Virus record (IMG/VR): IMGVR_UViG_3300007513_000009
Length of the DNA: 64,000 bases
From: a virus
Direction: 5' to 3' (one strand)
A program made the translations under genes and the position numbers. A model generated the notes under the pieces. It had not been told where the DNA came from. It worked only from the letters and a program-made list of their open reading frames with translations, and made no database searches. Numbering within the stretch: the stretch's first letter is position 1; each line of letters begins with the position of its first letter. This document shows positions 1-64,000 of the stretch, one piece after another.

Positions 1-1086
1 GTTTGGCAAGCACATCAAGCAGGTGATGATCCAGAAGATCCAAAAGGCGGGAAAGGAGCTTGGCAAGCAATAAATAAAGATACTGGCAATCAAGATTCTT
101 TTGGTGATGATAAAGAAAGCGCAGTGGCTTATGCAAAAGGTGGAGATGATAGTGCTGGTGGAGATGATGGCAAAGAACCTACAACACAGACAAAAATAGC
201 CGCTGATCCATTTCAACATGGACCTGACGGGCCGCGGTCACACATGGCCAATCAACCAGATCCGGATTATAAACCTAAACAAAAGTATGGTGTGAATGCT
301 GAACCAAAACCTGAACCAAAACCTGAACCTAAAAAACTTTCTTGGCCAGACCAAAGAGATGCAAATAGAAAAGCTACAGGTAATGCACATCTATCTAAAG
401 ACCCTGCGGATATGTCTTCTGAAGAACACGATCAACTTGAAAAGCATTTGGATCATCACTCAAGAATGTTACAGCACCAAGCGATGTCATCATACGACCC
501 AAATTTGCGTAATATGGTGGCTGAACCATCTCAAGAGGAATGGGATGAACTGAAATCTGCAAGGAGTGCACTTAAAAAAGCAAAAGATTCTGGTGGTGAA
601 GAACCAAGTGGTGAACCAGAAGGTTCTTCTCCAAAGGAACAAGCTAAAGCTGAGTTAGAGGATTATAATGAACCAGATGATGTTGCTGGTTGGTTAGAAG
701 ATCATCAAGATAAACTTGGTAAAAAATTTACTCGTCAATTGGGGAATATGTATTCTGATATGGAAGATTCATTTATGGATGCTACCCAAGGAGGAAATGA
801 TGATGCTTGGGATGATTTTGATGAAAAGTTAGAAAATTTTAAGAAAGAGGCTGGTAGGATGATGGATAAGCATGTACCAGAAGAACCAAGCGGTGGTGCT
901 GGCGGAATGATGGGTGCTCTTGGACATAGAGGTTCTCAATATAGAACTGGCAAAGAATTAAAAGGTGAAATTACAGTTAACGGAAAAAAATATCGCCCAA
1001 TAAAGGAATCTAAAGAAAAGAAACCAATAAAAAAACATAGGTTACAAGAACAATATGAGAGATTTTTTAATAGAATGGTTATTTAA
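1..1086 (+). CDS. Acidic low-complexity phage protein, 5'-truncated (possible head/internal protein)
   Basis: Frame 1 is open from base 1, so the track start at 124 is probably internal; D/E/G-rich; directly upstream of the head module. Confidence 0.55.
   Translation, partial: VWQAHQAGDDPEDPKGGKGAWQAINKDTGNQDSFGDDKESAVAYAKGGDDSAGGDDGKEPTTQTKIAADPFQHGPDGPRSHMANQPDPDYKPKQKYGVNAEPKPEPKPEPKKLSWPDQRDANRKATGNAHLSKDPADMSSEEHDQLEKHLDHHSRMLQHQAMSSYDPNLRNMVAEPSQEEWDELKSARSALKKAKDSGGEEPSGEPEGSSPKEQAKAELEDYNEPDDVAGWLEDHQDKLGKKFTRQLGNMYSDMEDSFMDATQGGNDDAWDDFDEKLENFKKEAGRMMDKHVPEEPSGGAGGMMGALGHRGSQYRTGKELKGEITVNGKKYRPIKESKEKKPIKKHRLQEQYERFFNRMVI
301..333 (+). repeat. Coding tandem repeat GAACCAAAACCT x2.75 (EPKP linker)
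   Basis: Read directly from sequence. Confidence 0.8.
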
Positions 1087-1378
1087 TTATATATTAATAT
1101 CATTAGTTTTATGGCAAATCGGATTAATATTACATCTTTTACTAAAAAATCATTATGGGAAACACCCTAAAGAAATTTATAAAACTATTTCAACACCATC
1201 AGCTGTTGAGGTTGAGTTACCAAAAACAAAAAAAGATATTGGGGTTGTAGACGTGAATATAAAGAAACATATTGTTGCAGAAAAACCAACAGATTTTAAA
1301 ATAGATACGGATGAAACAATAAAAGGGTCTGTTAAATTACAAAAAGACAAATTAAAAGAACTTAGGAGTGGGTTATGA
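1055..1378 (+). CDS. Small protein with N-terminal transmembrane helix, coupled to the actin-like gene
   Basis: Hydrophobic aa ~4-30; ATGA overlap with 1375; C-terminus resembles that of 7530..7973. Confidence 0.7.
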   Translation: MRDFLIEWLFNYILISLVLWQIGLILHLLLKNHYGKHPKEIYKTISTPSAVEVELPKTKKDIGVVDVNIKKHIVAEKPTDFKIDTDETIKGSVKLQKDKLKELRSGL

Positions 1379-2427
1379 GTGTAGGTATAGATTGTGGTAC
1401 ATCATTTTATATTGCAGCAAGAGAAAAGAAAATTAAAAAACAAAGAAATGCTTTTTTAACTGTTGAGGGGGAATCTTCACAAGTAAAGAGAATGTTAAAA
1501 CGACAAAATATTCCATATGTTGAAAAGGCTAATAGAGTACATATTGTTGGTCAGCACGCTTTTAACTATGCACAGATATTCAGTACATCTCATTTAAGAC
1601 GACCAATGAAAAGTGGTTTACTGAATCCACAAGAAAATGACGCACTTCCAATATTGAATGCTATTATTGGTGAACTTTTAGGTAAAGCAAAAAAACCAAC
1701 AAAAGCTAAACCAAATAAAGAAGTTTGTGTTTATTGTATTCCTGCAAAACCAATTGATATAAAAAGAGAAGTTTCTTATCATGAAGATGTATTAAAAACA
1801 ATTATTGAACAATACGGATATGATGTAAAGAAGATAGAAGAATCTGTTGCACTTGGATATGAAGGATTAGTAGATAGTGCTTTGACGGGCGTTGCAATCT
1901 CAATGGGTGCCGGTATGTGTAATGTAGCCGTTATGTATCAAGGAATGACTGCACTTTCTTTTAGTGTTGCTCGTGGGGGTGATTGGATAGATACTAATGT
2001 TTCACAGGATACTGGAGTTTCAGAAGCAAAAGTAACTAATATAAAAGAAGTTTCGAATAGTTTAAATATATCAAAGTCAAAAATTGATGTATATGACGAG
2101 GGTACTGAAGAAGCTAATATATTAATTGCGGTTCGTTCTTATTATGCTGCTCTTATTAACTATTTATTAACGAACTTAAAAGTTCAATTTGAGGGTATTG
2201 AAAATGTACCTAATTTTCCTGAACCTGTACCAATAGTTATAGGTGGGGGAACTGCTTTGGTGGAAGGATTTTTAGATGTGTTCAATGAACAATTTGATCA
2301 AAATGATTTCCCTATACCAATTTCAGAAATAGTATTAATTGAGGATGCTCACACAGCTGTTTCAAGAGGATGTTTGTCAGAAGCTATGTTAGTAGAAGAG
2401 GAAAATGAAGAAAGTAACGGTGAATGA
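1375..2427 (+). CDS. Actin-fold ATPase (volactin/MreB/MamK-like)
   Basis: Phosphate-1 GIDCGTS, phosphate-2 ISMGAGMCN, ARGGDWID, adenosine motif IVIGGGTA, C-terminal AVSRG. Confidence 0.85.
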   Translation: MSVGIDCGTSFYIAAREKKIKKQRNAFLTVEGESSQVKRMLKRQNIPYVEKANRVHIVGQHAFNYAQIFSTSHLRRPMKSGLLNPQENDALPILNAIIGELLGKAKKPTKAKPNKEVCVYCIPAKPIDIKREVSYHEDVLKTIIEQYGYDVKKIEESVALGYEGLVDSALTGVAISMGAGMCNVAVMYQGMTALSFSVARGGDWIDTNVSQDTGVSEAKVTNIKEVSNSLNISKSKIDVYDEGTEEANILIAVRSYYAALINYLLTNLKVQFEGIENVPNFPEPVPIVIGGGTALVEGFLDVFNEQFDQNDFPIPISEIVLIEDAHTAVSRGCLSEAMLVEEENEESNGE

Positions 2428-2674
2428 AATACAAAAGTGGTTAAAAAGTTTGGAAGAATTTCGCTATAGAAAAATACCTATTGTTGATTCTAGAAGAATT
2501 GCTTCATTTGTAAATAATGGTTTAAATGAGACAGATTTACCTGTTTCATTACAAAAGAAATGGGAACATGCTAAATATTCTAAAGAAAAAGGTTTAGCAG
2601 ATAGATTTATCAAACAAAAGATAAGTGATAAATTAATTGCAACAGAAAATATAAAGTATAAAGATTTTTTTTAA
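2405..2674 (+). CDS. Hypothetical protein
   Basis: 89 aa ORF filling the gap between the actin and bS21 genes. Confidence 0.65.
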   Translation: MKKVTVNEIQKWLKSLEEFRYRKIPIVDSRRIASFVNNGLNETDLPVSLQKKWEHAKYSKEKGLADRFIKQKISDKLIATENIKYKDFF

Positions 2675-2917
2675 GTGATAGAAGACAAAGAAAGTAAAAA
2701 AATAAAAAATTGTAGATTATATGTAACTGCACGAGATGGTGAACAGGTTGAATCTATGATAAGAAGATTTAAAAAGAATGTAAAAATATCTGGATTGATG
2801 CAAGAGATTAACGAAAGAAGTTTTTATGAAAAACCATCTGTAATAAAACGAAGAAAAAAGAAAAGTTTAGTTTTAAGAAAAAAGCATTTAAATTTATCAA
2901 ATAATAATGTTTTTTAA
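2675..2917 (+). CDS. rpsU: Ribosomal protein bS21
   Basis: GEQVESMIRRFKK...G...E...R.FYEKPSV.KRRKK matches the bS21 pattern; basic 80 aa. Confidence 0.85.
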   Translation: MIEDKESKKIKNCRLYVTARDGEQVESMIRRFKKNVKISGLMQEINERSFYEKPSVIKRRKKKSLVLRKKHLNLSNNNVF

Positions 2918-2925
2918 ATTAATTT

Positions 2926-2933
2926 ATATTTAT
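2926..2933 (+). promoter_or_regulatory. ATATTTAT motif, candidate phage late promoter
   Basis: Same octamer in gaps at 5832, 9149, 11475, 13156, 25034, 29607/29613, 41889, 58363. Confidence 0.55.
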
Positions 2934-2945
2934 TAGTACCTCAAT

Positions 2946-3008
2946 ACACCTTGGTATTTTTTAAGGTGTCTAAAATAGAAACCTCTATTAAAGTTTCAAA
3001 TAACTTTA
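2946..3008 (+). promoter_or_regulatory. Three consecutive hairpins in the leader of the scaffold/capsid operon
   Basis: ACACCTT/AAGGTGT, AATAGA/TCTATT, AAAGTT/AACTTT inverted repeats. Confidence 0.4.
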
Positions 3009-3040
3009 TTCCAATATAAAAAAATATATGGAGACAAAAT

Positions 3041-4117
3041 ATGTCTGATTTACTAAAAGAAGCTATTGCTGATGCAAAAGCAGTTCGTGAAACGGCGTTA
3101 GAAAATGCTAAAATAGCTCTTCAAGAAGCTTTCGCTCCACAACTCAAATCTATGTTGTCCGCCAAGTTGGCTGAAGATGATGAAGAATATGAAGAAGATC
3201 CTATGGGTGATGAAGAAGAAATGGGTGATGAAGAAGAAATGGATGCTGTAGATGCCGAAGAAATGGCACGCACTCATTCATATCGTGAAGAAGATGATGA
3301 AGAAATGGGTGAACCTGAACCAGAGATGGCTATGGGTGATGAAGAAGGTGAAGAAGAGTTTGAAGAAGAAGGTGTCATTGAAATTAATGGCATTAAGTAC
3401 GCTCCCGTAGTTTCTGAAGAAGATGAATTTACTGAAGAGTATGAAAATACTGATGAAGGTGAAGAACTTGATTTAGAAGCTGTAATTAAAGAACTTGAAC
3501 AGGAAATTGCTGAGTCGGAAAATGATGATGAAGAAAAAGAAGTAACTGAAGCAGATGACGAAAAAGATGAAGAAGTGGTATCTGAAGCAGATGATGCTGA
3601 TGATGATGAAGAAGAAAAAGACGAATCTGTTAAAGAACAATCTAGTTCATCTGGTATCGGAAAAGGTGACAATCAAGTTACATCCGCTTCCGCTTCTGAT
3701 GAAGAAGATCCTGGTAAAGGACAAGTACACGAACAGATTGACTATTTGCAATCAGAGCTTAAAGAGTATAAGGAAGCTGTCACATTTTTGCGTGATAAGC
3801 TTCATGAAGTGAATATTTTGAACGCTAAATTACTTTACACTAATAAATTGTTTAAAGAATATGCATTGACGAATGAACAGAAACTTAAAGTTGTTGAAAC
3901 CTTTGATAGAGCTCAAACAACTCGTGAAATTAAGTTAGTTTGGTCAACACTTGCAGAGTCTATGAAGAATGAAATGGTTGAAGTTAAAAATCATAGTGTT
4001 CAAGAAGCAGCTAGTCGTAAAACTGGTTCAACTAAACCTACTTCTAGGAAAATTATCACAGAAGAAAGTGAAGTTGCATCTAGGTTTAAGAAATTAGCTG
4101 GTATTCTGAAAGATTAA
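3041..4117 (+). CDS. Prohead core/scaffold protein (gp22-like role)
   Basis: Very acidic coiled-coil protein directly upstream of the major capsid gene; GGAG RBS; ends RFKKLAGILKD. Confidence 0.75.
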   Translation: MSDLLKEAIADAKAVRETALENAKIALQEAFAPQLKSMLSAKLAEDDEEYEEDPMGDEEEMGDEEEMDAVDAEEMARTHSYREEDDEEMGEPEPEMAMGDEEGEEEFEEEGVIEINGIKYAPVVSEEDEFTEEYENTDEGEELDLEAVIKELEQEIAESENDDEEKEVTEADDEKDEEVVSEADDADDDEEEKDESVKEQSSSSGIGKGDNQVTSASASDEEDPGKGQVHEQIDYLQSELKEYKEAVTFLRDKLHEVNILNAKLLYTNKLFKEYALTNEQKLKVVETFDRAQTTREIKLVWSTLAESMKNEMVEVKNHSVQEAASRKTGSTKPTSRKIITEESEVASRFKKLAGILKD

Positions 4118-4138
4118 TAATTAATTTGGAGAACGAAA

Positions 4139-5758
4139 ATGAGTAATTATGTAAACGAATCTCTTCTTGATGCTTCCCCTATAAAGAAGCAAAAGGAAGA
4201 GGCCTCAAAACTCGTGGTCAAATGGGAAAAATCTGGACTATTAGAAGGAATGGATAATGAGTGGCAACGCTCTGGTATGGCAGTATTGCTAGAAAACCAG
4301 GCACGTCAGTTGATTTCTGAGAATTCTATGACATCCCCTAACGCCGGTGCAGGTGTGGGTGATGAAGAATGGTCCGGTGTTGCACTACCTTTGGTAAGAC
4401 GAGTATTTGGTAACATCGTTGCACAGGAATTAGTTTCTGTACAACCGATGAACTTACCTTCCGGTCTTGTATTCTACCTTGATTTCAAATATGGAACTGC
4501 GGTAGGTGGAAGAACTGAGGGTGATGCCATTCATGGTAAAACTGGTCCTAATTCACCATCTGGGTCATCCGGTCCTTATGGAGAAGGTGGATTCTATGGT
4601 GTAGGAAAATATGGCTATTCTGATGGTAGTGCATCAGTTGCAGAGCTAACATTCTCAAATCTTGCAACAGCATCTTTTAAAGATGTTGATTTTGATTCAG
4701 AGTTGTCTGCTAGTAGTCTTGGTACAACTCAACTTTGGACAGTAGATGTTGCTATCACTACTTTAGTACGACCAGATACTGCAGCTGTAAGAGCTTGGGG
4801 TATTACTGGTGGTGCTAATAATGCTGTGAATATGCCACAATTTAATAAGATTCTGCCTAATGGAAAACTACAGATGATAGTATCTGCTTCAGATTCTGCT
4901 GATGCTGATGGTGCTTGGGATGTTGAATATCCAAAACAACCTGATCAAGCAACTCGTGGTGATTTTGAAGATCGTGCGGGTGATGCTACATCAGATACGT
5001 TGAATATTCCTGAAGTCAATTTGGAACTTCGGTCTTTACCGATTGTTGCTAAAACCAGAAAGCTGAAAGCTGTATGGTCGCCTGAATTGGCTCAAGACCT
5101 TAACGCATACCATTCAATCGATGCTGAAGCTGAATTGACATCTATGTTGAGTGATTACATTTCGATGGAAATCGATTTGGAAATCCTTGATATGCTTGTT
5201 AATGATGCTGTAACTGTCGATTACTGGAATGCTAAAGTTGGACAGGACTATGATGCTGCAACTGAAGGTTTCGTAGATGGTACTTTTTATGGTACTCGCT
5301 TCGAATGGTATCAAACACTTGTTGCTAAAATCCAAAAAGTATCAAACGAAATTCATCGTTTGACACTTCGTGGTGGTGCTAACTTTGTTGTTGTTTCACC
5401 TAAAGTTGCCACAATCCTTGAATCACTTCCTGGATATATGTCGCAACCTGGTGATGGTGATGCCGCTGCTAAGCAGTTTTCAATGGGTATTTCTAAAGTC
5501 GGTCAAGCCGCTGGAAGATTCACAGTTTATAAGAACCCTTACATGACTGAAAACCAAATCTTGGTTGGATTCCGTGGAAGTAATTTCTTAGAAACAGGTG
5601 CTGTCTACAGTCCTTATGTACCGCTTATCACAACTCCGTTGGTGTATGATCCTTCCGATTTTACTCCACGTAAAGGTGTGATGACGCGTTATGCTAAGAA
5701 GATGATTCGTCCTGAGTTTTATGCTTTGATTAAGTGTTCTGGTTTAGATACGCTTTAA
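4139..5758 (+). CDS. Major capsid protein, T4 gp23-like
   Basis: LLENQ, PLVRR, VQPMNLPSGLVF, AKTRKLKAVWSPELAQDL, YSPYVPL, FTPRKGVMTRY motifs. Confidence 0.95.
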   Translation: MSNYVNESLLDASPIKKQKEEASKLVVKWEKSGLLEGMDNEWQRSGMAVLLENQARQLISENSMTSPNAGAGVGDEEWSGVALPLVRRVFGNIVAQELVSVQPMNLPSGLVFYLDFKYGTAVGGRTEGDAIHGKTGPNSPSGSSGPYGEGGFYGVGKYGYSDGSASVAELTFSNLATASFKDVDFDSELSASSLGTTQLWTVDVAITTLVRPDTAAVRAWGITGGANNAVNMPQFNKILPNGKLQMIVSASDSADADGAWDVEYPKQPDQATRGDFEDRAGDATSDTLNIPEVNLELRSLPIVAKTRKLKAVWSPELAQDLNAYHSIDAEAELTSMLSDYISMEIDLEILDMLVNDAVTVDYWNAKVGQDYDAATEGFVDGTFYGTRFEWYQTLVAKIQKVSNEIHRLTLRGGANFVVVSPKVATILESLPGYMSQPGDGDAAAKQFSMGISKVGQAAGRFTVYKNPYMTENQILVGFRGSNFLETGAVYSPYVPLITTPLVYDPSDFTPRKGVMTRYAKKMIRPEFYALIKCSGLDTL

Positions 5759-5785
5759 TCTAGAGTTTAAACTCTAAATAACCTG

Positions 5786-5816
5786 AAAAAGGGGAAGCTT
5801 AGGTTTCCCCTTTTTT
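5786..5816 (+). terminator. Rho-independent terminator after the capsid gene
   Basis: GGGGAAGC-TTAG-GTTTCCCC stem-loop followed by T6 and preceded by A5. Confidence 0.85.
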
Positions 5817-5857
5817 GTTTTTATTATCTTAATATTTATAGGTAGGAGAAAATGTAA

Positions 5858-7039
5858 ATGCCAAAATTAGATTATGCTTATACTGATCCTACTACTTATG
5901 AAGATGGATCTAATCAAACACCATATGGTACATATGATGCTGACATAACTTTTCGTTCAGATATTGTATCGGTAACTAAATGGGTTGCTCGTAGATTGGG
6001 ATATCCTGTTTTACAATTAGAAATTCCATCAAGTTCAATTTATGCTTGTTTTGAAGAATCAATAAGTGAATATTCTCAACATATTAATAATTACAATATT
6101 AGAAATTGGATGTGGAATCAATATGGAGAGAAAAATAGAATATCTGGTTCTATGAGTACTGGTTCTGCTAATCCTGTAACACCTTCAACTGGTCCATCAG
6201 TACAATTATCAGAAAAATATGGAACATTGGCTAATGTTGGTGGTAATGTGGAATTGAAAAGAGGATATATTACTTTAAGTGGTTCGGTTCAAGATTATGA
6301 TTTACAAGAAGTTTGGGCTGATGTGAGTGAAAGTTATAAACGAATAGAAGTACAAAGAGTATTTAATGATAGACCTGCTGCTATAACTAGATTTTATGAT
6401 CCATATGCTGGATCTTTTGATCAAAGAACTATGTTAGATTCCTTTGGTTTTGGAAATGTATCGCCTGCAATATCATTTATTTTAAGACCAATATCGCAAG
6501 ATATAGTTAGAGCAAATCAAATAGAAACATCGGATTTGATTAGAAAAAGTGCTTATAGTTTTGAATTACATAATAATAACTTAAGAATTTTTCCAAGACC
6601 ACAATCAGGTGATACAGGAAATAAACTATGGTTTGAATATTATGTTAAAGATGATATAAAGAATACAAACCGTTCAAGTGGAGGAATGCAAGGTGGGGTA
6701 TCAGATCCTTCAAATGTTCCGTATAAATTTATAACTTATAATGAAATAAATGCGCCAGGTCGTCAATGGATTAGGAAGTTTACTGCTGCTCTAGCAAAAG
6801 AATTATTGGGTATTATACGAAGTAAGTATAGTGCTATGCCTATACCAGATGCTGAAGTTACTCTTGATGGTGAGGGGTTGAAAGCAGAAGGTCGTGAAGA
6901 AAAAACACAATTGTTAGAAGAAATAAAAGAATTTTTAGAATCTGTATCTTTAACTGAGAAATTTAGAAATGAGGCAGAAGAAGCAAATGCTCAACAAGAA
7001 GTATTGGCAAAAGTACCATTACCAATTTATATAGGATAA
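5858..7039 (+). CDS. Neck/head-tail adaptor protein (gp13-like)
   Basis: RRLGYPVLQLE N-terminal motif, WIRKFTAALAKE..G.IRSKY and VTLDG motifs, ends PIYIG; position after capsid gene. Confidence 0.75.
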   Translation: MPKLDYAYTDPTTYEDGSNQTPYGTYDADITFRSDIVSVTKWVARRLGYPVLQLEIPSSSIYACFEESISEYSQHINNYNIRNWMWNQYGEKNRISGSMSTGSANPVTPSTGPSVQLSEKYGTLANVGGNVELKRGYITLSGSVQDYDLQEVWADVSESYKRIEVQRVFNDRPAAITRFYDPYAGSFDQRTMLDSFGFGNVSPAISFILRPISQDIVRANQIETSDLIRKSAYSFELHNNNLRIFPRPQSGDTGNKLWFEYYVKDDIKNTNRSSGGMQGGVSDPSNVPYKFITYNEINAPGRQWIRKFTAALAKELLGIIRSKYSAMPIPDAEVTLDGEGLKAEGREEKTQLLEEIKEFLESVSLTEKFRNEAEEANAQQEVLAKVPLPIYIG

Positions 7040-7043
7040 ACAG

Positions 7044-7520
7044 ATGGCTTTAACAAGACCATTTTTTATAACACAAAAAGAAATAAATTTAATCGATCAT
7101 TTAAATGAAGAGTTGATTGATGAAATGGTTGGACAAAGTGTTGATATATATAAAGTAAATGTTGAACATACTGATGAAAATATTTATGGAGAATCCACTA
7201 TAAAGTATTATAATGTTGGTTTTAGAGTTAATTGTTTGATTAGATTTAATCCACCAGAAGTTGGTCAATTTAATGAAGTGGGGCCAGATGTGAATTCATC
7301 GATTGATTTGATGTTACAGAGAAATAATTTAGCGAGTGGTAGTTTGAATTTTTATCCTGAAGCTGGTGATATATGTGATTGGAATGATACTTATTGGGAA
7401 TTGAATGGAGTGACTGAACCACAATTAATTGGAGGACATCCAAATTTTAATCATACGATAAAAGCAACTGCTCATCGTAGTAGGATGTCAAATTTACAAA
7501 TTGAACAACGAACAAAATAA
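7044..7520 (+). CDS. Head closure/neck protein (gp14-like)
   Basis: NIYGES and YPEAGD motifs; synteny. Confidence 0.6.
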   Translation: MALTRPFFITQKEINLIDHLNEELIDEMVGQSVDIYKVNVEHTDENIYGESTIKYYNVGFRVNCLIRFNPPEVGQFNEVGPDVNSSIDLMLQRNNLASGSLNFYPEAGDICDWNDTYWELNGVTEPQLIGGHPNFNHTIKATAHRSRMSNLQIEQRTK

Positions 7521-7529
7521 GAATGGTAT

Positions 7530-7973
7530 ATGTATCAGTTAGGAAAAGATGGTAAGCAAGAACCGAAAAGTCTTGTAAGGGATGATTACGAACATCCATT
7601 AGTGAAAATGGCAATTGAAAAAATAGAAAAAGAATTATGGGTTAATGAAGAAACTGGGGAGATTGTTCTTGGTCAAGGTTCATTACAACCACATCAATTA
7701 AATCAAAAGGTTGGTACACCACCAATCGATGATAGTGCCAGTAAAATGGACGGTAAGATGGATGAAATACTTGATCTATTAAAAACAAAAAATATTTATG
7801 ATGAATCAAATAATTCTATAGAGAGTAATGGTGAGTTAGAAGTAGTTGATGTGGATGTAAAAAAACAGATAGCTATAAATAAAGTTTCTACTGATGCATT
7901 GGAATCTGAAGAGTTTGATAATACAATTGATAATAAGTTAGATAAATTGAGAAAGTTAAGAAATGGCAATTAA
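7530..7973 (+). CDS. Hypothetical protein sharing a C-terminal motif with 1055..1378
   Basis: VVDVDVKKQI...DKLRKLRNG versus VVDVNIKKHI...DKLKELRSG. Confidence 0.65.
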   Translation: MYQLGKDGKQEPKSLVRDDYEHPLVKMAIEKIEKELWVNEETGEIVLGQGSLQPHQLNQKVGTPPIDDSASKMDGKMDEILDLLKTKNIYDESNNSIESNGELEVVDVDVKKQIAINKVSTDALESEEFDNTIDNKLDKLRKLRNGN

Positions 7974-8805
7974 ACCCGTAACTAATACAAATACAGTAAA
8001 CGAATCGACAATTAATCGAGCCGAACAAACGAGTATTCGTAGTGATAAAGGTAATGCTAAAGTTGTTATTAAAAAACCAGGCGGAAAAGATGCAGGTAAG
8101 GGTTTTGCAATAGGATTAAAGGATATTGATACAGCTGTATTAAGTCATATAAGAAATATAATGAAACCTACTGTTATAGAGGCTAACGAGAGAGTTAAAG
8201 TTCCTGTATTATGGGGAAATGAAGAAAGGTGGAAATCTATAAGAAACAATACTTCTCTTAGAGATAGAAATGGTGCAGTAATGTTACCTGTGATGGTGGT
8301 TAAAAGGACTTCACTTACTATGAATCCTGATATGCCTTTATCGTTTGATATGGATGTGAAAGGTAAATTTATAAGTGTTGTTAGGGCAAGTAATGGTTGG
8401 AGTAAAAATAACCGTTATGATAGATTTTCAGTATTGACTGGTCAGAATCCAGTTGAAGAATTTGTAAAAACAGGTATGCCAGATTTTGTATTATGTACTT
8501 ATAATATAGTAATGATGACATCTTATATGGAACAAATGAATGATTTAAATACAATATGGATTGAACATTTAGAAACATATTGGGGTGATCCAACAAGCTA
8601 TAGGTTTTTATCAGCATTATCAGGCGATATATCGAATGAAGAACAAATGGAAGATGCTGGTGAAAGAATGATAAGAAATGAATTAAGTATCGAAATTAAA
8701 GGATATATGATACCAGAGTTTACTGATAATGTATTTGGTAAAACATCAGAAATGGTGAGAAAATATTCATCAAAAAAAGTATCGTTTTCGGAAAAAATAT
8801 TATAA
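7963..8805 (+). CDS. Tail terminator/sheath stabiliser (gp15-like)
   Basis: VPVLWGNEERW, LPVMVVKR and EQMNDL motifs; lies before the sheath gene. Confidence 0.6.
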   Translation: MAIKPVTNTNTVNESTINRAEQTSIRSDKGNAKVVIKKPGGKDAGKGFAIGLKDIDTAVLSHIRNIMKPTVIEANERVKVPVLWGNEERWKSIRNNTSLRDRNGAVMLPVMVVKRTSLTMNPDMPLSFDMDVKGKFISVVRASNGWSKNNRYDRFSVLTGQNPVEEFVKTGMPDFVLCTYNIVMMTSYMEQMNDLNTIWIEHLETYWGDPTSYRFLSALSGDISNEEQMEDAGERMIRNELSIEIKGYMIPEFTDNVFGKTSEMVRKYSSKKVSFSEKIL

Positions 8806-8842
8806 TTATATATGTATATACAACTAAACATGAGGTTATAAA

Positions 8843-9118
8843 ATGGCAAAAGAAGTAAAATTTAAACAAGAAGATTTAGAAAAAGTTCAATCTTTACAAC
8901 AAGAATATTTAAGGATAACAAATCTTTTTGGACAAATGAAAATAACACAACTTAATATTGAAAAACAAGAACAGGATTTGATGGATGAATTGGCTAAAGT
9001 TCGTGAAAGTGAACAGACGGTACTTAATGATATTACTGAAAAGTATGGTCCTGGTCAATTAGATCCTTCAACTGGTACATTTACTCCAGTTGATTCGCCA
9101 GAAGAAGCAAAAAAATAA
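8843..9118 (+). CDS. Small coiled-coil hypothetical protein
   Basis: GAGG RBS; heptad-like pattern; KYGPGQLDPSTGTF tail. Confidence 0.7.
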   Translation: MAKEVKFKQEDLEKVQSLQQEYLRITNLFGQMKITQLNIEKQEQDLMDELAKVRESEQTVLNDITEKYGPGQLDPSTGTFTPVDSPEEAKK

Positions 9119-9197
9119 ACACATAGATTGTCTTTCAATTTTAGATTTATATTTATATATGAATTAAAATGTACAAAATCACCTTTGGAGATAATAA

Positions 9198-11459
9198 ATG
9201 GCTGAAAAAATTGTAAGTCCTGGTGTTTATACTAATGAGATAGACCAGAGTTTTTTACCCGCAGCGCTTGGTCCTATTGGGGCGGCTATTGTTGGTCCAA
9301 CTGTAAAGGGGCCGGTATTAACACCTACCGTAGTTAGTTCATATTCGGAATATGTTCAGACTTTTGGAGAGGCTATAATAAGTGGGTCTGATTCTTATCA
9401 GTATTTAACATCACATACTGCTAAAGAATATTTAAAACAGGGTGGACCCTGTACAATAGTTAGGGTAAGTAAACCAAATACAAATAGAGCAACTGCTGTT
9501 GTTGGTGGGGCCGTAACGGGTGGTGTTACTGCAGTAAAATCGTCAAATACTATTACCTTTAGTGCTACTCATCCTGTTACCACTTCCACAGTTACATTTA
9601 AAGTTGGTGGCGCTACAGCACAAGGAATAAAATTTATAGATGGTGCGGGAACAAATGAGTTAACATTTACCGGTAATGAAGCTGATGTTTATGTTGATAA
9701 TTTTCTTGATGAGAATTTCGCTGAATCTATTGCTGAACATATAACTGGATTAGTAAATAGTATAAGTGATATGACTGCAACTAATGATGGTGGTGTAATT
9801 ACAGTAGAAGCTGATGCTGCTACTACTGGTAATGATATAGTAATAGCAGGTACTGGTACACATAACACAACGATTGGAACTGCAACTGCTGGTGTAACTG
9901 GTGTTGCTGGAACTGATACTTCATTCTTCACCTTAGAGGCTTTGGGTGATGGTCCTGCATTTAATAATACTGGTTCTATTGGTGCTACAAATAATATTTT
10001 AACACAATTGACGAGTTCTGCTGCTACAAACGATCATTGGACTTCCGGAAGTTTTGGTGGAAGAGCTACTAATTATCGTTGGGAAATATCTCAAAGAAAT
10101 ACAAATAAAGGTACATTTACATTATTAATTCGTGCAGGTAATGATTCTCACAATTCTAAACAAGTAATTGAAACATATACTAATTTGTCACTTGATAATG
10201 AAAGTCCAGATTACATTTTAAAAAGAATTGGTAATTATAAAGAAGAACTTTATGCTGAAGATGGTGTGGTTTATCTTAGAGATGAGGCTGATTCTGAATT
10301 TCCAAATAAATCTAAGTATGTTAGAGTTAAAGCTCTTAATGTAAAAACACCAAATTATTTAGATAATGCTGGAAATATAACACAAGAATATTCAGATAAT
10401 CCAAGTAGTTTTCTTCCGGCATTGGGAAGTGGAAGTTATGATGGTGCTTTTGGTGATGTAAAAGGTGGTACTAAACAAACTGCTGGTGATTTTGGAGATT
10501 CTATAGAACATCCATTTAAATTTTATGATAATATAACTAATACTAATGTACAAGGTGTGAAGATGGTTGATTCAGCTGTTAAACCATCTGGTGCTTCTGT
10601 TGGTGGTGGATATGGTGCTGCTATTAGTTTATTGAAAAATAAAGATCAGTATGATTTTAATTTATTATTTTTACCTGGAATAATCGATCAATTGGGTGCT
10701 CATCATAATGGAATTATAGGTGATGCTATTCAACTTTGTGAAGATAGAGGTGATTGTTTCTTAGTTTATGACAACACTTCAAAAACATCTACTGTAGCTA
10801 CTGCTAAAACAAATACAGAGGCTCGTAATTCAAGTTACGCTGCTACATACTTTCCTTGGGTACAGATTCAAGATGCATCTTTAGGTGTTTATCGATATGT
10901 TCCGCCTTCAGTTGTTATGGCTGGTGTTTATCATTTTAATGATGTGATTGGACAACCTTGGTTCGCTCCTGCTGGATTGAATAGAGGTGGTATTGATAGT
11001 GCAGTTCAGGCATATAAGAAATTAAGTCAAAGTCAACGAGATGACTTGTATGACTCAAATATGAATCCGATTGCTACATTTCCAGGACAAGGTGTTACGG
11101 CTTTTGGACAAAAGACAACACAGAAGAAAGCAAGTGCTTTGGATCGAGTAAATGTTCGTAGATTATTGATTGATGTTAAGAAATTTGTTGCTAGATCTTC
11201 AAAATCATTGGTATTTGAACAAAATACAACAGATTTAAGGAATCAATTTTTGAATGTTGTTAATCCGTATATGGAACAAGTACAGGCAAATAGTGGATTA
11301 AATGCTTTCAGAGTTATTATGGACGATACAAATAATACACCAGATACTATTGATAGAAATATGTTGATTGGGCAGATATTCTTACAACCAACAAAAACTG
11401 CTGAGTTTATTGTGCTGGATTTCGTTGTACAACCAACTGGTGCAGAATTTCCAGAGTAA
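9198..11459 (+). CDS. Contractile tail sheath protein (gp18-like)
   Basis: SPGVYTNEID N-terminus, WFAPAGLNRG, GQKT, DRVNVRRLL, VFEQN, PTKTAEFI. Confidence 0.95.
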   Translation: MAEKIVSPGVYTNEIDQSFLPAALGPIGAAIVGPTVKGPVLTPTVVSSYSEYVQTFGEAIISGSDSYQYLTSHTAKEYLKQGGPCTIVRVSKPNTNRATAVVGGAVTGGVTAVKSSNTITFSATHPVTTSTVTFKVGGATAQGIKFIDGAGTNELTFTGNEADVYVDNFLDENFAESIAEHITGLVNSISDMTATNDGGVITVEADAATTGNDIVIAGTGTHNTTIGTATAGVTGVAGTDTSFFTLEALGDGPAFNNTGSIGATNNILTQLTSSAATNDHWTSGSFGGRATNYRWEISQRNTNKGTFTLLIRAGNDSHNSKQVIETYTNLSLDNESPDYILKRIGNYKEELYAEDGVVYLRDEADSEFPNKSKYVRVKALNVKTPNYLDNAGNITQEYSDNPSSFLPALGSGSYDGAFGDVKGGTKQTAGDFGDSIEHPFKFYDNITNTNVQGVKMVDSAVKPSGASVGGGYGAAISLLKNKDQYDFNLLFLPGIIDQLGAHHNGIIGDAIQLCEDRGDCFLVYDNTSKTSTVATAKTNTEARNSSYAATYFPWVQIQDASLGVYRYVPPSVVMAGVYHFNDVIGQPWFAPAGLNRGGIDSAVQAYKKLSQSQRDDLYDSNMNPIATFPGQGVTAFGQKTTQKKASALDRVNVRRLLIDVKKFVARSSKSLVFEQNTTDLRNQFLNVVNPYMEQVQANSGLNAFRVIMDDTNNTPDTIDRNMLIGQIFLQPTKTAEFIVLDFVVQPTGAEFPE

Positions 11460-11501
11460 AAAATTAGAAATTTGATATTTATTATTATATGGAGAAATTA
11501 A

Positions 11502-11993
11502 GTGGCTAACACATTATTAGAAGCGAGTAAAGTATTTTACACACCATATGAACCGAAGCTAAAAAATCGGTTTATCATGGAAATAGGTGGAATCCCCGCT
11601 TTTATGGTAAAAACGACTCAAAGACCTCAGATTACTTTTGACGAAGTACCTTTGGAACACATGAATATTACTAAGTATGTTAAAGGTAAAGGTCGTTGGC
11701 AAACTCTACAGATTACGATGTATGATCCAATTGTTCCATCGGCTTCTGCTGCAGTAATTGAATGGGTTAGATTACATCATGAATCTGCTACTGGTCGTGA
11801 TGGATATCAAGATTTTTATAAGAAGAATATTACAATGCAAGTATTAGGACCTGTTGGTGACATTGTAGAGAAATGGACACTTTATGGTTCTTGGATTCAA
11901 GATGCTACATTTGGGGATTTAGACTTTTCCGCATCTGAAGCAGTTGAAATTACACTAACACTGCGTTATGATTACGCAATACTGGAATTCTAA
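11502..11993 (+). CDS. Tail tube protein (gp19-like)
   Basis: Follows the sheath gene; EPKLKNRF, KGKGRW, W.L.G.W, LRYDYA pattern; GGAG RBS and GTG start. Confidence 0.85.
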   Translation: MANTLLEASKVFYTPYEPKLKNRFIMEIGGIPAFMVKTTQRPQITFDEVPLEHMNITKYVKGKGRWQTLQITMYDPIVPSASAAVIEWVRLHHESATGRDGYQDFYKKNITMQVLGPVGDIVEKWTLYGSWIQDATFGDLDFSASEAVEITLTLRYDYAILEF

Positions 11994-12158
11994 ATGGTTG
12001 AATGGCTATCAGAAAATTGGGAATGGTGTCTGCTTGGTTTTTATACGTTAGAAAAGATTGTTAAATTATCGCCTTCAAAGCAAGATGATATTATCTTTGA
12101 TACTATAATTACACCAATTTGGCAGGCTGTTGTCTCAATGGTATCGAAAAAGAAATAG
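11994..12158 (+). CDS. 54 aa hydrophobic/amphipathic protein, not in the ORF track
   Basis: MVEWLSENWEWCLLGFYTLEKIVKLSPSKQDDIIFDTIITPIWQAVVSMVSKKK; ATG abuts the tube gene stop. Confidence 0.6.
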   Translation: MVEWLSENWEWCLLGFYTLEKIVKLSPSKQDDIIFDTIITPIWQAVVSMVSKKK

Positions 12159-12187
12159 TTTATTAAGTAAACAAGAGGTTAAAGGTT

Positions 12188-12940
12188 ATGACAGAGAATA
12201 AATTTCCTACTGAAATAATAGATTTACCATCACAAGGCAAGGTGTATTCAAAAGACTCACCAGTAGCCAATGGAAAATTGGAATTAAAATATATGACCAC
12301 ACGAGAAGAAGACATATTGATGTCTGAAAATCTCATTAAGAAGGGTGTAGTTATTGATAAGTTATTAGATAGTTTAATTGTTACTAAAGGAGTTAGTCAA
12401 AAAGATTTAGTTTTGGGTGATAAGAATGCTGTATTGGTTGCAGCCCGTATATTGGCTTATGGACCAGAATATATAGTAGAAATAGGAAATCCAAATGATG
12501 TTGATGAAAAAATAGAATATACATTTGATTTATCTAAATGTCCATTTAAAGAATTATCTGAAAATGTTGATTATTCAAATAATTCATTTGAATATACTAC
12601 ACCAGTAGGAAAAACAGATATTAAATTTAGATTGTTGACTGGTAAAGAAGAGGGCATGATTTTAAAAGATTTAGAACAATCTAAAAAAGTTGGATATAGC
12701 ACAGATATATCTACTAGATTAAGATATACAATTACAGAAGTTGATGGAGATTCAAAACAAGAAACTATTAATGAATTTTCACAGAATATGTTGGCTAGAG
12801 ATTCGGCCGCATTTAGAAATTATATTAGTGATATATCACCCGATATTGATTTGACATCGGAAGTCGAAATGGGAGGTCAAACAGTTAGCGTGTCAATTCC
12901 GCTGACTGTAGAGTTTTTTTGGCCAAAGTCCATCCGATAA
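12188..12940 (+). CDS. Tail/baseplate assembly chaperone (T4 gp26-like)
   Basis: IDLPSQG, MTTREEDIL, D...L.AARILAYG motifs; between tube and tape measure genes; ends EFFWP. Confidence 0.75.
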   Translation: MTENKFPTEIIDLPSQGKVYSKDSPVANGKLELKYMTTREEDILMSENLIKKGVVIDKLLDSLIVTKGVSQKDLVLGDKNAVLVAARILAYGPEYIVEIGNPNDVDEKIEYTFDLSKCPFKELSENVDYSNNSFEYTTPVGKTDIKFRLLTGKEEGMILKDLEQSKKVGYSTDISTRLRYTITEVDGDSKQETINEFSQNMLARDSAAFRNYISDISPDIDLTSEVEMGGQTVSVSIPLTVEFFWPKSIR

Positions 12941-13145
12941 ATTAAATTTACATAAAAACCTTTTTTACTTTATACATTCCAATCCTGGCTTTACATATAA
13001 TGATTTATATAGTATGCCAGTCCATTTGAGAAATTTTTATTTCAAAGAACATACTGAATTTGTTAAAAAACAGAATGATGAAATAAAAAAATCTAATCAA
13101 AAAGAACAACCTACTATTCCACGGCGATTCAATCCAAAGAAATAA
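12912..13145 (+). CDS. Start-less +1-frame extension of the chaperone (gp51-like / G-GT type frameshift product)
   Basis: +1 frame opens after TAG 12909-12911, just before the T7 run 12914-12920, and reads GQSPSDKLNLHKNLFYFIHSNPGFTYNDLYSMPVHLRNFYF... to TAA 13143-13145. Confidence 0.6.
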   Translation, partial: SFFGQSPSDKLNLHKNLFYFIHSNPGFTYNDLYSMPVHLRNFYFKEHTEFVKKQNDEIKKSNQKEQPTIPRRFNPKK

Positions 13146-13186
13146 TCCTTTTTGAATATTTATTAATATATTAAGGAATCAAATTA

Positions 13187-15427
13187 ATGGCTAATGAATC
13201 ACAAAAAGAATTAAAAAAATTACTTAGAGAGATTCAAGACGATCAGTTAAAAATTACAGAAAATCAAGCACGCTATAATAATCAAGGTAAATTGGGTGTA
13301 GAGGCTTCAAAGGAATTAGTTAAATTAAAGAAAAGAGAAGCAGATTTAGAAGATTATATTGCTAGTGTAAAAGAAAAGCAGGCGGCTACATCTGATGATA
13401 TAGGGTTATCATTAGTTCAACAATTTAAAACTGCTAAACTTATTGCTGGGGCAGATAAAGCTCGAACAAATTTACTGAAAAAACAACAAACATCATTAGG
13501 TGATATAGCAGCTCAATTAGTAAAAGGAAATGTTGCTGAATCATTAGCTTTACTTACTGGAAGAAAGGTATTACAAGCCACCAAAGAAAGAGTTGATTTG
13601 CATGACGATTTACAGGCTGGTCGAAAAGAAATGGCAGGTTTTGATCAATTGAGTGGTGTACAACAATTAAAGCTGAGGGAATTGTTGAAGGGTGTGAATG
13701 ATGGTTTGTATCAAAAAGCGGATATTCAGGCTCAAATTAATGAAATTGAAGATGAGAACGGAAGAAAGATTGAAGGTCTTGGTCAGGCACATTTTGATCT
13801 GCTTGAAGCGGTTGAAAAGGAAGCACTTGCTCAAAGCGAAGTGACGGAGAAGATGTTGGCCTTCAATAAAGCATTAGGGCTAGCAACTTTAGGTTTTGCA
13901 CCAATAATTGCAATGCTTATTTCTTTTAGTGGTACAGTAGATGAAATTGGAAAGAAATTTGGTAGTTTAGTTGGATATAGTGATAATTTTAAAGATAATT
14001 TATTAGAATCGCAAGTAGAAGTAAGTAAAATTGGTGGTAGTATAGAGGATGTTGCTTCTATAACAAGTACATTGGCTTCAGATTTTGGAGTTACTTTGCA
14101 TGAGGCTTCCAAATTATCTGCTACAATATTTGATACAAGTAAAGCAATCGGCTTATCAACTGATGAGGCTGCAAAGTTAATCGGTAATTTCATGCAACTT
14201 AGTAATCTCACTTCAGATGAAGCAGAATATTTGGCAGAGAGTACTTTTCAATTAGCTAGACAAAGTGGAGTTGCTCCATCTGTTGTAATGCAAGATATAG
14301 CTGGTTCTACCGAAGCTATTGCTAAGTTTACAAAGGATGGTGGTAATAATATTGCTGAAGCTGCTGTGCAGGCTAGAAGGATGGGATTATCATTAGATAC
14401 TGCTGCAAAAATTGCTGAAGGTTTATTGGATTTCGAAAGTTCTGTAGCTGCTGAAGTGGAAGCTTCGGTATTGTTGGGTAGGGAATTAAATTATCAAAAA
14501 GCTAGGGAATTGGCACTTAGTAATGATATTGCTGGTGCTACTAGAGAAATAGTAAGCCAATTGGGTTCAGAGGAAGAATTTAATAATTTAAATTTAATAC
14601 AAAGAGAAGCATTGGCTAAGTCTATTGGAGTTAGTTCCGCAGAGTTAGCTAAGATGGTTGATCAAACAGAGAAGTTGACATTAGCTGGTGCTTTAGCTAC
14701 AAATAGTTTTGGAGATTTATTAGGAGAGGAAGGACTTTCTAATTTAGCCGTTTTGACTGGTCAAATAAAATCACTTGGTGTTGAACTTACAAATACATTT
14801 GGTCCTATTTTAAATAGTATTATTCCAATAGTGACATCAGTATTTGGTGTGTTTAATGATTTAGTGGGTGCTTTAGATGAAATGGGTTGGTTGTTACCAA
14901 TGGTGGGTGCTGCTCTCGGATTTTTGGCTGGAAAGTTAATCATAGCTGCTAAAGCCGCTTTTACAGAGGCTTATGTGAAAGGAGTAGGATCACTAATTGC
15001 TGCACTCAAACATCCAGCACTCTGGATCCCTGCTATAATCGGTTTTGGTGGTATGATGGCAGCACAAGCAGCGAAGGCAAAATCTTTTCATAACTTGGGT
15101 GAGACATCTTATGCTCAAGCAGTTTCCCCAACTGCTAATGTTGATATAGAAGGTGGTTCAGCAGATCCTGAAATTATTATGAAAGAAAAATCATTATTAA
15201 GTATTGCAGATGATAATGTTGAACCAACTTTAGCTCCAAACTTTGGAAGAGAGAGTGCTATGCAAAAGTCATTTGGATTAACAAAATCCGAATTTGCTGA
15301 CGTTTTTGACAATAGTTTGCTTAAATTTGCTGGAGCCTTTGAACTTAAAAATGAAATATCACATGACAATACACAAATATCTATAACTAATAAACTTGCA
15401 CATGGTACACCGAGGAATTTAGTATAA
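13187..15427 (+). CDS. Tape measure protein
   Basis: Long A/L/G-rich helical protein after the chaperone, hydrophobic segments near the C-terminus. Confidence 0.8.
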   Translation: MANESQKELKKLLREIQDDQLKITENQARYNNQGKLGVEASKELVKLKKREADLEDYIASVKEKQAATSDDIGLSLVQQFKTAKLIAGADKARTNLLKKQQTSLGDIAAQLVKGNVAESLALLTGRKVLQATKERVDLHDDLQAGRKEMAGFDQLSGVQQLKLRELLKGVNDGLYQKADIQAQINEIEDENGRKIEGLGQAHFDLLEAVEKEALAQSEVTEKMLAFNKALGLATLGFAPIIAMLISFSGTVDEIGKKFGSLVGYSDNFKDNLLESQVEVSKIGGSIEDVASITSTLASDFGVTLHEASKLSATIFDTSKAIGLSTDEAAKLIGNFMQLSNLTSDEAEYLAESTFQLARQSGVAPSVVMQDIAGSTEAIAKFTKDGGNNIAEAAVQARRMGLSLDTAAKIAEGLLDFESSVAAEVEASVLLGRELNYQKARELALSNDIAGATREIVSQLGSEEEFNNLNLIQREALAKSIGVSSAELAKMVDQTEKLTLAGALATNSFGDLLGEEGLSNLAVLTGQIKSLGVELTNTFGPILNSIIPIVTSVFGVFNDLVGALDEMGWLLPMVGAALGFLAGKLIIAAKAAFTEAYVKGVGSLIAALKHPALWIPAIIGFGGMMAAQAAKAKSFHNLGETSYAQAVSPTANVDIEGGSADPEIIMKEKSLLSIADDNVEPTLAPNFGRESAMQKSFGLTKSEFADVFDNSLLKFAGAFELKNEISHDNTQISITNKLAHGTPRNLV

Positions 15428-17538
15428 TGCCAGGATTAGAAAATTTAACATCAGTATTTAGTGACTTAAGCAAAAATGCTTTAGCTGATAATGAACCACT
15501 TGTAAGTCCTGATATAGGAAATCAATCTGGCTATAGAGATATAAGTAAAAATTATATGGAAAGGGTAACATCGGCAAATACATTGGTGGGTGATTATCAT
15601 GGGGATGTTAATAGTTTTGGAAGATTTTCTCCAAATCCAATAATGGATTCGGTTTTTGCTAATAAATCTATTCAATTAACAACACATCAATCTTTAATAA
15701 AAGATGATGAACATACATTTGGTAGTAAAGGTAAACATGATAAGTTAATTCTAATAAATGAGATTGGAAAGGGGCAAATAGATAGTCCAATAGCTAGAGA
15801 TGTATTAGATGGTGAATTTACTACTTTGGCTAGAAGAAGTATTGATGTTAGACATAAACCTAATATATTCGGAGAAACAGATTTAAAACTTTATGGCGAA
15901 CATTCTGGGAAGATGATTGATCCTGATATTAGGAAAGTAGAAGTAAGTACTGAGTTAGGAAAGAACAACCGATTGGGTGAAGGTGATTTTGTTTTCGATA
16001 CTCTTTATAATAGAAATCAAACAGCAAAAACTGATAGAATATTAATAGATACTGGCAGAACAACTGGGGATGGTAAAAAGGTTACTATAAATACTATGGC
16101 GTGGAGTATAGGTCAAGCGTGGAGTAATATGGATATAAGAAGTACTCCAGATGGTGTGAGAGGAAATGAACCTTATGTTGTTAACGATATAGGTTCGGTA
16201 GAACAAGGAACAATAAGATCAGGAGATAATAGAGATTTATTACCATTTAATCAGTCAAAAGAAGATTGGTCAAGATTATCTAAGTTTTATTTCGATACAC
16301 CTATCGGCACTTCCTTTATGGTAAAAGAAAATGTTACAGGTGCTATGTTTTCATCTATGTTCACTATATCACCAACAAAAATTTGGGATGGTTATCCAGG
16401 AAAGATTGATTGGAGTCAACCAATAGCTGTTATTCAAAAATATATTCGTGATACATTTGCTGATCTGCTTGGAAGTTTAGTAAATACATCTAATGTTCGT
16501 TTATTGGCTACTAATATACATTTACCACCATTTCCAATGCCTGGTTGGGGTAATACTGGATTTTTAAATTTTCTTAATTCATCATTTCAAGGTTTAGGTG
16601 GTGGTAGTATAAGAAGACCTGGAACTATAGCATTTCAGTATAGTAATTTGGTTAAATCTGGATTTGAGGATCTTTCTAAAGTTTATCAATTGGGTGTATT
16701 TACTAATCTTATAGATGAATTAAATCCTCTTGCTGGTAAGAAGGTTAGAAAATTTAATCTACCAAAGAGGCAACCTGTAACGGTAAAAGAAGCTATTACG
16801 AATCGTAAAAATTTTACTGCTGTTAAAGATGCGGTTACTCAAAATCCAGCATTGCCATTCTTAAAATTAGTAGCAAATACTGCGGAAGTGAAACCTAAAT
16901 GGTTAAATAAGGAAATCGACTTAATTTCAAATGATAAAATAGCTTCACAGAAACCAACTGGTAGAGAAGAGCTTGATATTGCTAGTAATGATTTTTATGT
17001 AAAGATTAAAGATTTACGAAATAATAAATTACTTTACTTTAGAGGTTATGTGACTGGTTTGACAGAAAATGTTAATCCAACATTCACATCAACTAATTAC
17101 ATTGGTAGAAGTGAGCCTGTATATCTTTATGAAAGAGCCGAAAGAGATTTAAGTTTTAATTTGAGGTTATATCCTAATAATAAAGATGAGTTGCTTGCTA
17201 TGTATGAAAAAATAGAATATTTGACTAGTTTGGCTTATCCTGAATATATGGCAGAAGATAATAATAAAGCTATGATTAGAATGAAAGCTCCATTTACAGA
17301 ACTGCATGTAGCACACATTGGAAGTAGAAACAAAGGTCAATTTGGATTTATAAAAACATTAACCTATACAGTTAGTGAAGCAGGTGATTGGGATGCTGAT
17401 ACTAATTTAGCTAAATTAATTGATGTGTCTATTAGTTATCAGATATTGAATCAAAAACCGCCAGGACTTAATAGGGATAAGTTCTATGGTGATAAAAAAT
17501 TAGGTATATTTAGTGGAACGACACGAGCAAACACATAG
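15427..17538 (+). CDS. Baseplate/tail tube initiator-type structural protein
   Basis: C-terminal tube-like domain (FRGYVTGLTE, YIGRSEPVY.Y..AER.LSF); follows tape measure. Confidence 0.55.
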   Translation: MPGLENLTSVFSDLSKNALADNEPLVSPDIGNQSGYRDISKNYMERVTSANTLVGDYHGDVNSFGRFSPNPIMDSVFANKSIQLTTHQSLIKDDEHTFGSKGKHDKLILINEIGKGQIDSPIARDVLDGEFTTLARRSIDVRHKPNIFGETDLKLYGEHSGKMIDPDIRKVEVSTELGKNNRLGEGDFVFDTLYNRNQTAKTDRILIDTGRTTGDGKKVTINTMAWSIGQAWSNMDIRSTPDGVRGNEPYVVNDIGSVEQGTIRSGDNRDLLPFNQSKEDWSRLSKFYFDTPIGTSFMVKENVTGAMFSSMFTISPTKIWDGYPGKIDWSQPIAVIQKYIRDTFADLLGSLVNTSNVRLLATNIHLPPFPMPGWGNTGFLNFLNSSFQGLGGGSIRRPGTIAFQYSNLVKSGFEDLSKVYQLGVFTNLIDELNPLAGKKVRKFNLPKRQPVTVKEAITNRKNFTAVKDAVTQNPALPFLKLVANTAEVKPKWLNKEIDLISNDKIASQKPTGREELDIASNDFYVKIKDLRNNKLLYFRGYVTGLTENVNPTFTSTNYIGRSEPVYLYERAERDLSFNLRLYPNNKDELLAMYEKIEYLTSLAYPEYMAEDNNKAMIRMKAPFTELHVAHIGSRNKGQFGFIKTLTYTVSEAGDWDADTNLAKLIDVSISYQILNQKPPGLNRDKFYGDKKLGIFSGTTRANT

Positions 17539-17794
17539 AATAAAAATAAAAGATGAAAAACGCGTAGGTTTAGCGTTAACTACATCTTATTTGCCAGAAG
17601 TAGAAGAAGATAATTCGGATTTATTATTAATAGCTACTCAAGGAGATAGATGTGATATGTTAGCACAACAATATTATGAGGATTCTTCTTTGTGGTGGTT
17701 TATTGCAACTGTTAATAATTTAAAAGGTAATAACATAGAAGCTGGAACACAATTAAGAATACCTATATCTACAGAACAAGCAAAATTGAAGTAA
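17513..17794 (+). CDS. LysM-like baseplate wedge protein (gp53/gpX-like)
   Basis: GDRCDMLAQQYYEDSSLWWFIATVN...GTQLRIP. Confidence 0.75.
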   Translation: MERHEQTHRIKIKDEKRVGLALTTSYLPEVEEDNSDLLLIATQGDRCDMLAQQYYEDSSLWWFIATVNNLKGNNIEAGTQLRIPISTEQAKLK

Positions 17795-17795
17795 A

Positions 17796-20700
17796 ATGTC
17801 CGAAAATGTAGAGAAAAGAATATTTGGAGGAAATCCATCTCCTAGTATTTTAAAAAAGTTAAATTTATTACAAAAACAAACTGGATCTTTTTCTACGAAA
17901 AAAGATAAAGATTTTTTATCTTCTAGAGATCCAGTATTTGATGATTATCTTGGTGGAAAAACGCCATTTGCTAGAATGTGGACAGCAACTGCTATGGTTC
18001 CATCAGGTTCTCATATAACTGGTTCCGATACTGTTAAGGTTTTTCATTCGGTAAATGAAAATAGGAATTTTTCTTATAAAGAAACACCATCACCATCTGA
18101 ATCAGTAAACGGTAGTTACAGAGTACAAAATGAAAAAAATCCATATTTTAAACCTACTTCTGGAATAACTTCTATTTCTTCAAAATCTGAAGGGGCATTG
18201 GGTGCATTAAGAACAACTAGTGTTGAATTTGAGGTTCATAATAAGAGAGATTTTGAAACAATATTTTTGCCTTTCTTTTTGAGGCCTGGGGCTTTGATTT
18301 GTGTTGATTTTGGGTGGAGTTCTGGTAATTTTAAATTATATGATCCACAAGCAATAATAAAAGATAATATGACAATGGAATCTTTTGATATGAAGATTCA
18401 ACAGAAAGTTAGAGATAATTTGGGTGACTTAGAAGTTGTTATTGGGATTGTTAGGAAGTATGATGCTAGTATAACGGAGTTAGGAAGTTTTAAATGTACA
18501 GTAGAAATAGTCTCTAGAAATTATTCATTATTAGATGCTGAGATTTCAGAAGAAAATTCTTTAAAATTTATTTTTGCTAATATGATTGATCAGGTTTTAA
18601 TTAGGATTTTAACTACAAGGGCTGGATTTGAGGAAGAAAATCCATTAATGGAATTTCATAATCTTACTCAAAATCCATTTTCTCATCCTAATTTGAAAGA
18701 AGCTAATAAAAAGTTTTTTGATACTTTAATTGTGGCAAGGGAACAACAATGGGGAAAGTTAACTGCAAATGATTTAATAAGAGGTATTTATTATGCAGAT
18801 GTAACAGATGAAAATGCGTATTTGTGGTTCGATTATTCATCTAATGTAGAAAATGAAGTAGGTGCAGAGGCAGAGGCTTTATATGTTTCATATGGTTTAT
18901 TTGAAGATGTTTTTTTAAATAATTTTGTTAAAAGTGTTTGGACGGTGGATGATGAAGAGGGTGTGACATCAAAATCCGATGGTGAATCATTAACTTATGG
19001 TTTTGATTCTAGAAAATCTAAAATACAATGGAATGAAAATTTATATGAAATACAAAGGCAACCAAAATTTAAAAACGAGGGATTACATGTATTTATGATG
19101 CCAAAAGATTGGACAAAATCTTATAATTCGAAACATCTAACAAAAGAAGAACAAGAAAAAATTTATGCTAACGATTTCAATAATGGGTTGATGCCACTTA
19201 GAGAATTGTTTATAAAGACAGCTTTGATAAGTGAAGCTTTTCAGAAAAAACAAAATGTAAATGATGCATTGGAATATATTTGGGATAAAATAAGTGAAGA
19301 ATCAAAGGGAGCATGGAAAATAAAAATGGCTAGCCCTAAAAAAGAATTAATTACAAAGCAGAATACATCAGGAGATGCATCCGAAGTGAGGTTAGTGGAT
19401 ATTCAGTCACAAATAGGTTTTTATGATATAAATCAATCAATTAAAGAACCAGTAGAACTTGTATTTGATTTAACTAGTGGAAATGGATTTGTAAAGAGTG
19501 CTGATATAAAATTTCAAACCCCAAAGGCAGGTATGGCTAGTATGATAGCAATAAGTAATATGTCTTATGATAAAGTTTTTTTTAAGGAGAGTGCTTATAA
19601 GAAATTAAGTTTGCTTAAACTATTAGATGATAAAAGTCAGGGAAAGAAAATATATTTTAAGAGTTTACCCGATATGGGAAATCCAGATCCTACTATAAAG
19701 GAATATCAAGTTATAGATGTTGATCTGACTGATTTTACCGGTAAAACAAAATCAGTTGATGGGGCGAAAGCAACGGATATATATAATAAAAAGATAGGGG
19801 GCGCCTTAGAAGCATATAATAAAGAAGTTGAAAGAATATTAAAGGATAAGGATGGAGATGGAGAGGTAGATGATAAAGAAAAAAATGCATATAGTACTGC
19901 AAAAGAAATATTTGAAGAAGATAAGATAGTACTTATTGCTAATTCTCCTTCTGAGTATTCTTTGGCACTGGCCGAGAAGGCTAATATGTCATCTTATAGA
20001 TCAAATGATGTGTCTCCTATTTTACCAGTTGAGTTAGAATTAACAACTTATGGAAATAATTTGTTACATATTGGTGATGTATTTGATATTAATTATTTAC
20101 CAGAACATTATAAAAATAAAGTTTATTTTCAAACTATGGGGATTGATCATAAAGTTAGTAGTGCTGGTTGGGAGACAACATATAATTCAATGATGAGACC
20201 TAATCCAGATGAATTGAGTAAAATTAGTGTAGATCCGGAAACTGTTATTATAAAAATGGGTGAACATTATTCCAAAAAACAACAAAGTAATCAACCTAAA
20301 GGGCTTTTGGATGGAATTAGTAGTACTACTAAAATGAATGATCATCGTGGGTTTGAAATTCTAACAAATTTCTATGATGTAAATAGTGAAGATGAATTGG
20401 GGCAATGGGATGATGGAAATCTTTTTCAAAGGTTTAATATACCCAAAAACGGTGCGGGTTTTGCATTAATCTATGCATATCAATTCACTTTATTATCGTC
20501 ACAGTTTACAAAGTGGCCTCATGCACCATTACCTGCTGACTCAATGGGTGATGTGGATGCTTGGGGTGGGCGACGCGCGTATCGAAACCTTCCGCCAAAG
20601 TTCTTTATGGAATCTGTAAGGGGTATTATTGATGATATGGATGAAGCATTACCTCATGTAATAGGATCTTTGAATAAAAATGAACTGATTTTGTATAAAG

Positions 20701-21242
20701 AATTTGGTAGAATAATAGGAAAAAAATGGGATACTTTACTGGGTCTTCCTAAATGGGTAGGTGACGGAACTGATGGAGAGGGTGGATCTCCTGTTTTGGG
20801 TTTCAACTATGGTATTAATAAATGGTGGGATGAAACTCACTGGCCCCCTGCTGTTAAGAAGTATTTGGATGCTGATGATTATGAAGGTGTAAGAGTTCCT
20901 AGATTATTATTGGGGGTGAGTTTTAGTATGGCGAAAGGGATGGCCCCCTACTCCTCTAATAGTGATGATTTTATTGGTTCTGTTGAAAGTCCAAAAAGAA
21001 TTTATTATACTATAACACCCAGACAAGGATGGAACACTTGGGGAATTACTGATTTTATTCTACCACAATCAGCTGTTGGATTTTCTTTAAATAAAGGAGT
21101 AACTCCACATAATTTTATAGATCGTATGTTAGATATTTATGAGATAATTGAACCCCCATTGACTGAAGCACTTAATACATATATGAGCGGTATTTTCCAA
21201 TCCGGTAAAAATCTTTCAACTGGAGTTAAGAGGAGAAAATAG
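17796..21242 (+). CDS. Large baseplate hub-like protein
   Basis: 1148 aa after the LysM protein; FLRPG...DFGWS and ELTTYG...IGDVF...IDHKV....WET hub-type segments. Confidence 0.5.
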   Translation: MSENVEKRIFGGNPSPSILKKLNLLQKQTGSFSTKKDKDFLSSRDPVFDDYLGGKTPFARMWTATAMVPSGSHITGSDTVKVFHSVNENRNFSYKETPSPSESVNGSYRVQNEKNPYFKPTSGITSISSKSEGALGALRTTSVEFEVHNKRDFETIFLPFFLRPGALICVDFGWSSGNFKLYDPQAIIKDNMTMESFDMKIQQKVRDNLGDLEVVIGIVRKYDASITELGSFKCTVEIVSRNYSLLDAEISEENSLKFIFANMIDQVLIRILTTRAGFEEENPLMEFHNLTQNPFSHPNLKEANKKFFDTLIVAREQQWGKLTANDLIRGIYYADVTDENAYLWFDYSSNVENEVGAEAEALYVSYGLFEDVFLNNFVKSVWTVDDEEGVTSKSDGESLTYGFDSRKSKIQWNENLYEIQRQPKFKNEGLHVFMMPKDWTKSYNSKHLTKEEQEKIYANDFNNGLMPLRELFIKTALISEAFQKKQNVNDALEYIWDKISEESKGAWKIKMASPKKELITKQNTSGDASEVRLVDIQSQIGFYDINQSIKEPVELVFDLTSGNGFVKSADIKFQTPKAGMASMIAISNMSYDKVFFKESAYKKLSLLKLLDDKSQGKKIYFKSLPDMGNPDPTIKEYQVIDVDLTDFTGKTKSVDGAKATDIYNKKIGGALEAYNKEVERILKDKDGDGEVDDKEKNAYSTAKEIFEEDKIVLIANSPSEYSLALAEKANMSSYRSNDVSPILPVELELTTYGNNLLHIGDVFDINYLPEHYKNKVYFQTMGIDHKVSSAGWETTYNSMMRPNPDELSKISVDPETVIIKMGEHYSKKQQSNQPKGLLDGISSTTKMNDHRGFEILTNFYDVNSEDELGQWDDGNLFQRFNIPKNGAGFALIYAYQFTLLSSQFTKWPHAPLPADSMGDVDAWGGRRAYRNLPPKFFMESVRGIIDDMDEALPHVIGSLNKNELILYKEFGRIIGKKWDTLLGLPKWVGDGTDGEGGSPVLGFNYGINKWWDETHWPPAVKKYLDADDYEGVRVPRLLLGVSFSMAKGMAPYSSNSDDFIGSVESPKRIYYTITPRQGWNTWGITDFILPQSAVGFSLNKGVTPHNFIDRMLDIYEIIEPPLTEALNTYMSGIFQSGKNLSTGVKRRK

Positions 21243-21253
21243 TTAAGTATATC

Positions 21254-21282
21254 TTGGTTTTTTTATGAAAAATGGTTATATT
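21254..21282 (+). promoter_or_regulatory. Sigma70-like promoter (TTGGTT-17-TATATT)
   Basis: Correct spacing at the boundary of structural and replication modules. Confidence 0.4.
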
Positions 21283-21287
21283 AGGAT

Positions 21288-22472
21288 ATGGGGATAACTG
21301 TAACAAAATACCCAAACTTTTCAAAATGTCATCCATTAAATAAACTCATCTTTATGTATGATGATAAAACTATATATGCGAATCATAGAGAGAGAATTAT
21401 TGATGTTATAGATAAAGATAATATGTATCTTGGTTTTGACTATAGAACTTTTTTGCGACATAGAATAAAATTTGCTGATATGAATGTTTTTAATTATTGG
21501 CAACATAATGTACCAAAATATAAATTTGAATTTGATACCTTTTACTCTGAAAGTGATGATTTTCCATATTTCTATCCTTTACAAAAAATGGTTGAACAAT
21601 CTAAGGAGATAAAATTTGATAAAGTTGATGGTATGATAAATTTAAAAGCTTTTGAAAAATTTCATGATGATTTTACTAAAGCTTTTTATGGAATTGAAAA
21701 GAATGGTATTAAGGTTGATAGGAAGAAGTTTATAAATACATTTAATTGTAAATCAGATATAATTCATAAAGATAGAGTGTATCAGAATTATAATTTTTTT
21801 ACTATTACTTCAAGACCATCAAATGCTATAAATAACATTAATTATGCAGCTTTAACACCAACACAAAGACAATGTTTTATACCTGAGAATGATATATTTG
21901 TGGAATTTGATTTTGATGCTTATCATCCAAGATTAATAGCTGATATGATAGGATATAAATTTCCAAAGACACCAGTGCATGAGTATTTGTCAGATAAGTA
22001 TGGTGTTGATGTAAAAGAGGGTAAGAATAAGACATTTCAATATCTATATGGTGGGATACCAAAAAAGGTTGCGGAAGAAGTTAAGTTTCTTGGAGATACA
22101 AAGGATACAATTGCTTATATGTGGGAAGGTTGGAATGCTAAAGGATTTGAAAAGACACATATTTATAAAAGGCCATTGAGAAGTGAAAATTTAACTGATA
22201 TGAATCCACAAAAGTTATTTAATTACTATATTCAGTCTTATGAAACTGAAAGAAATGTTACTTTGTTAAAAGAATTACATAACTATTTATTAGATAAGGG
22301 GACTGAAATTGTCTTGTACAATTATGATAGTTTTTTATTTGATTATTCAAAAGAAGATGGGAAAGATATTTTATCGAATATTAGAAAAATTCTTGAACAA
22401 AATGGTTTTGTGACAAAATTGAGAGTTGGCAAAAATTACGGAGATATGAATGGAAATACATCCATTAGTTGA
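21288..22472 (+). CDS. Short family A DNA polymerase-like protein
   Basis: TSRPSN, motif A EFDFDAYHPRLIA, motif B K..TFQYLYGG, NYYIQSYETE, motif C YNYDSFLFD. Confidence 0.75.
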   Translation: MGITVTKYPNFSKCHPLNKLIFMYDDKTIYANHRERIIDVIDKDNMYLGFDYRTFLRHRIKFADMNVFNYWQHNVPKYKFEFDTFYSESDDFPYFYPLQKMVEQSKEIKFDKVDGMINLKAFEKFHDDFTKAFYGIEKNGIKVDRKKFINTFNCKSDIIHKDRVYQNYNFFTITSRPSNAINNINYAALTPTQRQCFIPENDIFVEFDFDAYHPRLIADMIGYKFPKTPVHEYLSDKYGVDVKEGKNKTFQYLYGGIPKKVAEEVKFLGDTKDTIAYMWEGWNAKGFEKTHIYKRPLRSENLTDMNPQKLFNYYIQSYETERNVTLLKELHNYLLDKGTEIVLYNYDSFLFDYSKEDGKDILSNIRKILEQNGFVTKLRVGKNYGDMNGNTSIS

Positions 22473-24579
22473 ATCATTATTTTTAGAGTGGAGAGTTAAG
22501 GTACATACTGGATCTCCAGATCCAAAGGATGCTGGTCATATTGTTATATTGAAAGAGATATGTTTAGCAAATGGAATAGATAATAAAGTAATAGATAATG
22601 TTATATTGGCTTTAGAAGCTTCTAAACCTGATAAAACAGCTTCAACTGTAAAAAAGGCTAAAGCGAAGGCTGAAAAAGGTGAGACTTATGCTTCGGTTAA
22701 GCCCGATGGTACATTAAAGTCTAAGATTTATACTAGAGGAAAAGAAAAGGGTGGTGCGGTAGATACTGCTGATGACGCTTCTGGTGATAGTGATGTTGAG
22801 ACTCAATCTCAAGAACCACATGTTGATAAAATGGATCATAGTGATGCGGTAGAGTTTGTACAACCAAAGGTTATAGAAGCAGTTAAAGATATTGAACAAT
22901 TAATGGCTAAAGGTGATAAAAAATCCAAAATCAAAGCTGCAAAAATTGCTAAAAATTTAATAACAAAATATAAATTATCAAGAGCACTTTATTTACAAGA
23001 CGATAAGGAAGGTTATGGAAAAGTTTATGTTGGAGATCATGCCAGATATCTTAGTGGGAAAAAAGAACCAAAGAAGGGGATTGGTAAATGGATTGAAACT
23101 ATAGAGAGTACTGGAGTTCCAATTCCAATGAGGCCTGGTGGGATGAGTAGAACTATTATGTCACCACAGCAACTTCATAGAAAAAGAGTAACTGGAACTG
23201 TAACAGAAGGAAAAGATGGTAGTAGGAAAGTGACAATACCTGCTAGAAAAAGAGAAGATGGTAGTGAAGTTTCGGAAAGATCTTTTGTTTTAAAGGCAGA
23301 TCCTAATGATCCAGTTTCACAGATGAGATTAGAAGGTTTACCTGTGGGAGAAGTTGAATTTTGTGATATTAATGATGCTACTACTCCTGAAGGAAGAACT
23401 CATTGTATTATGAATGCCACAGAAAATCTTGCTAATATGTTAGTTAAAATAAATACAAATTTAAATAAAAAGGATAAATTTAATCGCAAGATAATCAAAG
23501 ATGTTACTCAAAAACTTGATGAAATTCGTGATTTGGAGAATGCTGATCCTAAGGATACTGAAGCTTTTGCTAATGCGTGTAATGAGATGTTGGCATTAAC
23601 TAAGAATAAGAATCCTAAATTTGATGAAAAGGGTAATCGTGTTTTGAATAGTAAAGGTAAACAAGTATATGAACAAAACGAATTTACCAATATGACAGCA
23701 TATATGGCTGAAACAGTTGAAGCTATGCGTAATTTAAATGAAGGTTATGAAACATATATACCATCATCAGGTAATTTTAAGACTTCGGATGTTTTGGCTC
23801 TCAAGGGTGGTGCACCAACATCAATTGTAACTACAGTCGATGGTAAATCTGCGCCACCACAAGAATATGAAATGGAAGGATCTTCTGTTAAATTTGCTGG
23901 GGGTGGTGCTTCTCAAATGCCAAATAAAGTTGATAATTCAACATTTAAAGATAAAGATGTAACTATTGAAGTGAATGGTGAAAAGAGAAAGGGTACGAAA
24001 GAAGTCTTGCATGGATTAATGAGTTATTATAGTATACTTTATCCGGCTGATGGAAATACACCAACTCCTATTTCTTCTGAAGATTTTGATAAATATAAAA
24101 CTGATAATGAAGCTGTATTTGAAGAATTTTATCCTGAATCAGATTATCCTAATAAACAAGCTGAGCTTGATAAAATGTGGGAATACTGTAGAGGAAAGGC
24201 TAAAACACAATGGGAAAGAACACCAAAAGCTAAAAGAGAACTGGGGGAAAGTAAAGAAGATGCTATTCGTAGAGGTCAGATATATCATTACAATCAATGG
24301 GTAACTACTATGGTTCATAATCATCCTGAAAGAGGGCTTAAAAGTCAAGCCTTTTCTAATTCAGATTATGTTGTTTATGATGTAAAGGGAACAAATCAAG
24401 AAAAGAAATGGATTAAGAGAGTACATTCAGACGGAGTGAATTCTGTAGTTTGGGTTGGTTTTGATGCAGATCAAGGTTATTCGGTTTCTGATACTGGCTA
24501 TATAGCACCAACTAATGTATATTCAAGTCGGATGAAACACAACAATCCTGCATTGGGATGGATTAAGAAGATGAAATAA
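22450..24579 (+). CDS. Large hypothetical protein
   Basis: 709 aa ORF with typical codon usage; no family recognised. Confidence 0.65.
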   Translation: MEIHPLVESLFLEWRVKVHTGSPDPKDAGHIVILKEICLANGIDNKVIDNVILALEASKPDKTASTVKKAKAKAEKGETYASVKPDGTLKSKIYTRGKEKGGAVDTADDASGDSDVETQSQEPHVDKMDHSDAVEFVQPKVIEAVKDIEQLMAKGDKKSKIKAAKIAKNLITKYKLSRALYLQDDKEGYGKVYVGDHARYLSGKKEPKKGIGKWIETIESTGVPIPMRPGGMSRTIMSPQQLHRKRVTGTVTEGKDGSRKVTIPARKREDGSEVSERSFVLKADPNDPVSQMRLEGLPVGEVEFCDINDATTPEGRTHCIMNATENLANMLVKINTNLNKKDKFNRKIIKDVTQKLDEIRDLENADPKDTEAFANACNEMLALTKNKNPKFDEKGNRVLNSKGKQVYEQNEFTNMTAYMAETVEAMRNLNEGYETYIPSSGNFKTSDVLALKGGAPTSIVTTVDGKSAPPQEYEMEGSSVKFAGGGASQMPNKVDNSTFKDKDVTIEVNGEKRKGTKEVLHGLMSYYSILYPADGNTPTPISSEDFDKYKTDNEAVFEEFYPESDYPNKQAELDKMWEYCRGKAKTQWERTPKAKRELGESKEDAIRRGQIYHYNQWVTTMVHNHPERGLKSQAFSNSDYVVYDVKGTNQEKKWIKRVHSDGVNSVVWVGFDADQGYSVSDTGYIAPTNVYSSRMKHNNPALGWIKKMK

Positions 24580-24974
24580 TGAAAACTCAATTATTGTGTA
24601 CCTTTACAAATAAAAAGGATCTTGAACAAACAACTCATGATGTAACTAAACATTTTACGATTGTATATGATAAAATTTATGTTCTACAGAACGAAGAAAA
24701 AAATCATGAATTAATTTGTACTTATAATGTAGAGAATAATGAACAATTGGATTTTGGTTTGGTTAAGAAAACTATATCACTTCATAGGAAAAAATTAACC
24801 AATACACTTTATACAATTAATGCGTTAAATGAAATAATTAAAAACATAAACAATGGTATACTTGATCAAACTCTACAAATACCATGGGATGTCTATAGTA
24901 ATAAAATATTGATAACCAATAAAGAAGGATTATCAGTAATTCCAACCAGGATATTAAAAATAATAAATTTATAA
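24579..24974 (+). CDS. Hypothetical phage protein upstream of SSB
   Basis: 131 aa ORF with TAATG coupling; HRKKLTNTLYTINALN motif. Confidence 0.65.
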   Translation: MKTQLLCTFTNKKDLEQTTHDVTKHFTIVYDKIYVLQNEEKNHELICTYNVENNEQLDFGLVKKTISLHRKKLTNTLYTINALNEIIKNINNGILDQTLQIPWDVYSNKILITNKEGLSVIPTRILKIINL

Positions 24975-24980
24975 AACCTC

Positions 24981-25009
24981 TTGTTTTTTTAGTAAAAAAG
25001 TGGTATATT
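24981..25009 (+). promoter_or_regulatory. Sigma70-like promoter (TTGTTT-17-TATATT, extended -10 TG)
   Basis: Intergenic, upstream of the SSB gene. Confidence 0.45.
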
Positions 25010-25081
25010 ATAAAACATAAACAACATCTATTGATATTTATTAATAGATAATAAACCTTAAACATAACTAGGAGAATAAAC

Positions 25082-25831
25082 ATGGATATTGATGCAATAA
25101 AATCTAGACTAAGCCAGTTACAAAACACAAGCACAACTGCTTCTGTTATTTGGAAACCTCAACCAGGAAAAACACAAGTTAGAATTGTTCCGTATAAACA
25201 TGAAAAAGACAATCCATTTATTGAATTGTTTTTTCATTACAGTTTAGTACCAAACAAAACTGTATTATCACCACAATCTTTTGGTCGTCCTGATCCGGTA
25301 CAGCAATTTGCTGATAAACTTAAATCGTCCGGCGATAAAGATGAATGGATTCAAGGCAAAAGAATTGAACCAAAGATGAGAACATTCGCACCAGTTGTGG
25401 TTCGTGGGGAAGAATCTGAAGGTGTGAAGTTTTGGGGATTCGGTAAAACAGTATATCAAGAACTGTTGGGTATCATCGCTGATCCAGATTACGGTGATAT
25501 TTCTGATCCTATGACAGGCCGTGACATTGTTGTTGAAAGACAGACTCCAGCAGAAGCTGGAAATCAGTATGGTAAGACAACAATTCGTGTTAAACCAAAT
25601 CAAACTGATTTGGCTGAAGATTCCAAAATGCAGAAAAATCTGTTGGAAGAACAACCTAATTATGCAGAGCTCTTTACAGAACCAACTTATGATGAGTTGA
25701 AAGAACATCTTCATAATTTTCTTAATCCATCGGCTGCTAATGAAGACAAAGCTGAACCAGAAGCTGAAATGGTTACGACTAAAGCATCTTCTAAAGTAGA
25801 AGATGATTTTGATAAATTGTTCAATAGTTAA
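25082..25831 (+). CDS. Single-stranded DNA-binding protein (gp32-like)
   Basis: WKPQPGK..VRIVP, GVKFWGFGKTVY, DPMTGRDI, acidic tail EDDFDKLF; next to recA. Confidence 0.85.
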   Translation: MDIDAIKSRLSQLQNTSTTASVIWKPQPGKTQVRIVPYKHEKDNPFIELFFHYSLVPNKTVLSPQSFGRPDPVQQFADKLKSSGDKDEWIQGKRIEPKMRTFAPVVVRGEESEGVKFWGFGKTVYQELLGIIADPDYGDISDPMTGRDIVVERQTPAEAGNQYGKTTIRVKPNQTDLAEDSKMQKNLLEEQPNYAELFTEPTYDELKEHLHNFLNPSAANEDKAEPEAEMVTTKASSKVEDDFDKLFNS

Positions 25832-25853
25832 TATCCGTATAACGGATTAACAA

Positions 25854-25892
25854 AGGGGTGGTGGATTTTCCTCCTTTTTATTCATCACCCCT
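25854..25892 (+). promoter_or_regulatory. 13-bp stem-loop with a pyrimidine loop containing CCTCC, between ssb and recA
   Basis: AGGGGTGGTGGAT / ATTCATCACCCCT (with G-U pairs), loop TTTCCTCCTTTTT. Confidence 0.55.
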
Positions 25893-25911
25893 ACTTTATT
25901 AGGAATAAGTT

Positions 25912-27021
25912 ATGGTAAGTAAAACTGAAAATCGTGATAATTTAGCAACTGTTATAGCGGATGAATTAAATAAACAATCTAAGACACACCAGGTTGCTTA
26001 TTTTTTAGATGGGGTGCAAGAAACACCAACTGATGTCACGGATTGGATTTCTACAGGTTCTACTTTATTGGATTTGGCTGTATCAAATAAACCACTTGGT
26101 GGATTGGCTGCTGGAAGAATAACAGAATTAAATGGACTTGAAGGTAGTGGTAAATCTTTGATTGGAGCACATGCTCTTGCATCTACTCAAAAGAAAGATG
26201 GACTTGCTGTTTATATAGATACTGAATCTTCTGTTTCATCTGAATTTTTACAAGCAATTGGTGTAGATACAGAGAGTATGTTATATATTCATTTAGAAAC
26301 CGTTGAAGAAATATTTGATACAATAGAAACAATTATTACAAAAATAAGAGAATCAAGTAAAGATAAATTAGTCACTATATTAGTTGATAGTTTAGCAGCT
26401 GCTTCCACTAAGATGGAAATGGATGCCGACTATGATAAAGATGGTTGGGCTACATCAAAGGCAATTATTTTATCTAAGGCTATGAGAAAAGTAACTCAGA
26501 TGATTGCTCGTCAAAAAGTGTGTTTGATATTTACTAATCAACTTCGACAAAAACTTGGTGTAATGTTTGGAGACCCTTGGACTACAAGTGGTGGAAAAGC
26601 ATTACCATTTCATGCATCTACTCGTGTAAGATTAAAGAATGTTGGACAGATAAAAGATACCAAAAAAAATACTGTTGGTATTAAGATTAGGGCACAAGTC
26701 ATTAAGAATCGATTAGGTCCACCTTTGAGAAGTGCTGACTTTCAACTGTACTTTGATAAAGGTATTGATGATTTTGGTAGTTGGTTGGGTATATTGAAAG
26801 ATCATAAATTACTCAAACAGGCTGGTGCTTGGTATACATTTGAAGACCAAGATGGAAAAGAACATAAGTTCCAATCTAAAGATTGGGGTTCTTTGATGGC
26901 TGATGTAGATACACAAAAATATGTATATAATTTGATATGTGATAAAGTAATACTAAAATACGATTCTGCTAAACTCGGTATCGATGATGTGTCTACTTCA
27001 GATGAACTTGTAGATGAGTAA
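25912..27021 (+). CDS. recA: RecA/UvsX recombinase
   Basis: ISTGS..LD, Walker A GLEGSGKS, VDSLAA, FTNQLR, GGKALPFHASTR, KNRLGPP. Confidence 0.92.
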   Translation: MVSKTENRDNLATVIADELNKQSKTHQVAYFLDGVQETPTDVTDWISTGSTLLDLAVSNKPLGGLAAGRITELNGLEGSGKSLIGAHALASTQKKDGLAVYIDTESSVSSEFLQAIGVDTESMLYIHLETVEEIFDTIETIITKIRESSKDKLVTILVDSLAAASTKMEMDADYDKDGWATSKAIILSKAMRKVTQMIARQKVCLIFTNQLRQKLGVMFGDPWTTSGGKALPFHASTRVRLKNVGQIKDTKKNTVGIKIRAQVIKNRLGPPLRSADFQLYFDKGIDDFGSWLGILKDHKLLKQAGAWYTFEDQDGKEHKFQSKDWGSLMADVDTQKYVYNLICDKVILKYDSAKLGIDDVSTSDELVDE

Positions 27022-28063
27022 GAAATCACTTTCTAAATTATTTAAAGAATATGAATCAGATATAGTCACAAAACCAATTAGTAGAAAGCCGGATGATCAT
27101 ATATTCATTTCTGATGGTTTAAATACTTTTATTAGGGCTTTTGCTGTAAATCCATCTATGAATGAGGATGGTAGTCATATTGGTGGGATAGTTGGTTTTC
27201 TTAAATCAATTCGTTTTGGGATAAATAAGTTTAAACCAACACGCTGTGTTATAGTGTTTGATGGGAAAAATGGTTCTAAAAAGCGCCGCAAATTATATCC
27301 ACAATATAAAATTGGTAGAGGAGTTAGTTCCAGATTAAATCGTACTGTTGATTGGACAATGACACCAACTGATGAAGCTGAATCTATGAGAATTCAATTA
27401 GTTAGATTGGTGGAGTATTTAGAACATTTACCAATAACAGTAATTTCGGTTGATGGTGTAGAGGCTGATGATGTTATTGGTTATTTAACTAACACTACAT
27501 TAAAAGATTCTAAATGCACTATTATGTCAACTGATAAGGATTTTCTACAATTAGTTTCTGATAGAGTTGAGTTATATTCACCCACAAAGAAAATTACATA
27601 TAATGAGGAATTGGTAAAAAAAGAGTTTGGAGTTTACCCACAAAATATGTTAACTTGTAGAACTGTAGAAGGTGATAAGTCGGACAATATAACGGGGGTA
27701 AGAGGAATTGGGGCTAAAACAATGATTAAGGAATATCCTATGTTAAGCGAAAATCAAAAGTTTGATGTTAAAATGTTAATAGATAGTGCTAATTCTAAAT
27801 CAACAAGAATTTCAAATATTATTAAAGATAGTCAAATGGTTATAAAGAGAAATTATATTTTGATGCAATTGTATGATCCCGATATACCAAATCATACAAA
27901 GTTGAAAATAACAGATGCTATACGAGAATATAAACCAACAATTGTTAAGTATAAACTACAGAGATTATTAGTTGAAGATAAATTATGGGGACACATACCT
28001 AATTTTGATAATTGGATAACTGAATTTATGTTATTACGACATTATTGGAATAATAAGAAATGA
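27014..28063 (+). CDS. 5'-3' exonuclease / flap endonuclease (T4 RNase H-like)
   Basis: DGLNTFIR, VFDG, EADDVIG, STDKDFLQL, GDKSDNITGVRGIG. Confidence 0.9.
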   Translation: MSKKSLSKLFKEYESDIVTKPISRKPDDHIFISDGLNTFIRAFAVNPSMNEDGSHIGGIVGFLKSIRFGINKFKPTRCVIVFDGKNGSKKRRKLYPQYKIGRGVSSRLNRTVDWTMTPTDEAESMRIQLVRLVEYLEHLPITVISVDGVEADDVIGYLTNTTLKDSKCTIMSTDKDFLQLVSDRVELYSPTKKITYNEELVKKEFGVYPQNMLTCRTVEGDKSDNITGVRGIGAKTMIKEYPMLSENQKFDVKMLIDSANSKSTRISNIIKDSQMVIKRNYILMQLYDPDIPNHTKLKITDAIREYKPTIVKYKLQRLLVEDKLWGHIPNFDNWITEFMLLRHYWNNKK

Positions 28064-28233
28064 AGAAATGGTATGAAATCAAAGCCACACATCCAAAACA
28101 TAAAGCTATGGGTAAGATTAAGTTTTGGTTATATAGGGAAAATAAAAAAGAAGTGCATGAATTGGTATTAAAGAAAGGTTATCAAAATATTGAATGGATT
28201 AGAGAAGGTACTCCATCTTTTTTGGATGAATAA
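28060..28233 (+). CDS. 57 aa hypothetical protein, not in the ORF track
   Basis: MKKWYEIKATHPKHK...PSFLDE; ATGA overlap upstream, stop abuts the helicase ATG. Confidence 0.6.
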   Translation: MKKWYEIKATHPKHKAMGKIKFWLYRENKKEVHELVLKKGYQNIEWIREGTPSFLDE

Positions 28234-29598
28234 ATGAGCAAAGAAAAAACAATATCAGAATACGGATATTCCTTCCAAATTAAGTTTTTAGTTTGTTTGA
28301 TGCAAGACAAATTATTTCTTGAACAAATACATGATATATTGGATGAGAAATATTTAGGAAATGATGCATTTCAATGGGTATTAAAAGAAATACATCAATA
28401 TTATTCAGATTATAAAGATGTTATTACATTGAATGTATTTAAAATTAAAGTACAAGAAATTGATTCTGATGTATTACAATTAAATGTAAAGGAAATTTTA
28501 AAAGAAGTATATAAGAATACAGAAGCAATTGATTTAGATTATATTAAAGATAAGGCATTGGACTTTCATAAATCACAAGTATTGAAGAATGCTATAATTA
28601 AATCAGCTCAAATATTAGAAGTTGATGGTGATACTGATGAAATTAAGTCTATTATTGATACTGCTATGCAAGCTGGGGTTGAGAGAAATTTAGGGCACGA
28701 TTATTTACAAGATATAGATAGACGATATGAAGAATCGGCAAGAATAACATCACCTACGCCGTGGGATATAATAAATGAGTTAATGCAAGGTGGATTGGGT
28801 GCTGGTGAATTGGGAGTTGTAGTTGCTCCAGCTGGTATTGGTAAATCTTGGACATTGGCTGCCATGGGTGCTTATGGAATTTCTAAAGGATTGAATGTTG
28901 TACATTATACATTGGAGTTAAATGAAGCCTATGTTGGATTACGGTACGATAGTATTTTTAGTGGTGTTGAAGGTCAAAATTTAAAATATCATAAAGAAGA
29001 AGTGATGGAGAAGTTATTTAAATTGGATGGTAATTTAACTATCAAGTATTATCCAACTAAATCCTGTACAGTTAATACATTATCTGCTCATTTGAAAAAG
29101 GTCATTACATTTGGTGAAAAGGTAGATATGGTATTGGTCGATTATGCTGATATTATGAGAGATACAAATAAACATACAGAGATGAGACACGCTTTGGGAA
29201 GTATCTATGAGGATTTACGAGGATTGGCTGGTGAAATGCAAATACCGATATGGACAGCAAGCCAAGCTAACAGAAGTGCGTTGGATGAAGATGTGATTGA
29301 AGCCAGTAAAGTTGCTGAATCTTACGCTAAAGTTATGACGGCGGACTTTGTGGTGTCGTTAAGTCGTAAGATAGAAGATAAGATAAGTAATACTGGTCGT
29401 TTTCATGTGATTAAGAATCGGTTTGGTCCTGATGGTTTGACTTATCCTGCTCGCATCAATACAAATATTGGTAAGATAGAGATATTTGAATCGAGTTCAG
29501 TACAAGGTAAAGATGTTCAACATAAAATTAAAAATCGTGATAATCAGACTAAAGCTATATTATCTGCTCGTTATGATGATTTAATGGATGATGAGTAA
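28234..29598 (+). CDS. Replicative DnaB-like helicase (gp41-like)
   Basis: Walker A APAGIGKS, YTLEL, VDYAD, WTASQANR, KNRFGPDG. Confidence 0.9.
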   Translation: MSKEKTISEYGYSFQIKFLVCLMQDKLFLEQIHDILDEKYLGNDAFQWVLKEIHQYYSDYKDVITLNVFKIKVQEIDSDVLQLNVKEILKEVYKNTEAIDLDYIKDKALDFHKSQVLKNAIIKSAQILEVDGDTDEIKSIIDTAMQAGVERNLGHDYLQDIDRRYEESARITSPTPWDIINELMQGGLGAGELGVVVAPAGIGKSWTLAAMGAYGISKGLNVVHYTLELNEAYVGLRYDSIFSGVEGQNLKYHKEEVMEKLFKLDGNLTIKYYPTKSCTVNTLSAHLKKVITFGEKVDMVLVDYADIMRDTNKHTEMRHALGSIYEDLRGLAGEMQIPIWTASQANRSALDEDVIEASKVAESYAKVMTADFVVSLSRKIEDKISNTGRFHVIKNRFGPDGLTYPARINTNIGKIEIFESSSVQGKDVQHKIKNRDNQTKAILSARYDDLMDDE

Positions 29599-29647
29599 TT
29601 ATTTTCATATTTATATTTATAAGATTTTAAGGTTTATAAGGTAGTCA

Positions 29648-31636
29648 ATGAGTAAAAAATTTACATTATCGGAAAATTTTGTTTCCAAATACAAAAGAAA
29701 AAAACCACCATTCGGATTTAATGGTCTGGGTGAATTGGTCTATATGAGAACTTATTCTCGTGTTAAAAAAAATGGTAAAAATGAAAGATGGTGGGAAACC
29801 ATCAAGAGGGTTGTAGAAGGGACATATTCAATGCAAAAAAATTGGATAGATTCTCATCAATTGGGTTGGAATCCTTGGCAAGCACAAGCATCAGCTCAAG
29901 AAATGTATGACCGAATGTTCAATATGAAGTTCTTACCGCCTGGTCGAGGTCTTTGGGCTATGGGAACACCAATTACTGAGAAAAAAGGTTTATATGCCGC
30001 ACTTAATAATTGTGCATTTGTATCAACTGGAACTATTAAGGATGATTATTCAAAACCATTCTGTTTTTTAATGGATGCAAGTATGTTAGGTGTTGGTGTT
30101 GGTTTCGATACAAAAGGTGCTGGTGAGGTTATGATTAAATTACCTAATCCAAATAGAGGTATAGAAGAATATGAGATACCAGATACACGAGAAGGATGGG
30201 TAGAATCATTAAAGTTATTGTTAGAGAGTTATTTTCATGGAACATCAGAAATTCAATTTGATTACACAAAGATTAGACCAGCAGGCGCACCAATCAAAGG
30301 TTTCGGTGGTGTATCAAGTGGACATGAACCTTTAGAAGAAATTCATGAAGAGATAAGAAAAGTATTAAATAGAAATGTAGAAAATCCTATAACCACAACA
30401 ACCATTGTTGATATAATGAACCTAATTGGTAAATGTGTTGTCGCAGGTAATGTAAGAAGGACAGCAGAAATTGTATTTGGTGATCCACAGGATGATGAGT
30501 ATTTAGATCTTAAAAATTATGAAGTAAACCCACATAGGGAACAATATGGTTGGACTTCAAATAATTCTATATTTGCAGAACTCGGTATGGATTATACTGA
30601 TGTTTGTAAGAGAATTAATGATAATGGTGAACCAGGATTTGCATGGTTGGATAATATGAGAAAATTTTCTCGTATGCAAAATGGTGGTGATAATAAAGAC
30701 CATAGAGTCGCGGGTGGTAATCCTTGTCTTGAACAATCACTTGAATCATATGAGTTATGTTGTTTAGTAGAAACTTTTCCAAATAACCATGAGTCATTAG
30801 AGGACTATAAAAGGACACTTAAATATGCTTATTTGTATGCCAAAACGGTAACACTTGGAAAGACTCATTGGAGTGAAACCAATAGAGTTATGTTAAGAAA
30901 TAGACGAATTGGATGTTCAGTAAGCGGTGTTGCACAGTTTGTTACTAAACATGGTTTAGAAGAATTAAAAAATTGGTTAGAAGATGGATATGATACAATT
31001 CAAGAATGGGATAAACAATATAGTGATTGGTTAGCAGTACCAAAGTCAATTAAAACAACATCAGTTAAACCAAGTGGTACGGTTTCACTCTTAGTAGGAG
31101 CAACTCCTGGAATGCACTATCCAGAGTCAAGATTTTATATCCGTAGGATGAGACTATCAAAACATTCGGAGTTAATAGAACCATTAAAGAAAGCTGGATA
31201 TAATGTAGAACCAGCATATGGTTCAGAAGATTCCACAGTTGTAGTAGATGTGCCCGTTGATGCGGGGGAGGGTATAAGAACTGCGGCTGAACTTTCGATT
31301 TGGGAACAATTCAGTTTAGCTGCATTCTTACAACGACATTGGGCAGATAACCAAGTTAGTTGTACAGCAACATTCAATCCTGAAACAGAAGCTGAAGAAC
31401 TGCCACATGTATTAAATTATTTTCAATATAGATTAAAAGGTATATCGTTATTACCAAGAAAAAATGGTGGAGCTTACAAACAGATGCCATATGAAGCAAT
31501 AGATGAAAAAACATATCATTTTGAAACTGAGAAACTTGGATATTTGAGTTTTGTTGGTGTTGAAGGTGAAGAAGCAGAAATAGATAAATTTTGTAATAAT
31601 GATGTATGTGAAATTCCAATCGGAGGTCAAGTATGA
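29648..31636 (+). CDS. nrdJ: Class II (adenosylcobalamin-dependent) ribonucleotide reductase, monomeric RTPR type
   Basis: RTYSR, PPGRGLW, LNNCAF, GNVRRTAEI, NPCLEQ, VKPSGTVS, C-terminal C-x4-C; no beta subunit nearby. Confidence 0.9.
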   Translation: MSKKFTLSENFVSKYKRKKPPFGFNGLGELVYMRTYSRVKKNGKNERWWETIKRVVEGTYSMQKNWIDSHQLGWNPWQAQASAQEMYDRMFNMKFLPPGRGLWAMGTPITEKKGLYAALNNCAFVSTGTIKDDYSKPFCFLMDASMLGVGVGFDTKGAGEVMIKLPNPNRGIEEYEIPDTREGWVESLKLLLESYFHGTSEIQFDYTKIRPAGAPIKGFGGVSSGHEPLEEIHEEIRKVLNRNVENPITTTTIVDIMNLIGKCVVAGNVRRTAEIVFGDPQDDEYLDLKNYEVNPHREQYGWTSNNSIFAELGMDYTDVCKRINDNGEPGFAWLDNMRKFSRMQNGGDNKDHRVAGGNPCLEQSLESYELCCLVETFPNNHESLEDYKRTLKYAYLYAKTVTLGKTHWSETNRVMLRNRRIGCSVSGVAQFVTKHGLEELKNWLEDGYDTIQEWDKQYSDWLAVPKSIKTTSVKPSGTVSLLVGATPGMHYPESRFYIRRMRLSKHSELIEPLKKAGYNVEPAYGSEDSTVVVDVPVDAGEGIRTAAELSIWEQFSLAAFLQRHWADNQVSCTATFNPETEAEELPHVLNYFQYRLKGISLLPRKNGGAYKQMPYEAIDEKTYHFETEKLGYLSFVGVEGEEAEIDKFCNNDVCEIPIGGQV

Positions 31637-32790
31637 AAACACTATTAAGAGACTTATCACCTAAATGGTGGTCTGTTGTAATTTGGATATTAGCCGCAAT
31701 AATATTATGTGGTAATAAAGTATATGGACAATTAGAGGTCGGGGATATTTCACCTGATTTCGAAGCACCAGTTTGTGTTAATGATAACACAGAAGATGGT
31801 TATTGGAGCCTATATGAAGAAGGAGCTAATAAGGTTACTTGGATTAATCTATTTACATCTTGGTGACCATCCTGTCAAACGGAGGCTCCGCAAACAGAAA
31901 GTATTTGGCAAGGATTTATCGCAGAAAACGAAACATATGTTAATGTAATTGCAAATGGATTTGATTGGTCAACCTATAGTTGTGAGGGATGGGCAGATGC
32001 ATTTGGGATAAGTTATCCAATATTAGATGGTGGTACAAGTGGTGGTGAAGCTTGGACACTTTATGGAGATGGATACATACCACATAATGTAGTATTAGAT
32101 CATAACTACGAAGTTCTCTATACAGCTTCAGGATATTCTGAAGGTGCTATATTGGCTGCTATAGAATTAGGATTATCTTATATACCGAGAGATTTAGACC
32201 AAGATGGTATACTGGATTCTATAGATAATTGCATAGACATACAGAACTATGACCAACTAGATACTGATGGGGATGGTATGGGTGACGCGTGTGATCAATG
32301 TGACAATTTAGTATTTACAGGTGGGAATGTAGATGGTAATGGTACTATAGATATTTTAGATGTGATGTTTTTAGTAGATATGTTGTTGGGAACTGATACA
32401 TATATTTGTGCAGAAGAAGCAGGAGACATAACACAAGATGGTTATTTGAATGTATTGGATGTCATAGGTTTGGTTCAAATTATATTAGGTGGTAATCAGC
32501 AACAAGCTATGCAATACTTACAACAGATATTGGATCCAATTCAATTCAAACAATTGACACAAGAATTATTTATGGTAGAGGCACCCAAAGTACTTGTGTG
32601 GCCTAATCCATCAAATAGTGTTATGAATATTACTGGTTATGGACATGTTCAGATATATGATATGTTAGGTAGAGAAGTATATAATAATCATTTAAATGGG
32701 CATCATATTTGGGATACTCGTAAATTATCAAGTGGTATGTATGCTTTGGTTAATTATGGTGAGGTAGTTATAGTTACTTTATTAAAATAA
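31633..32790 (+). CDS. Secreted redoxin (TlpA/AhpC-TSA-like) selenoprotein, Sec78, with TSP3 repeats, dockerin-like domain and T9SS-type C-terminal domain; 385 aa via UGA recoding
   Basis: Track ORFs 31633..31866 and 32152..32790 share one frame interrupted only by TGA 31864-31866, giving FTSW-U-PSC-QTEAP; SECIS-like hairpin follows. Confidence 0.8.
31867..31897 (+). promoter_or_regulatory. Candidate bacterial SECIS element
   Basis: CTGT(31872-75)/ACAG(31894-97) lower stem, CGGA/TCCG upper stem, GGC apical loop starting 18 nt after the UGA. Confidence 0.55.
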
Positions 32791-32792
32791 TC

Positions 32793-32822
32793 TTGACTTA
32801 TATAGGGTTTTATTGTTATATT
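32793..32822 (+). promoter_or_regulatory. Sigma70-like promoter (TTGACT-18-TATATT, extended -10)
   Basis: Upstream of PolB. Confidence 0.55.
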
Positions 32823-32854
32823 TACATATCGAAAATGGGGATTTTATAATCTAA

Positions 32855-35389
32855 ATGTATCAGAATATTTGGTCTGAGAAAAGAGCGAATAATCAAGTTG
32901 AAGTTCACTTATGGGATGATGTAGCTGGTTATCAGAATTTTATATTTAAGAATTATGCCTATGTAAAAGATGGAGGTGGTCAATATCGCTCCATTTATGG
33001 TGATAAGTTAAAAAAAATAAATTATTGGTCAGAAGAAGATTTTAAAACCGGTAAAGTTTTTGAGTCTGATATACCATTGGATACTCGCATTTTAATGGAT
33101 AGATATCCTGATTCTGATGAACCATCCAAAGATCATGTTGAATTATATTTTGATATTGAGGTTGAAGTTACAGATGGATTTCCCCTGCCGGAGGAAGCAA
33201 AGAATAAAATTACTTCTGTCGCACTTTATAATAACATTGATGAAGAATATAAAGTTTATGTATTAGGAAACACACAAGACTTCAGGAGTGAAGCTAAAAA
33301 TTTATCGATTTCAAAAAACAATGTAAGAATTTTTGATTCGGAGTATGAATTATTACAAGCATTGTTGAAGTATTGGGTTGAAATAAAACCAACAATAATT
33401 ACGGGGTGGAATATAGATAAATTTGATGTTCCTTATCTATATAATAGGATGACTCAGTTTTTGGGAATGGATATGGCTAATGCTCTTTCACCAATAGGTA
33501 AAGTTGTTTATAATCAGAATAAAAAGAGATATAGGATAGCTGGTGTTAGTTCGTTAGATTATTTGGAGTTGTATAAGAAATTTACTTTTATAAGTCGATC
33601 TAGTTATCGATTGGATTATATAGGTCAGATAGAAGTTGGTATGGGTAAGGTTGAGTATGAAGGTACATTAGACCAATTGTTAGAAAATAACATTGAAAAG
33701 TTTATTGAATATAACTTAGTTGATGTTAAGATTATTGTAGCATTAGAGAAGAAGTTAAAATTAATTGATTTGGCTAAAGCTGTATCTCATATGGGTAGAA
33801 TACCATATGAAGAAGTATATTTTAGTTCTCGATATATTGAAGGTGCCATGTTAACCTATTTGAAAAGTCTCAACTTAGTTGCTCCAAGTAAAAGATATGA
33901 TGTGAGTTATGATAATTCTCGCGTTGGGTTTAGTGGTGCTTATGTGAAGGATCCTAATCCTGGTAAATATGAATGGGTGTTTGATTTGGATTTAACTTCT
34001 ATGTATCCATCTGTTATTATGTCATTGAATATATCACCTGAAACAAAAATTGGAAGATTAAATGGTTGGGATGCTGAAGAATTTTTGAGAGGGGATGAAA
34101 AAACTTATACAGTAAAAAAGGGGAAGAAAGTCATTCGTAGATTTAGTACTGGTGAGTTGAAAGATTTTTTAAATAAGAATAAGGTATCAATTTCTTCTAA
34201 TGGAGTGTTATATCATTTAGATAGAAAAGGTGTTATACCAGCAATACTTGAAAAGTGGTTTAATGAAAGAGTTGAATACAGAGGATTGGTTAAGAAATAT
34301 AGTAAAGATGGTAATAATGAATTACATGATTATTTTGATAGAAGGCAATATGTCCAAAAGATTCTTTTGAATAGTTTTTATGGTGTATTGGGGTTACCAG
34401 TATTTAGATTTTATGATATTGATAATGCTGAAGCTACTACTACAACTGGTGTTACATTGATTCAATTTACAGAGAAAATAGCTAATTATTATTATAATAA
34501 AATTTTAAAAACAAATGAAGATTATTGTATATATACTGATACAGATTCGGTTTTTTATTCTGCTATTCCATTGATTAACAAAAGATTTCCTGATGCTGAT
34601 TTTGGTGATGTAAAGTTTATGACAAAACAGATTTTGGATATCGCTAGTGAAGTGCAAGATTATATTAATAAATCTTATGATTATTTTTCAAGTAAATTTT
34701 TGAATATTAAGGAAGAACATCGGTTTGACATTAAACAAGAGGTTATTGCTAAGAGTGCTTTTTGGGTAACTAAAAAACGATACGGTCAATGGATTATCAA
34801 TGATGGTGGTACTACATGTGAGAAACTTGATGTAAAGGGATTAGATATTGTTAGAAGTTCTTTCCCACCAGCATTTCAGAAGTTTATGACAAATATATTG
34901 AAAGCTATTCTTCATGATATTGATAAGGAAAAGATTGATAATTTCATATTAGGTTTTAAGAAGAAGTTAGATACTAATGAAATTATTGACATATCGTTAC
35001 CAAGTGGTGTAAAGGGGATTAAGAAGTATTCTTATAAATCAAATAAAGGTGATATCTTTACAAAGATGAAATCTGGAGCTCCAGTACATGTAAAAGCATC
35101 GGTATCTTATAATGATTTATTGAGACATTTTAATGCTAATCATTTGGAACCAATTAGAAATCATAGTAAAATTAAATGGGTATATTTAAAAAGTAATCCA
35201 TTTCATTTAGATACTATTGCATATAAGGGGTATGATGATCCAGATGAGATTATGGATTTTATATCTAAATATATAGATAGGGATAAATTATTTGATAGGG
35301 CATTAACAAAGAAAATAAAAATGTTTTACGATGCTTTGAAGTGGGATATGCCCGTAGATAAACAAAATACAGTAGAAAGATTTTTTTAG
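32855..35389 (+). CDS. Family B DNA polymerase (gp43-like)
   Basis: Exo DIEVE, GWNIDKFD, YNLVDV; Pol DLTSMYPS, KILLNSFYG, YTDTDS, KKRY. Confidence 0.95.
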   Translation: MYQNIWSEKRANNQVEVHLWDDVAGYQNFIFKNYAYVKDGGGQYRSIYGDKLKKINYWSEEDFKTGKVFESDIPLDTRILMDRYPDSDEPSKDHVELYFDIEVEVTDGFPLPEEAKNKITSVALYNNIDEEYKVYVLGNTQDFRSEAKNLSISKNNVRIFDSEYELLQALLKYWVEIKPTIITGWNIDKFDVPYLYNRMTQFLGMDMANALSPIGKVVYNQNKKRYRIAGVSSLDYLELYKKFTFISRSSYRLDYIGQIEVGMGKVEYEGTLDQLLENNIEKFIEYNLVDVKIIVALEKKLKLIDLAKAVSHMGRIPYEEVYFSSRYIEGAMLTYLKSLNLVAPSKRYDVSYDNSRVGFSGAYVKDPNPGKYEWVFDLDLTSMYPSVIMSLNISPETKIGRLNGWDAEEFLRGDEKTYTVKKGKKVIRRFSTGELKDFLNKNKVSISSNGVLYHLDRKGVIPAILEKWFNERVEYRGLVKKYSKDGNNELHDYFDRRQYVQKILLNSFYGVLGLPVFRFYDIDNAEATTTTGVTLIQFTEKIANYYYNKILKTNEDYCIYTDTDSVFYSAIPLINKRFPDADFGDVKFMTKQILDIASEVQDYINKSYDYFSSKFLNIKEEHRFDIKQEVIAKSAFWVTKKRYGQWIINDGGTTCEKLDVKGLDIVRSSFPPAFQKFMTNILKAILHDIDKEKIDNFILGFKKKLDTNEIIDISLPSGVKGIKKYSYKSNKGDIFTKMKSGAPVHVKASVSYNDLLRHFNANHLEPIRNHSKIKWVYLKSNPFHLDTIAYKGYDDPDEIMDFISKYIDRDKLFDRALTKKIKMFYDALKWDMPVDKQNTVERFF

Positions 35390-35418
35390 TTGACAAATTG
35401 AAAAAAAATGTGTAAATT
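35390..35418 (+). promoter_or_regulatory. Sigma70-like promoter (TTGACA-17-TAAATT)
   Basis: Perfect -35 and 17 nt spacer upstream of the clamp gene. Confidence 0.6.
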
Positions 35419-35447
35419 AAACAATAATATAAATCATAGGAGATTAT

Positions 35448-36161
35448 ATGAATAAACTATCATTAAATGCTTTTATTCAGAAATACCATCTTGGTGGTAA
35501 TGTAAATTCAGTTACATGGAATTCTGATGGAACGACATTAGCTACTAGATTCATTTCAGGTGATAAGAGTTTGCTTGGTGAACTTTCTTTAGCTAAACAA
35601 AAATTACCAGAATTCGAAGTTGGGGTGTATGACACCACTTTGTTATTTAAAATGCTATCCACACTTTCAGATAAGGTGGATTTTAAAGTTAACGAAGTGG
35701 ATAATCAGCCGGTTAATTTTAATTTTACAGATACAACACTTTCTGTTGATTATGTTTTAGCTGCTACAGGGGTTATACCTGATGTGCCGGAAATGAAAAA
35801 GATACCTGAGTTTGGTACTTCGTTGAATTTAAATTCACAATTTATTACTTCTTTCATTCGTGGAAAAGGTGCTTTGGCTGATGTAGAAACTTTTGCAATT
35901 ACTCCTGTTAGTGGTGGGGTTGAATTCACAATTGGATATTCAGATATGAATTCTAATAGGATTAGTATTGCTGTACAAAGTGGTGCTGTTGATTTAGAAA
36001 ATCCTGTTATATTTAATGCTGATTTATTTAAAGAAGTGTTAAGTGCTAATAAAGAATGTTCTAAAGCTACTCTTAAAGTATCTTCTAAAGGTCTTGCTTA
36101 TATAGAGTTTAAGATAGATAATTTTGTTGCAAAATACTATTTAGTATCACAACAGACTTGA
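35448..36161 (+). CDS. Sliding clamp (gp45-like)
   Basis: 237 aa between PolB and clamp loader; FEVGVYDT and VSSKGLA..F......YYL pattern. Confidence 0.7.
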   Translation: MNKLSLNAFIQKYHLGGNVNSVTWNSDGTTLATRFISGDKSLLGELSLAKQKLPEFEVGVYDTTLLFKMLSTLSDKVDFKVNEVDNQPVNFNFTDTTLSVDYVLAATGVIPDVPEMKKIPEFGTSLNLNSQFITSFIRGKGALADVETFAITPVSGGVEFTIGYSDMNSNRISIAVQSGAVDLENPVIFNADLFKEVLSANKECSKATLKVSSKGLAYIEFKIDNFVAKYYLVSQQT

Positions 36162-36162
36162 T

Positions 36163-37071
36163 ATGAAATCACATGGATTATGGGTTGAAAAATATCGCCC
36201 TCAAGACCTATCAACTTATGTAGGTAATGACAATTTAAAAGTTAAGGTTGCTAGATTTATAGAGGAGCAAAATGTACCACAATTGCTTCTTTATGGAAAG
36301 GCTGGTGGTGGTAAAACCACACTTGCTAAAATTATTGTTAATAATGTTGAGTGTGATTATCTTTATATTAATGCATCGGATGAAAGAAACATAGATTTGG
36401 TTCGAGACAAGTTGAAGACATTTGCTTCTTCAATTGGTTTTAAACCAAATAAGATTGTTATTTTGGATGAGGCTGATTACCTAAATCCCAATTCTGCTCA
36501 ACCAGCTCTTCGTAATTTAATGGAAACATTTTCTGTTCATTGTCGATTTATATTGACTTGTAATTATGTTGAAAAAATTATCGATCCATTACAAAGTAGA
36601 TGTCAGACTTATAAGATAATACCACCATCAAAGAAAGAGGTGGCACTTCATGTAAAAGGCATTTTAGAAAAAGAAAATATTGATTTTGATTTGGATGATT
36701 TAGCATTAATAGTAACTGCTGGTTATCCAGATTTGAGAAAAATCATCAATGATTTACAAAGACAATGTATTGATGGTGAGTTGAAAGTTGATAAACAAGG
36801 AATGTTGAATAATGAATTTAAATTATTGTTTATTGAATCATTAAAAAATCGTGATGATATACGGACAATTAGACAGTTGGTGGCTAATAATAATTTTACT
36901 GATTTTACAGAATTATTTAGGTTGATGTATGATGAAGTAGAAAATTTTGCTGATGATAGAATCGCTGAAGCCATAGCAGAGATTTCAAATGGCCTTTATC
37001 AAGATATTTTAGTGCCCGATAAAGAGATAAATTTTATAGCAACAATTTCAAATATGTTAAGGAAAATATAA
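36163..37071 (+). CDS. Clamp loader AAA+ subunit (gp44/RFC-like)
   Basis: LWVEKYRP, GKAGGGKTT, INASDER, ILDEAD, LQSRC. Confidence 0.92.
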   Translation: MKSHGLWVEKYRPQDLSTYVGNDNLKVKVARFIEEQNVPQLLLYGKAGGGKTTLAKIIVNNVECDYLYINASDERNIDLVRDKLKTFASSIGFKPNKIVILDEADYLNPNSAQPALRNLMETFSVHCRFILTCNYVEKIIDPLQSRCQTYKIIPPSKKEVALHVKGILEKENIDFDLDDLALIVTAGYPDLRKIINDLQRQCIDGELKVDKQGMLNNEFKLLFIESLKNRDDIRTIRQLVANNNFTDFTELFRLMYDEVENFADDRIAEAIAEISNGLYQDILVPDKEINFIATISNMLRKI

Positions 37072-37319
37072 TGAATATGAAAGCACAAAAACCAATAAAA
37101 CAACCACAACAACAAGTACAAGTTGATTTAACAACTGCTGAAACTATGACATGTGCTGAGTGTGAAAATAAAATTTTTATACAAGGTTATGTGGTAAAAA
37201 GAATATCGGCTATAGTTTCACCTACCGGAAAAGAAGTCATTGCTCCAGTTCAAGTTTTTAATTGTGGAAACTGTGGTGAGATATTAAATATTGGTGGGGA
37301 AATGGATGAACTTATTTAA
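37071..37319 (+). CDS. Zinc-ribbon hypothetical protein
   Basis: CAEC...CGNCG. Confidence 0.65.
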   Translation: MNMKAQKPIKQPQQQVQVDLTTAETMTCAECENKIFIQGYVVKRISAIVSPTGKEVIAPVQVFNCGNCGEILNIGGEMDELI

Positions 37320-37725
37320 GTGGATTAACGAATTATTTGTTGGAAAGAGGGATTGGAATACATTTACCGATGATGATAAAAAAACCTTTAGTCCATTTAT
37401 GATTAATCGATATTTAAGTATGAAGGAAGATTATTTACCAATAGTCAATCATTTTCAGAAATTTACAATTCTAACGATGCCACATAGTGCTGTGTATCGT
37501 TTCTACTGTAATCTTTTGCCAAAGCAAAAGGTTTATTTAAAATATATGAGTGGTAATAAAAGAAAAGTGAATAAAGATTTGATTGGCTATTTGGTAGATT
37601 ATTTTGAAGTAAGTACTCGCCAAGCTTTAGATTATTATGATTTATTTAACAATAGTGATTTAAAATCTATATTGAGGGAATATGGAAAATCTAAAAAAGA
37701 AATGAAAACAATGGGATTAAAATGA
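37306..37725 (+). CDS. Clamp loader small subunit (gp62-like)
   Basis: PFMINRYLS motif, YFEVS..QA..Y; synteny; ATG 37306 preferred to the track start. Confidence 0.65.
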   Translation: MNLFKWINELFVGKRDWNTFTDDDKKTFSPFMINRYLSMKEDYLPIVNHFQKFTILTMPHSAVYRFYCNLLPKQKVYLKYMSGNKRKVNKDLIGYLVDYFEVSTRQALDYYDLFNNSDLKSILREYGKSKKEMKTMGLK

Positions 37726-38621
37726 AGTGTTTAGTTACAGGTGGTGCTGGATTTATTGGTTCTAACTTAATTAAGCGATTGGTAAGTGATGGGCACAAGG
37801 TTGTATCATTGGATAATTATTCTACTGGTAAGAAAGAAAATGAAGTGGATGGTTGTCAATATTTTGAAGTCGATTTATCAGAGGTAAAGTATTATTCGTT
37901 TTTTCAAGACAAACCTTCTGTGATTTTTCATTTAGCTGCATTGTCTCGTATTCAACCATCGTTTGATGATCCAGAACAAACATTTAAATCTAATATATAT
38001 TCTACTGTTAATATAATGGAAGATGCGAGACGAAATCAAATACCTGTTGTATATGCTGGAACATCATCTGTGCATGGTGATAAATATATTAATCCATATA
38101 CATTTACAAAGTGGCAAGCTGAAGAGATAGTAAAAATGTATAGCGAGTTATTTGATATACCAAGTTGTATTTGTAGATTTTATAATGTTTATGGGCCAGG
38201 GCAGACTACTGAAGGGGCTTATTGTAATGTTCTTGGAGTCTTTGAAAAACAATATAGAGAAGGTAAGCCATTAACTATTACGAGTGATGGAGAACAAAGA
38301 CGAGATTTTATTCATGTTGAAGATGTAGTAGATGGGATGGTAAGGTGTATGCAGGCTATGCATGGTGTTGTGGATAGGAGATTTTCTGGTTGGTCATTTG
38401 AGTTAGGGTCTGGAAAAAATTATTCAATTAATGAAATAGCTAAGGCGTTTTCAATCATAACGCCTATGGGTAGTGGTGAATATCCAACTAAATATATTGA
38501 TGCTAAATCAGGAGAGATGAGAGAAACTTTATGCACAGATGGTACAGCTAATGAGATATTAGATTGGAATCCTAAAGGTGATATAATAGAATATATAAGA
38601 GAGGAGTTGGTAAATGAGTAA
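37722..38621 (+). CDS. NAD-dependent nucleotide-sugar epimerase/dehydratase
   Basis: TGGAGFIGS, HLAA, YTFTK (YxxxK), RFYNVYGP, RRDFIHVED. Confidence 0.9.
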   Translation: MKCLVTGGAGFIGSNLIKRLVSDGHKVVSLDNYSTGKKENEVDGCQYFEVDLSEVKYYSFFQDKPSVIFHLAALSRIQPSFDDPEQTFKSNIYSTVNIMEDARRNQIPVVYAGTSSVHGDKYINPYTFTKWQAEEIVKMYSELFDIPSCICRFYNVYGPGQTTEGAYCNVLGVFEKQYREGKPLTITSDGEQRRDFIHVEDVVDGMVRCMQAMHGVVDRRFSGWSFELGSGKNYSINEIAKAFSIITPMGSGEYPTKYIDAKSGEMRETLCTDGTANEILDWNPKGDIIEYIREELVNE

Positions 38622-38970
38622 ATTGTTATATGCTCTTATTGCATGTTTTTTTGCTAATATAATAGCATTTGTGCAATTACAAGGACATTATGTTTGGCCT
38701 AATATTAAGTGGTTTAAAGAACAATGGTTTGTTATATTCTTGAGTGCTTTTATTGCCCCAGCTCTTTGGTATTCAACAAAATGGTCTTTTGAACATTTTG
38801 GATTTTTTTGGAATTTTAGATTAATTGGTTTTGGTATAGGAACTATAGTTTTTGGACTATTGGCTTGGCTTTATTTAGATGAGATACCTACAATGAAAAC
38901 TATTATTTCTTTAATATTAGCATTATGTATTATTTTAATACAACTTACTAATTTAGAACAAATAAAATGA
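38614..38970 (+). CDS. Small four-helix membrane protein (DMT/SMR-like)
   Basis: Four hydrophobic segments in 118 aa. Confidence 0.55.
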   Translation: MSKLLYALIACFFANIIAFVQLQGHYVWPNIKWFKEQWFVIFLSAFIAPALWYSTKWSFEHFGFFWNFRLIGFGIGTIVFGLLAWLYLDEIPTMKTIISLILALCIILIQLTNLEQIK

Positions 38971-39597
38971 ATGTCGGTTACAGAATATACGGTTGAACAA
39001 ATACCAAGAAAAAGTATTGTTAAGTTTATTGAAAAACACCATTATTCACATAATGTAAATGGGGTTCAATCGTTATACCACTTTGGATTATTTAGAGAAG
39101 GTAACTTTGGTTTGCCAACAATGATAGGGGCTATGATGTATGCTTATCCGTCTATGCCAGCAACGGCAGCTAAGTATAATCCTATCAATCCTAATAAGTG
39201 CTTAGAATTAAGAAGATTAGTATGTGTAGACGACACATTTAAGAATACAGAGAGTTATTTTATTGGACAAACATTTAAGTGGTTAAAACAAAATACAGAT
39301 ATGGAGGTGGTAGTTTCTTTTGCTGATAAACATTATGGGCACACCGGTGTGATATATAGGGCTACAAATTTTGAATATTTAGGAGAAACTTCTAAAGGAA
39401 TTATATTGATGGTTGATGGTAAGGAAATGCATAGTAGATCTATGAATCAGAGGAAAAGGCCATATAGTAGAGAGATAAAAAGGCGCTATGATAGTGGCGA
39501 CAAAAATATCTTTTTTAAAGATAGAGATTCAAAAAATATATATGTGTATTATTTGAATAAAAAAATTAAGAGAAAAATAAAGTCTTTGAATAAATAA
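38971..39597 (+). CDS. Mom-like GNAT DNA (adenine) modification enzyme
   Basis: FIEKHHYS, LELRRL, KNTESYFIG, VVSFAD..GHTGVIYRATNF.YLG match the Mu Mom family pattern. Confidence 0.75.
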   Translation: MSVTEYTVEQIPRKSIVKFIEKHHYSHNVNGVQSLYHFGLFREGNFGLPTMIGAMMYAYPSMPATAAKYNPINPNKCLELRRLVCVDDTFKNTESYFIGQTFKWLKQNTDMEVVVSFADKHYGHTGVIYRATNFEYLGETSKGIILMVDGKEMHSRSMNQRKRPYSREIKRRYDSGDKNIFFKDRDSKNIYVYYLNKKIKRKIKSLNK

Positions 39598-39613
39598 ATA
39601 TAGAGGTTATATT

Positions 39614-40009
39614 ATGGATATAAAAGAAACAGATTTAACAGATTATATGCCAAAAGAATTGAATCAAAAAAATCACATAGTTGAACAGATGGAAGAAGAA
39701 TGGCCAGAAATGACAAAGGAATTTAAGAAAATACAAAAAGAACAATATGTATTATTTTTACACAAACAACACGATTATGGTCCTGGTAACATTTCCGTAG
39801 GTACACAATTACAAACAGAAGATGAGGTTCATTTATCACTTACTGGATTATGGTTTAGGATGAATGATAAGATACAGAGATTAAAAAATTTGTTAATGAA
39901 TAACCGAGAATCAGCAGTTGAAGGTGAACCAATGGAAGATGCATATTTAGATGTATCGAATTATGGAATTATGGCAACAATTGTCAGTAGAGGAAAGTGG
40001 GGTAAATAA
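39614..40009 (+). CDS. DUF1599 / nucleotide-modification-associated domain 1 protein
   Basis: KQHDYG..N, RMNDKIQRL, ED...D..NYG. Confidence 0.7.
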   Translation: MDIKETDLTDYMPKELNQKNHIVEQMEEEWPEMTKEFKKIQKEQYVLFLHKQHDYGPGNISVGTQLQTEDEVHLSLTGLWFRMNDKIQRLKNLLMNNRESAVEGEPMEDAYLDVSNYGIMATIVSRGKWGK

Positions 40010-40617
40010 TGAATGAAAAATATTGGGGTGAAAAGAAACCACCTAAACCAAAAAGTGCACAACCAAATGGTAGTAAACCAGATAAATTTATATCAGTTCA
40101 TGAGAATAAGATTTATTATTATGCTAATGTAAATAGAGAAAGTGCAGTAGAACTCAATAAAAAGGTAGGTGAGTTAGAATCTAAAAGTTTAACGATGTCA
40201 AAAACTTTAGATGTGGACACACCATCTGTAAAAGTATTGATAAATTCAGGAGGTGGTTCAATTACTGCTGGTATTTCATCTATGGATACTATATTGAGGT
40301 GTAAAGTTCCAGTTGAAACATATGTGGATGGATTTTGTGCGAGTGCTGCCACATTTATTTCTGTGGTGGGTGATGGTCGGTTTATGAGTAGAAATTCTTA
40401 TATGTTGATTCATCAGTTAAGTAGTAATTTTTGGGGAACATATGCTAACTTTGAAGATGAGAAACAGAATCTTGATTTGATGATGAAAACTATAAAAAAT
40501 GTATATAAGAAATATACAAAAGTTCCAATGAAAAAAATTGATGAAATATTGAAACATGATTTAATGTGGGATGCAGAGACTTGTTTGAATTATGGGATGA
40601 TTGACGAGATAGTATGA
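40009..40617 (+). CDS. ClpP-family protease
   Basis: INSGGGS, CASAA (Ser), MLIHQ (His), HDLMW (Asp). Confidence 0.85.
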   Translation: MNEKYWGEKKPPKPKSAQPNGSKPDKFISVHENKIYYYANVNRESAVELNKKVGELESKSLTMSKTLDVDTPSVKVLINSGGGSITAGISSMDTILRCKVPVETYVDGFCASAATFISVVGDGRFMSRNSYMLIHQLSSNFWGTYANFEDEKQNLDLMMKTIKNVYKKYTKVPMKKIDEILKHDLMWDAETCLNYGMIDEIV

Positions 40618-41483
40618 GTTTAAAATCAATATCACATTCACAGTTTACATCCTATAACGAATGTAACCTAAAGTGGAAACTTCGTTATATAGATGAATTG
40701 AGTATAGGTAGTGGTAACATTTACACTATATTTGGTTCTGCTATGCATTCTGTTATACAAAGTTATCTTACTGAATTTTATAATAATACTATAAAAGATG
40801 CTGAAAAATTACCATTGGATTTGATGTTGAAGAATGAGATGATAAAAGAATTCACTAAAATTAGAGAAGAGCATAATGTTGATGTTTGTAGTCAAGATGA
40901 TATGGTGGAGTTTTATCAAGATGGGGTTGAGATAATTAAAGATTTTAAGAAGCATAGAGCCAAATATTTTATGAAAAATAATTATGAATTAGTTGGTATA
41001 GAACTTCCTATATTTACAAAGTTGCAGCCTGGAGTAGAGTTTAGAAGTTTTCTTGATGTGGTGATAAAGAATAAGATTAATGATAATATAAAGATTATAG
41101 ATTTAAAAACTGCTACTCGTGGTTGGGTGCATTATCAGAAGAAGAATTTTTATAAGACATCACAATTAATTCTATATAAACAATTTTATTCAGATAAATT
41201 TGATGTTCCATTAGATAAGATAAATGTGGAGTTTTTAATTCTTAAAAGAAAGATACCGAAAGATCCTGATTGGCCTGTTAGTAGGATGCAGAGATTTGAA
41301 CCTTCACATGGAAGTGTTACTCTTAATAAAGTTAATAAGGCATTTCATGAATTTCGTGAATTGATATTTGATTCAAAGGGAAATTATAGAATAGATAGAA
41401 ATTATCCAGCAAAACCAGGTAGTGCTTGTAAATTTTGTGAGTTCTATGATACGGAGCATTGTGAATGGGGAAAGATACTTTAA
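40614..41483 (+). CDS. PD-(D/E)XK exonuclease (Cas4/AddB-like, Fe-S)
   Basis: ISHSQ...C, FGSAMH, LDVV...IIDLKT, QL..Y, CKFC....C. Confidence 0.85.
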   Translation: MSLKSISHSQFTSYNECNLKWKLRYIDELSIGSGNIYTIFGSAMHSVIQSYLTEFYNNTIKDAEKLPLDLMLKNEMIKEFTKIREEHNVDVCSQDDMVEFYQDGVEIIKDFKKHRAKYFMKNNYELVGIELPIFTKLQPGVEFRSFLDVVIKNKINDNIKIIDLKTATRGWVHYQKKNFYKTSQLILYKQFYSDKFDVPLDKINVEFLILKRKIPKDPDWPVSRMQRFEPSHGSVTLNKVNKAFHEFRELIFDSKGNYRIDRNYPAKPGSACKFCEFYDTEHCEWGKIL

Positions 41484-41881
41484 AAGTAGGAATAGTAGGT
41501 AGTCGTAAATACGAAAACCGACAGAAGATTAAAGAGTTTATATTTAAACTGAAGAATGATAAGGGCACTGATACAGTAATTGTAAGTGGTGGGTGTCCAC
41601 AAGGTGCCGATTTTTATGCTAAGAAATATGCTTTAGAGTTGGGTTTACAATATGAAGAATATCCACCAGCACACACATCACATAATCTATATTGTCCATT
41701 ACATGAAAGAAATTATGGAAAACCATATAGTGTAAGGAATTTCTTTGCCCGTAATAAACAGATTGCAATTCATTCAGAGTATGTTGTGGCATTTATTCCA
41801 AGAGGAGTTAAATCGAATGGTTCGATGTCTACTATAAATTATGCTAAAAAATTTGGTAAAAAAACTCTTATTATTGAATAA
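41465..41881 (+). CDS. SLOG-family (DUF2493/YspA-like) protein
   Basis: IVGSR, IVSGGCPQGAD, RNKQI, SNGSMSTI. Confidence 0.75.
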   Translation: MGKDTLKVGIVGSRKYENRQKIKEFIFKLKNDKGTDTVIVSGGCPQGADFYAKKYALELGLQYEEYPPAHTSHNLYCPLHERNYGKPYSVRNFFARNKQIAIHSEYVVAFIPRGVKSNGSMSTINYAKKFGKKTLIIE

Positions 41882-41919
41882 TATATATATATTTATATAT
41901 ACATAATGGGAGTTATATA

Positions 41920-42120
41920 ATGGAAGATACGAAAGTAAAACTTACATCCGTGAAGGTTATAGAAAGTCTATATAGAGATTTTAAAACAAAGACTGTTAAT
42001 TCTACAATGAATTTACAAAAATTGGTAAATAGATCAATGCATATGTATCTAAGAGAAAATATTATAAAAGAAAATTTTGAAACTTATGATGCATTATATA
42101 TAAGTGGGAGTAGATTCTAA
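41920..42120 (+). CDS. Small ribbon-helix-helix-like protein
   Basis: LTSVKV strand followed by two helices; GGAG RBS. Confidence 0.55.
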   Translation: MEDTKVKLTSVKVIESLYRDFKTKTVNSTMNLQKLVNRSMHMYLRENIIKENFETYDALYISGSRF

Positions 42121-42266
42121 TGAGGGCTACAGGAATGGGAACTAGATCTGATGATAGAATTTTGAAAGAAATACGAGATATATTAAAACGGATGGAAGAG
42201 CGGCTAAACGCTATTGAAAAGAATTTTAAAAAAGAAAAATCAAAAAAACAGTTATTGAATGATTAG
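42120..42266 (+). CDS. 48 aa coiled-coil protein, not in the ORF track
   Basis: MRATGMGTRSDDRILKEIRDILKRMEERL...KKQLLND; TAATG coupling. Confidence 0.5.
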   Translation: MRATGMGTRSDDRILKEIRDILKRMEERLNAIEKNFKKEKSKKQLLND

Positions 42267-42282
42267 AGTTAAGTGAGGTTAT

Positions 42283-43644
42283 ATGTCTAAAAAGAAGATT
42301 TTGTTGATGTCGGATGATTTAAGAATGCATAGTGGTATAGCTACTGTATCTAAAGATATTGTAGTTGAAACTTTACATAAATATGATTGGGTTCAATTGG
42401 CTGGTGCTATAAAACATCCTGAAGAAGGTAAGGTGGTGAATATGGATGCGGCAATAGCAGACATATCAGGGGTAAATGATGCAAAATTGACAATTTATCC
42501 AACAAGTGGATATGGTAATCCAGAAGTAGTAAGAGAAATATTAGTTAGAGAAAAACCAGATGCAATACTACACTATACTGATCCAAGATTTTGGATTTGG
42601 TTTTATGAGATGGAAGCGGAAATTCGTAGAGAGATTCCAATTTTTTATTATAACATTTGGGATGATTTACCAGATCCACAATACAATACAAATTATTATA
42701 GAAGTTCTAATTTGTTAATGGCAATATCAAAACAGACTTATGGTATAAATAAACGATTGTTACCAGATTATGAAGATTGGCAAGTAACTTATGTTCCACA
42801 TGGTATTTCATCTCGTAGGTTTTATAAAATTGATGATGCTGATAATGAACTTTTGGAATTTAATGATAAATTTGGAATATCGGATAAAAAATTTAGAGTA
42901 TTATATAGTAATAGAAATATTAGAAGAAAACAACCAGGCGATGTTATGTTGGCATATAAATACTTTATGGATGAGTTAACTCCTGAACAACGAGATGAAT
43001 GTGTATTGATATACCATTGTGCTCCAGTAGATGATAATGGAACTGATTTGCCAAGGATGTGTAGACATTTGATGCCAGATTATGATGTATGTTACACACA
43101 TCATATGGGCGGAACATTTGAAGATAAAGAAATGAATTTATTATTTAATTCATCTGATGTCTATATTAACCTTGCTAGTAATGAGGGTTTTGGTTTAGGT
43201 AGTGCTGAAGCACTTACAGTTGAGACACCCATTATTGTAAATGTTACAGGTGGTTTACAAGATCAATGTGGATTTAGAAATGAAGATGGGGAACTGTTGA
43301 TACCAGATGATTATGTTGAGTTGGGTAGTAACCATAGGGGTAAATACAAAAATCACGGTGAATGGGTAAAACCTGTTTATCCAGCGAGTCGTTCATTACA
43401 AGGTTCTCCACCCACACCATATATTTGGGATGATAGATGTAATCCAGAAGATGCTGCACCATTACTTCGTGAGTTCTATGATATGGGTAGAGAAGAAAGA
43501 AAAAGACTTGGTTCATTGGGAGCTCAGTTCTGTAAAGACAATCAAATGACATCTGAAGAAATGGGTGCCAACTTTATTAAGTCTATGGATGGGGCATTTA
43601 AAAATTGGAAACCAGCAAAAAGATATACGGTGGAGAAGATATGA
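42283..43644 (+). CDS. Glycosyltransferase, GT-B (GT4-like)
   Basis: NRNIRRKQ, NEGFGLGSAEA (ExFGxxxxEA). Confidence 0.85.
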   Translation: MSKKKILLMSDDLRMHSGIATVSKDIVVETLHKYDWVQLAGAIKHPEEGKVVNMDAAIADISGVNDAKLTIYPTSGYGNPEVVREILVREKPDAILHYTDPRFWIWFYEMEAEIRREIPIFYYNIWDDLPDPQYNTNYYRSSNLLMAISKQTYGINKRLLPDYEDWQVTYVPHGISSRRFYKIDDADNELLEFNDKFGISDKKFRVLYSNRNIRRKQPGDVMLAYKYFMDELTPEQRDECVLIYHCAPVDDNGTDLPRMCRHLMPDYDVCYTHHMGGTFEDKEMNLLFNSSDVYINLASNEGFGLGSAEALTVETPIIVNVTGGLQDQCGFRNEDGELLIPDDYVELGSNHRGKYKNHGEWVKPVYPASRSLQGSPPTPYIWDDRCNPEDAAPLLREFYDMGREERKRLGSLGAQFCKDNQMTSEEMGANFIKSMDGAFKNWKPAKRYTVEKI

Positions 43645-44996
43645 AAACTAAAGTAGTTATGACAGCACCTTTTAATACTCGTAGTGGATATGGAGATCAT
43701 GCTAGGTCTATTTTTTATTCGATTATGGATAGGGATGATATTGATATAACATGTGTTGATACTAAGTGGGGAGAAACTCCAAGAAATCATTTAAATCTTA
43801 AAGTACCAAGGCATAAAAAATTGTTAGATGTTTTAACTGTAGATACCAATTTAGATTTTCAACCAGATGTTTATATTGATATTCGAATTCCAAATGAATT
43901 TGCTCAAGTAGGAAAATATAATTTAGGAATTACTGCTGGGGTTGAAACTGATATAGTTTCTCCTGAATTTATAGAAGGTGCTAATAAAATGAATCTGAAT
44001 ATAGTACCATCAGAGTTTACTCAAAAAACATTTCTTAATACAGTTTATGATAAGTCGGAAGGGGCGGGTGATGAAAAGAAAAAAGTTGGAGAACATAGAT
44101 TACAGAAGCCAGTATTAGTTTTATCTGAGGGAATTGATGTTGATGTATATAAACCATTTGATACTACTAAAATAAAATCTAATTTTAAAGATGAAATGGA
44201 AGAAATCTTGAAAGATGAATCCATTGTTTATCTTCATGTCGGTTTGTGGGGTAAAGGTGCATATGGTGAGGATAGAAAAAATATATCTTTAATGATTAAA
44301 ACTTTTTATGAGGCTTTTGCAAATGATCCTAAAGAACCCACACCGGCTTTATTAATAAAAACTAATGGGTCTAATTTTTCAGTTTTAGATAGATATAGTA
44401 CTGTTAAGAGAATAAAAGAAATAAAAAAGAAGTTTGGGGGTATTGATAAATTACCTAATGTTTATTTATTACATGGGGATTTGACAATAGAACAAATGGC
44501 TATTTTATATAATTTACCTAAGATAAAAGCTTTTTTAACTTGTACTCATGGTGAGGGGTTTGGACGACCAATGTTAGAAGCTAGTTGTTGTGATTTACCA
44601 GTTATTGCTTCTAATTGGAGTGGGCATTTAGACTTTCTTAATTCTTCCGAATCATTATTAATTCAAGGAAAATTAAAGAAAGTTCCAGAAGCAATGGTTT
44701 GGAAACCAATAATTGAAGCACAGTCTAAATGGTATGATGTTGGTGAGGGCGATGTTAAAAGAAAATTGCGGTTGTTTTATAATAATGTTAAAGGAATTAC
44801 TGGTAGGGCAAAATCTCTTGGTAAGAAAAATAGAAAAAAGTTTTCTTTAGAAAAAATGGCTTTTGATTTTAATAAAATATTGGATGATATAATAAAAAAT
44901 ATTCCACAACAAGTATCTTTGAAATTACCTAAATTAAAAAAAGTTGGTAGTACAAAATCAAATAGATTAAAATTACCAAAATTGAAAAAACAATGA
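43641..44996 (+). CDS. Glycosyltransferase, GT-B (GT4-like)
   Basis: SGYG, DRKN, GEGFGRPMLEA, SGHLDF; ATGA start at 43641. Confidence 0.85.
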   Translation: MKTKVVMTAPFNTRSGYGDHARSIFYSIMDRDDIDITCVDTKWGETPRNHLNLKVPRHKKLLDVLTVDTNLDFQPDVYIDIRIPNEFAQVGKYNLGITAGVETDIVSPEFIEGANKMNLNIVPSEFTQKTFLNTVYDKSEGAGDEKKKVGEHRLQKPVLVLSEGIDVDVYKPFDTTKIKSNFKDEMEEILKDESIVYLHVGLWGKGAYGEDRKNISLMIKTFYEAFANDPKEPTPALLIKTNGSNFSVLDRYSTVKRIKEIKKKFGGIDKLPNVYLLHGDLTIEQMAILYNLPKIKAFLTCTHGEGFGRPMLEASCCDLPVIASNWSGHLDFLNSSESLLIQGKLKKVPEAMVWKPIIEAQSKWYDVGEGDVKRKLRLFYNNVKGITGRAKSLGKKNRKKFSLEKMAFDFNKILDDIIKNIPQQVSLKLPKLKKVGSTKSNRLKLPKLKKQ

Positions 44997-45394
44997 GCTA
45001 CGAAGATTTAAGATTAAAGGTTAAATGTCCTTGTTGTATTTTAGAGTATGGGGATGTTGAAGAAGAGACATTGATTTTAATAGGAGATGAGAGACAAAGT
45101 ATGCAATGTATGCATTGTGGTTATGCGTCAAGTAGTGAGTATAAAGATAAATTGGCTGATGATGTGGATGTTAAATTTAAAGAGGTATGTAAGAATATTA
45201 ATGGAAGGAATTGGCTTCCTGGAGTTTTTACAAGTGATAATTATTATATAACTCCTGATGTTAAAGAAGGGGAGTTGATATGGTATATATTAACTAAATT
45301 GGAAACAGAGGCAACTAAAGTTGAAATGCCCCATTATAGTGATGCTTTCAATATAGTAAAAACAATGGAAAAAAATCATGTCAACGAGGTATAA
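44993..45394 (+). CDS. Zinc-binding hypothetical protein
   Basis: CPCC...CMHCGY. Confidence 0.6.
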   Translation: MSYEDLRLKVKCPCCILEYGDVEEETLILIGDERQSMQCMHCGYASSSEYKDKLADDVDVKFKEVCKNINGRNWLPGVFTSDNYYITPDVKEGELIWYILTKLETEATKVEMPHYSDAFNIVKTMEKNHVNEV

Positions 45395-45857
45395 TAATCG
45401 AAAGATAATTACAGAACAACAGACATTACCTATTGGTAAGTTATTGCCTGGAATGATAGTCACTTTTAATTACGCTCAACCTGGGGTAACTGATCCCAGA
45501 CCAATTCTTTTATTTTTATATCATAATAAAAAATCAAAAGTTATAGAGGGTTTAAATATAAATTATATTAATCCTGCAAAGATTAAAAAATTCTTTAATT
45601 ATATTGATTTTAAAAAGGGGTCAACTGGTATGGAGAATTTGATAGCATTAAAGGAAGATTATTTTAGGATACAGATATCAACTTCAAAAGATCCAACATT
45701 TTTGACAAGCGAACGATTTTATTCGGATGTCATTAGTGCTGATAATGTATTTAAACAAGCATATCGTAGTTATAAAGTTGATATGTTATCATCTTTAAAA
45801 GTAACCAGTATAATTGAAGATTTGATTCATATACCAGGAGGAGATCCTTCTACCTAA
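45378..45857 (+). CDS. Possible DNA end protector (T4 gp2-like)
   Basis: PG....F.Y...D..P, GLNINY and YRSY pattern recalls gp2. Confidence 0.4.
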   Translation: MSTRYNNRKIITEQQTLPIGKLLPGMIVTFNYAQPGVTDPRPILLFLYHNKKSKVIEGLNINYINPAKIKKFFNYIDFKKGSTGMENLIALKEDYFRIQISTSKDPTFLTSERFYSDVISADNVFKQAYRSYKVDMLSSLKVTSIIEDLIHIPGGDPST

Positions 45858-46478
45858 ATGAAAATTAGTTATTCTATATTGACTCATAATGAAACAGATT
45901 CATTAGAAAAATTATTAAGATTTTTAGTCAAGTGGAAACAACCACAAGACGAGATTGTGATTCTTGATGATTATTCTGATGATGAAAAGACTAAACAGAT
46001 ATTGGATTTCTATGTGTCTACTCACGACATAGTATTTGAACAAAGAAATTTATTGGGTGATTTTGCTGCACAAAAAAATTATTTAAAGTCGATATGTAAT
46101 GGTGACTATAGTTTTAATTTGGATGCTGACGAGGCGATAAGTAGATGGATGATGAAAAATATTCATACAATTATTGAAGATAATCCAACAATCGATTTAT
46201 TTTGGGTGCCAAGAATTAATACAGTAGAGGGTATGACGCCGGAGCATGCCAGGATGTGGAGATATAATGTTAATGAAGAGGGGTGGATAAACTTTCCAGA
46301 TTGGCAGGGAAGAATATTTAAAAATAGACCTAATATTCGTTGGGAGAAAAAGGTTCATGAAATGATAACAGGATACAAAACTTATTCTACTCTTCCAGAA
46401 GATAAACCATTTTGTATATTACATCCAAAAGATGTCGATAAACAAACTGAACAAAATAATTTTTATAGTAGAATTTGA
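45858..46478 (+). CDS. Glycosyltransferase, GT2 family
   Basis: THNE, LDDYSDD, LDADE (DxD), VHE. Confidence 0.85.
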   Translation: MKISYSILTHNETDSLEKLLRFLVKWKQPQDEIVILDDYSDDEKTKQILDFYVSTHDIVFEQRNLLGDFAAQKNYLKSICNGDYSFNLDADEAISRWMMKNIHTIIEDNPTIDLFWVPRINTVEGMTPEHARMWRYNVNEEGWINFPDWQGRIFKNRPNIRWEKKVHEMITGYKTYSTLPEDKPFCILHPKDVDKQTEQNNFYSRI

Positions 46479-46479
46479 T

Positions 46480-47301
46480 ATGCAAGATATGAAAGGTTAT
46501 AGAGAAGAATTTATTGGAGTTTTGAAAGAAACCAATAATCATTATGGTACAGAGGTTATTGATTTAAATTTATTGAATTATAATATAAAATATCATAGAT
46601 GGTTACACCCCTTTCAAGGAGATTGGGAATTAACAGAATTGTTTACGGAAGATAAACTTAATAATCTTTCTAAAATAATAACTCCCAACACTACAGTTAT
46701 CGATATAGGAGCCCAGAGTGGTAATATGTCTGTAGCTTATTCTTTATTTGCTGATAAAGTTATTTCATTTGAATGTAATCCTGCTGCTTATGAGATTTTG
46801 GAAAAAAATGTAGAAGTGAATTCTAATATAGTACCATTTAATTATGCTGTTTCTGATGAAGAAGGTCCATTGGAATTTCATTATTCGGATGATGGGCTTT
46901 GTAATGGTGGATATGCACAAAGAACTGATTTCGGTGTGGGTAATACTGGTCATAGAATTCCAATAGATGTTTGGGCTGTTAAATTGGAAGATTTTTTAGA
47001 GTGGGATAATGATAAAATTTCTTTAATAAAAATAGATACAGAAGGGCATGATAAAGAAATATTGAAAACTATTGGTAATATAGTGGAAGAGCATAGGCCT
47101 GTTATTATAACAGAAATTTATAATGGATTGAGTGAGAATGAAATTAATGATTTAATTAATACGATACATTCTTTAGGTTATAAAGCTTATGATGAAGAAA
47201 TAAATAAGTTAGATATCGATGATTTGGGTAAAGAGATAAAGTCTTTTGGTGATATCAACCCAACTTCGGGTCATAATTTGGTATGTGTTTATGATTCCTA
47301 A
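46480..47301 (+). CDS. FkbM-family methyltransferase
   Basis: IDIGAQSG, FECNP, IKIDTEG; ATG 46480 preferred. Confidence 0.85.
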   Translation: MQDMKGYREEFIGVLKETNNHYGTEVIDLNLLNYNIKYHRWLHPFQGDWELTELFTEDKLNNLSKIITPNTTVIDIGAQSGNMSVAYSLFADKVISFECNPAAYEILEKNVEVNSNIVPFNYAVSDEEGPLEFHYSDDGLCNGGYAQRTDFGVGNTGHRIPIDVWAVKLEDFLEWDNDKISLIKIDTEGHDKEILKTIGNIVEEHRPVIITEIYNGLSENEINDLINTIHSLGYKAYDEEINKLDIDDLGKEIKSFGDINPTSGHNLVCVYDS

Positions 47302-48061
47302 TGTTTTTCAATATGTTTATTTAACACATGATGGTAATAAACATCCAATGTATCAGAGCTTTCATTTGGTGCATTATTTGTGTATTAAATCGGCTATTGA
47401 GGTCAACAATCCAGAAGCAGTAAAATTTTATTGTAATCAGGAACCAAGGGGAGAGTGGTGGAGTGAGATAAGAGATTTGGTTGATGTTATTATGGTTAAA
47501 CCACCAACTGAGATATTTGGTATACCAATAACTGAATTGGCACATATGTCAGATGTTATTAGATTACAGGTTTTGATAGATGAGGGCGGAATTTATACTG
47601 ATATGGATACCATTTGTGTAAAACCTTATACAGATTTATTGAAAAATAATTTTGTTATGGGAGAGCAAGGTGTTGGTGGTATTGAGGGTTTATGTCCTGC
47701 TGTTATTCTATCGGAAAAGAATTCGCAATTTGGAATAAATTGGTTGGGTGGTTTCAAAGATACATTTAGAGGTGGGGCTCCAGGAACAGATGGTTGGTGT
47801 ACTCATTCGGTATATTATCCATTGAGGTTAGCAAAAGAGATACCCAATGATATACACATAGAGCCATACACAAGTTTCTTTTATCCATCTTATCATCAAA
47901 AATCTTTAAGGGATATGTTTGAAAATATTGTTGAATTTTCAGATGCATACTCACATCATCTTTGGGAGACTTGTTCTATGGAATGGTTAGAAAATATAAC
48001 TGTTGATGAAATAAAGAATAATGATACTACATTTAATTTAATTGCGAGAAAATTATTATGA
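47291..48061 (+). CDS. DxD-type glycosyltransferase (GT32-like)
   Basis: MIPN, SDVIRL..L...GGIYTDMD, HHLW. Confidence 0.8.
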   Translation: MIPNVFQYVYLTHDGNKHPMYQSFHLVHYLCIKSAIEVNNPEAVKFYCNQEPRGEWWSEIRDLVDVIMVKPPTEIFGIPITELAHMSDVIRLQVLIDEGGIYTDMDTICVKPYTDLLKNNFVMGEQGVGGIEGLCPAVILSEKNSQFGINWLGGFKDTFRGGAPGTDGWCTHSVYYPLRLAKEIPNDIHIEPYTSFFYPSYHQKSLRDMFENIVEFSDAYSHHLWETCSMEWLENITVDEIKNNDTTFNLIARKLL

Positions 48062-48678
48062 CTGGGGATTATATAATTGAAGTTTTAAAGAAATATGCAA
48101 ATTTTAAGCCAGATATACATGTTGCTTTATCTAAACTTAAAGTGGAAAGATTGTGTGAGATTGGTGTGAGGCGTGGTATAAATTTTAGTAATTTAATTAA
48201 GTGTAAACCTAAATTAGCTGTTGCTGTGGATTGTTGGGAAGAAGTTCCTGGCAAACCAGAATATAATGATCTTGGAGAGTCTCAGCAACAATTAGATGGT
48301 GAGTACAATAGTTTTATGATGGAGTTTGGAGTGTTGCCAAACGTAAGGGTTGTCAGAGAATTTTCAATAGAGGCTGCTAAAATGTTTCCTGATGGGTATT
48401 TTGATTTTGTTTATATTGATGCTGCACATACATATGAAGAGGTTTTATTAGATTGTAAAGCGTGGTATCCAAAGATTAAGAAGAATGGAATTTTGGCTGG
48501 GCATGATTATTTTCCAGATGAGAGAATTTGGAGAGGGCTTCCATGTGGGGTTTATCAAGCAGTTAACGAGTTCGTGAAGGAAAAGAGAATGAAAGTAGAC
48601 CACATAACAGATGTCAATCGTGAGGGTGGTCCAGGAGTTGCTTGTACAAGTTTCTTTTGTGTAAAAAGTAATGGATAA
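48058..48678 (+). CDS. Class I SAM methyltransferase (Methyltransf_24-like)
   Basis: EIGV..G, DFVYIDAAHTY, GILAGHDY. Confidence 0.85.
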   Translation: MTGDYIIEVLKKYANFKPDIHVALSKLKVERLCEIGVRRGINFSNLIKCKPKLAVAVDCWEEVPGKPEYNDLGESQQQLDGEYNSFMMEFGVLPNVRVVREFSIEAAKMFPDGYFDFVYIDAAHTYEEVLLDCKAWYPKIKKNGILAGHDYFPDERIWRGLPCGVYQAVNEFVKEKRMKVDHITDVNREGGPGVACTSFFCVKSNG

Positions 48679-49504
48679 AAATCAACAATTATTAAGTAAG
48701 GTTACGGTTACTAATTCGAAGAGTTTAATTTCAATAACAAATTGTCTCAGAGAATATGGAATTTGCATTTTACCAAATTATATTTCAGATGAAATTTGTG
48801 ATTCTGTTAGAAATTCCTGTATGACGAGGGCTGAAGTTGGTGATGATTTGGATTTTGAGGATGGTTCTTATAGAAGATATGATGGTCCCAAAACAACTAA
48901 ACCATTACAAGATAAAAGAGTATATCATATAGATTGTTTTAATGAAGATATGTTAAAATTTAAGGATGATAGTTTCTTAAAAATGATATGTAAAAGATAT
49001 TATGGAGATGTAAATGATTATTCAGTTCATGTACAAATGTATGATAGGCAACAATTTAATAATTTTCCCACAAGAGGACTTCATATCGATTCATTTCAAA
49101 CTTCAACATTTAAGGCTATGTTGTATTTGAATGATGTTGAGGAAAAAGATGGTCCTACTTCTTATATAATTAAAACTCATAAAGATTATGAATTAAGAAG
49201 ATTAAAAAAAGATGTTTGGGGGCCTGGATATGAATTTGAAGATACTGAACATAAAGAAAAACATCCAACTAATTTTAGTAAATCGGAGCTTGGGGAGGAT
49301 AGATTGAATAATTATGTGAAAGTGATTGCTAAAAAAGGTTCATTAATACTTTTTGATACTTGGGGAGTTCATTGTGGGACTGAGGTTAAAGTTGATGGTG
49401 ATAGGCATATAGTGGTTAACTATTATAACGAAGGGAAAAATTTAAAAAGATCTAATTTTGGATATGATTCAGTACAAGATTTAAAAAATAGTGGGAATAT
49501 TTAA
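48671..49504 (+). CDS. Fe(II)/2-oxoglutarate dioxygenase, PhyH-like
   Basis: HID (HxD), YLNDV..DGP, GSLILFD...H.G....R. Confidence 0.8.
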   Translation: MDKNQQLLSKVTVTNSKSLISITNCLREYGICILPNYISDEICDSVRNSCMTRAEVGDDLDFEDGSYRRYDGPKTTKPLQDKRVYHIDCFNEDMLKFKDDSFLKMICKRYYGDVNDYSVHVQMYDRQQFNNFPTRGLHIDSFQTSTFKAMLYLNDVEEKDGPTSYIIKTHKDYELRRLKKDVWGPGYEFEDTEHKEKHPTNFSKSELGEDRLNNYVKVIAKKGSLILFDTWGVHCGTEVKVDGDRHIVVNYYNEGKNLKRSNFGYDSVQDLKNSGNI

Positions 49505-49505
49505 T

Positions 49506-50747
49506 ATGAATATACTTTTATTTGCGTCAGACAAAAAATATGTGAACTATTTGAAAAATGTTCATAACGAATTACTTAGTAGGAATCATAATTCATTTTT
49601 TTTATATACAGAATCGGAAATTACTAGTACTGATTTATCTCAATATTCTTATGATTATAAAGAGGAAGTTGACTTATCTAAGGGGATATTATCAAAATCA
49701 TTATTCAATATACATTTACCATTTGTGCCAGAAATTCTTTTTTTGGCAAGGGAGAGATGGGAACCTGAGCAAAGTATAATAAAAGAGTTTAAGGAGATTT
49801 TTAATACAAAGGTTGTTTTACTTGAATTAAATACTAATTTGTTTCAAACATATGAAAGTGTTTTAGAGATGTATTCTAGAAATCAATACCCACAAAATAT
49901 GTGTGATGTTTATATGGAACATAGCGATTTTGTTTTAAATAACAGAATTAATAATGGTTTTGAAAATAGTGATAAAAGTATTATAGTTGGAAATCCCAAA
50001 TACGATAATTTAAATGATTTTAAACCATATCTAGAATCAACATTACTTTTTAATAAAAAATATAATTTAGACCCTAACAAAGAAAAAATATTGTGGTTTG
50101 CCAATATAAATTTGGCGGGGGACGAATGTATGGATTTATTGAGAAAATTTGCAAAAAAGTGTGGAGATGAATATGAGATATTATATAAAGCTTTGCCTGG
50201 AGAACCATATAATCCACGGTATTCAAAATATTTCAATATTAAAAATGGTGATATTGAGTTTACGATACCAAAAGTTAAGTTGCTATGGGAAGATACAGAT
50301 TTATTTTATGCTGTTCATCTGTGTAATACTCATATTGGAATTATTACAAGTGCATCATATTTTTCTTTGATTTTGAATAAAAAATATGTAAATCTATATA
50401 GCACAATTAGTATGGATACATTTACTGATTTAGATAATTTATTTGTTAAAAATACTGACATAGCTAGTGGGGAAACTGGGATAGCTGCTGAGTTTTGGAT
50501 GAGAGTTTTTAGTTTAAATTCAGAAGATGAATTAATTAAAATAATTGATAAAGATAGAATGATAAAATTTAAAGAACATAACAATAAAATTTTAAGTATT
50601 GTTGAGAGAAACACTTTAAGTTGGGATGATAATTTTGATTTTTTAACAAAAGAAAATCCAAATAATAAGGAGTTATTGGGTATGTATGATGAATACAATG
50701 ATGGAAGGGCATCTGAAAGAATTGTAAATGAAATGGAAAAATTATGA
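49506..50747 (+). CDS. GT-B fold protein (TagF-like transferase or NeuC/WecB-like)
   Basis: VGNPKYD and terminal DGRASERIV motifs. Confidence 0.55.
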   Translation: MNILLFASDKKYVNYLKNVHNELLSRNHNSFFLYTESEITSTDLSQYSYDYKEEVDLSKGILSKSLFNIHLPFVPEILFLARERWEPEQSIIKEFKEIFNTKVVLLELNTNLFQTYESVLEMYSRNQYPQNMCDVYMEHSDFVLNNRINNGFENSDKSIIVGNPKYDNLNDFKPYLESTLLFNKKYNLDPNKEKILWFANINLAGDECMDLLRKFAKKCGDEYEILYKALPGEPYNPRYSKYFNIKNGDIEFTIPKVKLLWEDTDLFYAVHLCNTHIGIITSASYFSLILNKKYVNLYSTISMDTFTDLDNLFVKNTDIASGETGIAAEFWMRVFSLNSEDELIKIIDKDRMIKFKEHNNKILSIVERNTLSWDDNFDFLTKENPNNKELLGMYDEYNDGRASERIVNEMEKL

Positions 50748-51532
50748 AGTACAACATACATGATGGGGGAACAGGTATTGTTTATTACATAAACCATCAA
50801 ATTTATAATCGTTTTATTCGACATATTATTCATTCTAATTTATTAACCTTTTTTAATCCTGAGCGACAGATTGCTAAACGGTATGAACAGACTCTTCCTA
50901 TTATTGAGAAAGATGAATTTTATAAAGTTGGAAATTATTATTTATCTAACAAATATTCTTTATCTAATGATTCTATTGTTTATTCTCTTGGAGTGTTAAA
51001 TGACACAAATTTTGACCAGAAAGTGAGTGATGAGTATGGTTGTAATATTTTTATGTTTGATCCTTCAATTATTGCTACTGAACATATTAAAAAAATAAAT
51101 AATCCAAAATTCATTTTTCGTGAGGTAGCGGTTTGGATTGAAAAAACAACTATGAGATTTTCTTCTCCTTTGTATGGTGGTTCACCTTCAATGTTTTTAA
51201 AACATAGAGGTAAAGTGTTTGAATCCTCTTGTGAACAATTGAGTTCATTGATGGATAGTAATAACCATAATCATATTGATGTATTAAAAATGGATATAGA
51301 AGGTGCTGCTCCACCCATATTAAATGATATGTTAGATAATGAAATTTATCCTAACCAAATTATTGCAGAATTTGAAAGACCCAATAGTGCTTGTGTAGAA
51401 GAATTTTTTGATTATTATCAAAAATTAAGAAAACTAATTAATAGATTAAAATCTACGGGGTATAAAATGAGGGTTATGCCAAGAGAAAAATTTAAATATT
51501 ATGCACTTGAATTAATATTTGTAAAAGAATAG
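50744..51532 (+). CDS. FkbM/Methyltransf_21-22-like methyltransferase
   Basis: VYSLGV..D..FD, FDPS, LKMDIEG. Confidence 0.75.
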   Translation: MKYNIHDGGTGIVYYINHQIYNRFIRHIIHSNLLTFFNPERQIAKRYEQTLPIIEKDEFYKVGNYYLSNKYSLSNDSIVYSLGVLNDTNFDQKVSDEYGCNIFMFDPSIIATEHIKKINNPKFIFREVAVWIEKTTMRFSSPLYGGSPSMFLKHRGKVFESSCEQLSSLMDSNNHNHIDVLKMDIEGAAPPILNDMLDNEIYPNQIIAEFERPNSACVEEFFDYYQKLRKLINRLKSTGYKMRVMPREKFKYYALELIFVKE

Positions 51533-51540
51533 GAGAAGTT

Positions 51541-52518
51541 ATGATTGATTTTTATAAAGATAAAAAAATATTGATAACTGGTGGTACTGGTTCACTTGGT
51601 AAAGCTCTTATAAAAAGATTAAAAGAAGTTGATTGCCAGTTAATAGTTTATAGTAGAGATGAAGCAAAACAAGCATTATTATTTGGTAATGATTCAAGCA
51701 TTATTAGAGTGATTGGTGATATTAGAGATTTAGCTAAACTTAATGTTACAATGAAAAGACACAAACCTGATTATGTTATTCATACTGGAGCATTAAAAAG
51801 AGTTGATGATATGGAGTTTAATCCAGAAGAATGTGTTAAGACAAATATTCTAGGCTCAGAAAATGTAGCTATAGCATCACAGAACAATGAAGTGAAAAAA
51901 TGTATTATAATTTCAACAGATAAGGCTTGTCAACCTGTAAATGTATATGGTTCTAGTAAATTTATAGCAGAGAGAATATTTACTAATTATGATTATAATT
52001 CAGATTATACGATATTTGCTTCAGTAAGATATGGAAATGTTATTGCTAGTAGAGGTTCATTTATACCAGGATGGATGAATTTAATATCTCAGAATAAAAA
52101 GATAAAAGTTACATCAATGGATTGCACAAGGTTTTTGTTTACTTTAAGTGATGCAGTCGATACTGTGTTAAGTTCATTATACTTTGCTCAAGGTGGGGAA
52201 GTGTTTATTCCAAAGATAAATTCATTTAAAATGGAAATTGTTATCGAAGCGATAAAAAAAATATCTAAATTGGATTCAATTGAATATGATATAATTGGAA
52301 TGAGACCGGGCGAAAAATTTCATGAGGATATGTTGTGCAAAACAGAGCTAGAATTTACAATGCAACCATCGGATAAACTATTGTGTGTTTTGCCACAATA
52401 TACTCATAAGAAACATAATTACGATAAAAAATACGAAGGATTAGAATTTAATTCATCATTACATACGAATGATAATGTAGATGAATTGGTGACAATAATA
52501 AGAAGAGGATTAGAATGA
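51541..52518 (+). CDS. pseB: UDP-GlcNAc 4,6-dehydratase (PseB/FlaA1/CapD family)
   Basis: TGGTGSLG, SRDEAKQ, STDKA..PVNVYG.SK, RYGNVIASRGS, RPGEKFHE. Confidence 0.8.
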   Translation: MIDFYKDKKILITGGTGSLGKALIKRLKEVDCQLIVYSRDEAKQALLFGNDSSIIRVIGDIRDLAKLNVTMKRHKPDYVIHTGALKRVDDMEFNPEECVKTNILGSENVAIASQNNEVKKCIIISTDKACQPVNVYGSSKFIAERIFTNYDYNSDYTIFASVRYGNVIASRGSFIPGWMNLISQNKKIKVTSMDCTRFLFTLSDAVDTVLSSLYFAQGGEVFIPKINSFKMEIVIEAIKKISKLDSIEYDIIGMRPGEKFHEDMLCKTELEFTMQPSDKLLCVLPQYTHKKHNYDKKYEGLEFNSSLHTNDNVDELVTIIRRGLE

Positions 52519-53864
52519 AGTTAACACATTTACTTTCAGCAACAGTTTTAATAGAACATAAAAATACCAAAATTTTATGTGACCCTTGGTTAGAGGGTAA
52601 AGAGTATTATGGTTCTTGGAATGCCGGTGATCCGATCATTGGAGAGAAATTAGATATTGATTACAGTATGTTTGATGATGTTGATTACATCTACATATCA
52701 CATATTCATCCAGACCATATGAGTAAAACAACTTTGGATAAAATAAATAAAGATATACCTGTTTTGATTCATGAATATGATGAACAATTCGTTAAAAGTA
52801 ATTTGGAAAGGTGGGGTAGAAAAGTAATTGAATTAAAGCATGGAGAAAAGTTTCATTGTGGAGATGATTTAAATGTACATATTTTTGCGGCTGATGATTG
52901 TAATCCAGAAGTTTGTTTTAATTTTTTTGGTTGTGGTAAATCTAAAAGTATTGATGGGGGATCCACTGGAATAGATACAATGGCTGTGATAGAGAATGGT
53001 GAAAATTATATTTTGAATGTTAATGATTGTCCATATGAGTTATCTAAGTTGTGTTTGGATAGGGTGGTAAATCAATTTAATAAAATAGATTTACTTTTAG
53101 TTGGATATGCTGGTGCTGGTTCATATCCACAATGTTGGCATTATAGTGATGATGATAAGTTAAATAAATATGGAATGGATAAAAAGAATCATTTTTTAAA
53201 TATGGGGTTAGACTATATAAATCACACCAAACCAAAATATTATATGCCTTTTGCTGGGACTTATGTTTTAGGTGGTAAGTTCGCAAAGTTGGAGAGATTT
53301 AGAGTTGTTCCTACATTGGATGATGCTTTGAATTTTTATAAAAATAGGTGTGATGATTCTTTTGGTTTTTTATTAAATCCACTAAGTTATTTTGATTTAG
53401 ACACAAAAAAGACTTCATCAGAATATGTTCCAATTGATAGAGAGGAACAGATTAAATATTGCGAAGAGATTTTGATACATGACAAATATGATTACGAATA
53501 TGATGAAGAGCCAGAAGTTGGTCAGATAATGGAATTGATTCCTAAAGCTTACAAAAGATATGACCAAAAAAGAAAAGAACTTAGTTTTTCTACTGATACA
53601 AATATATATCTTTACCTTCCAAACAATAAAATGTTAAAAATATCTGCGGATGGTAGTGGTTACGATTTATTAGATAAAAGTGATTTTGATGATGAAAAGT
53701 ATGTTACATATAAAGTTGATTCAAAATTACTATATAGAATTTTAAGGGGGCCTAACTATGCACATTGGAATAATGCTGAGATAGGTTCTCATATACAATT
53801 TTCTAGAAAACCAGAGATATATGAAAGAAAACTATATTATTCAATGAACTTTTTCCATGGGTAA
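52515..53864 (+). CDS. Metallo-beta-lactamase-fold protein resembling the catalytic domain of CMP-Neu5Ac hydroxylase (no Rieske domain)
   Basis: DPWL.G...GSW, IYISHIHPDH, LNVNDC, YAGAGSYP, YMPFAG. Confidence 0.65.
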   Translation: MKLTHLLSATVLIEHKNTKILCDPWLEGKEYYGSWNAGDPIIGEKLDIDYSMFDDVDYIYISHIHPDHMSKTTLDKINKDIPVLIHEYDEQFVKSNLERWGRKVIELKHGEKFHCGDDLNVHIFAADDCNPEVCFNFFGCGKSKSIDGGSTGIDTMAVIENGENYILNVNDCPYELSKLCLDRVVNQFNKIDLLLVGYAGAGSYPQCWHYSDDDKLNKYGMDKKNHFLNMGLDYINHTKPKYYMPFAGTYVLGGKFAKLERFRVVPTLDDALNFYKNRCDDSFGFLLNPLSYFDLDTKKTSSEYVPIDREEQIKYCEEILIHDKYDYEYDEEPEVGQIMELIPKAYKRYDQKRKELSFSTDTNIYLYLPNNKMLKISADGSGYDLLDKSDFDDEKYVTYKVDSKLLYRILRGPNYAHWNNAEIGSHIQFSRKPEIYERKLYYSMNFFHG

Positions 53865-53867
53865 ATT

Positions 53868-54938
53868 ATGAAAGCATTCCAACCTACCATAACTAATAAA
53901 GATATACAATCTGTAACTGATGTATTAGCTGAAGGAAATATTGCCTTCGGTTCAAATGTAAATGTTTTTGAAGAGAGATTTTCTGAATATTCTAATAAAA
54001 AATATAACATAGGTTTAAATTCAGCATCATCTGCGTCTTATTGTTTGTTTGCTTATCTATATGATAAGTATGGTTCTTGTGATGTATATACACCATCAAT
54101 AGGTTTTACTTCACCTGCATGGGCTGCTAAAAAGAATAATCATAATGTATATTTTATTGATGTTGATGATAATTTGTTAGTTGATTATGAATCTTATTGG
54201 AATGTTAGAAAGTGGCATTTGGAGAGACAATTTAATAGTACATTTAATAAATCTGTCTTTATGCCTGTATTGTATGGTGGTGTAAGTAATATAGATGGTT
54301 TGATTAAAAGAGTTAGGGATACTAATTGGGGTGATATAATAGTAGTGGATTCTGCTCATTGTATTGAACCAACGATAGAATCAGATTACATATTTTTTTC
54401 ATTCCATCCAGTAAAACCATTGTCTATGAGTAGTGGTGGGATGTTGTCAACTGATGATATGGGTGCTTATGATTATATTTCTAAGTATAGAAATTTTGGC
54501 AGAGAGAATGTCGGTGATTCATATAATATAGTAGATAATGGATTTAAATTTTATATGGATAATTTAAATGCTACATTGGGTATATCACAACTTGATACTT
54601 GTTTTGAAAATATAAAAATTAGAAAAAAGAACTTGAATTATTTAAAGAAAAATATTAAAGTGGGGGTTGGTTTTTTTACAAAACATGATGAAAAATCTTC
54701 TTATTATTTGGGAACTTTAATTCTTCAAATTAGCTCAAAGGATTTGAGAAAGAGATTGCGAGATAATGGGTGTGCCGCTGATTTTGCTTATCCATTTTTA
54801 CATAAAACAAAATTTTGGGGAGGTAAACAACAATTATCTAATACTGAAAGTTTATATGATAGAATAATAAATTTACCAATTCATCAAAATTTAACTAAAG
54901 ATGATTTAGATAAAATAATAGAGGTTGTTAATGGATAG
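53868..54938 (+). CDS. DegT/DnrJ/EryC1/StrS PLP aminotransferase (PseC-like)
   Basis: VDSAH, FSFHPVKP (PLP lysine), GGML, LPIH. Confidence 0.85.
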   Translation: MKAFQPTITNKDIQSVTDVLAEGNIAFGSNVNVFEERFSEYSNKKYNIGLNSASSASYCLFAYLYDKYGSCDVYTPSIGFTSPAWAAKKNNHNVYFIDVDDNLLVDYESYWNVRKWHLERQFNSTFNKSVFMPVLYGGVSNIDGLIKRVRDTNWGDIIVVDSAHCIEPTIESDYIFFSFHPVKPLSMSSGGMLSTDDMGAYDYISKYRNFGRENVGDSYNIVDNGFKFYMDNLNATLGISQLDTCFENIKIRKKNLNYLKKNIKVGVGFFTKHDEKSSYYLGTLILQISSKDLRKRLRDNGCAADFAYPFLHKTKFWGGKQQLSNTESLYDRIINLPIHQNLTKDDLDKIIEVVNG

Positions 54939-55995
54939 AACATTTATTGTAGCAGATGTTGGTGCTAATCATAACAGAGATTTGGTTCAGGCCATGAGAC
55001 TTATAGATGTGGCTGTTGATGCAAAGGTTGATGCTGTAAAGTTTCAGACTTATTCTTCGGAAACATTATATTCTAAATATACTCCTGATTTTGCTGGATA
55101 TGAAAATATTACTAAATTAATAAAAGATATAGAGATGCCAAGGGATTGGCATAAAGTGTTAAAGTCTAAATGTGACGATAGTGGAATTGAATTTATGTCA
55201 ACACCATTTGATGAGAAAGCTGTAGATGAATTGTTTGAGTTGGGGGTGAAAAGATTTAAGATAGCTGGATTTGAATGCACTGATCCAAGATTTGTAAAAT
55301 ATGTTGCATCTACAAAATTACCACTTATTATTTCATTGGGTATCGGAACTAATGTAGATACTTTATTTAAAATTCAAAGGTGGATATTAGATTTGGATGA
55401 GGTGTTGGAAGTGCATTTAGGTACTTATGATTTTAGTGATAATCCAGATATAACTTACTTACATTGTAATAACGCTTATCCTACACCAATGGAAGATATA
55501 AATCTTGGACAAATGAAATCTATGAAATCTTATTGTGATTATCATAAGTGGTTTGCTAATACCAAAATTGGTTTGTCTGATCATACTGAGGGTATATTGA
55601 TACCACCTATTGCTGTATCTATGGGTGCAGAAGTTATTGAAAAACATTTTACTTTAGATAGAAGTTTATCAGGTCCAGACCATTCTTTTGCTATAGAGCC
55701 AAATGAATTAAAAGAGATGGTTAGGAATATCAGATTAGTTGAATCATCGATGGGTGAGAAAAAAACAAAGTATACGGATAGTGAAGAGGATTTTAGTATG
55801 GCTAGAAGATCTGTTGTGGCTAAAAGGGATATTCTTATGGGTAGTGTATTAACGGAAGAAAATATAACTACTAAAAGACCTTTACTTAAAAATTCAATTT
55901 CGGCAACGAAATATTTTGACATAATCGGAAAACAAATTAATGTTGATGTCAAAGAAGATGAAATAATATTAAAGGATATGATTTATTATGGTTAG
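54931..55995 (+). CDS. Nonulosonic acid synthase (NeuB/PseI family) with SAF domain
   Basis: GANHN, KFQTY, STPFD, LHC..AYP, GLSDHT, IEKHFTLD, GPDH, RRS. Confidence 0.92.
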   Translation: MDRTFIVADVGANHNRDLVQAMRLIDVAVDAKVDAVKFQTYSSETLYSKYTPDFAGYENITKLIKDIEMPRDWHKVLKSKCDDSGIEFMSTPFDEKAVDELFELGVKRFKIAGFECTDPRFVKYVASTKLPLIISLGIGTNVDTLFKIQRWILDLDEVLEVHLGTYDFSDNPDITYLHCNNAYPTPMEDINLGQMKSMKSYCDYHKWFANTKIGLSDHTEGILIPPIAVSMGAEVIEKHFTLDRSLSGPDHSFAIEPNELKEMVRNIRLVESSMGEKKTKYTDSEEDFSMARRSVVAKRDILMGSVLTEENITTKRPLLKNSISATKYFDIIGKQINVDVKEDEIILKDMIYYG

Positions 55996-56521
55996 AGGAA
56001 AGAAAGTATATCTCTCATCACTTGAAAGAGAGAATCTTGAGCAATTAAGACAATGGAGAAATTTACCAGAACTTAGAAAATACTTTAGAGAGTACAAAGA
56101 GATAGCAAAAGAAAATCAATCTAAGTGGTATGAAAATAGAGTTTTGAATAACAATGAGCAAGTTGATTTTGAAATTCATGATAATGAAACTGGCAAGCTG
56201 ATTGGACATTGTGGTTTATATTATATAGAGTGGTTACATAGTTACGCTGAATTCGGCATTTATATTGGTGACGATGATTTTCGTGGTGGTGGATATGGTT
56301 CTGATACTTTACGAGCATTGATTGGTTATGGATTTAATGATTTAAACTTAAATAAAATTTGGTGTGAGGTTTATGATAATAATGAGGCATTGGAAATGTA
56401 TAAGCATGTTGGTTTTGTTTATGAGGGTAAGATGAGGCAAAATTATTTTAATGAAGGCCGCTATTGGGATTCACACATACTTAGCATGTTAAGAGATGAG
56501 TATTATGAAAAATATAAATGA
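55988..56521 (+). CDS. GNAT N-acetyltransferase (PseH-like)
   Basis: WRN.PE, FRGGGYG, LNLNKIWCEV...N, GF..EG. Confidence 0.8.
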   Translation: MVRGKKVYLSSLERENLEQLRQWRNLPELRKYFREYKEIAKENQSKWYENRVLNNNEQVDFEIHDNETGKLIGHCGLYYIEWLHSYAEFGIYIGDDDFRGGGYGSDTLRALIGYGFNDLNLNKIWCEVYDNNEALEMYKHVGFVYEGKMRQNYFNEGRYWDSHILSMLRDEYYEKYK

Positions 56522-57200
56522 TGTTTGTGTCATAGTGCAAGCTAGATTAGGTTCTCAAAGGATACCAAAGAAGATGATTAAACCATTTGCTGGTTCTACA
56601 TTGTTGGATATATTATTTGAGAAGTTAAATAAATCTAAAGTTATACCAAAAAGTAATATTCATTTTTCGGTGTATGATGATGAGCTGGAAGAGATTGGCA
56701 GAAAACATAAATTAAACATATATCATCGTTCAGAAAAATCTGCTAAATCGGAAGGTGATCCTCTTTATGAAATATTTGAATGGTTTGATGAATTGCCATA
56801 TAAGTATTTTATAATTGTTAGTGCATGTAATCCTTTGTTGAGGATAGAGACAATTGATAACTTTTTTACTAAGTTTATAGAATCCGATAAAGAAGGTTGT
56901 TTTGGTGTGTTTGAGAAAAAAACTTATTATTGGAATAAAGATGGCAAAGCTATAACTGATTGGAAAGGTTCTACAAGATTAAACAGTAAATTTATAGATC
57001 CGATATTTGAAGCGGCACATTGTCTATATGCTAGTAGAATGGATATAGTAGGTGACAATTTTTATATGGATACTAAATCACCTATAGAGCCAGAATTATT
57101 TGTTATGGATGAGTTAGAAACATTTGACATTGACTATCAATGGCAATTTGAAATAGGAGAGGTTATGTATGGAAAAGATAACATTTTGTATACCGAGTAA
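56505..57200 (+). CDS. Acylneuraminate cytidylyltransferase (NeuA/PseF family)
   Basis: QARLGSQRIPKK.IKPFAG, CNPL, FDID. Confidence 0.85.
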   Translation: MKNINDVCVIVQARLGSQRIPKKMIKPFAGSTLLDILFEKLNKSKVIPKSNIHFSVYDDELEEIGRKHKLNIYHRSEKSAKSEGDPLYEIFEWFDELPYKYFIIVSACNPLLRIETIDNFFTKFIESDKEGCFGVFEKKTYYWNKDGKAITDWKGSTRLNSKFIDPIFEAAHCLYASRMDIVGDNFYMDTKSPIEPELFVMDELETFDIDYQWQFEIGEVMYGKDNILYTE

Positions 57201-58359
57201 GTCTAACTTACGGTATTTAAAGACTTGTATTCCATCTATAAGGAAAAATGCTTATAGAGATGATCATGATATAATTGTATTTGTTGATGAAGATAATGAT
57301 GGAACTATAGAGTGGCTGGATTCGGTAAAAGATGAATATAATTTTACTTATTCAGTAAATAATACAGATGGGTTATATGGAATAGGTAGAGCTTATGATT
57401 TTTGTGTAGAGAATTCCACCACAGATATATTTATGATATTTCATGCAGATATGATGTTAGGGAAATATGCGGACTTAAAGGCTTTTAACCACCTGAAGAA
57501 AAAGACTGTGGTTTGTTCAACTCGCATAGAGCCACCAATTCATCCAAATGCTGGAGAAAAGATTTTGGAAGATTTTGGGATGTGGCCAGAGGAGTTCAAA
57601 GAGACTGAGTTTGATGAGTATGTGACTGAACATTTGGAAGATGATAAGATAACTAATGGTATCTTTGCACCTTGGATGATGTACAAAGATGAGTTCCTTA
57701 AGATAGGTGGTCATGATTATATGTTTCGCTCGGCAAGAGAAGATAGTGATGTATTCAATAGACTGTATTTGGCTGGTTTTGAGTTCATACAGCCCTGGAA
57801 TAGTTTGGTTTATCATTTAACTGGTAGGGGTGGACAATTTCAACATGGTAAGATAACTCAGGAACATTCACAAAAAAGTGAAGAGTGGCAAAAGTTAATG
57901 AATAATTCAACAAAGGAGTTTATTCGTAAGTGGGGAACACAAGTTAAACACACACCATTGATGTTACCAATTGTTGCACCAAAGTACGACATTGGTTTTA
58001 AAGCTATGAATTGTAATATGGAGTTATTGAGAGCATTAGAACCGTGGTGTAGTAAGATATATTTAGATACTGGTTCAGATTATATGCATGATTATAAAAA
58101 AGAAGAACAACCTAATAGTGATTTTGATATAGATGAAAAAATAAAATTGTATGGAAATGCTGATTTAACAAAATATCATGATATTGTGGTAGAATTTGAT
58201 TGTAGAGAATTGACTAATGAAAAATTTCAAATTTTAACTAATCTATCTGAAATGCTGAAAGATTCTGGAGAAATTGGTGAAATGGAATATGATATTTTTA
58301 AATTTAAAATTAAGTCGTTAGACACATATGAAAAAGATTATGTTGTTTATGTAGAATAG
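57169..58359 (+). CDS. Glycosyltransferase, GT2 family
   Basis: FCIPS, DEDNDGT, HADM, REDSD, VYHLTGRG. Confidence 0.8.
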   Translation: MEKITFCIPSKSNLRYLKTCIPSIRKNAYRDDHDIIVFVDEDNDGTIEWLDSVKDEYNFTYSVNNTDGLYGIGRAYDFCVENSTTDIFMIFHADMMLGKYADLKAFNHLKKKTVVCSTRIEPPIHPNAGEKILEDFGMWPEEFKETEFDEYVTEHLEDDKITNGIFAPWMMYKDEFLKIGGHDYMFRSAREDSDVFNRLYLAGFEFIQPWNSLVYHLTGRGGQFQHGKITQEHSQKSEEWQKLMNNSTKEFIRKWGTQVKHTPLMLPIVAPKYDIGFKAMNCNMELLRALEPWCSKIYLDTGSDYMHDYKKEEQPNSDFDIDEKIKLYGNADLTKYHDIVVEFDCRELTNEKFQILTNLSEMLKDSGEIGEMEYDIFKFKIKSLDTYEKDYVVYVE

Positions 58360-58389
58360 GTTATATTTATAAGTGTAATAGGAGTTATA

Positions 58390-58617
58390 ATGGACAAATT
58401 AGGTTTATATATTAATAATTTAATGATGACAATTGTAGACAAAGAAGAGAAGTTTTTTTTAAGAAAACTTGCCTTTGAAGAATTGTTTAAATTAAAATCG
58501 GATACATCGGATTTTTTGGCAAGATATGTTGATGAGTTTGATGGGATACCCGATGAATTAAAAAGGGAAGAAAACAAAAAACAATTATTGTTTGAATTTG
58601 GAGAAAATAAAGAATGA
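58390..58617 (+). CDS. Hypothetical protein
   Basis: GGAG RBS, ATATTTAT motif upstream. Confidence 0.6.
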   Translation: MDKLGLYINNLMMTIVDKEEKFFLRKLAFEELFKLKSDTSDFLARYVDEFDGIPDELKREENKKQLLFEFGENKE

Positions 58618-58799
58618 AAGAACAATTAGATAAAATCAGAAAAGCTGTTGATGGAATATATGATGTGTTGAATGTAACATTATATAAAAAATCTGGTGGG
58701 AATACCAGTAAAGATGCCGTTAATCCATCTGAATTAGTAACACCTTATTTACAGGATATTGCAAATAAATTGAGACAATTAGAGGAGATGGGACAATGA
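58614..58799 (+). CDS. Hypothetical protein
   Basis: ATGA overlaps on both sides. Confidence 0.55.
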   Translation: MKEQLDKIRKAVDGIYDVLNVTLYKKSGGNTSKDAVNPSELVTPYLQDIANKLRQLEEMGQ

Positions 58800-59014
58800 A
58801 TGATCCAGCACAAGATAGATATGATCCGCCACCCCTGGGAAGTGATTGGGAAGAGGATTTCTTTTCAGAAATAAATACTGGTGTTATTTTTAGATTATTT
58901 CCTAATAGTCGAGATAAGCAATATCGTAAAAGTAGTGATAATTTTGCGACTGATTTGAAAGAGCAAGTTGAAGTACAATTTCCTTCACAGGAAAAAGTAT
59001 ATGTCAAGTCGTAG
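58796..59014 (+). CDS. Hypothetical protein
   Basis: ATGA overlap, GGAG RBS. Confidence 0.55.
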   Translation: MNDPAQDRYDPPPLGSDWEEDFFSEINTGVIFRLFPNSRDKQYRKSSDNFATDLKEQVEVQFPSQEKVYVKS

Positions 59015-59504
59015 TTTTGAAAAACCAGTTAGAATACCGGGCAAGAAATTAGCCATAACAAAAAAAATGATTGAGGATGCTCAATCACAAACAAAATCAA
59101 ATTCAGCTGCTTCCCGATGGTTGGGTATAAATTATTTAACTTTTAGAAAATATGCTAAGATTTATGGATTATGGGAAGCTAATTTAAATCCACATGGATT
59201 TGGTATAAAGAAAGGTTATGGTAAATATCGAAAACCTTTGGATGAGATACTTGCAAAGAAAAATCGGAAGAATAGATTGAGCTCAAAGTATTTGAAAAAT
59301 AGGCTGATAGGAGAAAAGTGGGTTGAAGAAGAATGTACTTCTTGTGCTTATAATGAGATGGTGTTGGGTAAAGATCATGTTTATTTGCGTTTGGATTTTG
59401 CTGATGGTGATAGGGATAATTATGATATGTCAAATTTGAGATTATTATGCCCAAATTGTTTTTTATCATTTAATGGATGGTTTCCATCTGGGAAGAATTT
59501 TTGA
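59001..59504 (+). CDS. HTH plus degenerate HNH zinc-finger protein
   Basis: SNSAASRWLGINYLTFRKY; CTSC...LDFADGDRDN....NLRLLCPNC. Confidence 0.65.
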   Translation: MSSRSFEKPVRIPGKKLAITKKMIEDAQSQTKSNSAASRWLGINYLTFRKYAKIYGLWEANLNPHGFGIKKGYGKYRKPLDEILAKKNRKNRLSSKYLKNRLIGEKWVEEECTSCAYNEMVLGKDHVYLRLDFADGDRDNYDMSNLRLLCPNCFLSFNGWFPSGKNF

Positions 59505-59680
59505 TGAAGAGAAAAAAACTAATTTTATTAAAAGATCATTTTACTTCAGATGGAGCTCTATATAAAGATGAAATTGTATATTTACATTCGGATGATGAAA
59601 CAAATAAAAAATATAGAGTTGAATCTAAAATGGGTAAATTTTATACAATTGAACAAAATAAAGTAAAGGTATTAGAATGA
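59504..59680 (+). CDS. Hypothetical protein
   Basis: TGATG coupling; ATG 59504 preferred. Confidence 0.5.
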   Translation: MKRKKLILLKDHFTSDGALYKDEIVYLHSDDETNKKYRVESKMGKFYTIEQNKVKVLE

Positions 59681-59859
59681 AACAAGAGAAGGGTATTGTT
59701 GAAAAGGAAATTGCTCGTCCTGATGGTGTCATACATAAAACACAAATAGTTACTATTTTGCATGAGACAGCTATGAGTTATGCTGTTGAGTTGGATGGAA
59801 AGGTATTTCATAATATACCAAAACATTGTGTAAGGAAATTAGATCCAAAAATTACTTGA
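59677..59859 (+). CDS. Hypothetical protein
   Basis: ATGA overlap. Confidence 0.5.
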   Translation: MKQEKGIVEKEIARPDGVIHKTQIVTILHETAMSYAVELDGKVFHNIPKHCVRKLDPKIT

Positions 59860-59884
59860 CATTTATCTTTTTTATATGTAAGTT
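59856..59884 (+). promoter_or_regulatory. Sigma70-like promoter (TTGACA-17-TAAGTT)
   Basis: Perfect -35; the def ATG is 7 nt after the -10. Confidence 0.55.
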
Positions 59885-59890
59885 AATCAT

Positions 59891-60511
59891 ATGAAAGAGA
59901 TGATTAGATTTTCATATCATCAACATGAAATAATAAATTGTTTCAAAGAGAATAATCCAGTTATAAACAAGAAACTGAGGGAGGTATCAGTAGATGAAGG
60001 ATTACATATCGCAAAAGATTTATTCAACATACTCACGGAAAGGAAAGATGGCATTGGGTTGGCTGCTAATCAAGTTGGGATCAATGCTAGTGTTGCTGTA
60101 CTTAATGTCCGCGAGCCAATTATCTTAATCAATCCTGTTATCGAAGAACAATGGGATGAGATTGATTATTATGAAGGATGTTTAAGTTATCCTGGAAAAG
60201 GAATCCACACTAAACGATATAAAAACATTATCGTTAAGACGGAACAAGAAGAAAGTGGATGGTATTTTAGTGGAACTGAATCTTCTACAGAAGCTAAGGG
60301 GACTTGGGAAAAGGAAGGAAAGAATCATGACCAAGAACAAAGGTTATTAGAAGCAATATGTGTTCAACATGAAATTGATCATTTAAATGGAATGACTATC
60401 CACGATAGGAAAATCGATACTACTATTAGAAACGAAAATAAAATTGGAAGAAATGAACCTTGTCATTGTGGTAGTGGTAAAAAATATAAAAAATGTTGTG
60501 AGAGAAAATGA
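59891..60511 (+). CDS. def: Peptide deformylase with C-terminal SEC-C motif
   Basis: [24 protein letters not shown]; [20 protein letters not shown]. Confidence 0.92.
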
Positions 60512-60747
60512 AAATAGATACAAATGATTTATCAGTTATGAAAGGATTTATGTCAAGTTATGGTTGGGTAAAAGGTAAGACAAGAACATCTATAGATTAC
60601 AAATCAGTACCAGACCATATATGTAAGGATTTTGATGATGATTGTATTGACATTCCGCGAACATATTGGGAATGTTGGGAATATGATTCAGAGTGTGGCG
60701 TATGTCCTTTTCTTATACAAGAAGTTACAGAAGAAATGAATAAATAA
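60508..60747 (+). CDS. Cys-rich hypothetical protein
   Basis: ATGA overlap. Confidence 0.5.
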
Positions 60748-60749
60748 TA

Positions 60750-60959
60750 ATGGAAAAAAGTGAATTAAATAAAATAATAAAAGAAGTAAATAAATTAATG
60801 AAAAAATACTTAGGTGAAGGTAAATTAGAAGATAAAATAGAAAAATTACTTAAAGATGGAATTGTAGAAATTATAGGTTGTGATGATGTTGGTTTTCCTA
60901 TAGTTAAACCAACCGAAAAGGGTATGCAAATATTTAGGGATAATTACATTAGTGTTTGA
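60750..60959 (+). CDS. Hypothetical protein
   Basis: Tiled ORF. Confidence 0.5.
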   Translation: MEKSELNKIIKEVNKLMKKYLGEGKLEDKIEKLLKDGIVEIIGCDDVGFPIVKPTEKGMQIFRDNYISV

Positions 60960-61392
60960 TAAAACAATAAAACTTACAGGCGAATATCCTAGTGATTGGA
61001 AACCACCAAATACTATTGTTGATATACAAAAAACATTTGCAGCATTTGATTTCTATGATGGTAGAATGATAGGTGGGTCTAAGTGGCAATATTCAGAACT
61101 TCATCCGAAGGATTTGGTTGTATACAATGCAAATGTATTGATGCCTGATTATGGTAAAGTGTGGTATGGTGATTTAAATCTTACAGAAGATTATTTAACA
61201 TTGAGAGAAATTGCTCAAATATTAAATACAGATTTATATATTTTGTGGGAAAGTGATGGAAGATTTGGTGAAGAAAATAACCCAATAGATGAATTGATGG
61301 AGAAGGCTGTTTGGAATACTAAAGAAGATATGCCAACTTTAGATTGGTTAAGTAAAAAAAGAAAGGCTAAATACGATGAAAGAACCACTTGA
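60952..61392 (+). CDS. Hypothetical protein
   Basis: 146 aa tiled ORF. Confidence 0.6.
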   Translation: MFDKTIKLTGEYPSDWKPPNTIVDIQKTFAAFDFYDGRMIGGSKWQYSELHPKDLVVYNANVLMPDYGKVWYGDLNLTEDYLTLREIAQILNTDLYILWESDGRFGEENNPIDELMEKAVWNTKEDMPTLDWLSKKRKAKYDERTT

Positions 61393-61651
61393 TTTGAGTA
61401 AAAAAAGACCTGGACCGTGGGACAATGAAAAATTAAAATTGATTGATGAAAAATCTGGTGAAACATTATTGGAATGTAAAATTGGTGATAAGTATCATCA
61501 GTTACTTTTGGAAATTGGATTGAATGTGATATTGGAAAGGGCAGTATCTGAGTATGAGAGTGGTGGTGATTTTTTGGAGTATGTAAAGAACAGGCCTATG
61601 CAAGAATGGGAATCAAAATTAGATAAAGAGTGGACACCATTAGATGAGTAA
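61376..61651 (+). CDS. Hypothetical protein
   Basis: Tiled ORF. Confidence 0.55.
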   Translation: MKEPLDLSKKRPGPWDNEKLKLIDEKSGETLLECKIGDKYHQLLLEIGLNVILERAVSEYESGGDFLEYVKNRPMQEWESKLDKEWTPLDE

Positions 61652-62159
61652 AGAATATCCAGATATAGTTGATTGGGAAGATTGTATTGAAGAGTGGGAT
61701 TCTTATTATGAGAAATGGTATGTCAAGTATATCATTGGACCCATCGGTACTGCGTATAGGTGGTTGAGAGAGTGGCCGTATCGTATCAAATATTATATGC
61801 AGCGTGGTCGTAGATGTTGGTCTGACCAAGATGCTTGGGCAATAGATTATTGGTTAGTAAGTGGTCTTATTCCAATGGTGGAGCGATTGAAGAAGGAGAA
61901 ATTGGGAGTACCATCGTCAATGTATAAAGATGAAGATAGCGTTAATGCAGTTTCAGTTCCAACTGATTTTGCTGATGTATTGGCAGAGCAACGATGGGAT
62001 AATATATTGGGCGAAATAATTTATGGTTTGAAGTGTGCTAAGAAACTTCAAGATCTTGATTTTGATTACGAAGATGAGGAATTGGGAATGAGGTTATCAA
62101 AGAGTTCTCAGCGCTCACTTGAATTGATAGGAGAACATTTATTTGCCTTATGGGATTAA
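61644..62159 (+). CDS. Trp-rich hypothetical phage protein
   Basis: 171 aa tiled ORF. Confidence 0.6.
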   Translation: MSKEYPDIVDWEDCIEEWDSYYEKWYVKYIIGPIGTAYRWLREWPYRIKYYMQRGRRCWSDQDAWAIDYWLVSGLIPMVERLKKEKLGVPSSMYKDEDSVNAVSVPTDFADVLAEQRWDNILGEIIYGLKCAKKLQDLDFDYEDEELGMRLSKSSQRSLELIGEHLFALWD

Positions 62160-62392
62160 AAAATGAAACAAAAGATATACCTGTATCCAATAAAGATACT
62201 GTCAAAGATTTCAACCAGGTGGCCACTAAGAAGCCCGATGGTCAAGACAACGTGGTGGAAAAATCTAAATCTAAATCTAAATCCGAAGCTGGAAAAGGTG
62301 ATAAACTCAGACGAGGAATCTCACAGAACAAGTGGGGGGAAAAGTGGGAAAAAATTTTTGGAGTCGGAAAACATAGGAAAGAAAAAAAATGA
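62150..62392 (+). CDS. Basic hypothetical protein
   Basis: AGKGDKLR...W.KIF tail; preferred to the overlapping 62163 frame. Confidence 0.5.
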   Translation: MGLKNETKDIPVSNKDTVKDFNQVATKKPDGQDNVVEKSKSKSKSEAGKGDKLRRGISQNKWGEKWEKIFGVGKHRKEKK

Positions 62393-62556
62393 AATCGCAA
62401 TTAAAAGTAATAAAAGAGTTGGTGAATAAATATCCTAATGATATGCAATTGGGAGCAGCTGTTAGAAGTTATCTGAATGAAAATTATTGGAGGTTAGAAA
62501 TGAAGAAAAAAACATCACCTAAAAGTAAATGGGAAAGAGAGCTTGATAAGATATGA
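62389..62556 (+). CDS. 55 aa hypothetical protein, not in the ORF track
   Basis: MKSQLKVIKELVNKYPNDMQLGAAVR...; ATGA overlaps at both ends. Confidence 0.55.
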   Translation: MKSQLKVIKELVNKYPNDMQLGAAVRSYLNENYWRLEMKKKTSPKSKWERELDKI

Positions 62557-63131
62557 AACAATTGATAAAAGATATATTGAAAGATGTGTCTAAAGGTCAA
62601 CCTAATTTAGAATCTGAAGCTGCTAGAGAGGTGGTATCTAATTTAATTATGGCTGGTATAAAATCTAAAGGTTGGTATTTGAATTTAAATACAATTAATG
62701 GTGATTCCCAAATCGATGTTTGTAGGCATGGAAATTCATTAAACAGTAATTGTTCTGAATGTGATGAAGAGCAGGCTAGAGAATCTTGGGTATGTGAAAT
62801 TTGTGGTAAATCTACATATGATGTTGATTATGATTATGTGGGTAGTGGAACTAACCACTTGGGATGTGAGTTAAAAATAGAAATAGATAATAAAGCCGGC
62901 ATTAATCCAAATGATGATTCTGATTATTATACAGGACCTGATGGTAGTTATGAAGTAGCAAAAGTATTAGGACATATGGATGAAGATGGAGAATTTATCA
63001 CAGAAAAAGAAACATATTCAGTAGTTGAAAATTTGGGTTGGGATGCTAAAGATAAGAAACAGAAAAAGATTGGCACGATTACTAAGGATGAATATGATAA
63101 ATTATATCCTTGGCATGAAGAAGAGGGGTAA
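62553..63131 (+). CDS. Hypothetical protein with Cys/His zinc-binding motifs
   Basis: CRHG...CSEC and CEICG...HLGC. Confidence 0.6.
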   Translation: MKQLIKDILKDVSKGQPNLESEAAREVVSNLIMAGIKSKGWYLNLNTINGDSQIDVCRHGNSLNSNCSECDEEQARESWVCEICGKSTYDVDYDYVGSGTNHLGCELKIEIDNKAGINPNDDSDYYTGPDGSYEVAKVLGHMDEDGEFITEKETYSVVENLGWDAKDKKQKKIGTITKDEYDKLYPWHEEEG

Positions 63132-63132
63132 T

Positions 63133-63288
63133 ATGGATTATAAAAAAGAAAGAGATTTGCATTGGTTTAAGAGTGATTTTAGAATTAATTGGTTAAACTT
63201 TTTTGCATGGATAGTGTTTGTGCCAGTATTTGCTTTTTTTAGTTGGTATGGTTTATATAAATTAGTGATGTGGATGATGTATGGCTAG
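63133..63288 (+). CDS. Small membrane protein
   Basis: ATG 63133 after GAGG; hydrophobic C-terminal half. Confidence 0.5.
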   Translation: MDYKKERDLHWFKSDFRINWLNFFAWIVFVPVFAFFSWYGLYKLVMWMMYG

Positions 63289-63445
63289 AGATATATTTGG
63301 AAATAGAAGAGTAACTAAAGAAGATTTGTATACCAAAAAAAGAGTAACTCATGCTGATGTGCGGGGTGAATATGTTAAAATGGTCATATGGATTTTAGCT
63401 GGGTATTTGTTTTTTCATTTTATAGTAATGGGGTGGGAGATATGA
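63281..63445 (+). CDS. 54 aa membrane protein, not in the ORF track
   Basis: MARDIFGNRR...MVIWILAGYLFFHFIVMGWEI; tiles the gap. Confidence 0.5.
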   Translation: MARDIFGNRRVTKEDLYTKKRVTHADVRGEYVKMVIWILAGYLFFHFIVMGWEI

Positions 63446-63687
63446 AACATAAAGATTATATGAAATTAATGAAGACACCATTTGAAGAACTATCGTTAGA
63501 AGACCAAAGAAAACGGACTACTGAATTTCAAAGACGAATGAAGATAGCAACAAAGTTTATGAGCGGTCTTAGAGATGGTAAGATAGATGAAGAATTTGTA
63601 GACTTGATGGAAGATGATGATCCGATGAAAGAAACGATAGAAACAATAAAAATAAAAATGAATGATAATTTAGAGGCAGAAGCGTAG
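63442..63687 (+). CDS. Hypothetical protein
   Basis: ATG 63442 with GGAG RBS preferred to the track start 63388. Confidence 0.55.
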   Translation: MKHKDYMKLMKTPFEELSLEDQRKRTTEFQRRMKIATKFMSGLRDGKIDEEFVDLMEDDDPMKETIETIKIKMNDNLEAEA

Positions 63688-63932
63688 TGGATAAATTACA
63701 AGAATTAATGACAATCACAATGGAAGAATGTGGTGAGTTGATTCAACAATGTAGTAAAGCTATTCGATGTAGCCATTATTACGGCAACGAAAATTTGGTA
63801 GAAGAAGTTGGTGATGTTATGTGTATGATTGATATGTTACACGAATACGATATCATCAGTTGGACAGATGTAGATAATAGAGTATTAGAGAAGAAAAAGA
63901 AATTAATGAAGTGGAGTAGTTTGCTTGATTAA
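63687..63932 (+). CDS. MazG-like nucleotide pyrophosphohydrolase
   Basis: EECGELIQ...EEVGDV (EExxE...ExxD). Confidence 0.75.
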   Translation: MDKLQELMTITMEECGELIQQCSKAIRCSHYYGNENLVEEVGDVMCMIDMLHEYDIISWTDVDNRVLEKKKKLMKWSSLLD

Positions 63933-63933
63933 T

Positions 63934-64000
63934 ATGAAAACTTATTTGACATATGATGATGTAAACATAGTTCCAAAATATTCGGAATTGGAATCTCGTG
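63934..64000 (+). CDS. IMP dehydrogenase / GMP reductase family, N-terminus only (runs off window)
   Basis: MKTYLTYDDVNIVPKYSELESR matches the LT(F/Y)DDVxxxP..S...SR start of GuaB/GuaC. Confidence 0.65.
   Translation, partial: MKTYLTYDDVNIVPKYSELESR

Follow-up and report, generated by a model that had tools for sequence, protein, structure and literature searches.

Near the start of the window analysed here, which is the whole 64,000-nt stretch of DNA, lies a plus-strand block of head-assembly genes in which a predicted actin-fold ATPase of the volactin family, 350 aa long, is encoded at 1375..2427. The gene is single-copy, begins with ATG and has a Shine-Dalgarno sequence, AGGAG (1365..1369, +, from reading the sequence), 5 nt 5' of this codon and within the end of the preceding gene. 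The latter (1055..1378, +) encodes a 107-aa protein with one transmembrane (TM) helix, which we refer to as the adaptor, and its stop codon overlaps the actin start as ATGA. Downstream come orf89, a conserved 89-aa protein with no Pfam or PHROG family (2405..2674, +), a phage-encoded ribosomal protein bS21 (2675..2917, +; PF01165, E 4.3e-14; phrog_21469), an acidic scaffold-like protein directly 5' of the capsid gene, assigned to the gp22 position by its place and composition (3041..4117, +), and the major capsid protein of the T4 Gp23 family (4139..5758, +; PF07068, E 1.5e-75; phrog_138).

The window belongs to an IMG/VR contig of 131 kb from a Far-T4-like myovirus, whose 70% estimated completeness gives a genome of roughly 190 kb. 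The phage clade is uncultured, abundant, marine and T4-like. Megablast of 12 kb against 50,697 phage records returned zero matches, and the nearest cultured phages by capsid are Microcystis phage Mel-JY01, the Flavobacterium immuto phages and Rhodothermus phage RM378. ESM Atlas clusters matching the S21 protein are viral only, so that this gene gives no clue to the host.

The position of the volactin gene upstream of the scaffold and gp23 genes is fixed in 81 loci, from more than 80 related viral contigs. The scaffold-like gene, which has no family match, is conserved in 75 of these loci, and orf89 accompanies volactin, downstream or upstream, in 75/81 as well. On its other side the volactin gene is flanked by the prohead protease region, with a gp21-type protease 5 kb upstream in the related locus L078. 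An earlier note, made from the letters of the window, had set the gene at the start of the capsid module, two genes before the scaffold gene, and both statements agree with this synteny, the two genes being orf89 and S21.

Directly 3' of the gp23 stop stands a strong terminator-like hairpin with a 15-pair stem and a T-run (5784..5817, +), the sole strong terminator on the plus strand of positions 1..9500; none was found between position 1 and 5758, where two weak consensus matches fall within gp23. No strong terminator precedes this hairpin, and the actin would be produced jointly with the head proteins. For the T4 late-promoter motif TATAAATA, 13 occurrences against 16.6 expected show no enrichment, with no occurrence upstream of the volactin operon, and sigma-70-like sites were rarer than in shuffled sequence.

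The product of 1375..2427 is a genuine volactin-family actin. It matches PF25216 (Volactin) over the full profile (1-321 of 321) with 231.6 bits and E 2.2e-68, the cut-off being 35, and haloarchaeal copies reach 437-466 bits and those of Planctomycetota 273-278 with this model. A profile search of genomes agreed, at 231.2 bits for the phage gene; among 14 control genomes, only Haloferax volcanii rose above the cut-off. The MreB_Mbl family (PF06723) gave 26.7 bits, under its cut-off of 27, in a partial match to residues 50-210. No ParM/StbA or Alp family was found in Pfam at E up to 0.1, nor any Hsp70 or sugar-kinase family in the Pfam search, and no PHROG family matched. ESM Atlas clusters similar to the protein are mostly viral and auto-labelled 'Volactin domain-containing'. 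A mis-called ORF or a chance match of motifs was considered and rejected.

The six segments that the earlier note had listed as volactin-like (QRNAF, VG..A.N.A.IF, RRPM..G.L, PA.PID....YH, TG..IS.GAGM.NV and FS.ARGGDWID) are all present in the phage protein and in the aligned haloarchaeal volactins, and all are absent from E. coli MreB. The haloarchaeal sequences in this alignment come from Haloarcula, Natrinema and Halogeometricum, these megaplasmid paralogues standing in for VolA of H. volcanii. The nucleotide-binding motifs fit the family consensus: phosphate-1 D6-x-G8-T9, connect-1 E156, adenosine G291-G292-G-T and connect-2 G332. Phosphate-2 reads S-M-G-A-G-M-C-N, against D-I-G-G-G-T-T-E in MreB, and this variant (S-x-G-x-G-M-x-N) is found family-wide and is no defect of the phage copy. 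The claim that all ATPase motifs are intact stands, then, when measured against the volactin consensus, but fails at phosphate-2 when measured against canonical actin or MreB, and the lack of the acidic residue and the Thr found there means that the kinetics of the ATPase may differ.

The AlphaFold2 (AF2) model of the protein (pLDDT 93, pTM 0.92) has the actin fold, with two RNase-H-like domains. Its top Foldseek matches in the PDB are MreB (E 7e-14), MamK (TM 0.67), BeeR and actin, and neither Hsp70 nor sugar kinases occur in the best 50. These results bear on the reading in which the protein would be an actin-fold ATPase that does not polymerise, helping the prohead or scaffold to assemble as a chaperone of the Hsp70 or EutJ type, or being packaged in the head. 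Its gene does lie among those for the prohead core and the scaffold, its phosphate-2 motif departs from the actin/MreB form, and the PDB sequence search, in which nothing was significant, was headed by EutJ (E 0.085). The viral structures of BFVD hold nothing close to it and return mostly viral Hsp70 homologues, but at 16% identity or less, which mirrors the contents of that library. We consider this reading very improbable, given that filament-forming actins rank first in the PDB, that the 350 aa make up the actin core only, with no substrate-binding domain, and that the one characterised volactin polymerises in vivo (PMC10869688); as for packaging, the N-terminus opens at the phosphate-1 strand and carries no capsid-targeting leader.

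The family tree agrees with the profile and structure searches. All 143 volactin-family rows stand apart from MreB and FtsA (SH-aLRT 97), the only outgroups used; as the long branches of MreB and FtsA join each other, the root inside the volactin family is unreliable. The phage clade (support 100) lies inside a 54-row clade that includes the planctomycete type (SH-aLRT 96), so that in the tree the phage volactin falls nearer to Planctomycetota than to the haloarchaeal volactins. Taken together, Pfam, Foldseek and the tree uphold the assignment made in the earlier note to the volactin type as opposed to MreB, ParM, FtsA, Hsp70 or a sugar kinase; of the checks that it had proposed, the structural comparison speaks for this, as does the tree with respect to MreB and FtsA. 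The likeness to haloarchaeal volactin that it saw holds for the family and the signature segments, but not for the nearest cellular relatives in the tree, which are planctomycete. These relatives, volactin-domain proteins with 37-42% identity to the phage actin, are encoded on chromosomes, in many cases by 1-4 copies, and frequently form the C-terminal domain of proteins of 500-1160 aa; their phosphate-2 motif is often S-C-G-G-G-M, against S-M-G-A-G-M in the phage. The genome scan for relatives covered only genomes encoding ARGGDWID, which biases the predominance of Planctomycetota among its matches. That volactins occur in haloarchaea, in Planctomycetota and in many phages bears on the spread of actin-like filaments between domains of life.

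Within its phage clade, purifying selection acts more strongly on volactin than on gp23: dN/dS is 0.10-0.16 for the former and 0.15-0.28 for the latter, and the amino-acid identity of volactin equals or exceeds that of gp23 in seven of seven comparisons. In a gp23-seeded sample, volactin was present in all five clade loci whose upstream flank extends over 5 kb or more. It is absent from the sister Far-T4 lineages searched, two complete genomes among them, and its function is thus not essential to the Far-T4 virion type. By tblastn, two huge uncultured phages were the only matches among 50,697 phage records, with none in Mel-JY01, the Flavobacterium immuto phages or RM378, and in metagenomes more than 1000 protein clusters (90% identity) match the phage volactin. 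The gene is phage-encoded, as the earlier note had it, in view of the fixed synteny on the related contigs and because the search for cellular relatives brought up nothing close to identical, those found being at 42% identity or below. Recent capture from a host was rejected because of the deep conservation in the clade, a dN/dS of about 0.1 and this ceiling of cellular identity.

The adaptor begins with a hydrophobic TM helix (LFNYILISLVLWQIGLILHLLL), followed by a linker rich in Lys and, at the C-terminus, by a conserved module of about 45 aa (GVVDVNIKKHI...KGSVKLQKDKLKELRSGL), whose last 20 residues or so are KLQKDKLKELRSGL. An ORF with this tail module lies upstream of the actin gene in all 52 clade loci with enough flank, and in most of them it abuts the actin gene, at a distance of 0-7 nt or with a 4-nt overlap. 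In the 131-kb contig the module occurs in two ORFs only, the second being orf147 (7530..7973, +), which lies among the neck genes, after those in the gp13/gp14 position and before a gp15-like gene. It encodes a soluble protein of 147 aa that ends in a homologue of the adaptor tail, some 45 aa long (hhalign of the adaptor family alignment against that of orf147: probability 97.2%, E 3.7e-11, 45 columns). A protein of this type follows the orf158 homologue in 15 of the 28 loci with flank, a proportion that leaves room for the link to the neck not being universal; neither orf158 nor the gp15-like protein has a PHROG family. The AF2 model of orf147 is of such low confidence (pLDDT 54.7, pTM 0.15) that nothing in it speaks to contact with heads or necks.

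Following the positive-inside rule, the adaptor tail would lie in the cytoplasm, where it could meet the actin. Complex prediction for the actin and the adaptor tail scored 0.46 against 0.01 for the best control, with runs agreeing in at least 35% of contacts and a partner pLDDT of at least 44. In the calibration, 58 of 80 solved complexes and 2 of 110 mismatched pairs attained the mark, but the passes at 0.60 or below comprise only 7 of the 80 solved complexes together with both passing mismatches, and a pass at the level of the actin and tail is more often wrong than right unless a strong prior exists. The prediction lends weak support to the tail as a binding partner of the actin.

An actin gene next to that of a tail-bearing adaptor recalls the layout of ParR-ParM, and this raises the reading in which the filaments, like those of ParM/ParR or AlpC/AlpA, would push phage DNA that is being replicated or is ready for packaging, or keep it at a fixed place. 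The prophage actin AlpC and its adaptor support viral DNA replication (PMC4446434), and the dynamics of volactin have been compared to those of ParM (PMC10869688). We nevertheless regard a role in DNA positioning as quite unlikely: neither tail-bearing protein has any Pfam or PHROG match, including any recognisable DNA-binding domain, one of the two is a membrane protein, and the volactin gene sits inside the head genes, with the replication block (RecA at 25912, PolB at 32855) some 23 kb away.

A tethered phage actin could also replace or override an MreB-type system of the host for the upkeep of cell shape, for enlargement or for envelope synthesis while infection lasts, with no direct role in virion assembly. 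A membrane anchor would suit a cortex-associated filament, MreB is the closest solved fold, and the sole role characterised for a volactin is in the cell-shape transition of H. volcanii (PMC10869688). Yet in that archaeon the filaments traverse the cytoplasm and meet the membrane at their tips only, unlike MreB (PMC10869688), while in the phage the gene belongs to the head-morphogenesis block and not to early or host-takeover genes, and the adaptor tail recurs in another protein, whose gene lies with those of the neck. A takeover of host shape or envelope is, on this evidence, rather unlikely.

The reading we prefer, and to which we give a probability of roughly 0.5, is that the phage builds an actin filament tethered to the membrane and that this filament acts in virion assembly. 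The position of a gene in a phage genome is a weak guide to its function, and here polymerisation, late timing and the tie to virion assembly are all inferred. The earlier note had proposed a late-expressed filament that would either position assembly sites or reshape the host; the membrane adaptor with its start/stop overlap and the neck-encoded tail protein lean the balance towards an assembly-linked role. Judging by the genes involved, membrane-tethered filaments are probably formed late in infection. The actin would polymerise with ATP into dynamic filaments, as volactin does in H. volcanii, and the 107-aa one-TM protein would tether or nucleate them at the inner membrane, on the cytoplasmic side, with its conserved Lys-rich C-terminal tail docking onto the actin. 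The soluble and mostly disordered orf147, bearing the same tail, would couple the filaments to a second partner, plausibly the assembling heads or necks, and the actin and its adaptors would in this way organise the site where virions are built or joined.

A bolder version of this assembly-linked reading, which we put forward as a doubtful proposal, is a three-part actin machine, where the membrane anchor and the neck-module protein would compete for, or occupy together, one docking site on the actin, and membrane-rooted filaments would capture maturing heads or move them to the place of tail joining. If true, this would be a bacterial actin-based virion assembly line, a counterpart to the PhuZ tubulin spindle. 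Should the filaments and the dockings be real, a viral actin could spatially organise virion assembly in T4-like phages of ordinary size.

To our knowledge, the cytoskeletons built by phages so far are mainly the PhuZ tubulin of nucleus-forming jumbo phages and one prophage actin, AlpC, and we know of a single characterisation of the volactin family, in a haloarchaeon. No paper describing phage volactins with membrane adaptors was found in the literature searched. In the phage described here, volactin belongs to the core genes of a marine myovirus group that is widespread, it is better conserved than the capsid protein, and a small docking module carried by one membrane protein and one neck-region protein sets the case apart from PhuZ and AlpC. 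With sizes of about 350, 107 and 147 aa, the system is small enough to be rebuilt in E. coli or in vitro.

Among known systems, VolA (HVO_2015) and its haloarchaeal paralogues share with the phage actin the full-length PF25216 match, a similar size and the signature segments QRN.F, RRPM..G, PA.PID....YH, S.GAGM.N and FS.ARGGDWID, at 33-34% identity; the phage actin stands on another branch of the family tree, together with planctomycete sequences and those of other phages. The volactin of H. volcanii forms dynamic filaments that contact the membrane by their tips (PMC10869688), and HVO_2016 adjoins its gene (PMC12126565). In haloarchaea (three of three volactin genes) and phage alike the volactin gene follows that of a membrane protein, but the haloarchaeal partner is a four-TM, CdpA-like DUF7139 protein and the phage partner a 107-aa one-TM protein of no family; these neighbours are analogous rather than homologous, a feature of the locus and no criterion for the family. 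The phage actin also differs in being virus-encoded and set within head-assembly genes, and the rod-to-disk role of the cellular volactin cannot be carried over to it.

Volactins of other large and huge uncultured phages (for example LR745208 and LR756511) are encoded among virion genes too, usually with a small adjacent partner, but have 30-35% identity to the phage actin and separate places in the tree. In the sister phage volactins P0271 and P0134 the gene follows that of a small TM protein, one of which ends in ...DVLRNLRK, whereas the partner in locus L172 is a coiled-coil protein, unlike the one-TM adaptor. The Far-T4-like clade also differs from these phages in where its volactin gene lies, with the protease region on one side and the scaffold region on the other.

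MreB (with RodZ) and MamK, which form membrane- or organelle-associated filaments in bacteria, are the solved structures most similar to the phage actin (Foldseek E 7e-14, TM 0.62-0.67), although their identity to the phage actin is only 15-18% by Foldseek and that of E. coli MreB 22% by alignment. Their phosphate-2 motif differs from that of the phage protein, which, starting at the phosphate-1 strand, also lacks an N-terminal amphipathic helix.

ParM/ParR and AlpC/AlpA are, like the phage pair, actins of mobile elements encoded next to an adaptor gene, and the tail of the phage adaptor is likewise proposed to bind the actin, AlpC being the precedent for an actin in a phage (PMC4446434). The phage actin has no sequence match to ParM, StbA or Alp, and its adaptors have no DNA-binding domain, one of them being anchored in the membrane. 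Finally, PhuZ/TubZ provide the example of a dynamic phage cytoskeleton by which the infected cell is organised and capsid traffic directed (PMC4244570, PMC9067925), but they belong to the tubulin superfamily, whereas the phage protein described here is an actin.

The gene at window positions 1375..2427 on the plus strand starts with ATG and encodes a 350-aa actin, whose residues 1-337 align with the complete Pfam Volactin profile (PF25216, positions 1-321 of 321) at 231.6 bits against a cut-off of 35. With the MreB_Mbl profile it reaches 26.7 bits (cut-off 27), and with FtsA 17.4. Since haloarchaeal proteins score 437-466 bits on PF25216 and planctomycete ones 273-278, the phage protein is a divergent yet unambiguous member of the family. 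PHROGs holds no family for it, and a sequence search of the PDB gave no significant match. All the segments that the earlier note had listed as volactin-like are present both here and in the proteins of Haloarcula, Natrinema and Halogeometricum, and direct alignment found none of them in E. coli MreB. The statement that the ATPase motifs are intact holds against the volactin consensus, because the whole family has its own phosphate-2 form (S-x-G-A/G-G-M-x-N); it does not hold against the MreB form (D-I-G-G-G-T-T-E), from which volactins differ family-wide.

The AlphaFold2 model (pLDDT 93, pTM 0.92, from a 37-row alignment) retrieves MreB first from the PDB with Foldseek (E 7e-14, TM 0.62-0.66), followed by MamK (TM 0.67), BeeR and eukaryotic actins. 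Neither Hsp70 nor sugar kinases, the folds that the earlier note had set against an actin, appear among the 50 best structural matches, and the protein is thus placed with the actins; that it is instead a non-polymerising, chaperone-like ATPase, or a protein packaged in the virion, seems very unlikely. Two inserts were observed: a Lys/Pro-rich one (AKKPTKAKPNK, residues 101-111, window 1675-1707), absent from every other aligned sequence, and one of about 18 aa (ISKSKIDVYDEGTEEANI, residues 230-247, window ~2062-2115), found among the aligned sequences only in the marine phage clade. Model confidence falls there, to 68-80.

An exhaustive phmmer search of 1.84 billion representatives returned 1004 clusters at E <=1e-3, 273 of them at E <=1e-30. 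Many representatives are 500-1160 aa long with the volactin domain at one end, and some carry two tandem domains, as do P0123, P0126 and P0128 (~730 aa; HMM matches at 25-315 and 346-674 in P0123). In about a dozen, the domain is interrupted by a ~320-aa insert, located near the phosphate-2 motif in the split-domain proteins P0144, P0161, P0162, P0173, P0227-P0229, P0250, P0251, P0255 and P0263 (~530-800 aa), and resembling an intein in the most conserved ATPase motif. A genome scan, biased by being keyed on ARGGDWID, yielded 410 relatives; nearly all of the 80 best are chromosomal genes of Planctomycetota (37-41% identity). PF25216 exceeds its cut-off in 62 of the 151 Planctomycetota genomes sampled, where volactin occurs in 1-4 copies, often as the C-terminal part of 500-1160-aa proteins (genomes G001-G159; loci L082-L161); the literature searches turned up no description of a volactin cytoskeleton in planctomycetes. 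A search of 50,697 phage records matched just two, both huge uncultured phages, and the matches among 72,556 plasmids are limited to five haloarchaeal megaplasmids (32-33% identity, E ~1e-50).

In a maximum-likelihood tree of 145 rows (LG+G4, SH-aLRT), the volactin family stands apart from MreB and FtsA (support 97) and the marine phage sequences form a single clade (100). Two representatives, both on phage-like contigs, are sister to it (99), and the whole group nests with the planctomycete type (96). The nearest cellular relatives in this tree are planctomycete; the haloarchaeal proteins lie elsewhere, and the two huge phages occupy two further, separate positions. The long outgroup branches pair with one another, and the tree is therefore not used to place a root or a direction of transfer. 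One sister volactin-bearing contig, L175, additionally encodes a 620-aa protein matching HSP70 and MreB_Mbl (13272-15134, minus strand), and thus holds two actin-fold ATPases.

The window corresponds to the minus strand of positions 67242-131241 in a linear 131,241-base IMG/VR virus record (70% complete according to CheckV), and its position 1 is a contig end. Its large ORFs are all on the plus strand, with a G+C content of ~31% and a positive GC skew throughout. The virion genes are T4-like, encoding the Gp23 capsid (4139-5758, E 1.5e-75), tail sheath, gp19 tube, T4 baseplate and, by a weak match, a gp15-like protein, and are followed by RecA, DnaB, class II RNR, PolB and a gp44-like clamp loader. 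The cultured capsids closest to this gp23 are those of Microcystis phage Mel-JY01 (51%), the Flavobacterium 'immuto' phages (49%) and Rhodothermus RM378 (38%), which places the phage in the Far-T4 group. Aragorn found no tRNA genes in the window and only two in the 131-kb contig, both tRNA-Gly(UCC), at 34254-34326 and 52695-52766. A large acidic Lys/Glu/Pro-rich ORF at 1-1086, cut by the contig end, shares 32 nt with the next gene. The homologous protein in locus L003 has 572 aa and no Pfam family; a prohead core or internal protein is a possible identity.

Among 5.8 billion proteins, 1007 matched the actin; the best 120 of these all share 78% identity or more with it, and ENA and JGI metagenomes are the source of most. 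Homologues are encoded in 117 IMG/VR stretches, and in all of the 80 kept (69-88% identity) the scaffold-like gene (window 3041-4117) and gp23 follow 1-4 kb downstream of the actin gene on the same strand. As a Peptidase_S77 gene (T4 gp21-type prohead protease) is found 5 kb upstream in locus L078, the actin gene falls within the head-morphogenesis block. Its product is at least as conserved as gp23 in amino-acid identity in seven of seven pairwise comparisons, and its dN/dS is 0.10-0.16; gp23 has 0.15-0.28 and the scaffold-like gene 0.21-0.33, with dS near saturation in distant pairs. When loci were picked by gp23 rather than by actin, five clade loci (gp23 identity 53-74%) had 5 kb or more of sequence upstream, and every one of them carried the actin; it was nearby in none of 32 sister-lineage loci (~50-53%). 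PF25216 matches exactly once in each of five clade contigs; five long contigs of the sister lineages have no match at all, and two of these are complete genomes (238 kb, and 157 kb with terminal repeats). The actin is a single-copy core gene marking this clade, and is not general to Far-T4 phages.

Between the actin and scaffold-like genes lie orf89 (2405-2674) and a phage-encoded S21 gene (bS21; 2675-2917), the latter detected in 46 of 81 related loci and with exclusively viral closest Atlas clusters. The 89-aa orf89 product, of no known family, accompanies the actin in 75 of the 81, downstream of it in the window's subclade and upstream of the adaptor gene in others, and may be a third component of the actin system. 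The only strong terminator-like hairpin on the plus strand of 1..9500 (5784-5817, 15-pair stem) directly follows gp23, so the genes from adaptor through actin, orf89, S21 and scaffold-like gene to gp23 look like one unit; two weak terminator consensus matches both lie inside gp23, and no promoter for the unit could be assigned from sequence.

The adaptor (1055-1378, plus strand, 107 aa) has an N-terminal hydrophobic helix immediately followed by a Lys-rich stretch, and a strongly conserved C-terminal module; from that stretch and the positive-inside rule, the module is predicted to be cytoplasmic. Its TGA overlaps the actin ATG, with AGGAG 5 nt ahead of the latter. All 52 of the 52 clade loci with flank have a tail-module ORF ahead of the actin gene, in most cases immediately adjacent to it. 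In the 131-kb contig, the tail-module HMM matches exactly two ORFs, the adaptor and orf147 (7530-7973, plus strand), a soluble 147-aa protein whose family aligns with that of the adaptor over 45 columns in profile-profile comparison (97.2% probability, E 3.7e-11). The orf147 gene lies downstream of orf158 and of orf393, the latter matching a head-tail adaptor PHROG, and ahead of the gp15-like and sheath genes; of 28 loci with flank, 15 have a tail-module ORF after the homologue of orf158. Complex prediction of the actin with adaptor residues 58-107 scored 0.46 (best control 0.01; runs agreeing in at least 35% of contacts; partner pLDDT at least 44). This gives weak support. In calibration, 58 of 80 solved complexes and 2 of 110 mismatched pairs attain the mark, and scores <=0.60 include only seven of those 80 and both mismatches that passed.

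Our preferred reading, to which we give roughly even odds, is that the phage would produce the actin alongside its head proteins, that the actin would polymerise and the one-TM adaptor would hold the resulting filaments at the inner membrane, and that orf147, encoded in the neck gene block and bearing the same tail, would tie the filaments to something else, plausibly heads or necks in maturation. Against this reading, the neck tail protein turned up in no more than roughly half of the loci, and related phages manage without the actin gene. Filaments serving to take over host shape or envelope are an unlikely alternative, and a role of the phage actin in positioning DNA, in the manner of ParM or AlpC, appears quite improbable.

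For volactin, a full-text literature search finds haloarchaeal papers only, the key one without mention of phage, and phage actins turn up there only as AlpC, Alp-type proteins and giant-virus viractins; databases automatically label such proteins 'Volactin domain-containing'. New here are a Far-T4-like marine genome type carrying volactin, the placement of the actin gene after the protease region and before the scaffold-like gene, and a second tail-bearing protein among the neck genes.

The pairing with a membrane protein recurs elsewhere. Sister phage volactins also follow small TM-protein genes, one of whose products ends in ...DVLRNLRK, and a DUF7139 (CdpA-like) membrane-protein gene lies just upstream in three of three haloarchaeal loci. 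These are on the megaplasmids Halogeometricum pHBOR01 (L162), Haloarcula pHMA411 (L163) and a Natrinema plasmid (L164), and in each the volactin-family gene directly follows the DUF7139 gene; one of these volactin-family genes is annotated 'cell division protein FtsA', and one locus also has an archaea-specific SMC-related gene. In H. volcanii, the CdpA-like HVO_2016 adjoins volactin HVO_2015, and volactin is enriched in a CdpA pull-down (PMC12126565); it forms dynamic filaments across the cytoplasm, with tips touching the membrane (PMC10869688).

What the first reader, a model, noticed from the sequence alone, without database searches (positions are those of the whole stretch)
31633..32790. 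Hidden phage-encoded selenoprotein: UGA inside a thioredoxin-fold W-U-P-S-C active site
Seen: the two track ORFs (31633..31866, 32152..32790) share one frame, and the intervening 31867-32151 has no stop. The only interruption is TGA 31864-31866, giving VGDISPDF...TWINLFTSW-[TGA]-PSCQTEAP...FGISYPILD...IPHNVVLD. Known: TlpA/AhpC-TSA redoxins have F.xW-C-x-x-C at this position, and UxxC variants are a common class of bacterial selenoproteins. TGA is a normal stop elsewhere here (many ATGA overlaps, e.g. 1375-1378, 43641-43644), so this is not genome-wide recoding. Inference: a 385 aa Sec78 protein that depends on host SelA/SelB/tRNA-Sec (none seen in this window). To my knowledge selenoproteins in phages are barely described.
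Basis: partly seen in the sequence, partly recalled or inferred. Interest (0 to 1): 0.92.

Follow-up and report, generated by a model that had tools for sequence, protein, structure and literature searches.

The report
Phage-encoded selenocysteine redoxin, host-derived
A large marine phage carries a secreted thioredoxin-like enzyme gene whose apparent stop codon almost certainly encodes selenocysteine. The gene appears to be copied from its likely host group (Marinimicrobia), which makes phages carriers and users of selenoprotein genes, something I could not find reported.

Summary

**The gene.** Window 31633-32790 (+) is one 385-codon frame with a single TGA at 31864-31866. The TGA sits where TlpA/ResA-type redoxins have the first Cys of CxxC.

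**Evidence that the TGA encodes selenocysteine (Sec):**
- All 101 homologous loci examined keep TGA at this site. They include IMG/VR phage contigs, marine metagenome contigs and Marinimicrobia MAG contigs, down to 42% identity.
- True Cys forms exist at 39-54% identity.
- Both sides of the TGA are under purifying selection.
- A conserved hairpin follows the UGA (GGA-GGC-UCC core, loop 17 nt after the codon). It shows compensatory C-G/U-A changes and a forced GAG codon. The Cys forms lack it.

**Phage and host.** The contig is a true myovirus with capsid, sheath, RNR and PolB genes, and it uses TGA as a normal stop elsewhere. It has no selA, selB, selD or tRNA-Sec. The closest cellular homologues (73-74% identity) lie in Marinimicrobia/Fidelibacterota genomes that have selA, selB, selD and the T9SS translocon SprA; one also has tRNA-Sec.

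**Second selenoprotein.** The same phage genome also carries a SelW/Rdx-like CxxU gene.

**Novelty.** The protein kind (UxxC Prx/Trx-like selenoprotein) is known. Being phage-borne is new to the literature I could search. This scan has flagged one other phage selenoprotein, on different DNA (e1-3445121).

The parts
31633..32790 (+). Complete selenoprotein gene: 385 codons plus TAA stop, with Sec at codon 78. Its ATG overlaps the stop of the upstream RNR gene (ATGA at 31633-31636).
   Evidence: frame; Pfam domains; more than 300 homologues.
31633..31731 (+). N-terminal signal peptide: a hydrophobic helix at residues 10-27, ending around VYG-Q.
   Evidence: Read from the sequence. The AF2 model has helix 10-27. 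Homologues align with ...FGQ/AQ-TY ends. The cleavage site is inferred, not predicted with a dedicated tool.
31738..32139 (+). TlpA/ResA-like thioredoxin-fold redoxin domain (residues 36-169) with active site W-U78-P-S-C81.
   Evidence: Pfam AhpC-TSA, 29.5 bits against a cut-off of 26. U78 aligns with the first Cys of CxxC in StoA 3erw and ResA 4nmu. In the AF2 model U78 sits at the N-terminus of helix 79-99. Foldseek top hits are ResA/DsbE/CcmG, TMt about 0.8.
31864..31866 (+). In-frame UGA read as selenocysteine (codon 78).
   Evidence: TGA in 101 of 101 homologous loci. Cys (TGT/TGC) in the more distant forms L190-L193.
31872..31897 (+). SECIS-like stem-loop. Lower stem 31872-31875 with 31894-31897; upper stem 31879-31883 with 31887-31891; apical loop GGC at 31884-31886, 17 nt after the UGA. 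In this window the outermost upper pair is an A.C mismatch.
   Evidence: The GGAGGCTCC core is kept in 78 of 81 unique sequences. Pair 16-26 is C-G in 42 and U-A in 32. Covariation score is 0.206 against 0.116 in shuffles (0 of 500 shuffles reach it).
32191..32466 (+). Calcium-binding-type module (residues 187-278): thrombospondin type-3 repeats followed by a dockerin-like segment. The same module ends the Omp28-related selenoprotein of Marinimicrobia.
   Evidence: Pfam TSP_3 and Dockerin_1, both below their cut-offs. NCBIfam NF045500 matches residues 168-285, model positions 255-376 of 377, E 2e-28. Host loci L020, L196 and L198.
32596..32787 (+). Type A C-terminal sorting domain of the type IX secretion system (residues 322-385).
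   Evidence: PF18962, 32.9 bits against a cut-off of 27. TIGR04183, 29 bits against 23. The AF2 model shows a beta-sandwich at 321-383 with pLDDT 80-92.

Best explanation
The gene encodes a 385-residue exported selenoprotein. It consists of a signal peptide, a TlpA/ResA-like thiol-disulfide oxidoreductase domain with active site Sec78-Pro-Ser-Cys81, a TSP3/dockerin-like calcium-binding-type module, and a type IX secretion C-terminal sorting domain.

During infection the host's SelB with Sec-tRNA(Sec) would recognise the stem-loop that starts 8 nt after the UGA (apical GGC loop 17 nt after it) and insert selenocysteine instead of terminating. The phage supplies the gene and its SECIS. The host supplies SelA, SelB, SelD and tRNA-Sec.

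The product would then be exported by the Sec system and the T9SS to the cell surface, where a selenosulfide/selenol active site reduces or isomerises disulfides or other oxidised substrates.

The gene is a host-derived auxiliary gene. Its nearest relatives are chromosomal genes of Marinimicrobia (SAR406, Fidelibacterota), which is therefore the likely host phylum.

What is shown:
- the conserved UGA;
- Sec/Cys pairing with more distant homologues;
- the conserved, covarying hairpin;
- the thioredoxin fold with Sec at the CxxC position;
- the phage identity of the contig;
- Sec and T9SS genes in the candidate hosts.

What is inferred:
- actual Sec insertion;
- export and surface display;
- the substrate;
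- the benefit to the phage;
- host identity (about 0.7 on its own).
For: 1. **Conserved UGA.** TGA is at the same codon in 101 of 101 loci. The motifs are W-U-PS-C (64), W-U-GS-C (27) and W-U-GP-C (8). This holds down to 42% identity.
2. **The 'W' forms are artefacts.** Public 'full-length' proteins with W at the site translate to the stored protein only if TGA is read as W. They are gene-calling artefacts, not Trp codons.
3. **Cys forms exist.** Homologues at 39-54% identity carry TGT or TGC.
4. **Active-site position.** U78 aligns with the nucleophilic Cys of CxxC in StoA and ResA. In the model it sits at the N-terminus of helix 1 of a ResA/DsbE-like fold.
5. **Purifying selection.** dN/dS is 0.10-0.18 upstream of the TGA and mostly 0.10-0.34 in the 49 codons from +13 to +61 after it, which lie before any internal start codon.
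6. **Hairpin and codon bias.**
   - Glu codon +6 is GAG in 78 of 81 sequences, while Glu +11 is GAA in 72 of 81.
   - Ala +7 is GCT in 79 of 81.
   - Codon +5 ends in G in 78 of 81.
   - Pair 16-26 is C-G (42) or U-A (32), with at least 2 independent switches on a tree built without the hairpin columns.
   - The count of structure pairs gives 88.4% of cells paired and a covariation score of 0.206, against 0.116 in shuffles (0 of 500) and at most 0.101 in slid controls.
   - The four Cys forms mostly use GAA and cannot form the stem.
   - Two outliers without the core have a different strong hairpin at the same place, z -2.3 and -2.6.
7. **Standard genetic code.** TGA ends 45 of 154 long ORFs. 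The only tRNAs in the record are two tRNA-Gly(UCC).
8. **Phage identity.** Major head protein, tail sheath, DnaB, RNR and PolB are present. PolB is 73% and 55% identical in two other records that carry the gene.
9. **Candidate hosts.**
   - Among 185,579 species genomes, the only full-domain hits are Marinimicrobia/Fidelibacterota.
   - 51 of 201 genomes of that phylum have homologues, most with one in-frame TGA, the best at 73-74% identity.
   - The window's copy groups with four cellular copies, SH-aLRT 100.
   - Two such genomes have selA, selB and selD over the curated cut-offs, one has tRNA-Sec, and both have SprA.
10. **A second selenoprotein.** The same phage genome has a SelW/Rdx gene (C-G-E-U; Pfam Rdx E 2.8e-21 across the TGA) with its own hairpin. 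A related phage has both genes, and its SelW hairpin covaries.
Against: - No direct evidence of selenium incorporation or of the full-length protein.
- The window's own hairpin is weak: a 4-bp upper stem plus an A.C mismatch. Single-sequence folding is no better than shuffles, z -0.75 and -0.35.
- RNAalifold predicted no consensus pairs on the 72-sequence alignment.
- Rfam has no match.
- The covariation at pair 16-26 rests on few independent events (2 on the tree), and the sequences are related.
- The amino-acid motif Q-x-E-A-P is also conserved in the Cys forms, so part of the nucleotide conservation is protein-driven.
- The host link is by gene homology only. There is no CRISPR spacer, prophage or single-cell evidence.
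- The record is about 70% complete, so phage-borne Sec factors cannot be excluded.
Confidence: 0.87

Rival explanations
1. The UGA is read through without selenocysteine. A near-cognate tRNA would insert Trp or Cys, or read-through would be a low-level programmed event, so the full-length protein exists but is not a selenoprotein.
For: No experiment shows Sec. The window's own hairpin is thermodynamically weak. The phage record has no Sec machinery.
Against: The UGA sits exactly on the catalytic Cys of a CxxC redox motif, which is the classic Sec position, and Trp there would abolish catalysis. There are 101 TGA codons and no TGG, TGT or TGC within the close family. That is hard to explain unless UGA encodes something neither Trp nor Cys can replace. 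The hairpin conserved in the Sec forms is absent from the Cys forms. The candidate hosts are Sec-competent.
Confidence: 0.05
2. The TGA is a genuine stop. The locus would then be a pseudogene, or two separate genes: a 77-residue peptide plus a C-terminal protein started at an internal codon.
For: Gene callers split the gene in this way. Most public homologues are annotated as proteins of about 280 residues that start after the TGA.
Against: The TGA splits a single thioredoxin fold between strand 1 and helix 1. The codons from +13 to +61 after the TGA, which lie before any internal start, are under purifying selection, dN/dS mostly 0.10-0.34. The frame and the stop position are conserved in 101 of 101 loci across phages and bacteria. 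The annotated internal starts differ between homologues.
Confidence: 0.03
3. The phage uses an alternative genetic code in which TGA is a sense codon (for example code 4 or 25), as stop-recoded phages do.
For: Some database entries for homologues were translated with TGA = W.
Against: TGA terminates 45 of 154 long frames. Only two genes in 131 kb have a convincing in-frame TGA, and both are at known selenoprotein redox motifs. There is no suppressor tRNA; the only tRNAs are two tRNA-Gly(UCC). The cellular homologues have the same single TGA.
Confidence: 0.01
4. The gene is cellular, not viral: the contig would be a chimera or a mis-classified bacterial fragment.
For: The nearest homologues of the window's copy are chromosomal Marinimicrobia genes. 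The IMG/VR record is a linear fragment.
Against: The gene's ATG overlaps the stop codon of a phage RNR gene, and phage PolB follows 65 nt downstream, inside a 64-kb block that is almost entirely co-directional and includes capsid and sheath genes. GC is 32% against 43% for the cellular loci. Thirteen other distinct IMG/VR contigs carry the gene, and two of them share the PolB. The same junctions appear in contigs from other samples.
Confidence: 0.02

Closest known systems
UxxC 'Prx-like' / 'Trx-like' bacterial selenoproteins catalogued from marine metagenomes (Zhang & Gladyshev 2008, PMC2398784: Prx-like 1, PF00578, UxxC; Prx-like 3, PF08534, UxxC)
   Same: Thioredoxin fold, PF00578/PF08534 similarity and a UxxC motif with Sec in place of the first Cys. 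They are marine and have many Cys homologues. One of my homologous loci (L140, accession prefix AACY) has an accession prefix I recall as that of the Sargasso Sea/GOS assemblies.
   Different: That catalogue does not mention phages ('phage' 0 times). A later GOS re-analysis states that selenoprotein families have few or no viral sequences (PMC9402790). The present proteins add a TSP3/dockerin-like module and a T9SS sorting domain.
ResA / StoA / TlpA / CcmG (DsbE) extracytoplasmic thiol-disulfide oxidoreductases (PDB 4nmu, 3erw, 1su9, 3gl3, 2b1k)
   Same: Same fold (Foldseek TMt about 0.8), the same position of the redox motif and an extracytoplasmic location.
   Different: Those proteins use CxxC and are membrane-anchored or periplasmic, typically serving cytochrome maturation or sporulation. 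This one has Sec, is only 15-24% identical to them, and carries surface-targeting modules.
NCBIfam NF045500, Omp28-related selenoprotein
   Same: It shares the C-terminal TSP3/dockerin-like module (E 2e-28). In Marinimicrobia its gene lies directly upstream of the cellular homologue of this redoxin, and it is also a UxxC selenoprotein (U-P-Y-C).
   Different: The N-terminal catalytic domain is unrelated (Omp28-like, not TlpA-like). The score of 99.9 is below the cut-off of 200, so this protein is not a member.
Selenoproteins of eukaryotic viruses (molluscum contagiosum virus and fowlpox glutathione peroxidases; from my own knowledge, and PMC8310308 notes UGA-to-Sec redefinition in a few viruses)
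   Same: A virus-borne gene that depends on the host's Sec-insertion machinery.
   Different: Those use eukaryotic 3'-UTR SECIS elements and SBP2/eEFSec. This gene has a bacterial-type SECIS inside the coding sequence, read by SelB, in a tailed phage.
Predicted tRNA-Sec genes in huge phages (PMC10747093)
   Same: They suggest that phages may engage Sec decoding.
   Different: That paper reports only tRNA predictions and identifies no selenoprotein gene. Here the selenoprotein genes are found and the phage has no tRNA-Sec.

Membership tests
Bacterial selenoprotein gene (SelB/SECIS-dependent UGA recoding) | In-frame UGA conserved across orthologues | tested here: met
   TGA in 101 of 101 loci, including cellular genomes.
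Bacterial selenoprotein gene (SelB/SECIS-dependent UGA recoding) | Homologues with Cys aligned to the UGA | tested here: met
   P0125, P0128, P0132 and P0142 carry W-C-x-x-C. Their DNA has TGT or TGC. StoA and ResA also align Cys there.
Bacterial selenoprotein gene (SelB/SECIS-dependent UGA recoding) | Stem-loop immediately 3' of the UGA, with G in the apical loop at SECIS spacing. The bSECIS consensus (16-37 nt from UGA to loop) is recalled from memory. | tested here: met
   The GGC loop lies 17 nt after the UGA. The upper helix is 91% paired, with 3 of 5 pairs showing compensatory changes. Caveats: RNAalifold found nothing, and single-sequence z-scores are not significant.
Bacterial selenoprotein gene (SelB/SECIS-dependent UGA recoding) | selA, selB, selD and tRNA-Sec available in the translating cell | tested here: inconclusive
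   Absent from the 131-kb phage record. selA, selB and selD are present in two Marinimicrobia genomes that carry the closest homologues; tRNA-Sec was found in one of them. The host itself is inferred.
Bacterial selenoprotein gene (SelB/SECIS-dependent UGA recoding) | Selenium actually incorporated at the UGA | not testable with these tools
   Needs 75Se labelling or mass spectrometry.
TlpA/ResA/DsbE-type redoxins (Pfam AhpC-TSA PF00578, Redoxin PF08534) | Profile score over the curated cut-off | tested here: met
   PF00578 scores 29.5 against a cut-off of 26. PF08534 scores 24.1 against 26.6, just below.
TlpA/ResA/DsbE-type redoxins (Pfam AhpC-TSA PF00578, Redoxin PF08534) | Thioredoxin fold with the redox motif at the N-terminus of helix 1 | tested here: met
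   AF2 model, pLDDT about 80 over the domain, with U78 before helix 79-99. Foldseek hits ResA, DsbE and CcmG with E down to 9e-10.
T9SS type A cargo (PF18962 / TIGR04183) | C-terminal sorting domain over the cut-off, plus an N-terminal signal peptide | tested here: met
   32.9 bits against 27 and 29 bits against 23. An N-terminal hydrophobic helix is present.
T9SS type A cargo (PF18962 / TIGR04183) | Host possesses a T9SS | tested here: inconclusive
   SprA is over the cut-off in both candidate host genomes. The host is inferred.
NF045500 Omp28-related selenoprotein | Full-length match over the cut-off (200 bits) | tested here: not met
   99.9 bits, and only model positions 255-376 match, which is the shared C-terminal module.
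Stop-codon-recoded phage (TGA as a sense codon genome-wide) | TGA not used as a terminator, many in-frame TGAs, and a suppressor tRNA | tested here: not met
   TGA ends 45 of 154 long frames. Only two candidate in-frame TGAs were found. There is no suppressor tRNA.
GOS 'Prx-like 1/3' selenoprotein subfamilies | Clustering with the published subfamily sequences | not testable with these tools
   Only the Pfam/motif description is available. It fits: PF00578/PF08534 and UxxC.

The most novel reading that the evidence does not exclude
Uncultured T4-like marine myoviruses that infect Marinimicrobia (SAR406) routinely carry selenoprotein genes with SECIS elements matched to the host's SelB. These include a T9SS-exported Sec-redoxin and a SelW-like protein. 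The phages would use them to rebuild or boost a selenium-dependent redox module on the surface of the infected cell, the partner of the host's neighbouring Omp28-related selenoprotein, which shares the same dockerin-like module. Phages would then be both consumers of the host's selenium and Sec-decoding capacity and vectors that shuttle selenoprotein genes together with their SECIS between lineages. That would add a viral term to marine selenium use.
Probability: 0.35. Interest if true: 0.88.

Novelty: new variant of a known kind. Interest (0 to 1): 0.78.

Why it matters
**A new class of auxiliary gene.** Selenoproteins have been treated as a cellular trait. The surveys I could read find essentially none in viral sequence (PMC9402790), and the bacterial selenoprotein catalogues do not mention phages (PMC2398784, PMC13326102). 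Here a widespread family of marine phages carries at least two selenoprotein genes with working-looking SECIS elements. This auxiliary gene can only function by using the host's UGA-recoding machinery.

**A host marker.** It gives a handle on the hosts of an uncultured phage lineage. The likely host is Marinimicrobia, an abundant and uncultured ocean phylum.

**An annotation problem.** Virome annotation pipelines systematically split or mistranslate these genes. They appear either as truncated products of about 280 residues or as products with 'W' at the Sec site.

**Testable questions.**
- Do phage SECIS elements co-evolve with host SelB?
- Does infection change cellular selenium demand?
- Why is a Sec-dependent surface redoxin useful to a phage?

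Tried and rejected
- **RNAalifold** on 72 aligned sequences predicted no pairs. I relied instead on explicit pair counting with controls.
- **Single-sequence folding** of the window's region is not better than shuffles.
- **Rfam** gave no hit at gathering thresholds over the whole window, and no hit at E up to 10 over 31800-32000.
- **Synteny.** The window's replication-module proteins found no match in the 2.5-kb flanks of the other IMG/VR loci, so the gene sits in different contexts in different phages.
- **INPHARED.** No homologue of the protein in 50,697 deposited phage genomes.
- **Sec machinery in the phage.** No selA, selB, selD or tRNA-Sec. The weak RF01852 hit is an ordinary tRNA-Gly.
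- **RNA evidence.**
  - A contig from a run guessed to be RNA covers 31794-32270 at about 92% identity and keeps the TGA and the hairpin.
  - An oligo-dT RNA run has short contigs downstream of the TGA.
  - These are contigs, not raw reads, and DNA carry-over cannot be excluded, so I do not count this as evidence of expression.
- **First motif regex.** My first pattern missed most loci. It was corrected.
- **Literature.** Searches for natural phage selenoproteins found none. The library lacks most subscription journals.
Full report
**Observation.** Window 31633-32790 (+) is a single open frame of 385 codons. The start ATG overlaps the stop of the upstream gene (ATGA at 31633-31636).

**What the protein is.** Pfam finds four features:
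- AhpC-TSA (residues 36-160, 29.5 bits against a cut-off of 26) and Redoxin, just below its cut-off;
- weak thrombospondin type-3 and dockerin signals (residues 187-278);
- a T9SS C-terminal sorting domain (residues 322-372, 32.9 bits against 27).

NCBIfam adds ResA-, StoA- and DsbE-like similarity. It also gives a strong partial match (E 2e-28) between residues 168-285 and the C-terminal third of NF045500, the 'Omp28-related selenoprotein'. Against solved structures, the TGA codon aligns with the first Cys of the CxxC motif of StoA (3erw), ResA (4nmu) and a Chlorobium TlpA-like protein. An AlphaFold2 model (mean pLDDT 74.9) places residue 78 at the N-terminus of helix 79-99, directly after strand 68-75. 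That is the canonical thioredoxin active-site position. The model also shows an N-terminal helix (signal peptide) and a C-terminal beta-sandwich. Foldseek's best matches are ResA, DsbE, CcmG and other extracytoplasmic thiol-disulfide oxidoreductases, with TM about 0.8 on the target and E down to 9e-10.

**The contig is a phage and uses the standard code.** The window belongs to a 131,241-bp IMG/VR record estimated at 70% complete. The window encodes a major head protein, a tail sheath, a DnaB-like helicase, a ribonucleotide reductase (directly upstream) and a family-B DNA polymerase (directly downstream). The nearest deposited phage PolB is only 45% identical (Microcystis phage Mel-JY01), followed by T4-like cyanophages and vibriophages at 31-35%. 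This is therefore an uncultured, T4-related myovirus lineage. TGA terminates 45 of 154 long frames. The only tRNAs are two tRNA-Gly(UCC). A genome-wide scan for genes with a single in-frame TGA gave just two convincing cases.

**Conservation of the UGA.** A protein search found more than 300 homologues. Most are annotated as products of about 280 residues that begin downstream of the TGA. A minority are 'full-length' with W at the site. For two of the W forms I fetched the DNA. They match the stored protein only if TGA is read as Trp, so they are gene-caller artefacts.

I collected DNA for 101 loci:
- 16 loci from IMG/VR viral contigs;
- 2 short assembly contigs (one from an NCBI assembly, one from ENA);
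- 2 Marinimicrobia/Fidelibacterota MAG contigs;
- 80 marine metagenome contigs;
- the window itself.

Every one has TGA at the homologous codon. None has TGG, TGT or TGC. The flanking motifs are W-U-P-S-C (64), W-U-G-S-C (27), W-U-G-P-C (8) and two singletons. An exhaustive profile-free search with the redoxin domain found true Cys forms at 39-54% identity. The DNA of four of them has TGT or TGC. Contigs assembled independently from two other samples of the source study cover the site with no differences. Pairwise dN/dS against close relatives is 0.10-0.18 for the 40 codons upstream. For the 49 codons from +13 to +61 after the TGA, which lie before any possible internal start, it is mostly 0.10-0.34. 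Both parts are therefore translated in this frame.

**SECIS-like element.** In 81 unique Sec-form sequences the codons after the UGA show strong synonymous constraint:
- The Glu at +6 is GAG in 78 of 81, while the equally conserved Glu at +11 is GAA in 72 of 81. GAA is the expected choice in these AT-rich genomes.
- Ala +7 is GCT in 79 of 81.
- Codon +5 ends in G in 78 of 81 and is usually a rare NCG or GTG codon.

These bases form a hairpin. Counting from the T of TGA, the upper stem pairs positions 15-19 with 23-27, the loop G-G-C lies at 20-22, and a lower stem pairs 8-11 with 30-33. Pair 16-26 is C-G in 42 sequences and U-A in 32, with only 4-5 mismatches. Position 16 is a second codon position (Thr/Ala/Ser against Val) and position 26 is the Pro wobble. 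Pair 15-27 shows G-C, U-A, U-G, G-U and C-G.

On a tree built without the hairpin columns, the C-G/U-A switch occurred at least twice. Explicit pair counting on a 72-sequence alignment gives 88.4% of cells paired and a covariation score of 0.206. Column shuffles give 0.116 (0 of 500 as high) and slid registers give at most 0.101. Three of the five upper-stem pairs show compensatory change. The four Cys forms mostly use GAA at +6 and cannot make the stem. The outliers that lack the core (represented by L161 and L162) have a different, strong hairpin at the same place, z -2.3 and -2.6.

From memory, an A-U-closed G-G-(U)-C apical loop about 17 nt after the UGA resembles the SelB-binding tip of the E. 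coli fdhF SECIS and fits the bSECISearch spacing rule. I did not test that here.

There are caveats. The window's own copy has an A.C mismatch at pair 15-27 and folds no better than shuffled sequence. RNAalifold returned no consensus. Rfam has nothing.

**Who supplies the Sec machinery.** The phage record has no selA, selB, selD or tRNA-Sec. Among one genome for each of 185,579 prokaryotic species, the only hits that cover the redoxin domain were two Marinimicrobia/Fidelibacterota MAGs, and both have TGA at the site. Both genomes have selA and selB (adjacent) and a selD that is itself interrupted by one TGA, all over the curated cut-offs. One has a tRNA-Sec over the Rfam threshold, and both have the T9SS translocon SprA.

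A sample of 201 genomes of that phylum gave homologues in 51. Most matches have one in-frame TGA, several genomes have multiple paralogues, and the best matches are 73-74% identical. In three genomes the cellular gene (509-511 residues in two of them, which keep the T9SS domain) lies between an Omp28-related selenoprotein gene (U-P-Y-C) and a Y_Y_Y-type sensor gene. These loci have 43% GC against 32% for the phage.

In a tree of the redoxin domain, the window's copy groups with four cellular copies (SH-aLRT 100) rather than with the other IMG/VR copies. Phage and cellular sequences are interleaved, needing at least 2-3 label changes. The gene has therefore moved between these phages and Marinimicrobia more than once, and the cellular and phage copies share the same hairpin. 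Marinimicrobia is thus the most likely host phylum. This remains an inference from gene content.

**A second selenoprotein in the same phage.** An earlier first-reader note on this genome (e1-5736083) pointed me to it, and I checked it. About 21 kb beyond the window's end (G000:C1 about 46143-46373, minus strand; L194:344-574) lies a 76-codon gene, M-N-I-H-I-E-Y-C-G-E-[TGA]-N-Y-K-P..., which matches Pfam Rdx (SelW-like) end to end across the TGA, E 2.8e-21. A hairpin CCCUUA-GUU-UAAGGG follows 19 nt later. A related phage record (G005) carries both the Sec-redoxin (L008) and an Rdx gene with one TGA. Its hairpin is CUCUCA-GUU-UGAGAG: the same loop on a covarying stem. Two selenoprotein genes in one phage make a chance or degenerate TGA very unlikely.

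**Mechanism (inferred).**
- The phage mRNA is translated in a Sec-competent host.
- SelB with GTP and Sec-tRNA(Sec) binds the hairpin just downstream of the UGA and delivers Sec.
- The preprotein is exported through the Sec system, and its C-terminal domain routes it through the T9SS to the cell surface.
- There the Sec78/Cys81 pair acts as a highly nucleophilic thiol-disulfide (selenosulfide) oxidoreductase.
- The TSP3/dockerin-like module, shared with the host's neighbouring Omp28-related selenoprotein, probably binds calcium and may dock both proteins to a common surface partner.

Why a phage benefits is open. Possibilities are maintaining or boosting a host surface redox or antioxidant function during infection, or altering disulfide-dependent surface receptors to exclude superinfection.

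**Comparison with the known.** The protein belongs in kind to the UxxC Prx-like/Trx-like selenoproteins described from marine metagenomes (PMC2398784: Prx-like 1, PF00578; Prx-like 3, PF08534). It has the fold of ResA, TlpA and DsbE. It is not a member of NF045500 (score below the cut-off, and only the shared C-terminal module matches).

What appears new is that it is phage-encoded:
- The GOS catalogue does not mention phages.
- A 2021 re-analysis states that families other than RNR II, plastocyanin and Cu-Zn SOD have few or no viral sequences.
- A 2026 bacterial selenoprotein database paper does not mention phages or viruses.
- A wastewater huge-phage paper reports only predicted tRNA-Sec genes.
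- Full-text searches found no natural phage selenoprotein.
- None of 50,697 deposited phage genomes has a homologue.

Selenoproteins of eukaryotic poxviruses are known (my own knowledge). Within this scan, another agent reported a phage thioredoxin-like Sec gene on different DNA (e1-3445121) and a T9SS-exported Sec-redoxin in Cloacimonadota (e1-1171596). I did not re-test those.

**Verdict.** This is a genuine phage-borne selenoprotein gene, very probably host-derived, and one of two in this phage. I put about 0.87 on Sec decoding and about 0.7 on Marinimicrobia as the host phylum. Novelty: a new variant of a known kind, namely a known selenoprotein type in a new genetic vehicle with consequences for virus-host biology. 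Interest: 0.78.

Noticed in passing
G000:C1 about 46143-46373 (minus strand) = L194:344-574 (-); about 20.9 kb beyond the window's end in window orientation: Second candidate selenoprotein in the same phage. It is a 76-codon SelW/Rdx-like gene with C-G-E-[TGA] (CxxU), Pfam Rdx E 2.8e-21, followed by the hairpin CCCUUA-GUU-UAAGGG.
   Followed up: yes
L195 (G005:C1:17834-18037, minus strand) and L008: A related IMG/VR phage record carries both the Sec-redoxin and an Rdx gene with one in-frame TGA. Its hairpin CUCUCA-GUU-UGAGAG covaries with the one in the window's genome.
   Followed up: partly
L020:3251-4426; L196:113-1324; L198:112-1311: In Marinimicrobia genomes an Omp28-related selenoprotein gene (motif U-P-Y-C, NF045500 type) lies directly upstream of the cellular Sec-redoxin. 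It ends in the same TSP3/dockerin-like module and has its own hairpin GCGAG-UUU-CGC about 17 nt after the UGA. The pair looks like a conserved two-selenoprotein surface module.
   Followed up: partly
P0002, P0006, P0010, P0046 and others; loci L018, L019: Public protein collections hold 'full-length' versions of this family with Trp at the Sec position. Short contigs were gene-called with a TGA = Trp table. Most other entries are N-terminally truncated at about 280 residues. Both artefacts hide the selenoprotein.
   Followed up: yes
G001:C103:11649-12575; G002:C34:25008-25934: The selD genes of both candidate host genomes contain one in-frame TGA, so SelD is itself a selenoprotein there.
   Followed up: no
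L002-L017 flanks compared with window 25912-38621: The Sec-redoxin gene has no conserved neighbours among the phage contigs. In L002 it follows a lipase-like gene. In the window it sits between RNR and PolB. This suggests repeated insertion or shuffling of a mobile auxiliary gene.
   Followed up: partly
L161:1663-1722; L162:233-292: A small clade with W-U-G-S-C-Q-S-S-A-P has lost the GGAGGCUCC hairpin. It has a different, much stronger stem-loop (about -22 to -24 kcal/mol, z about -2.5) at the same distance from the UGA. This looks like SECIS turnover within one gene family.
   Followed up: partly
L020:641-1207: The same Marinimicrobia contig also encodes an ordinary Cys-type TlpA-like protein (W-C-M-P-C) a few kb upstream of the two selenoprotein genes.
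   Followed up: no
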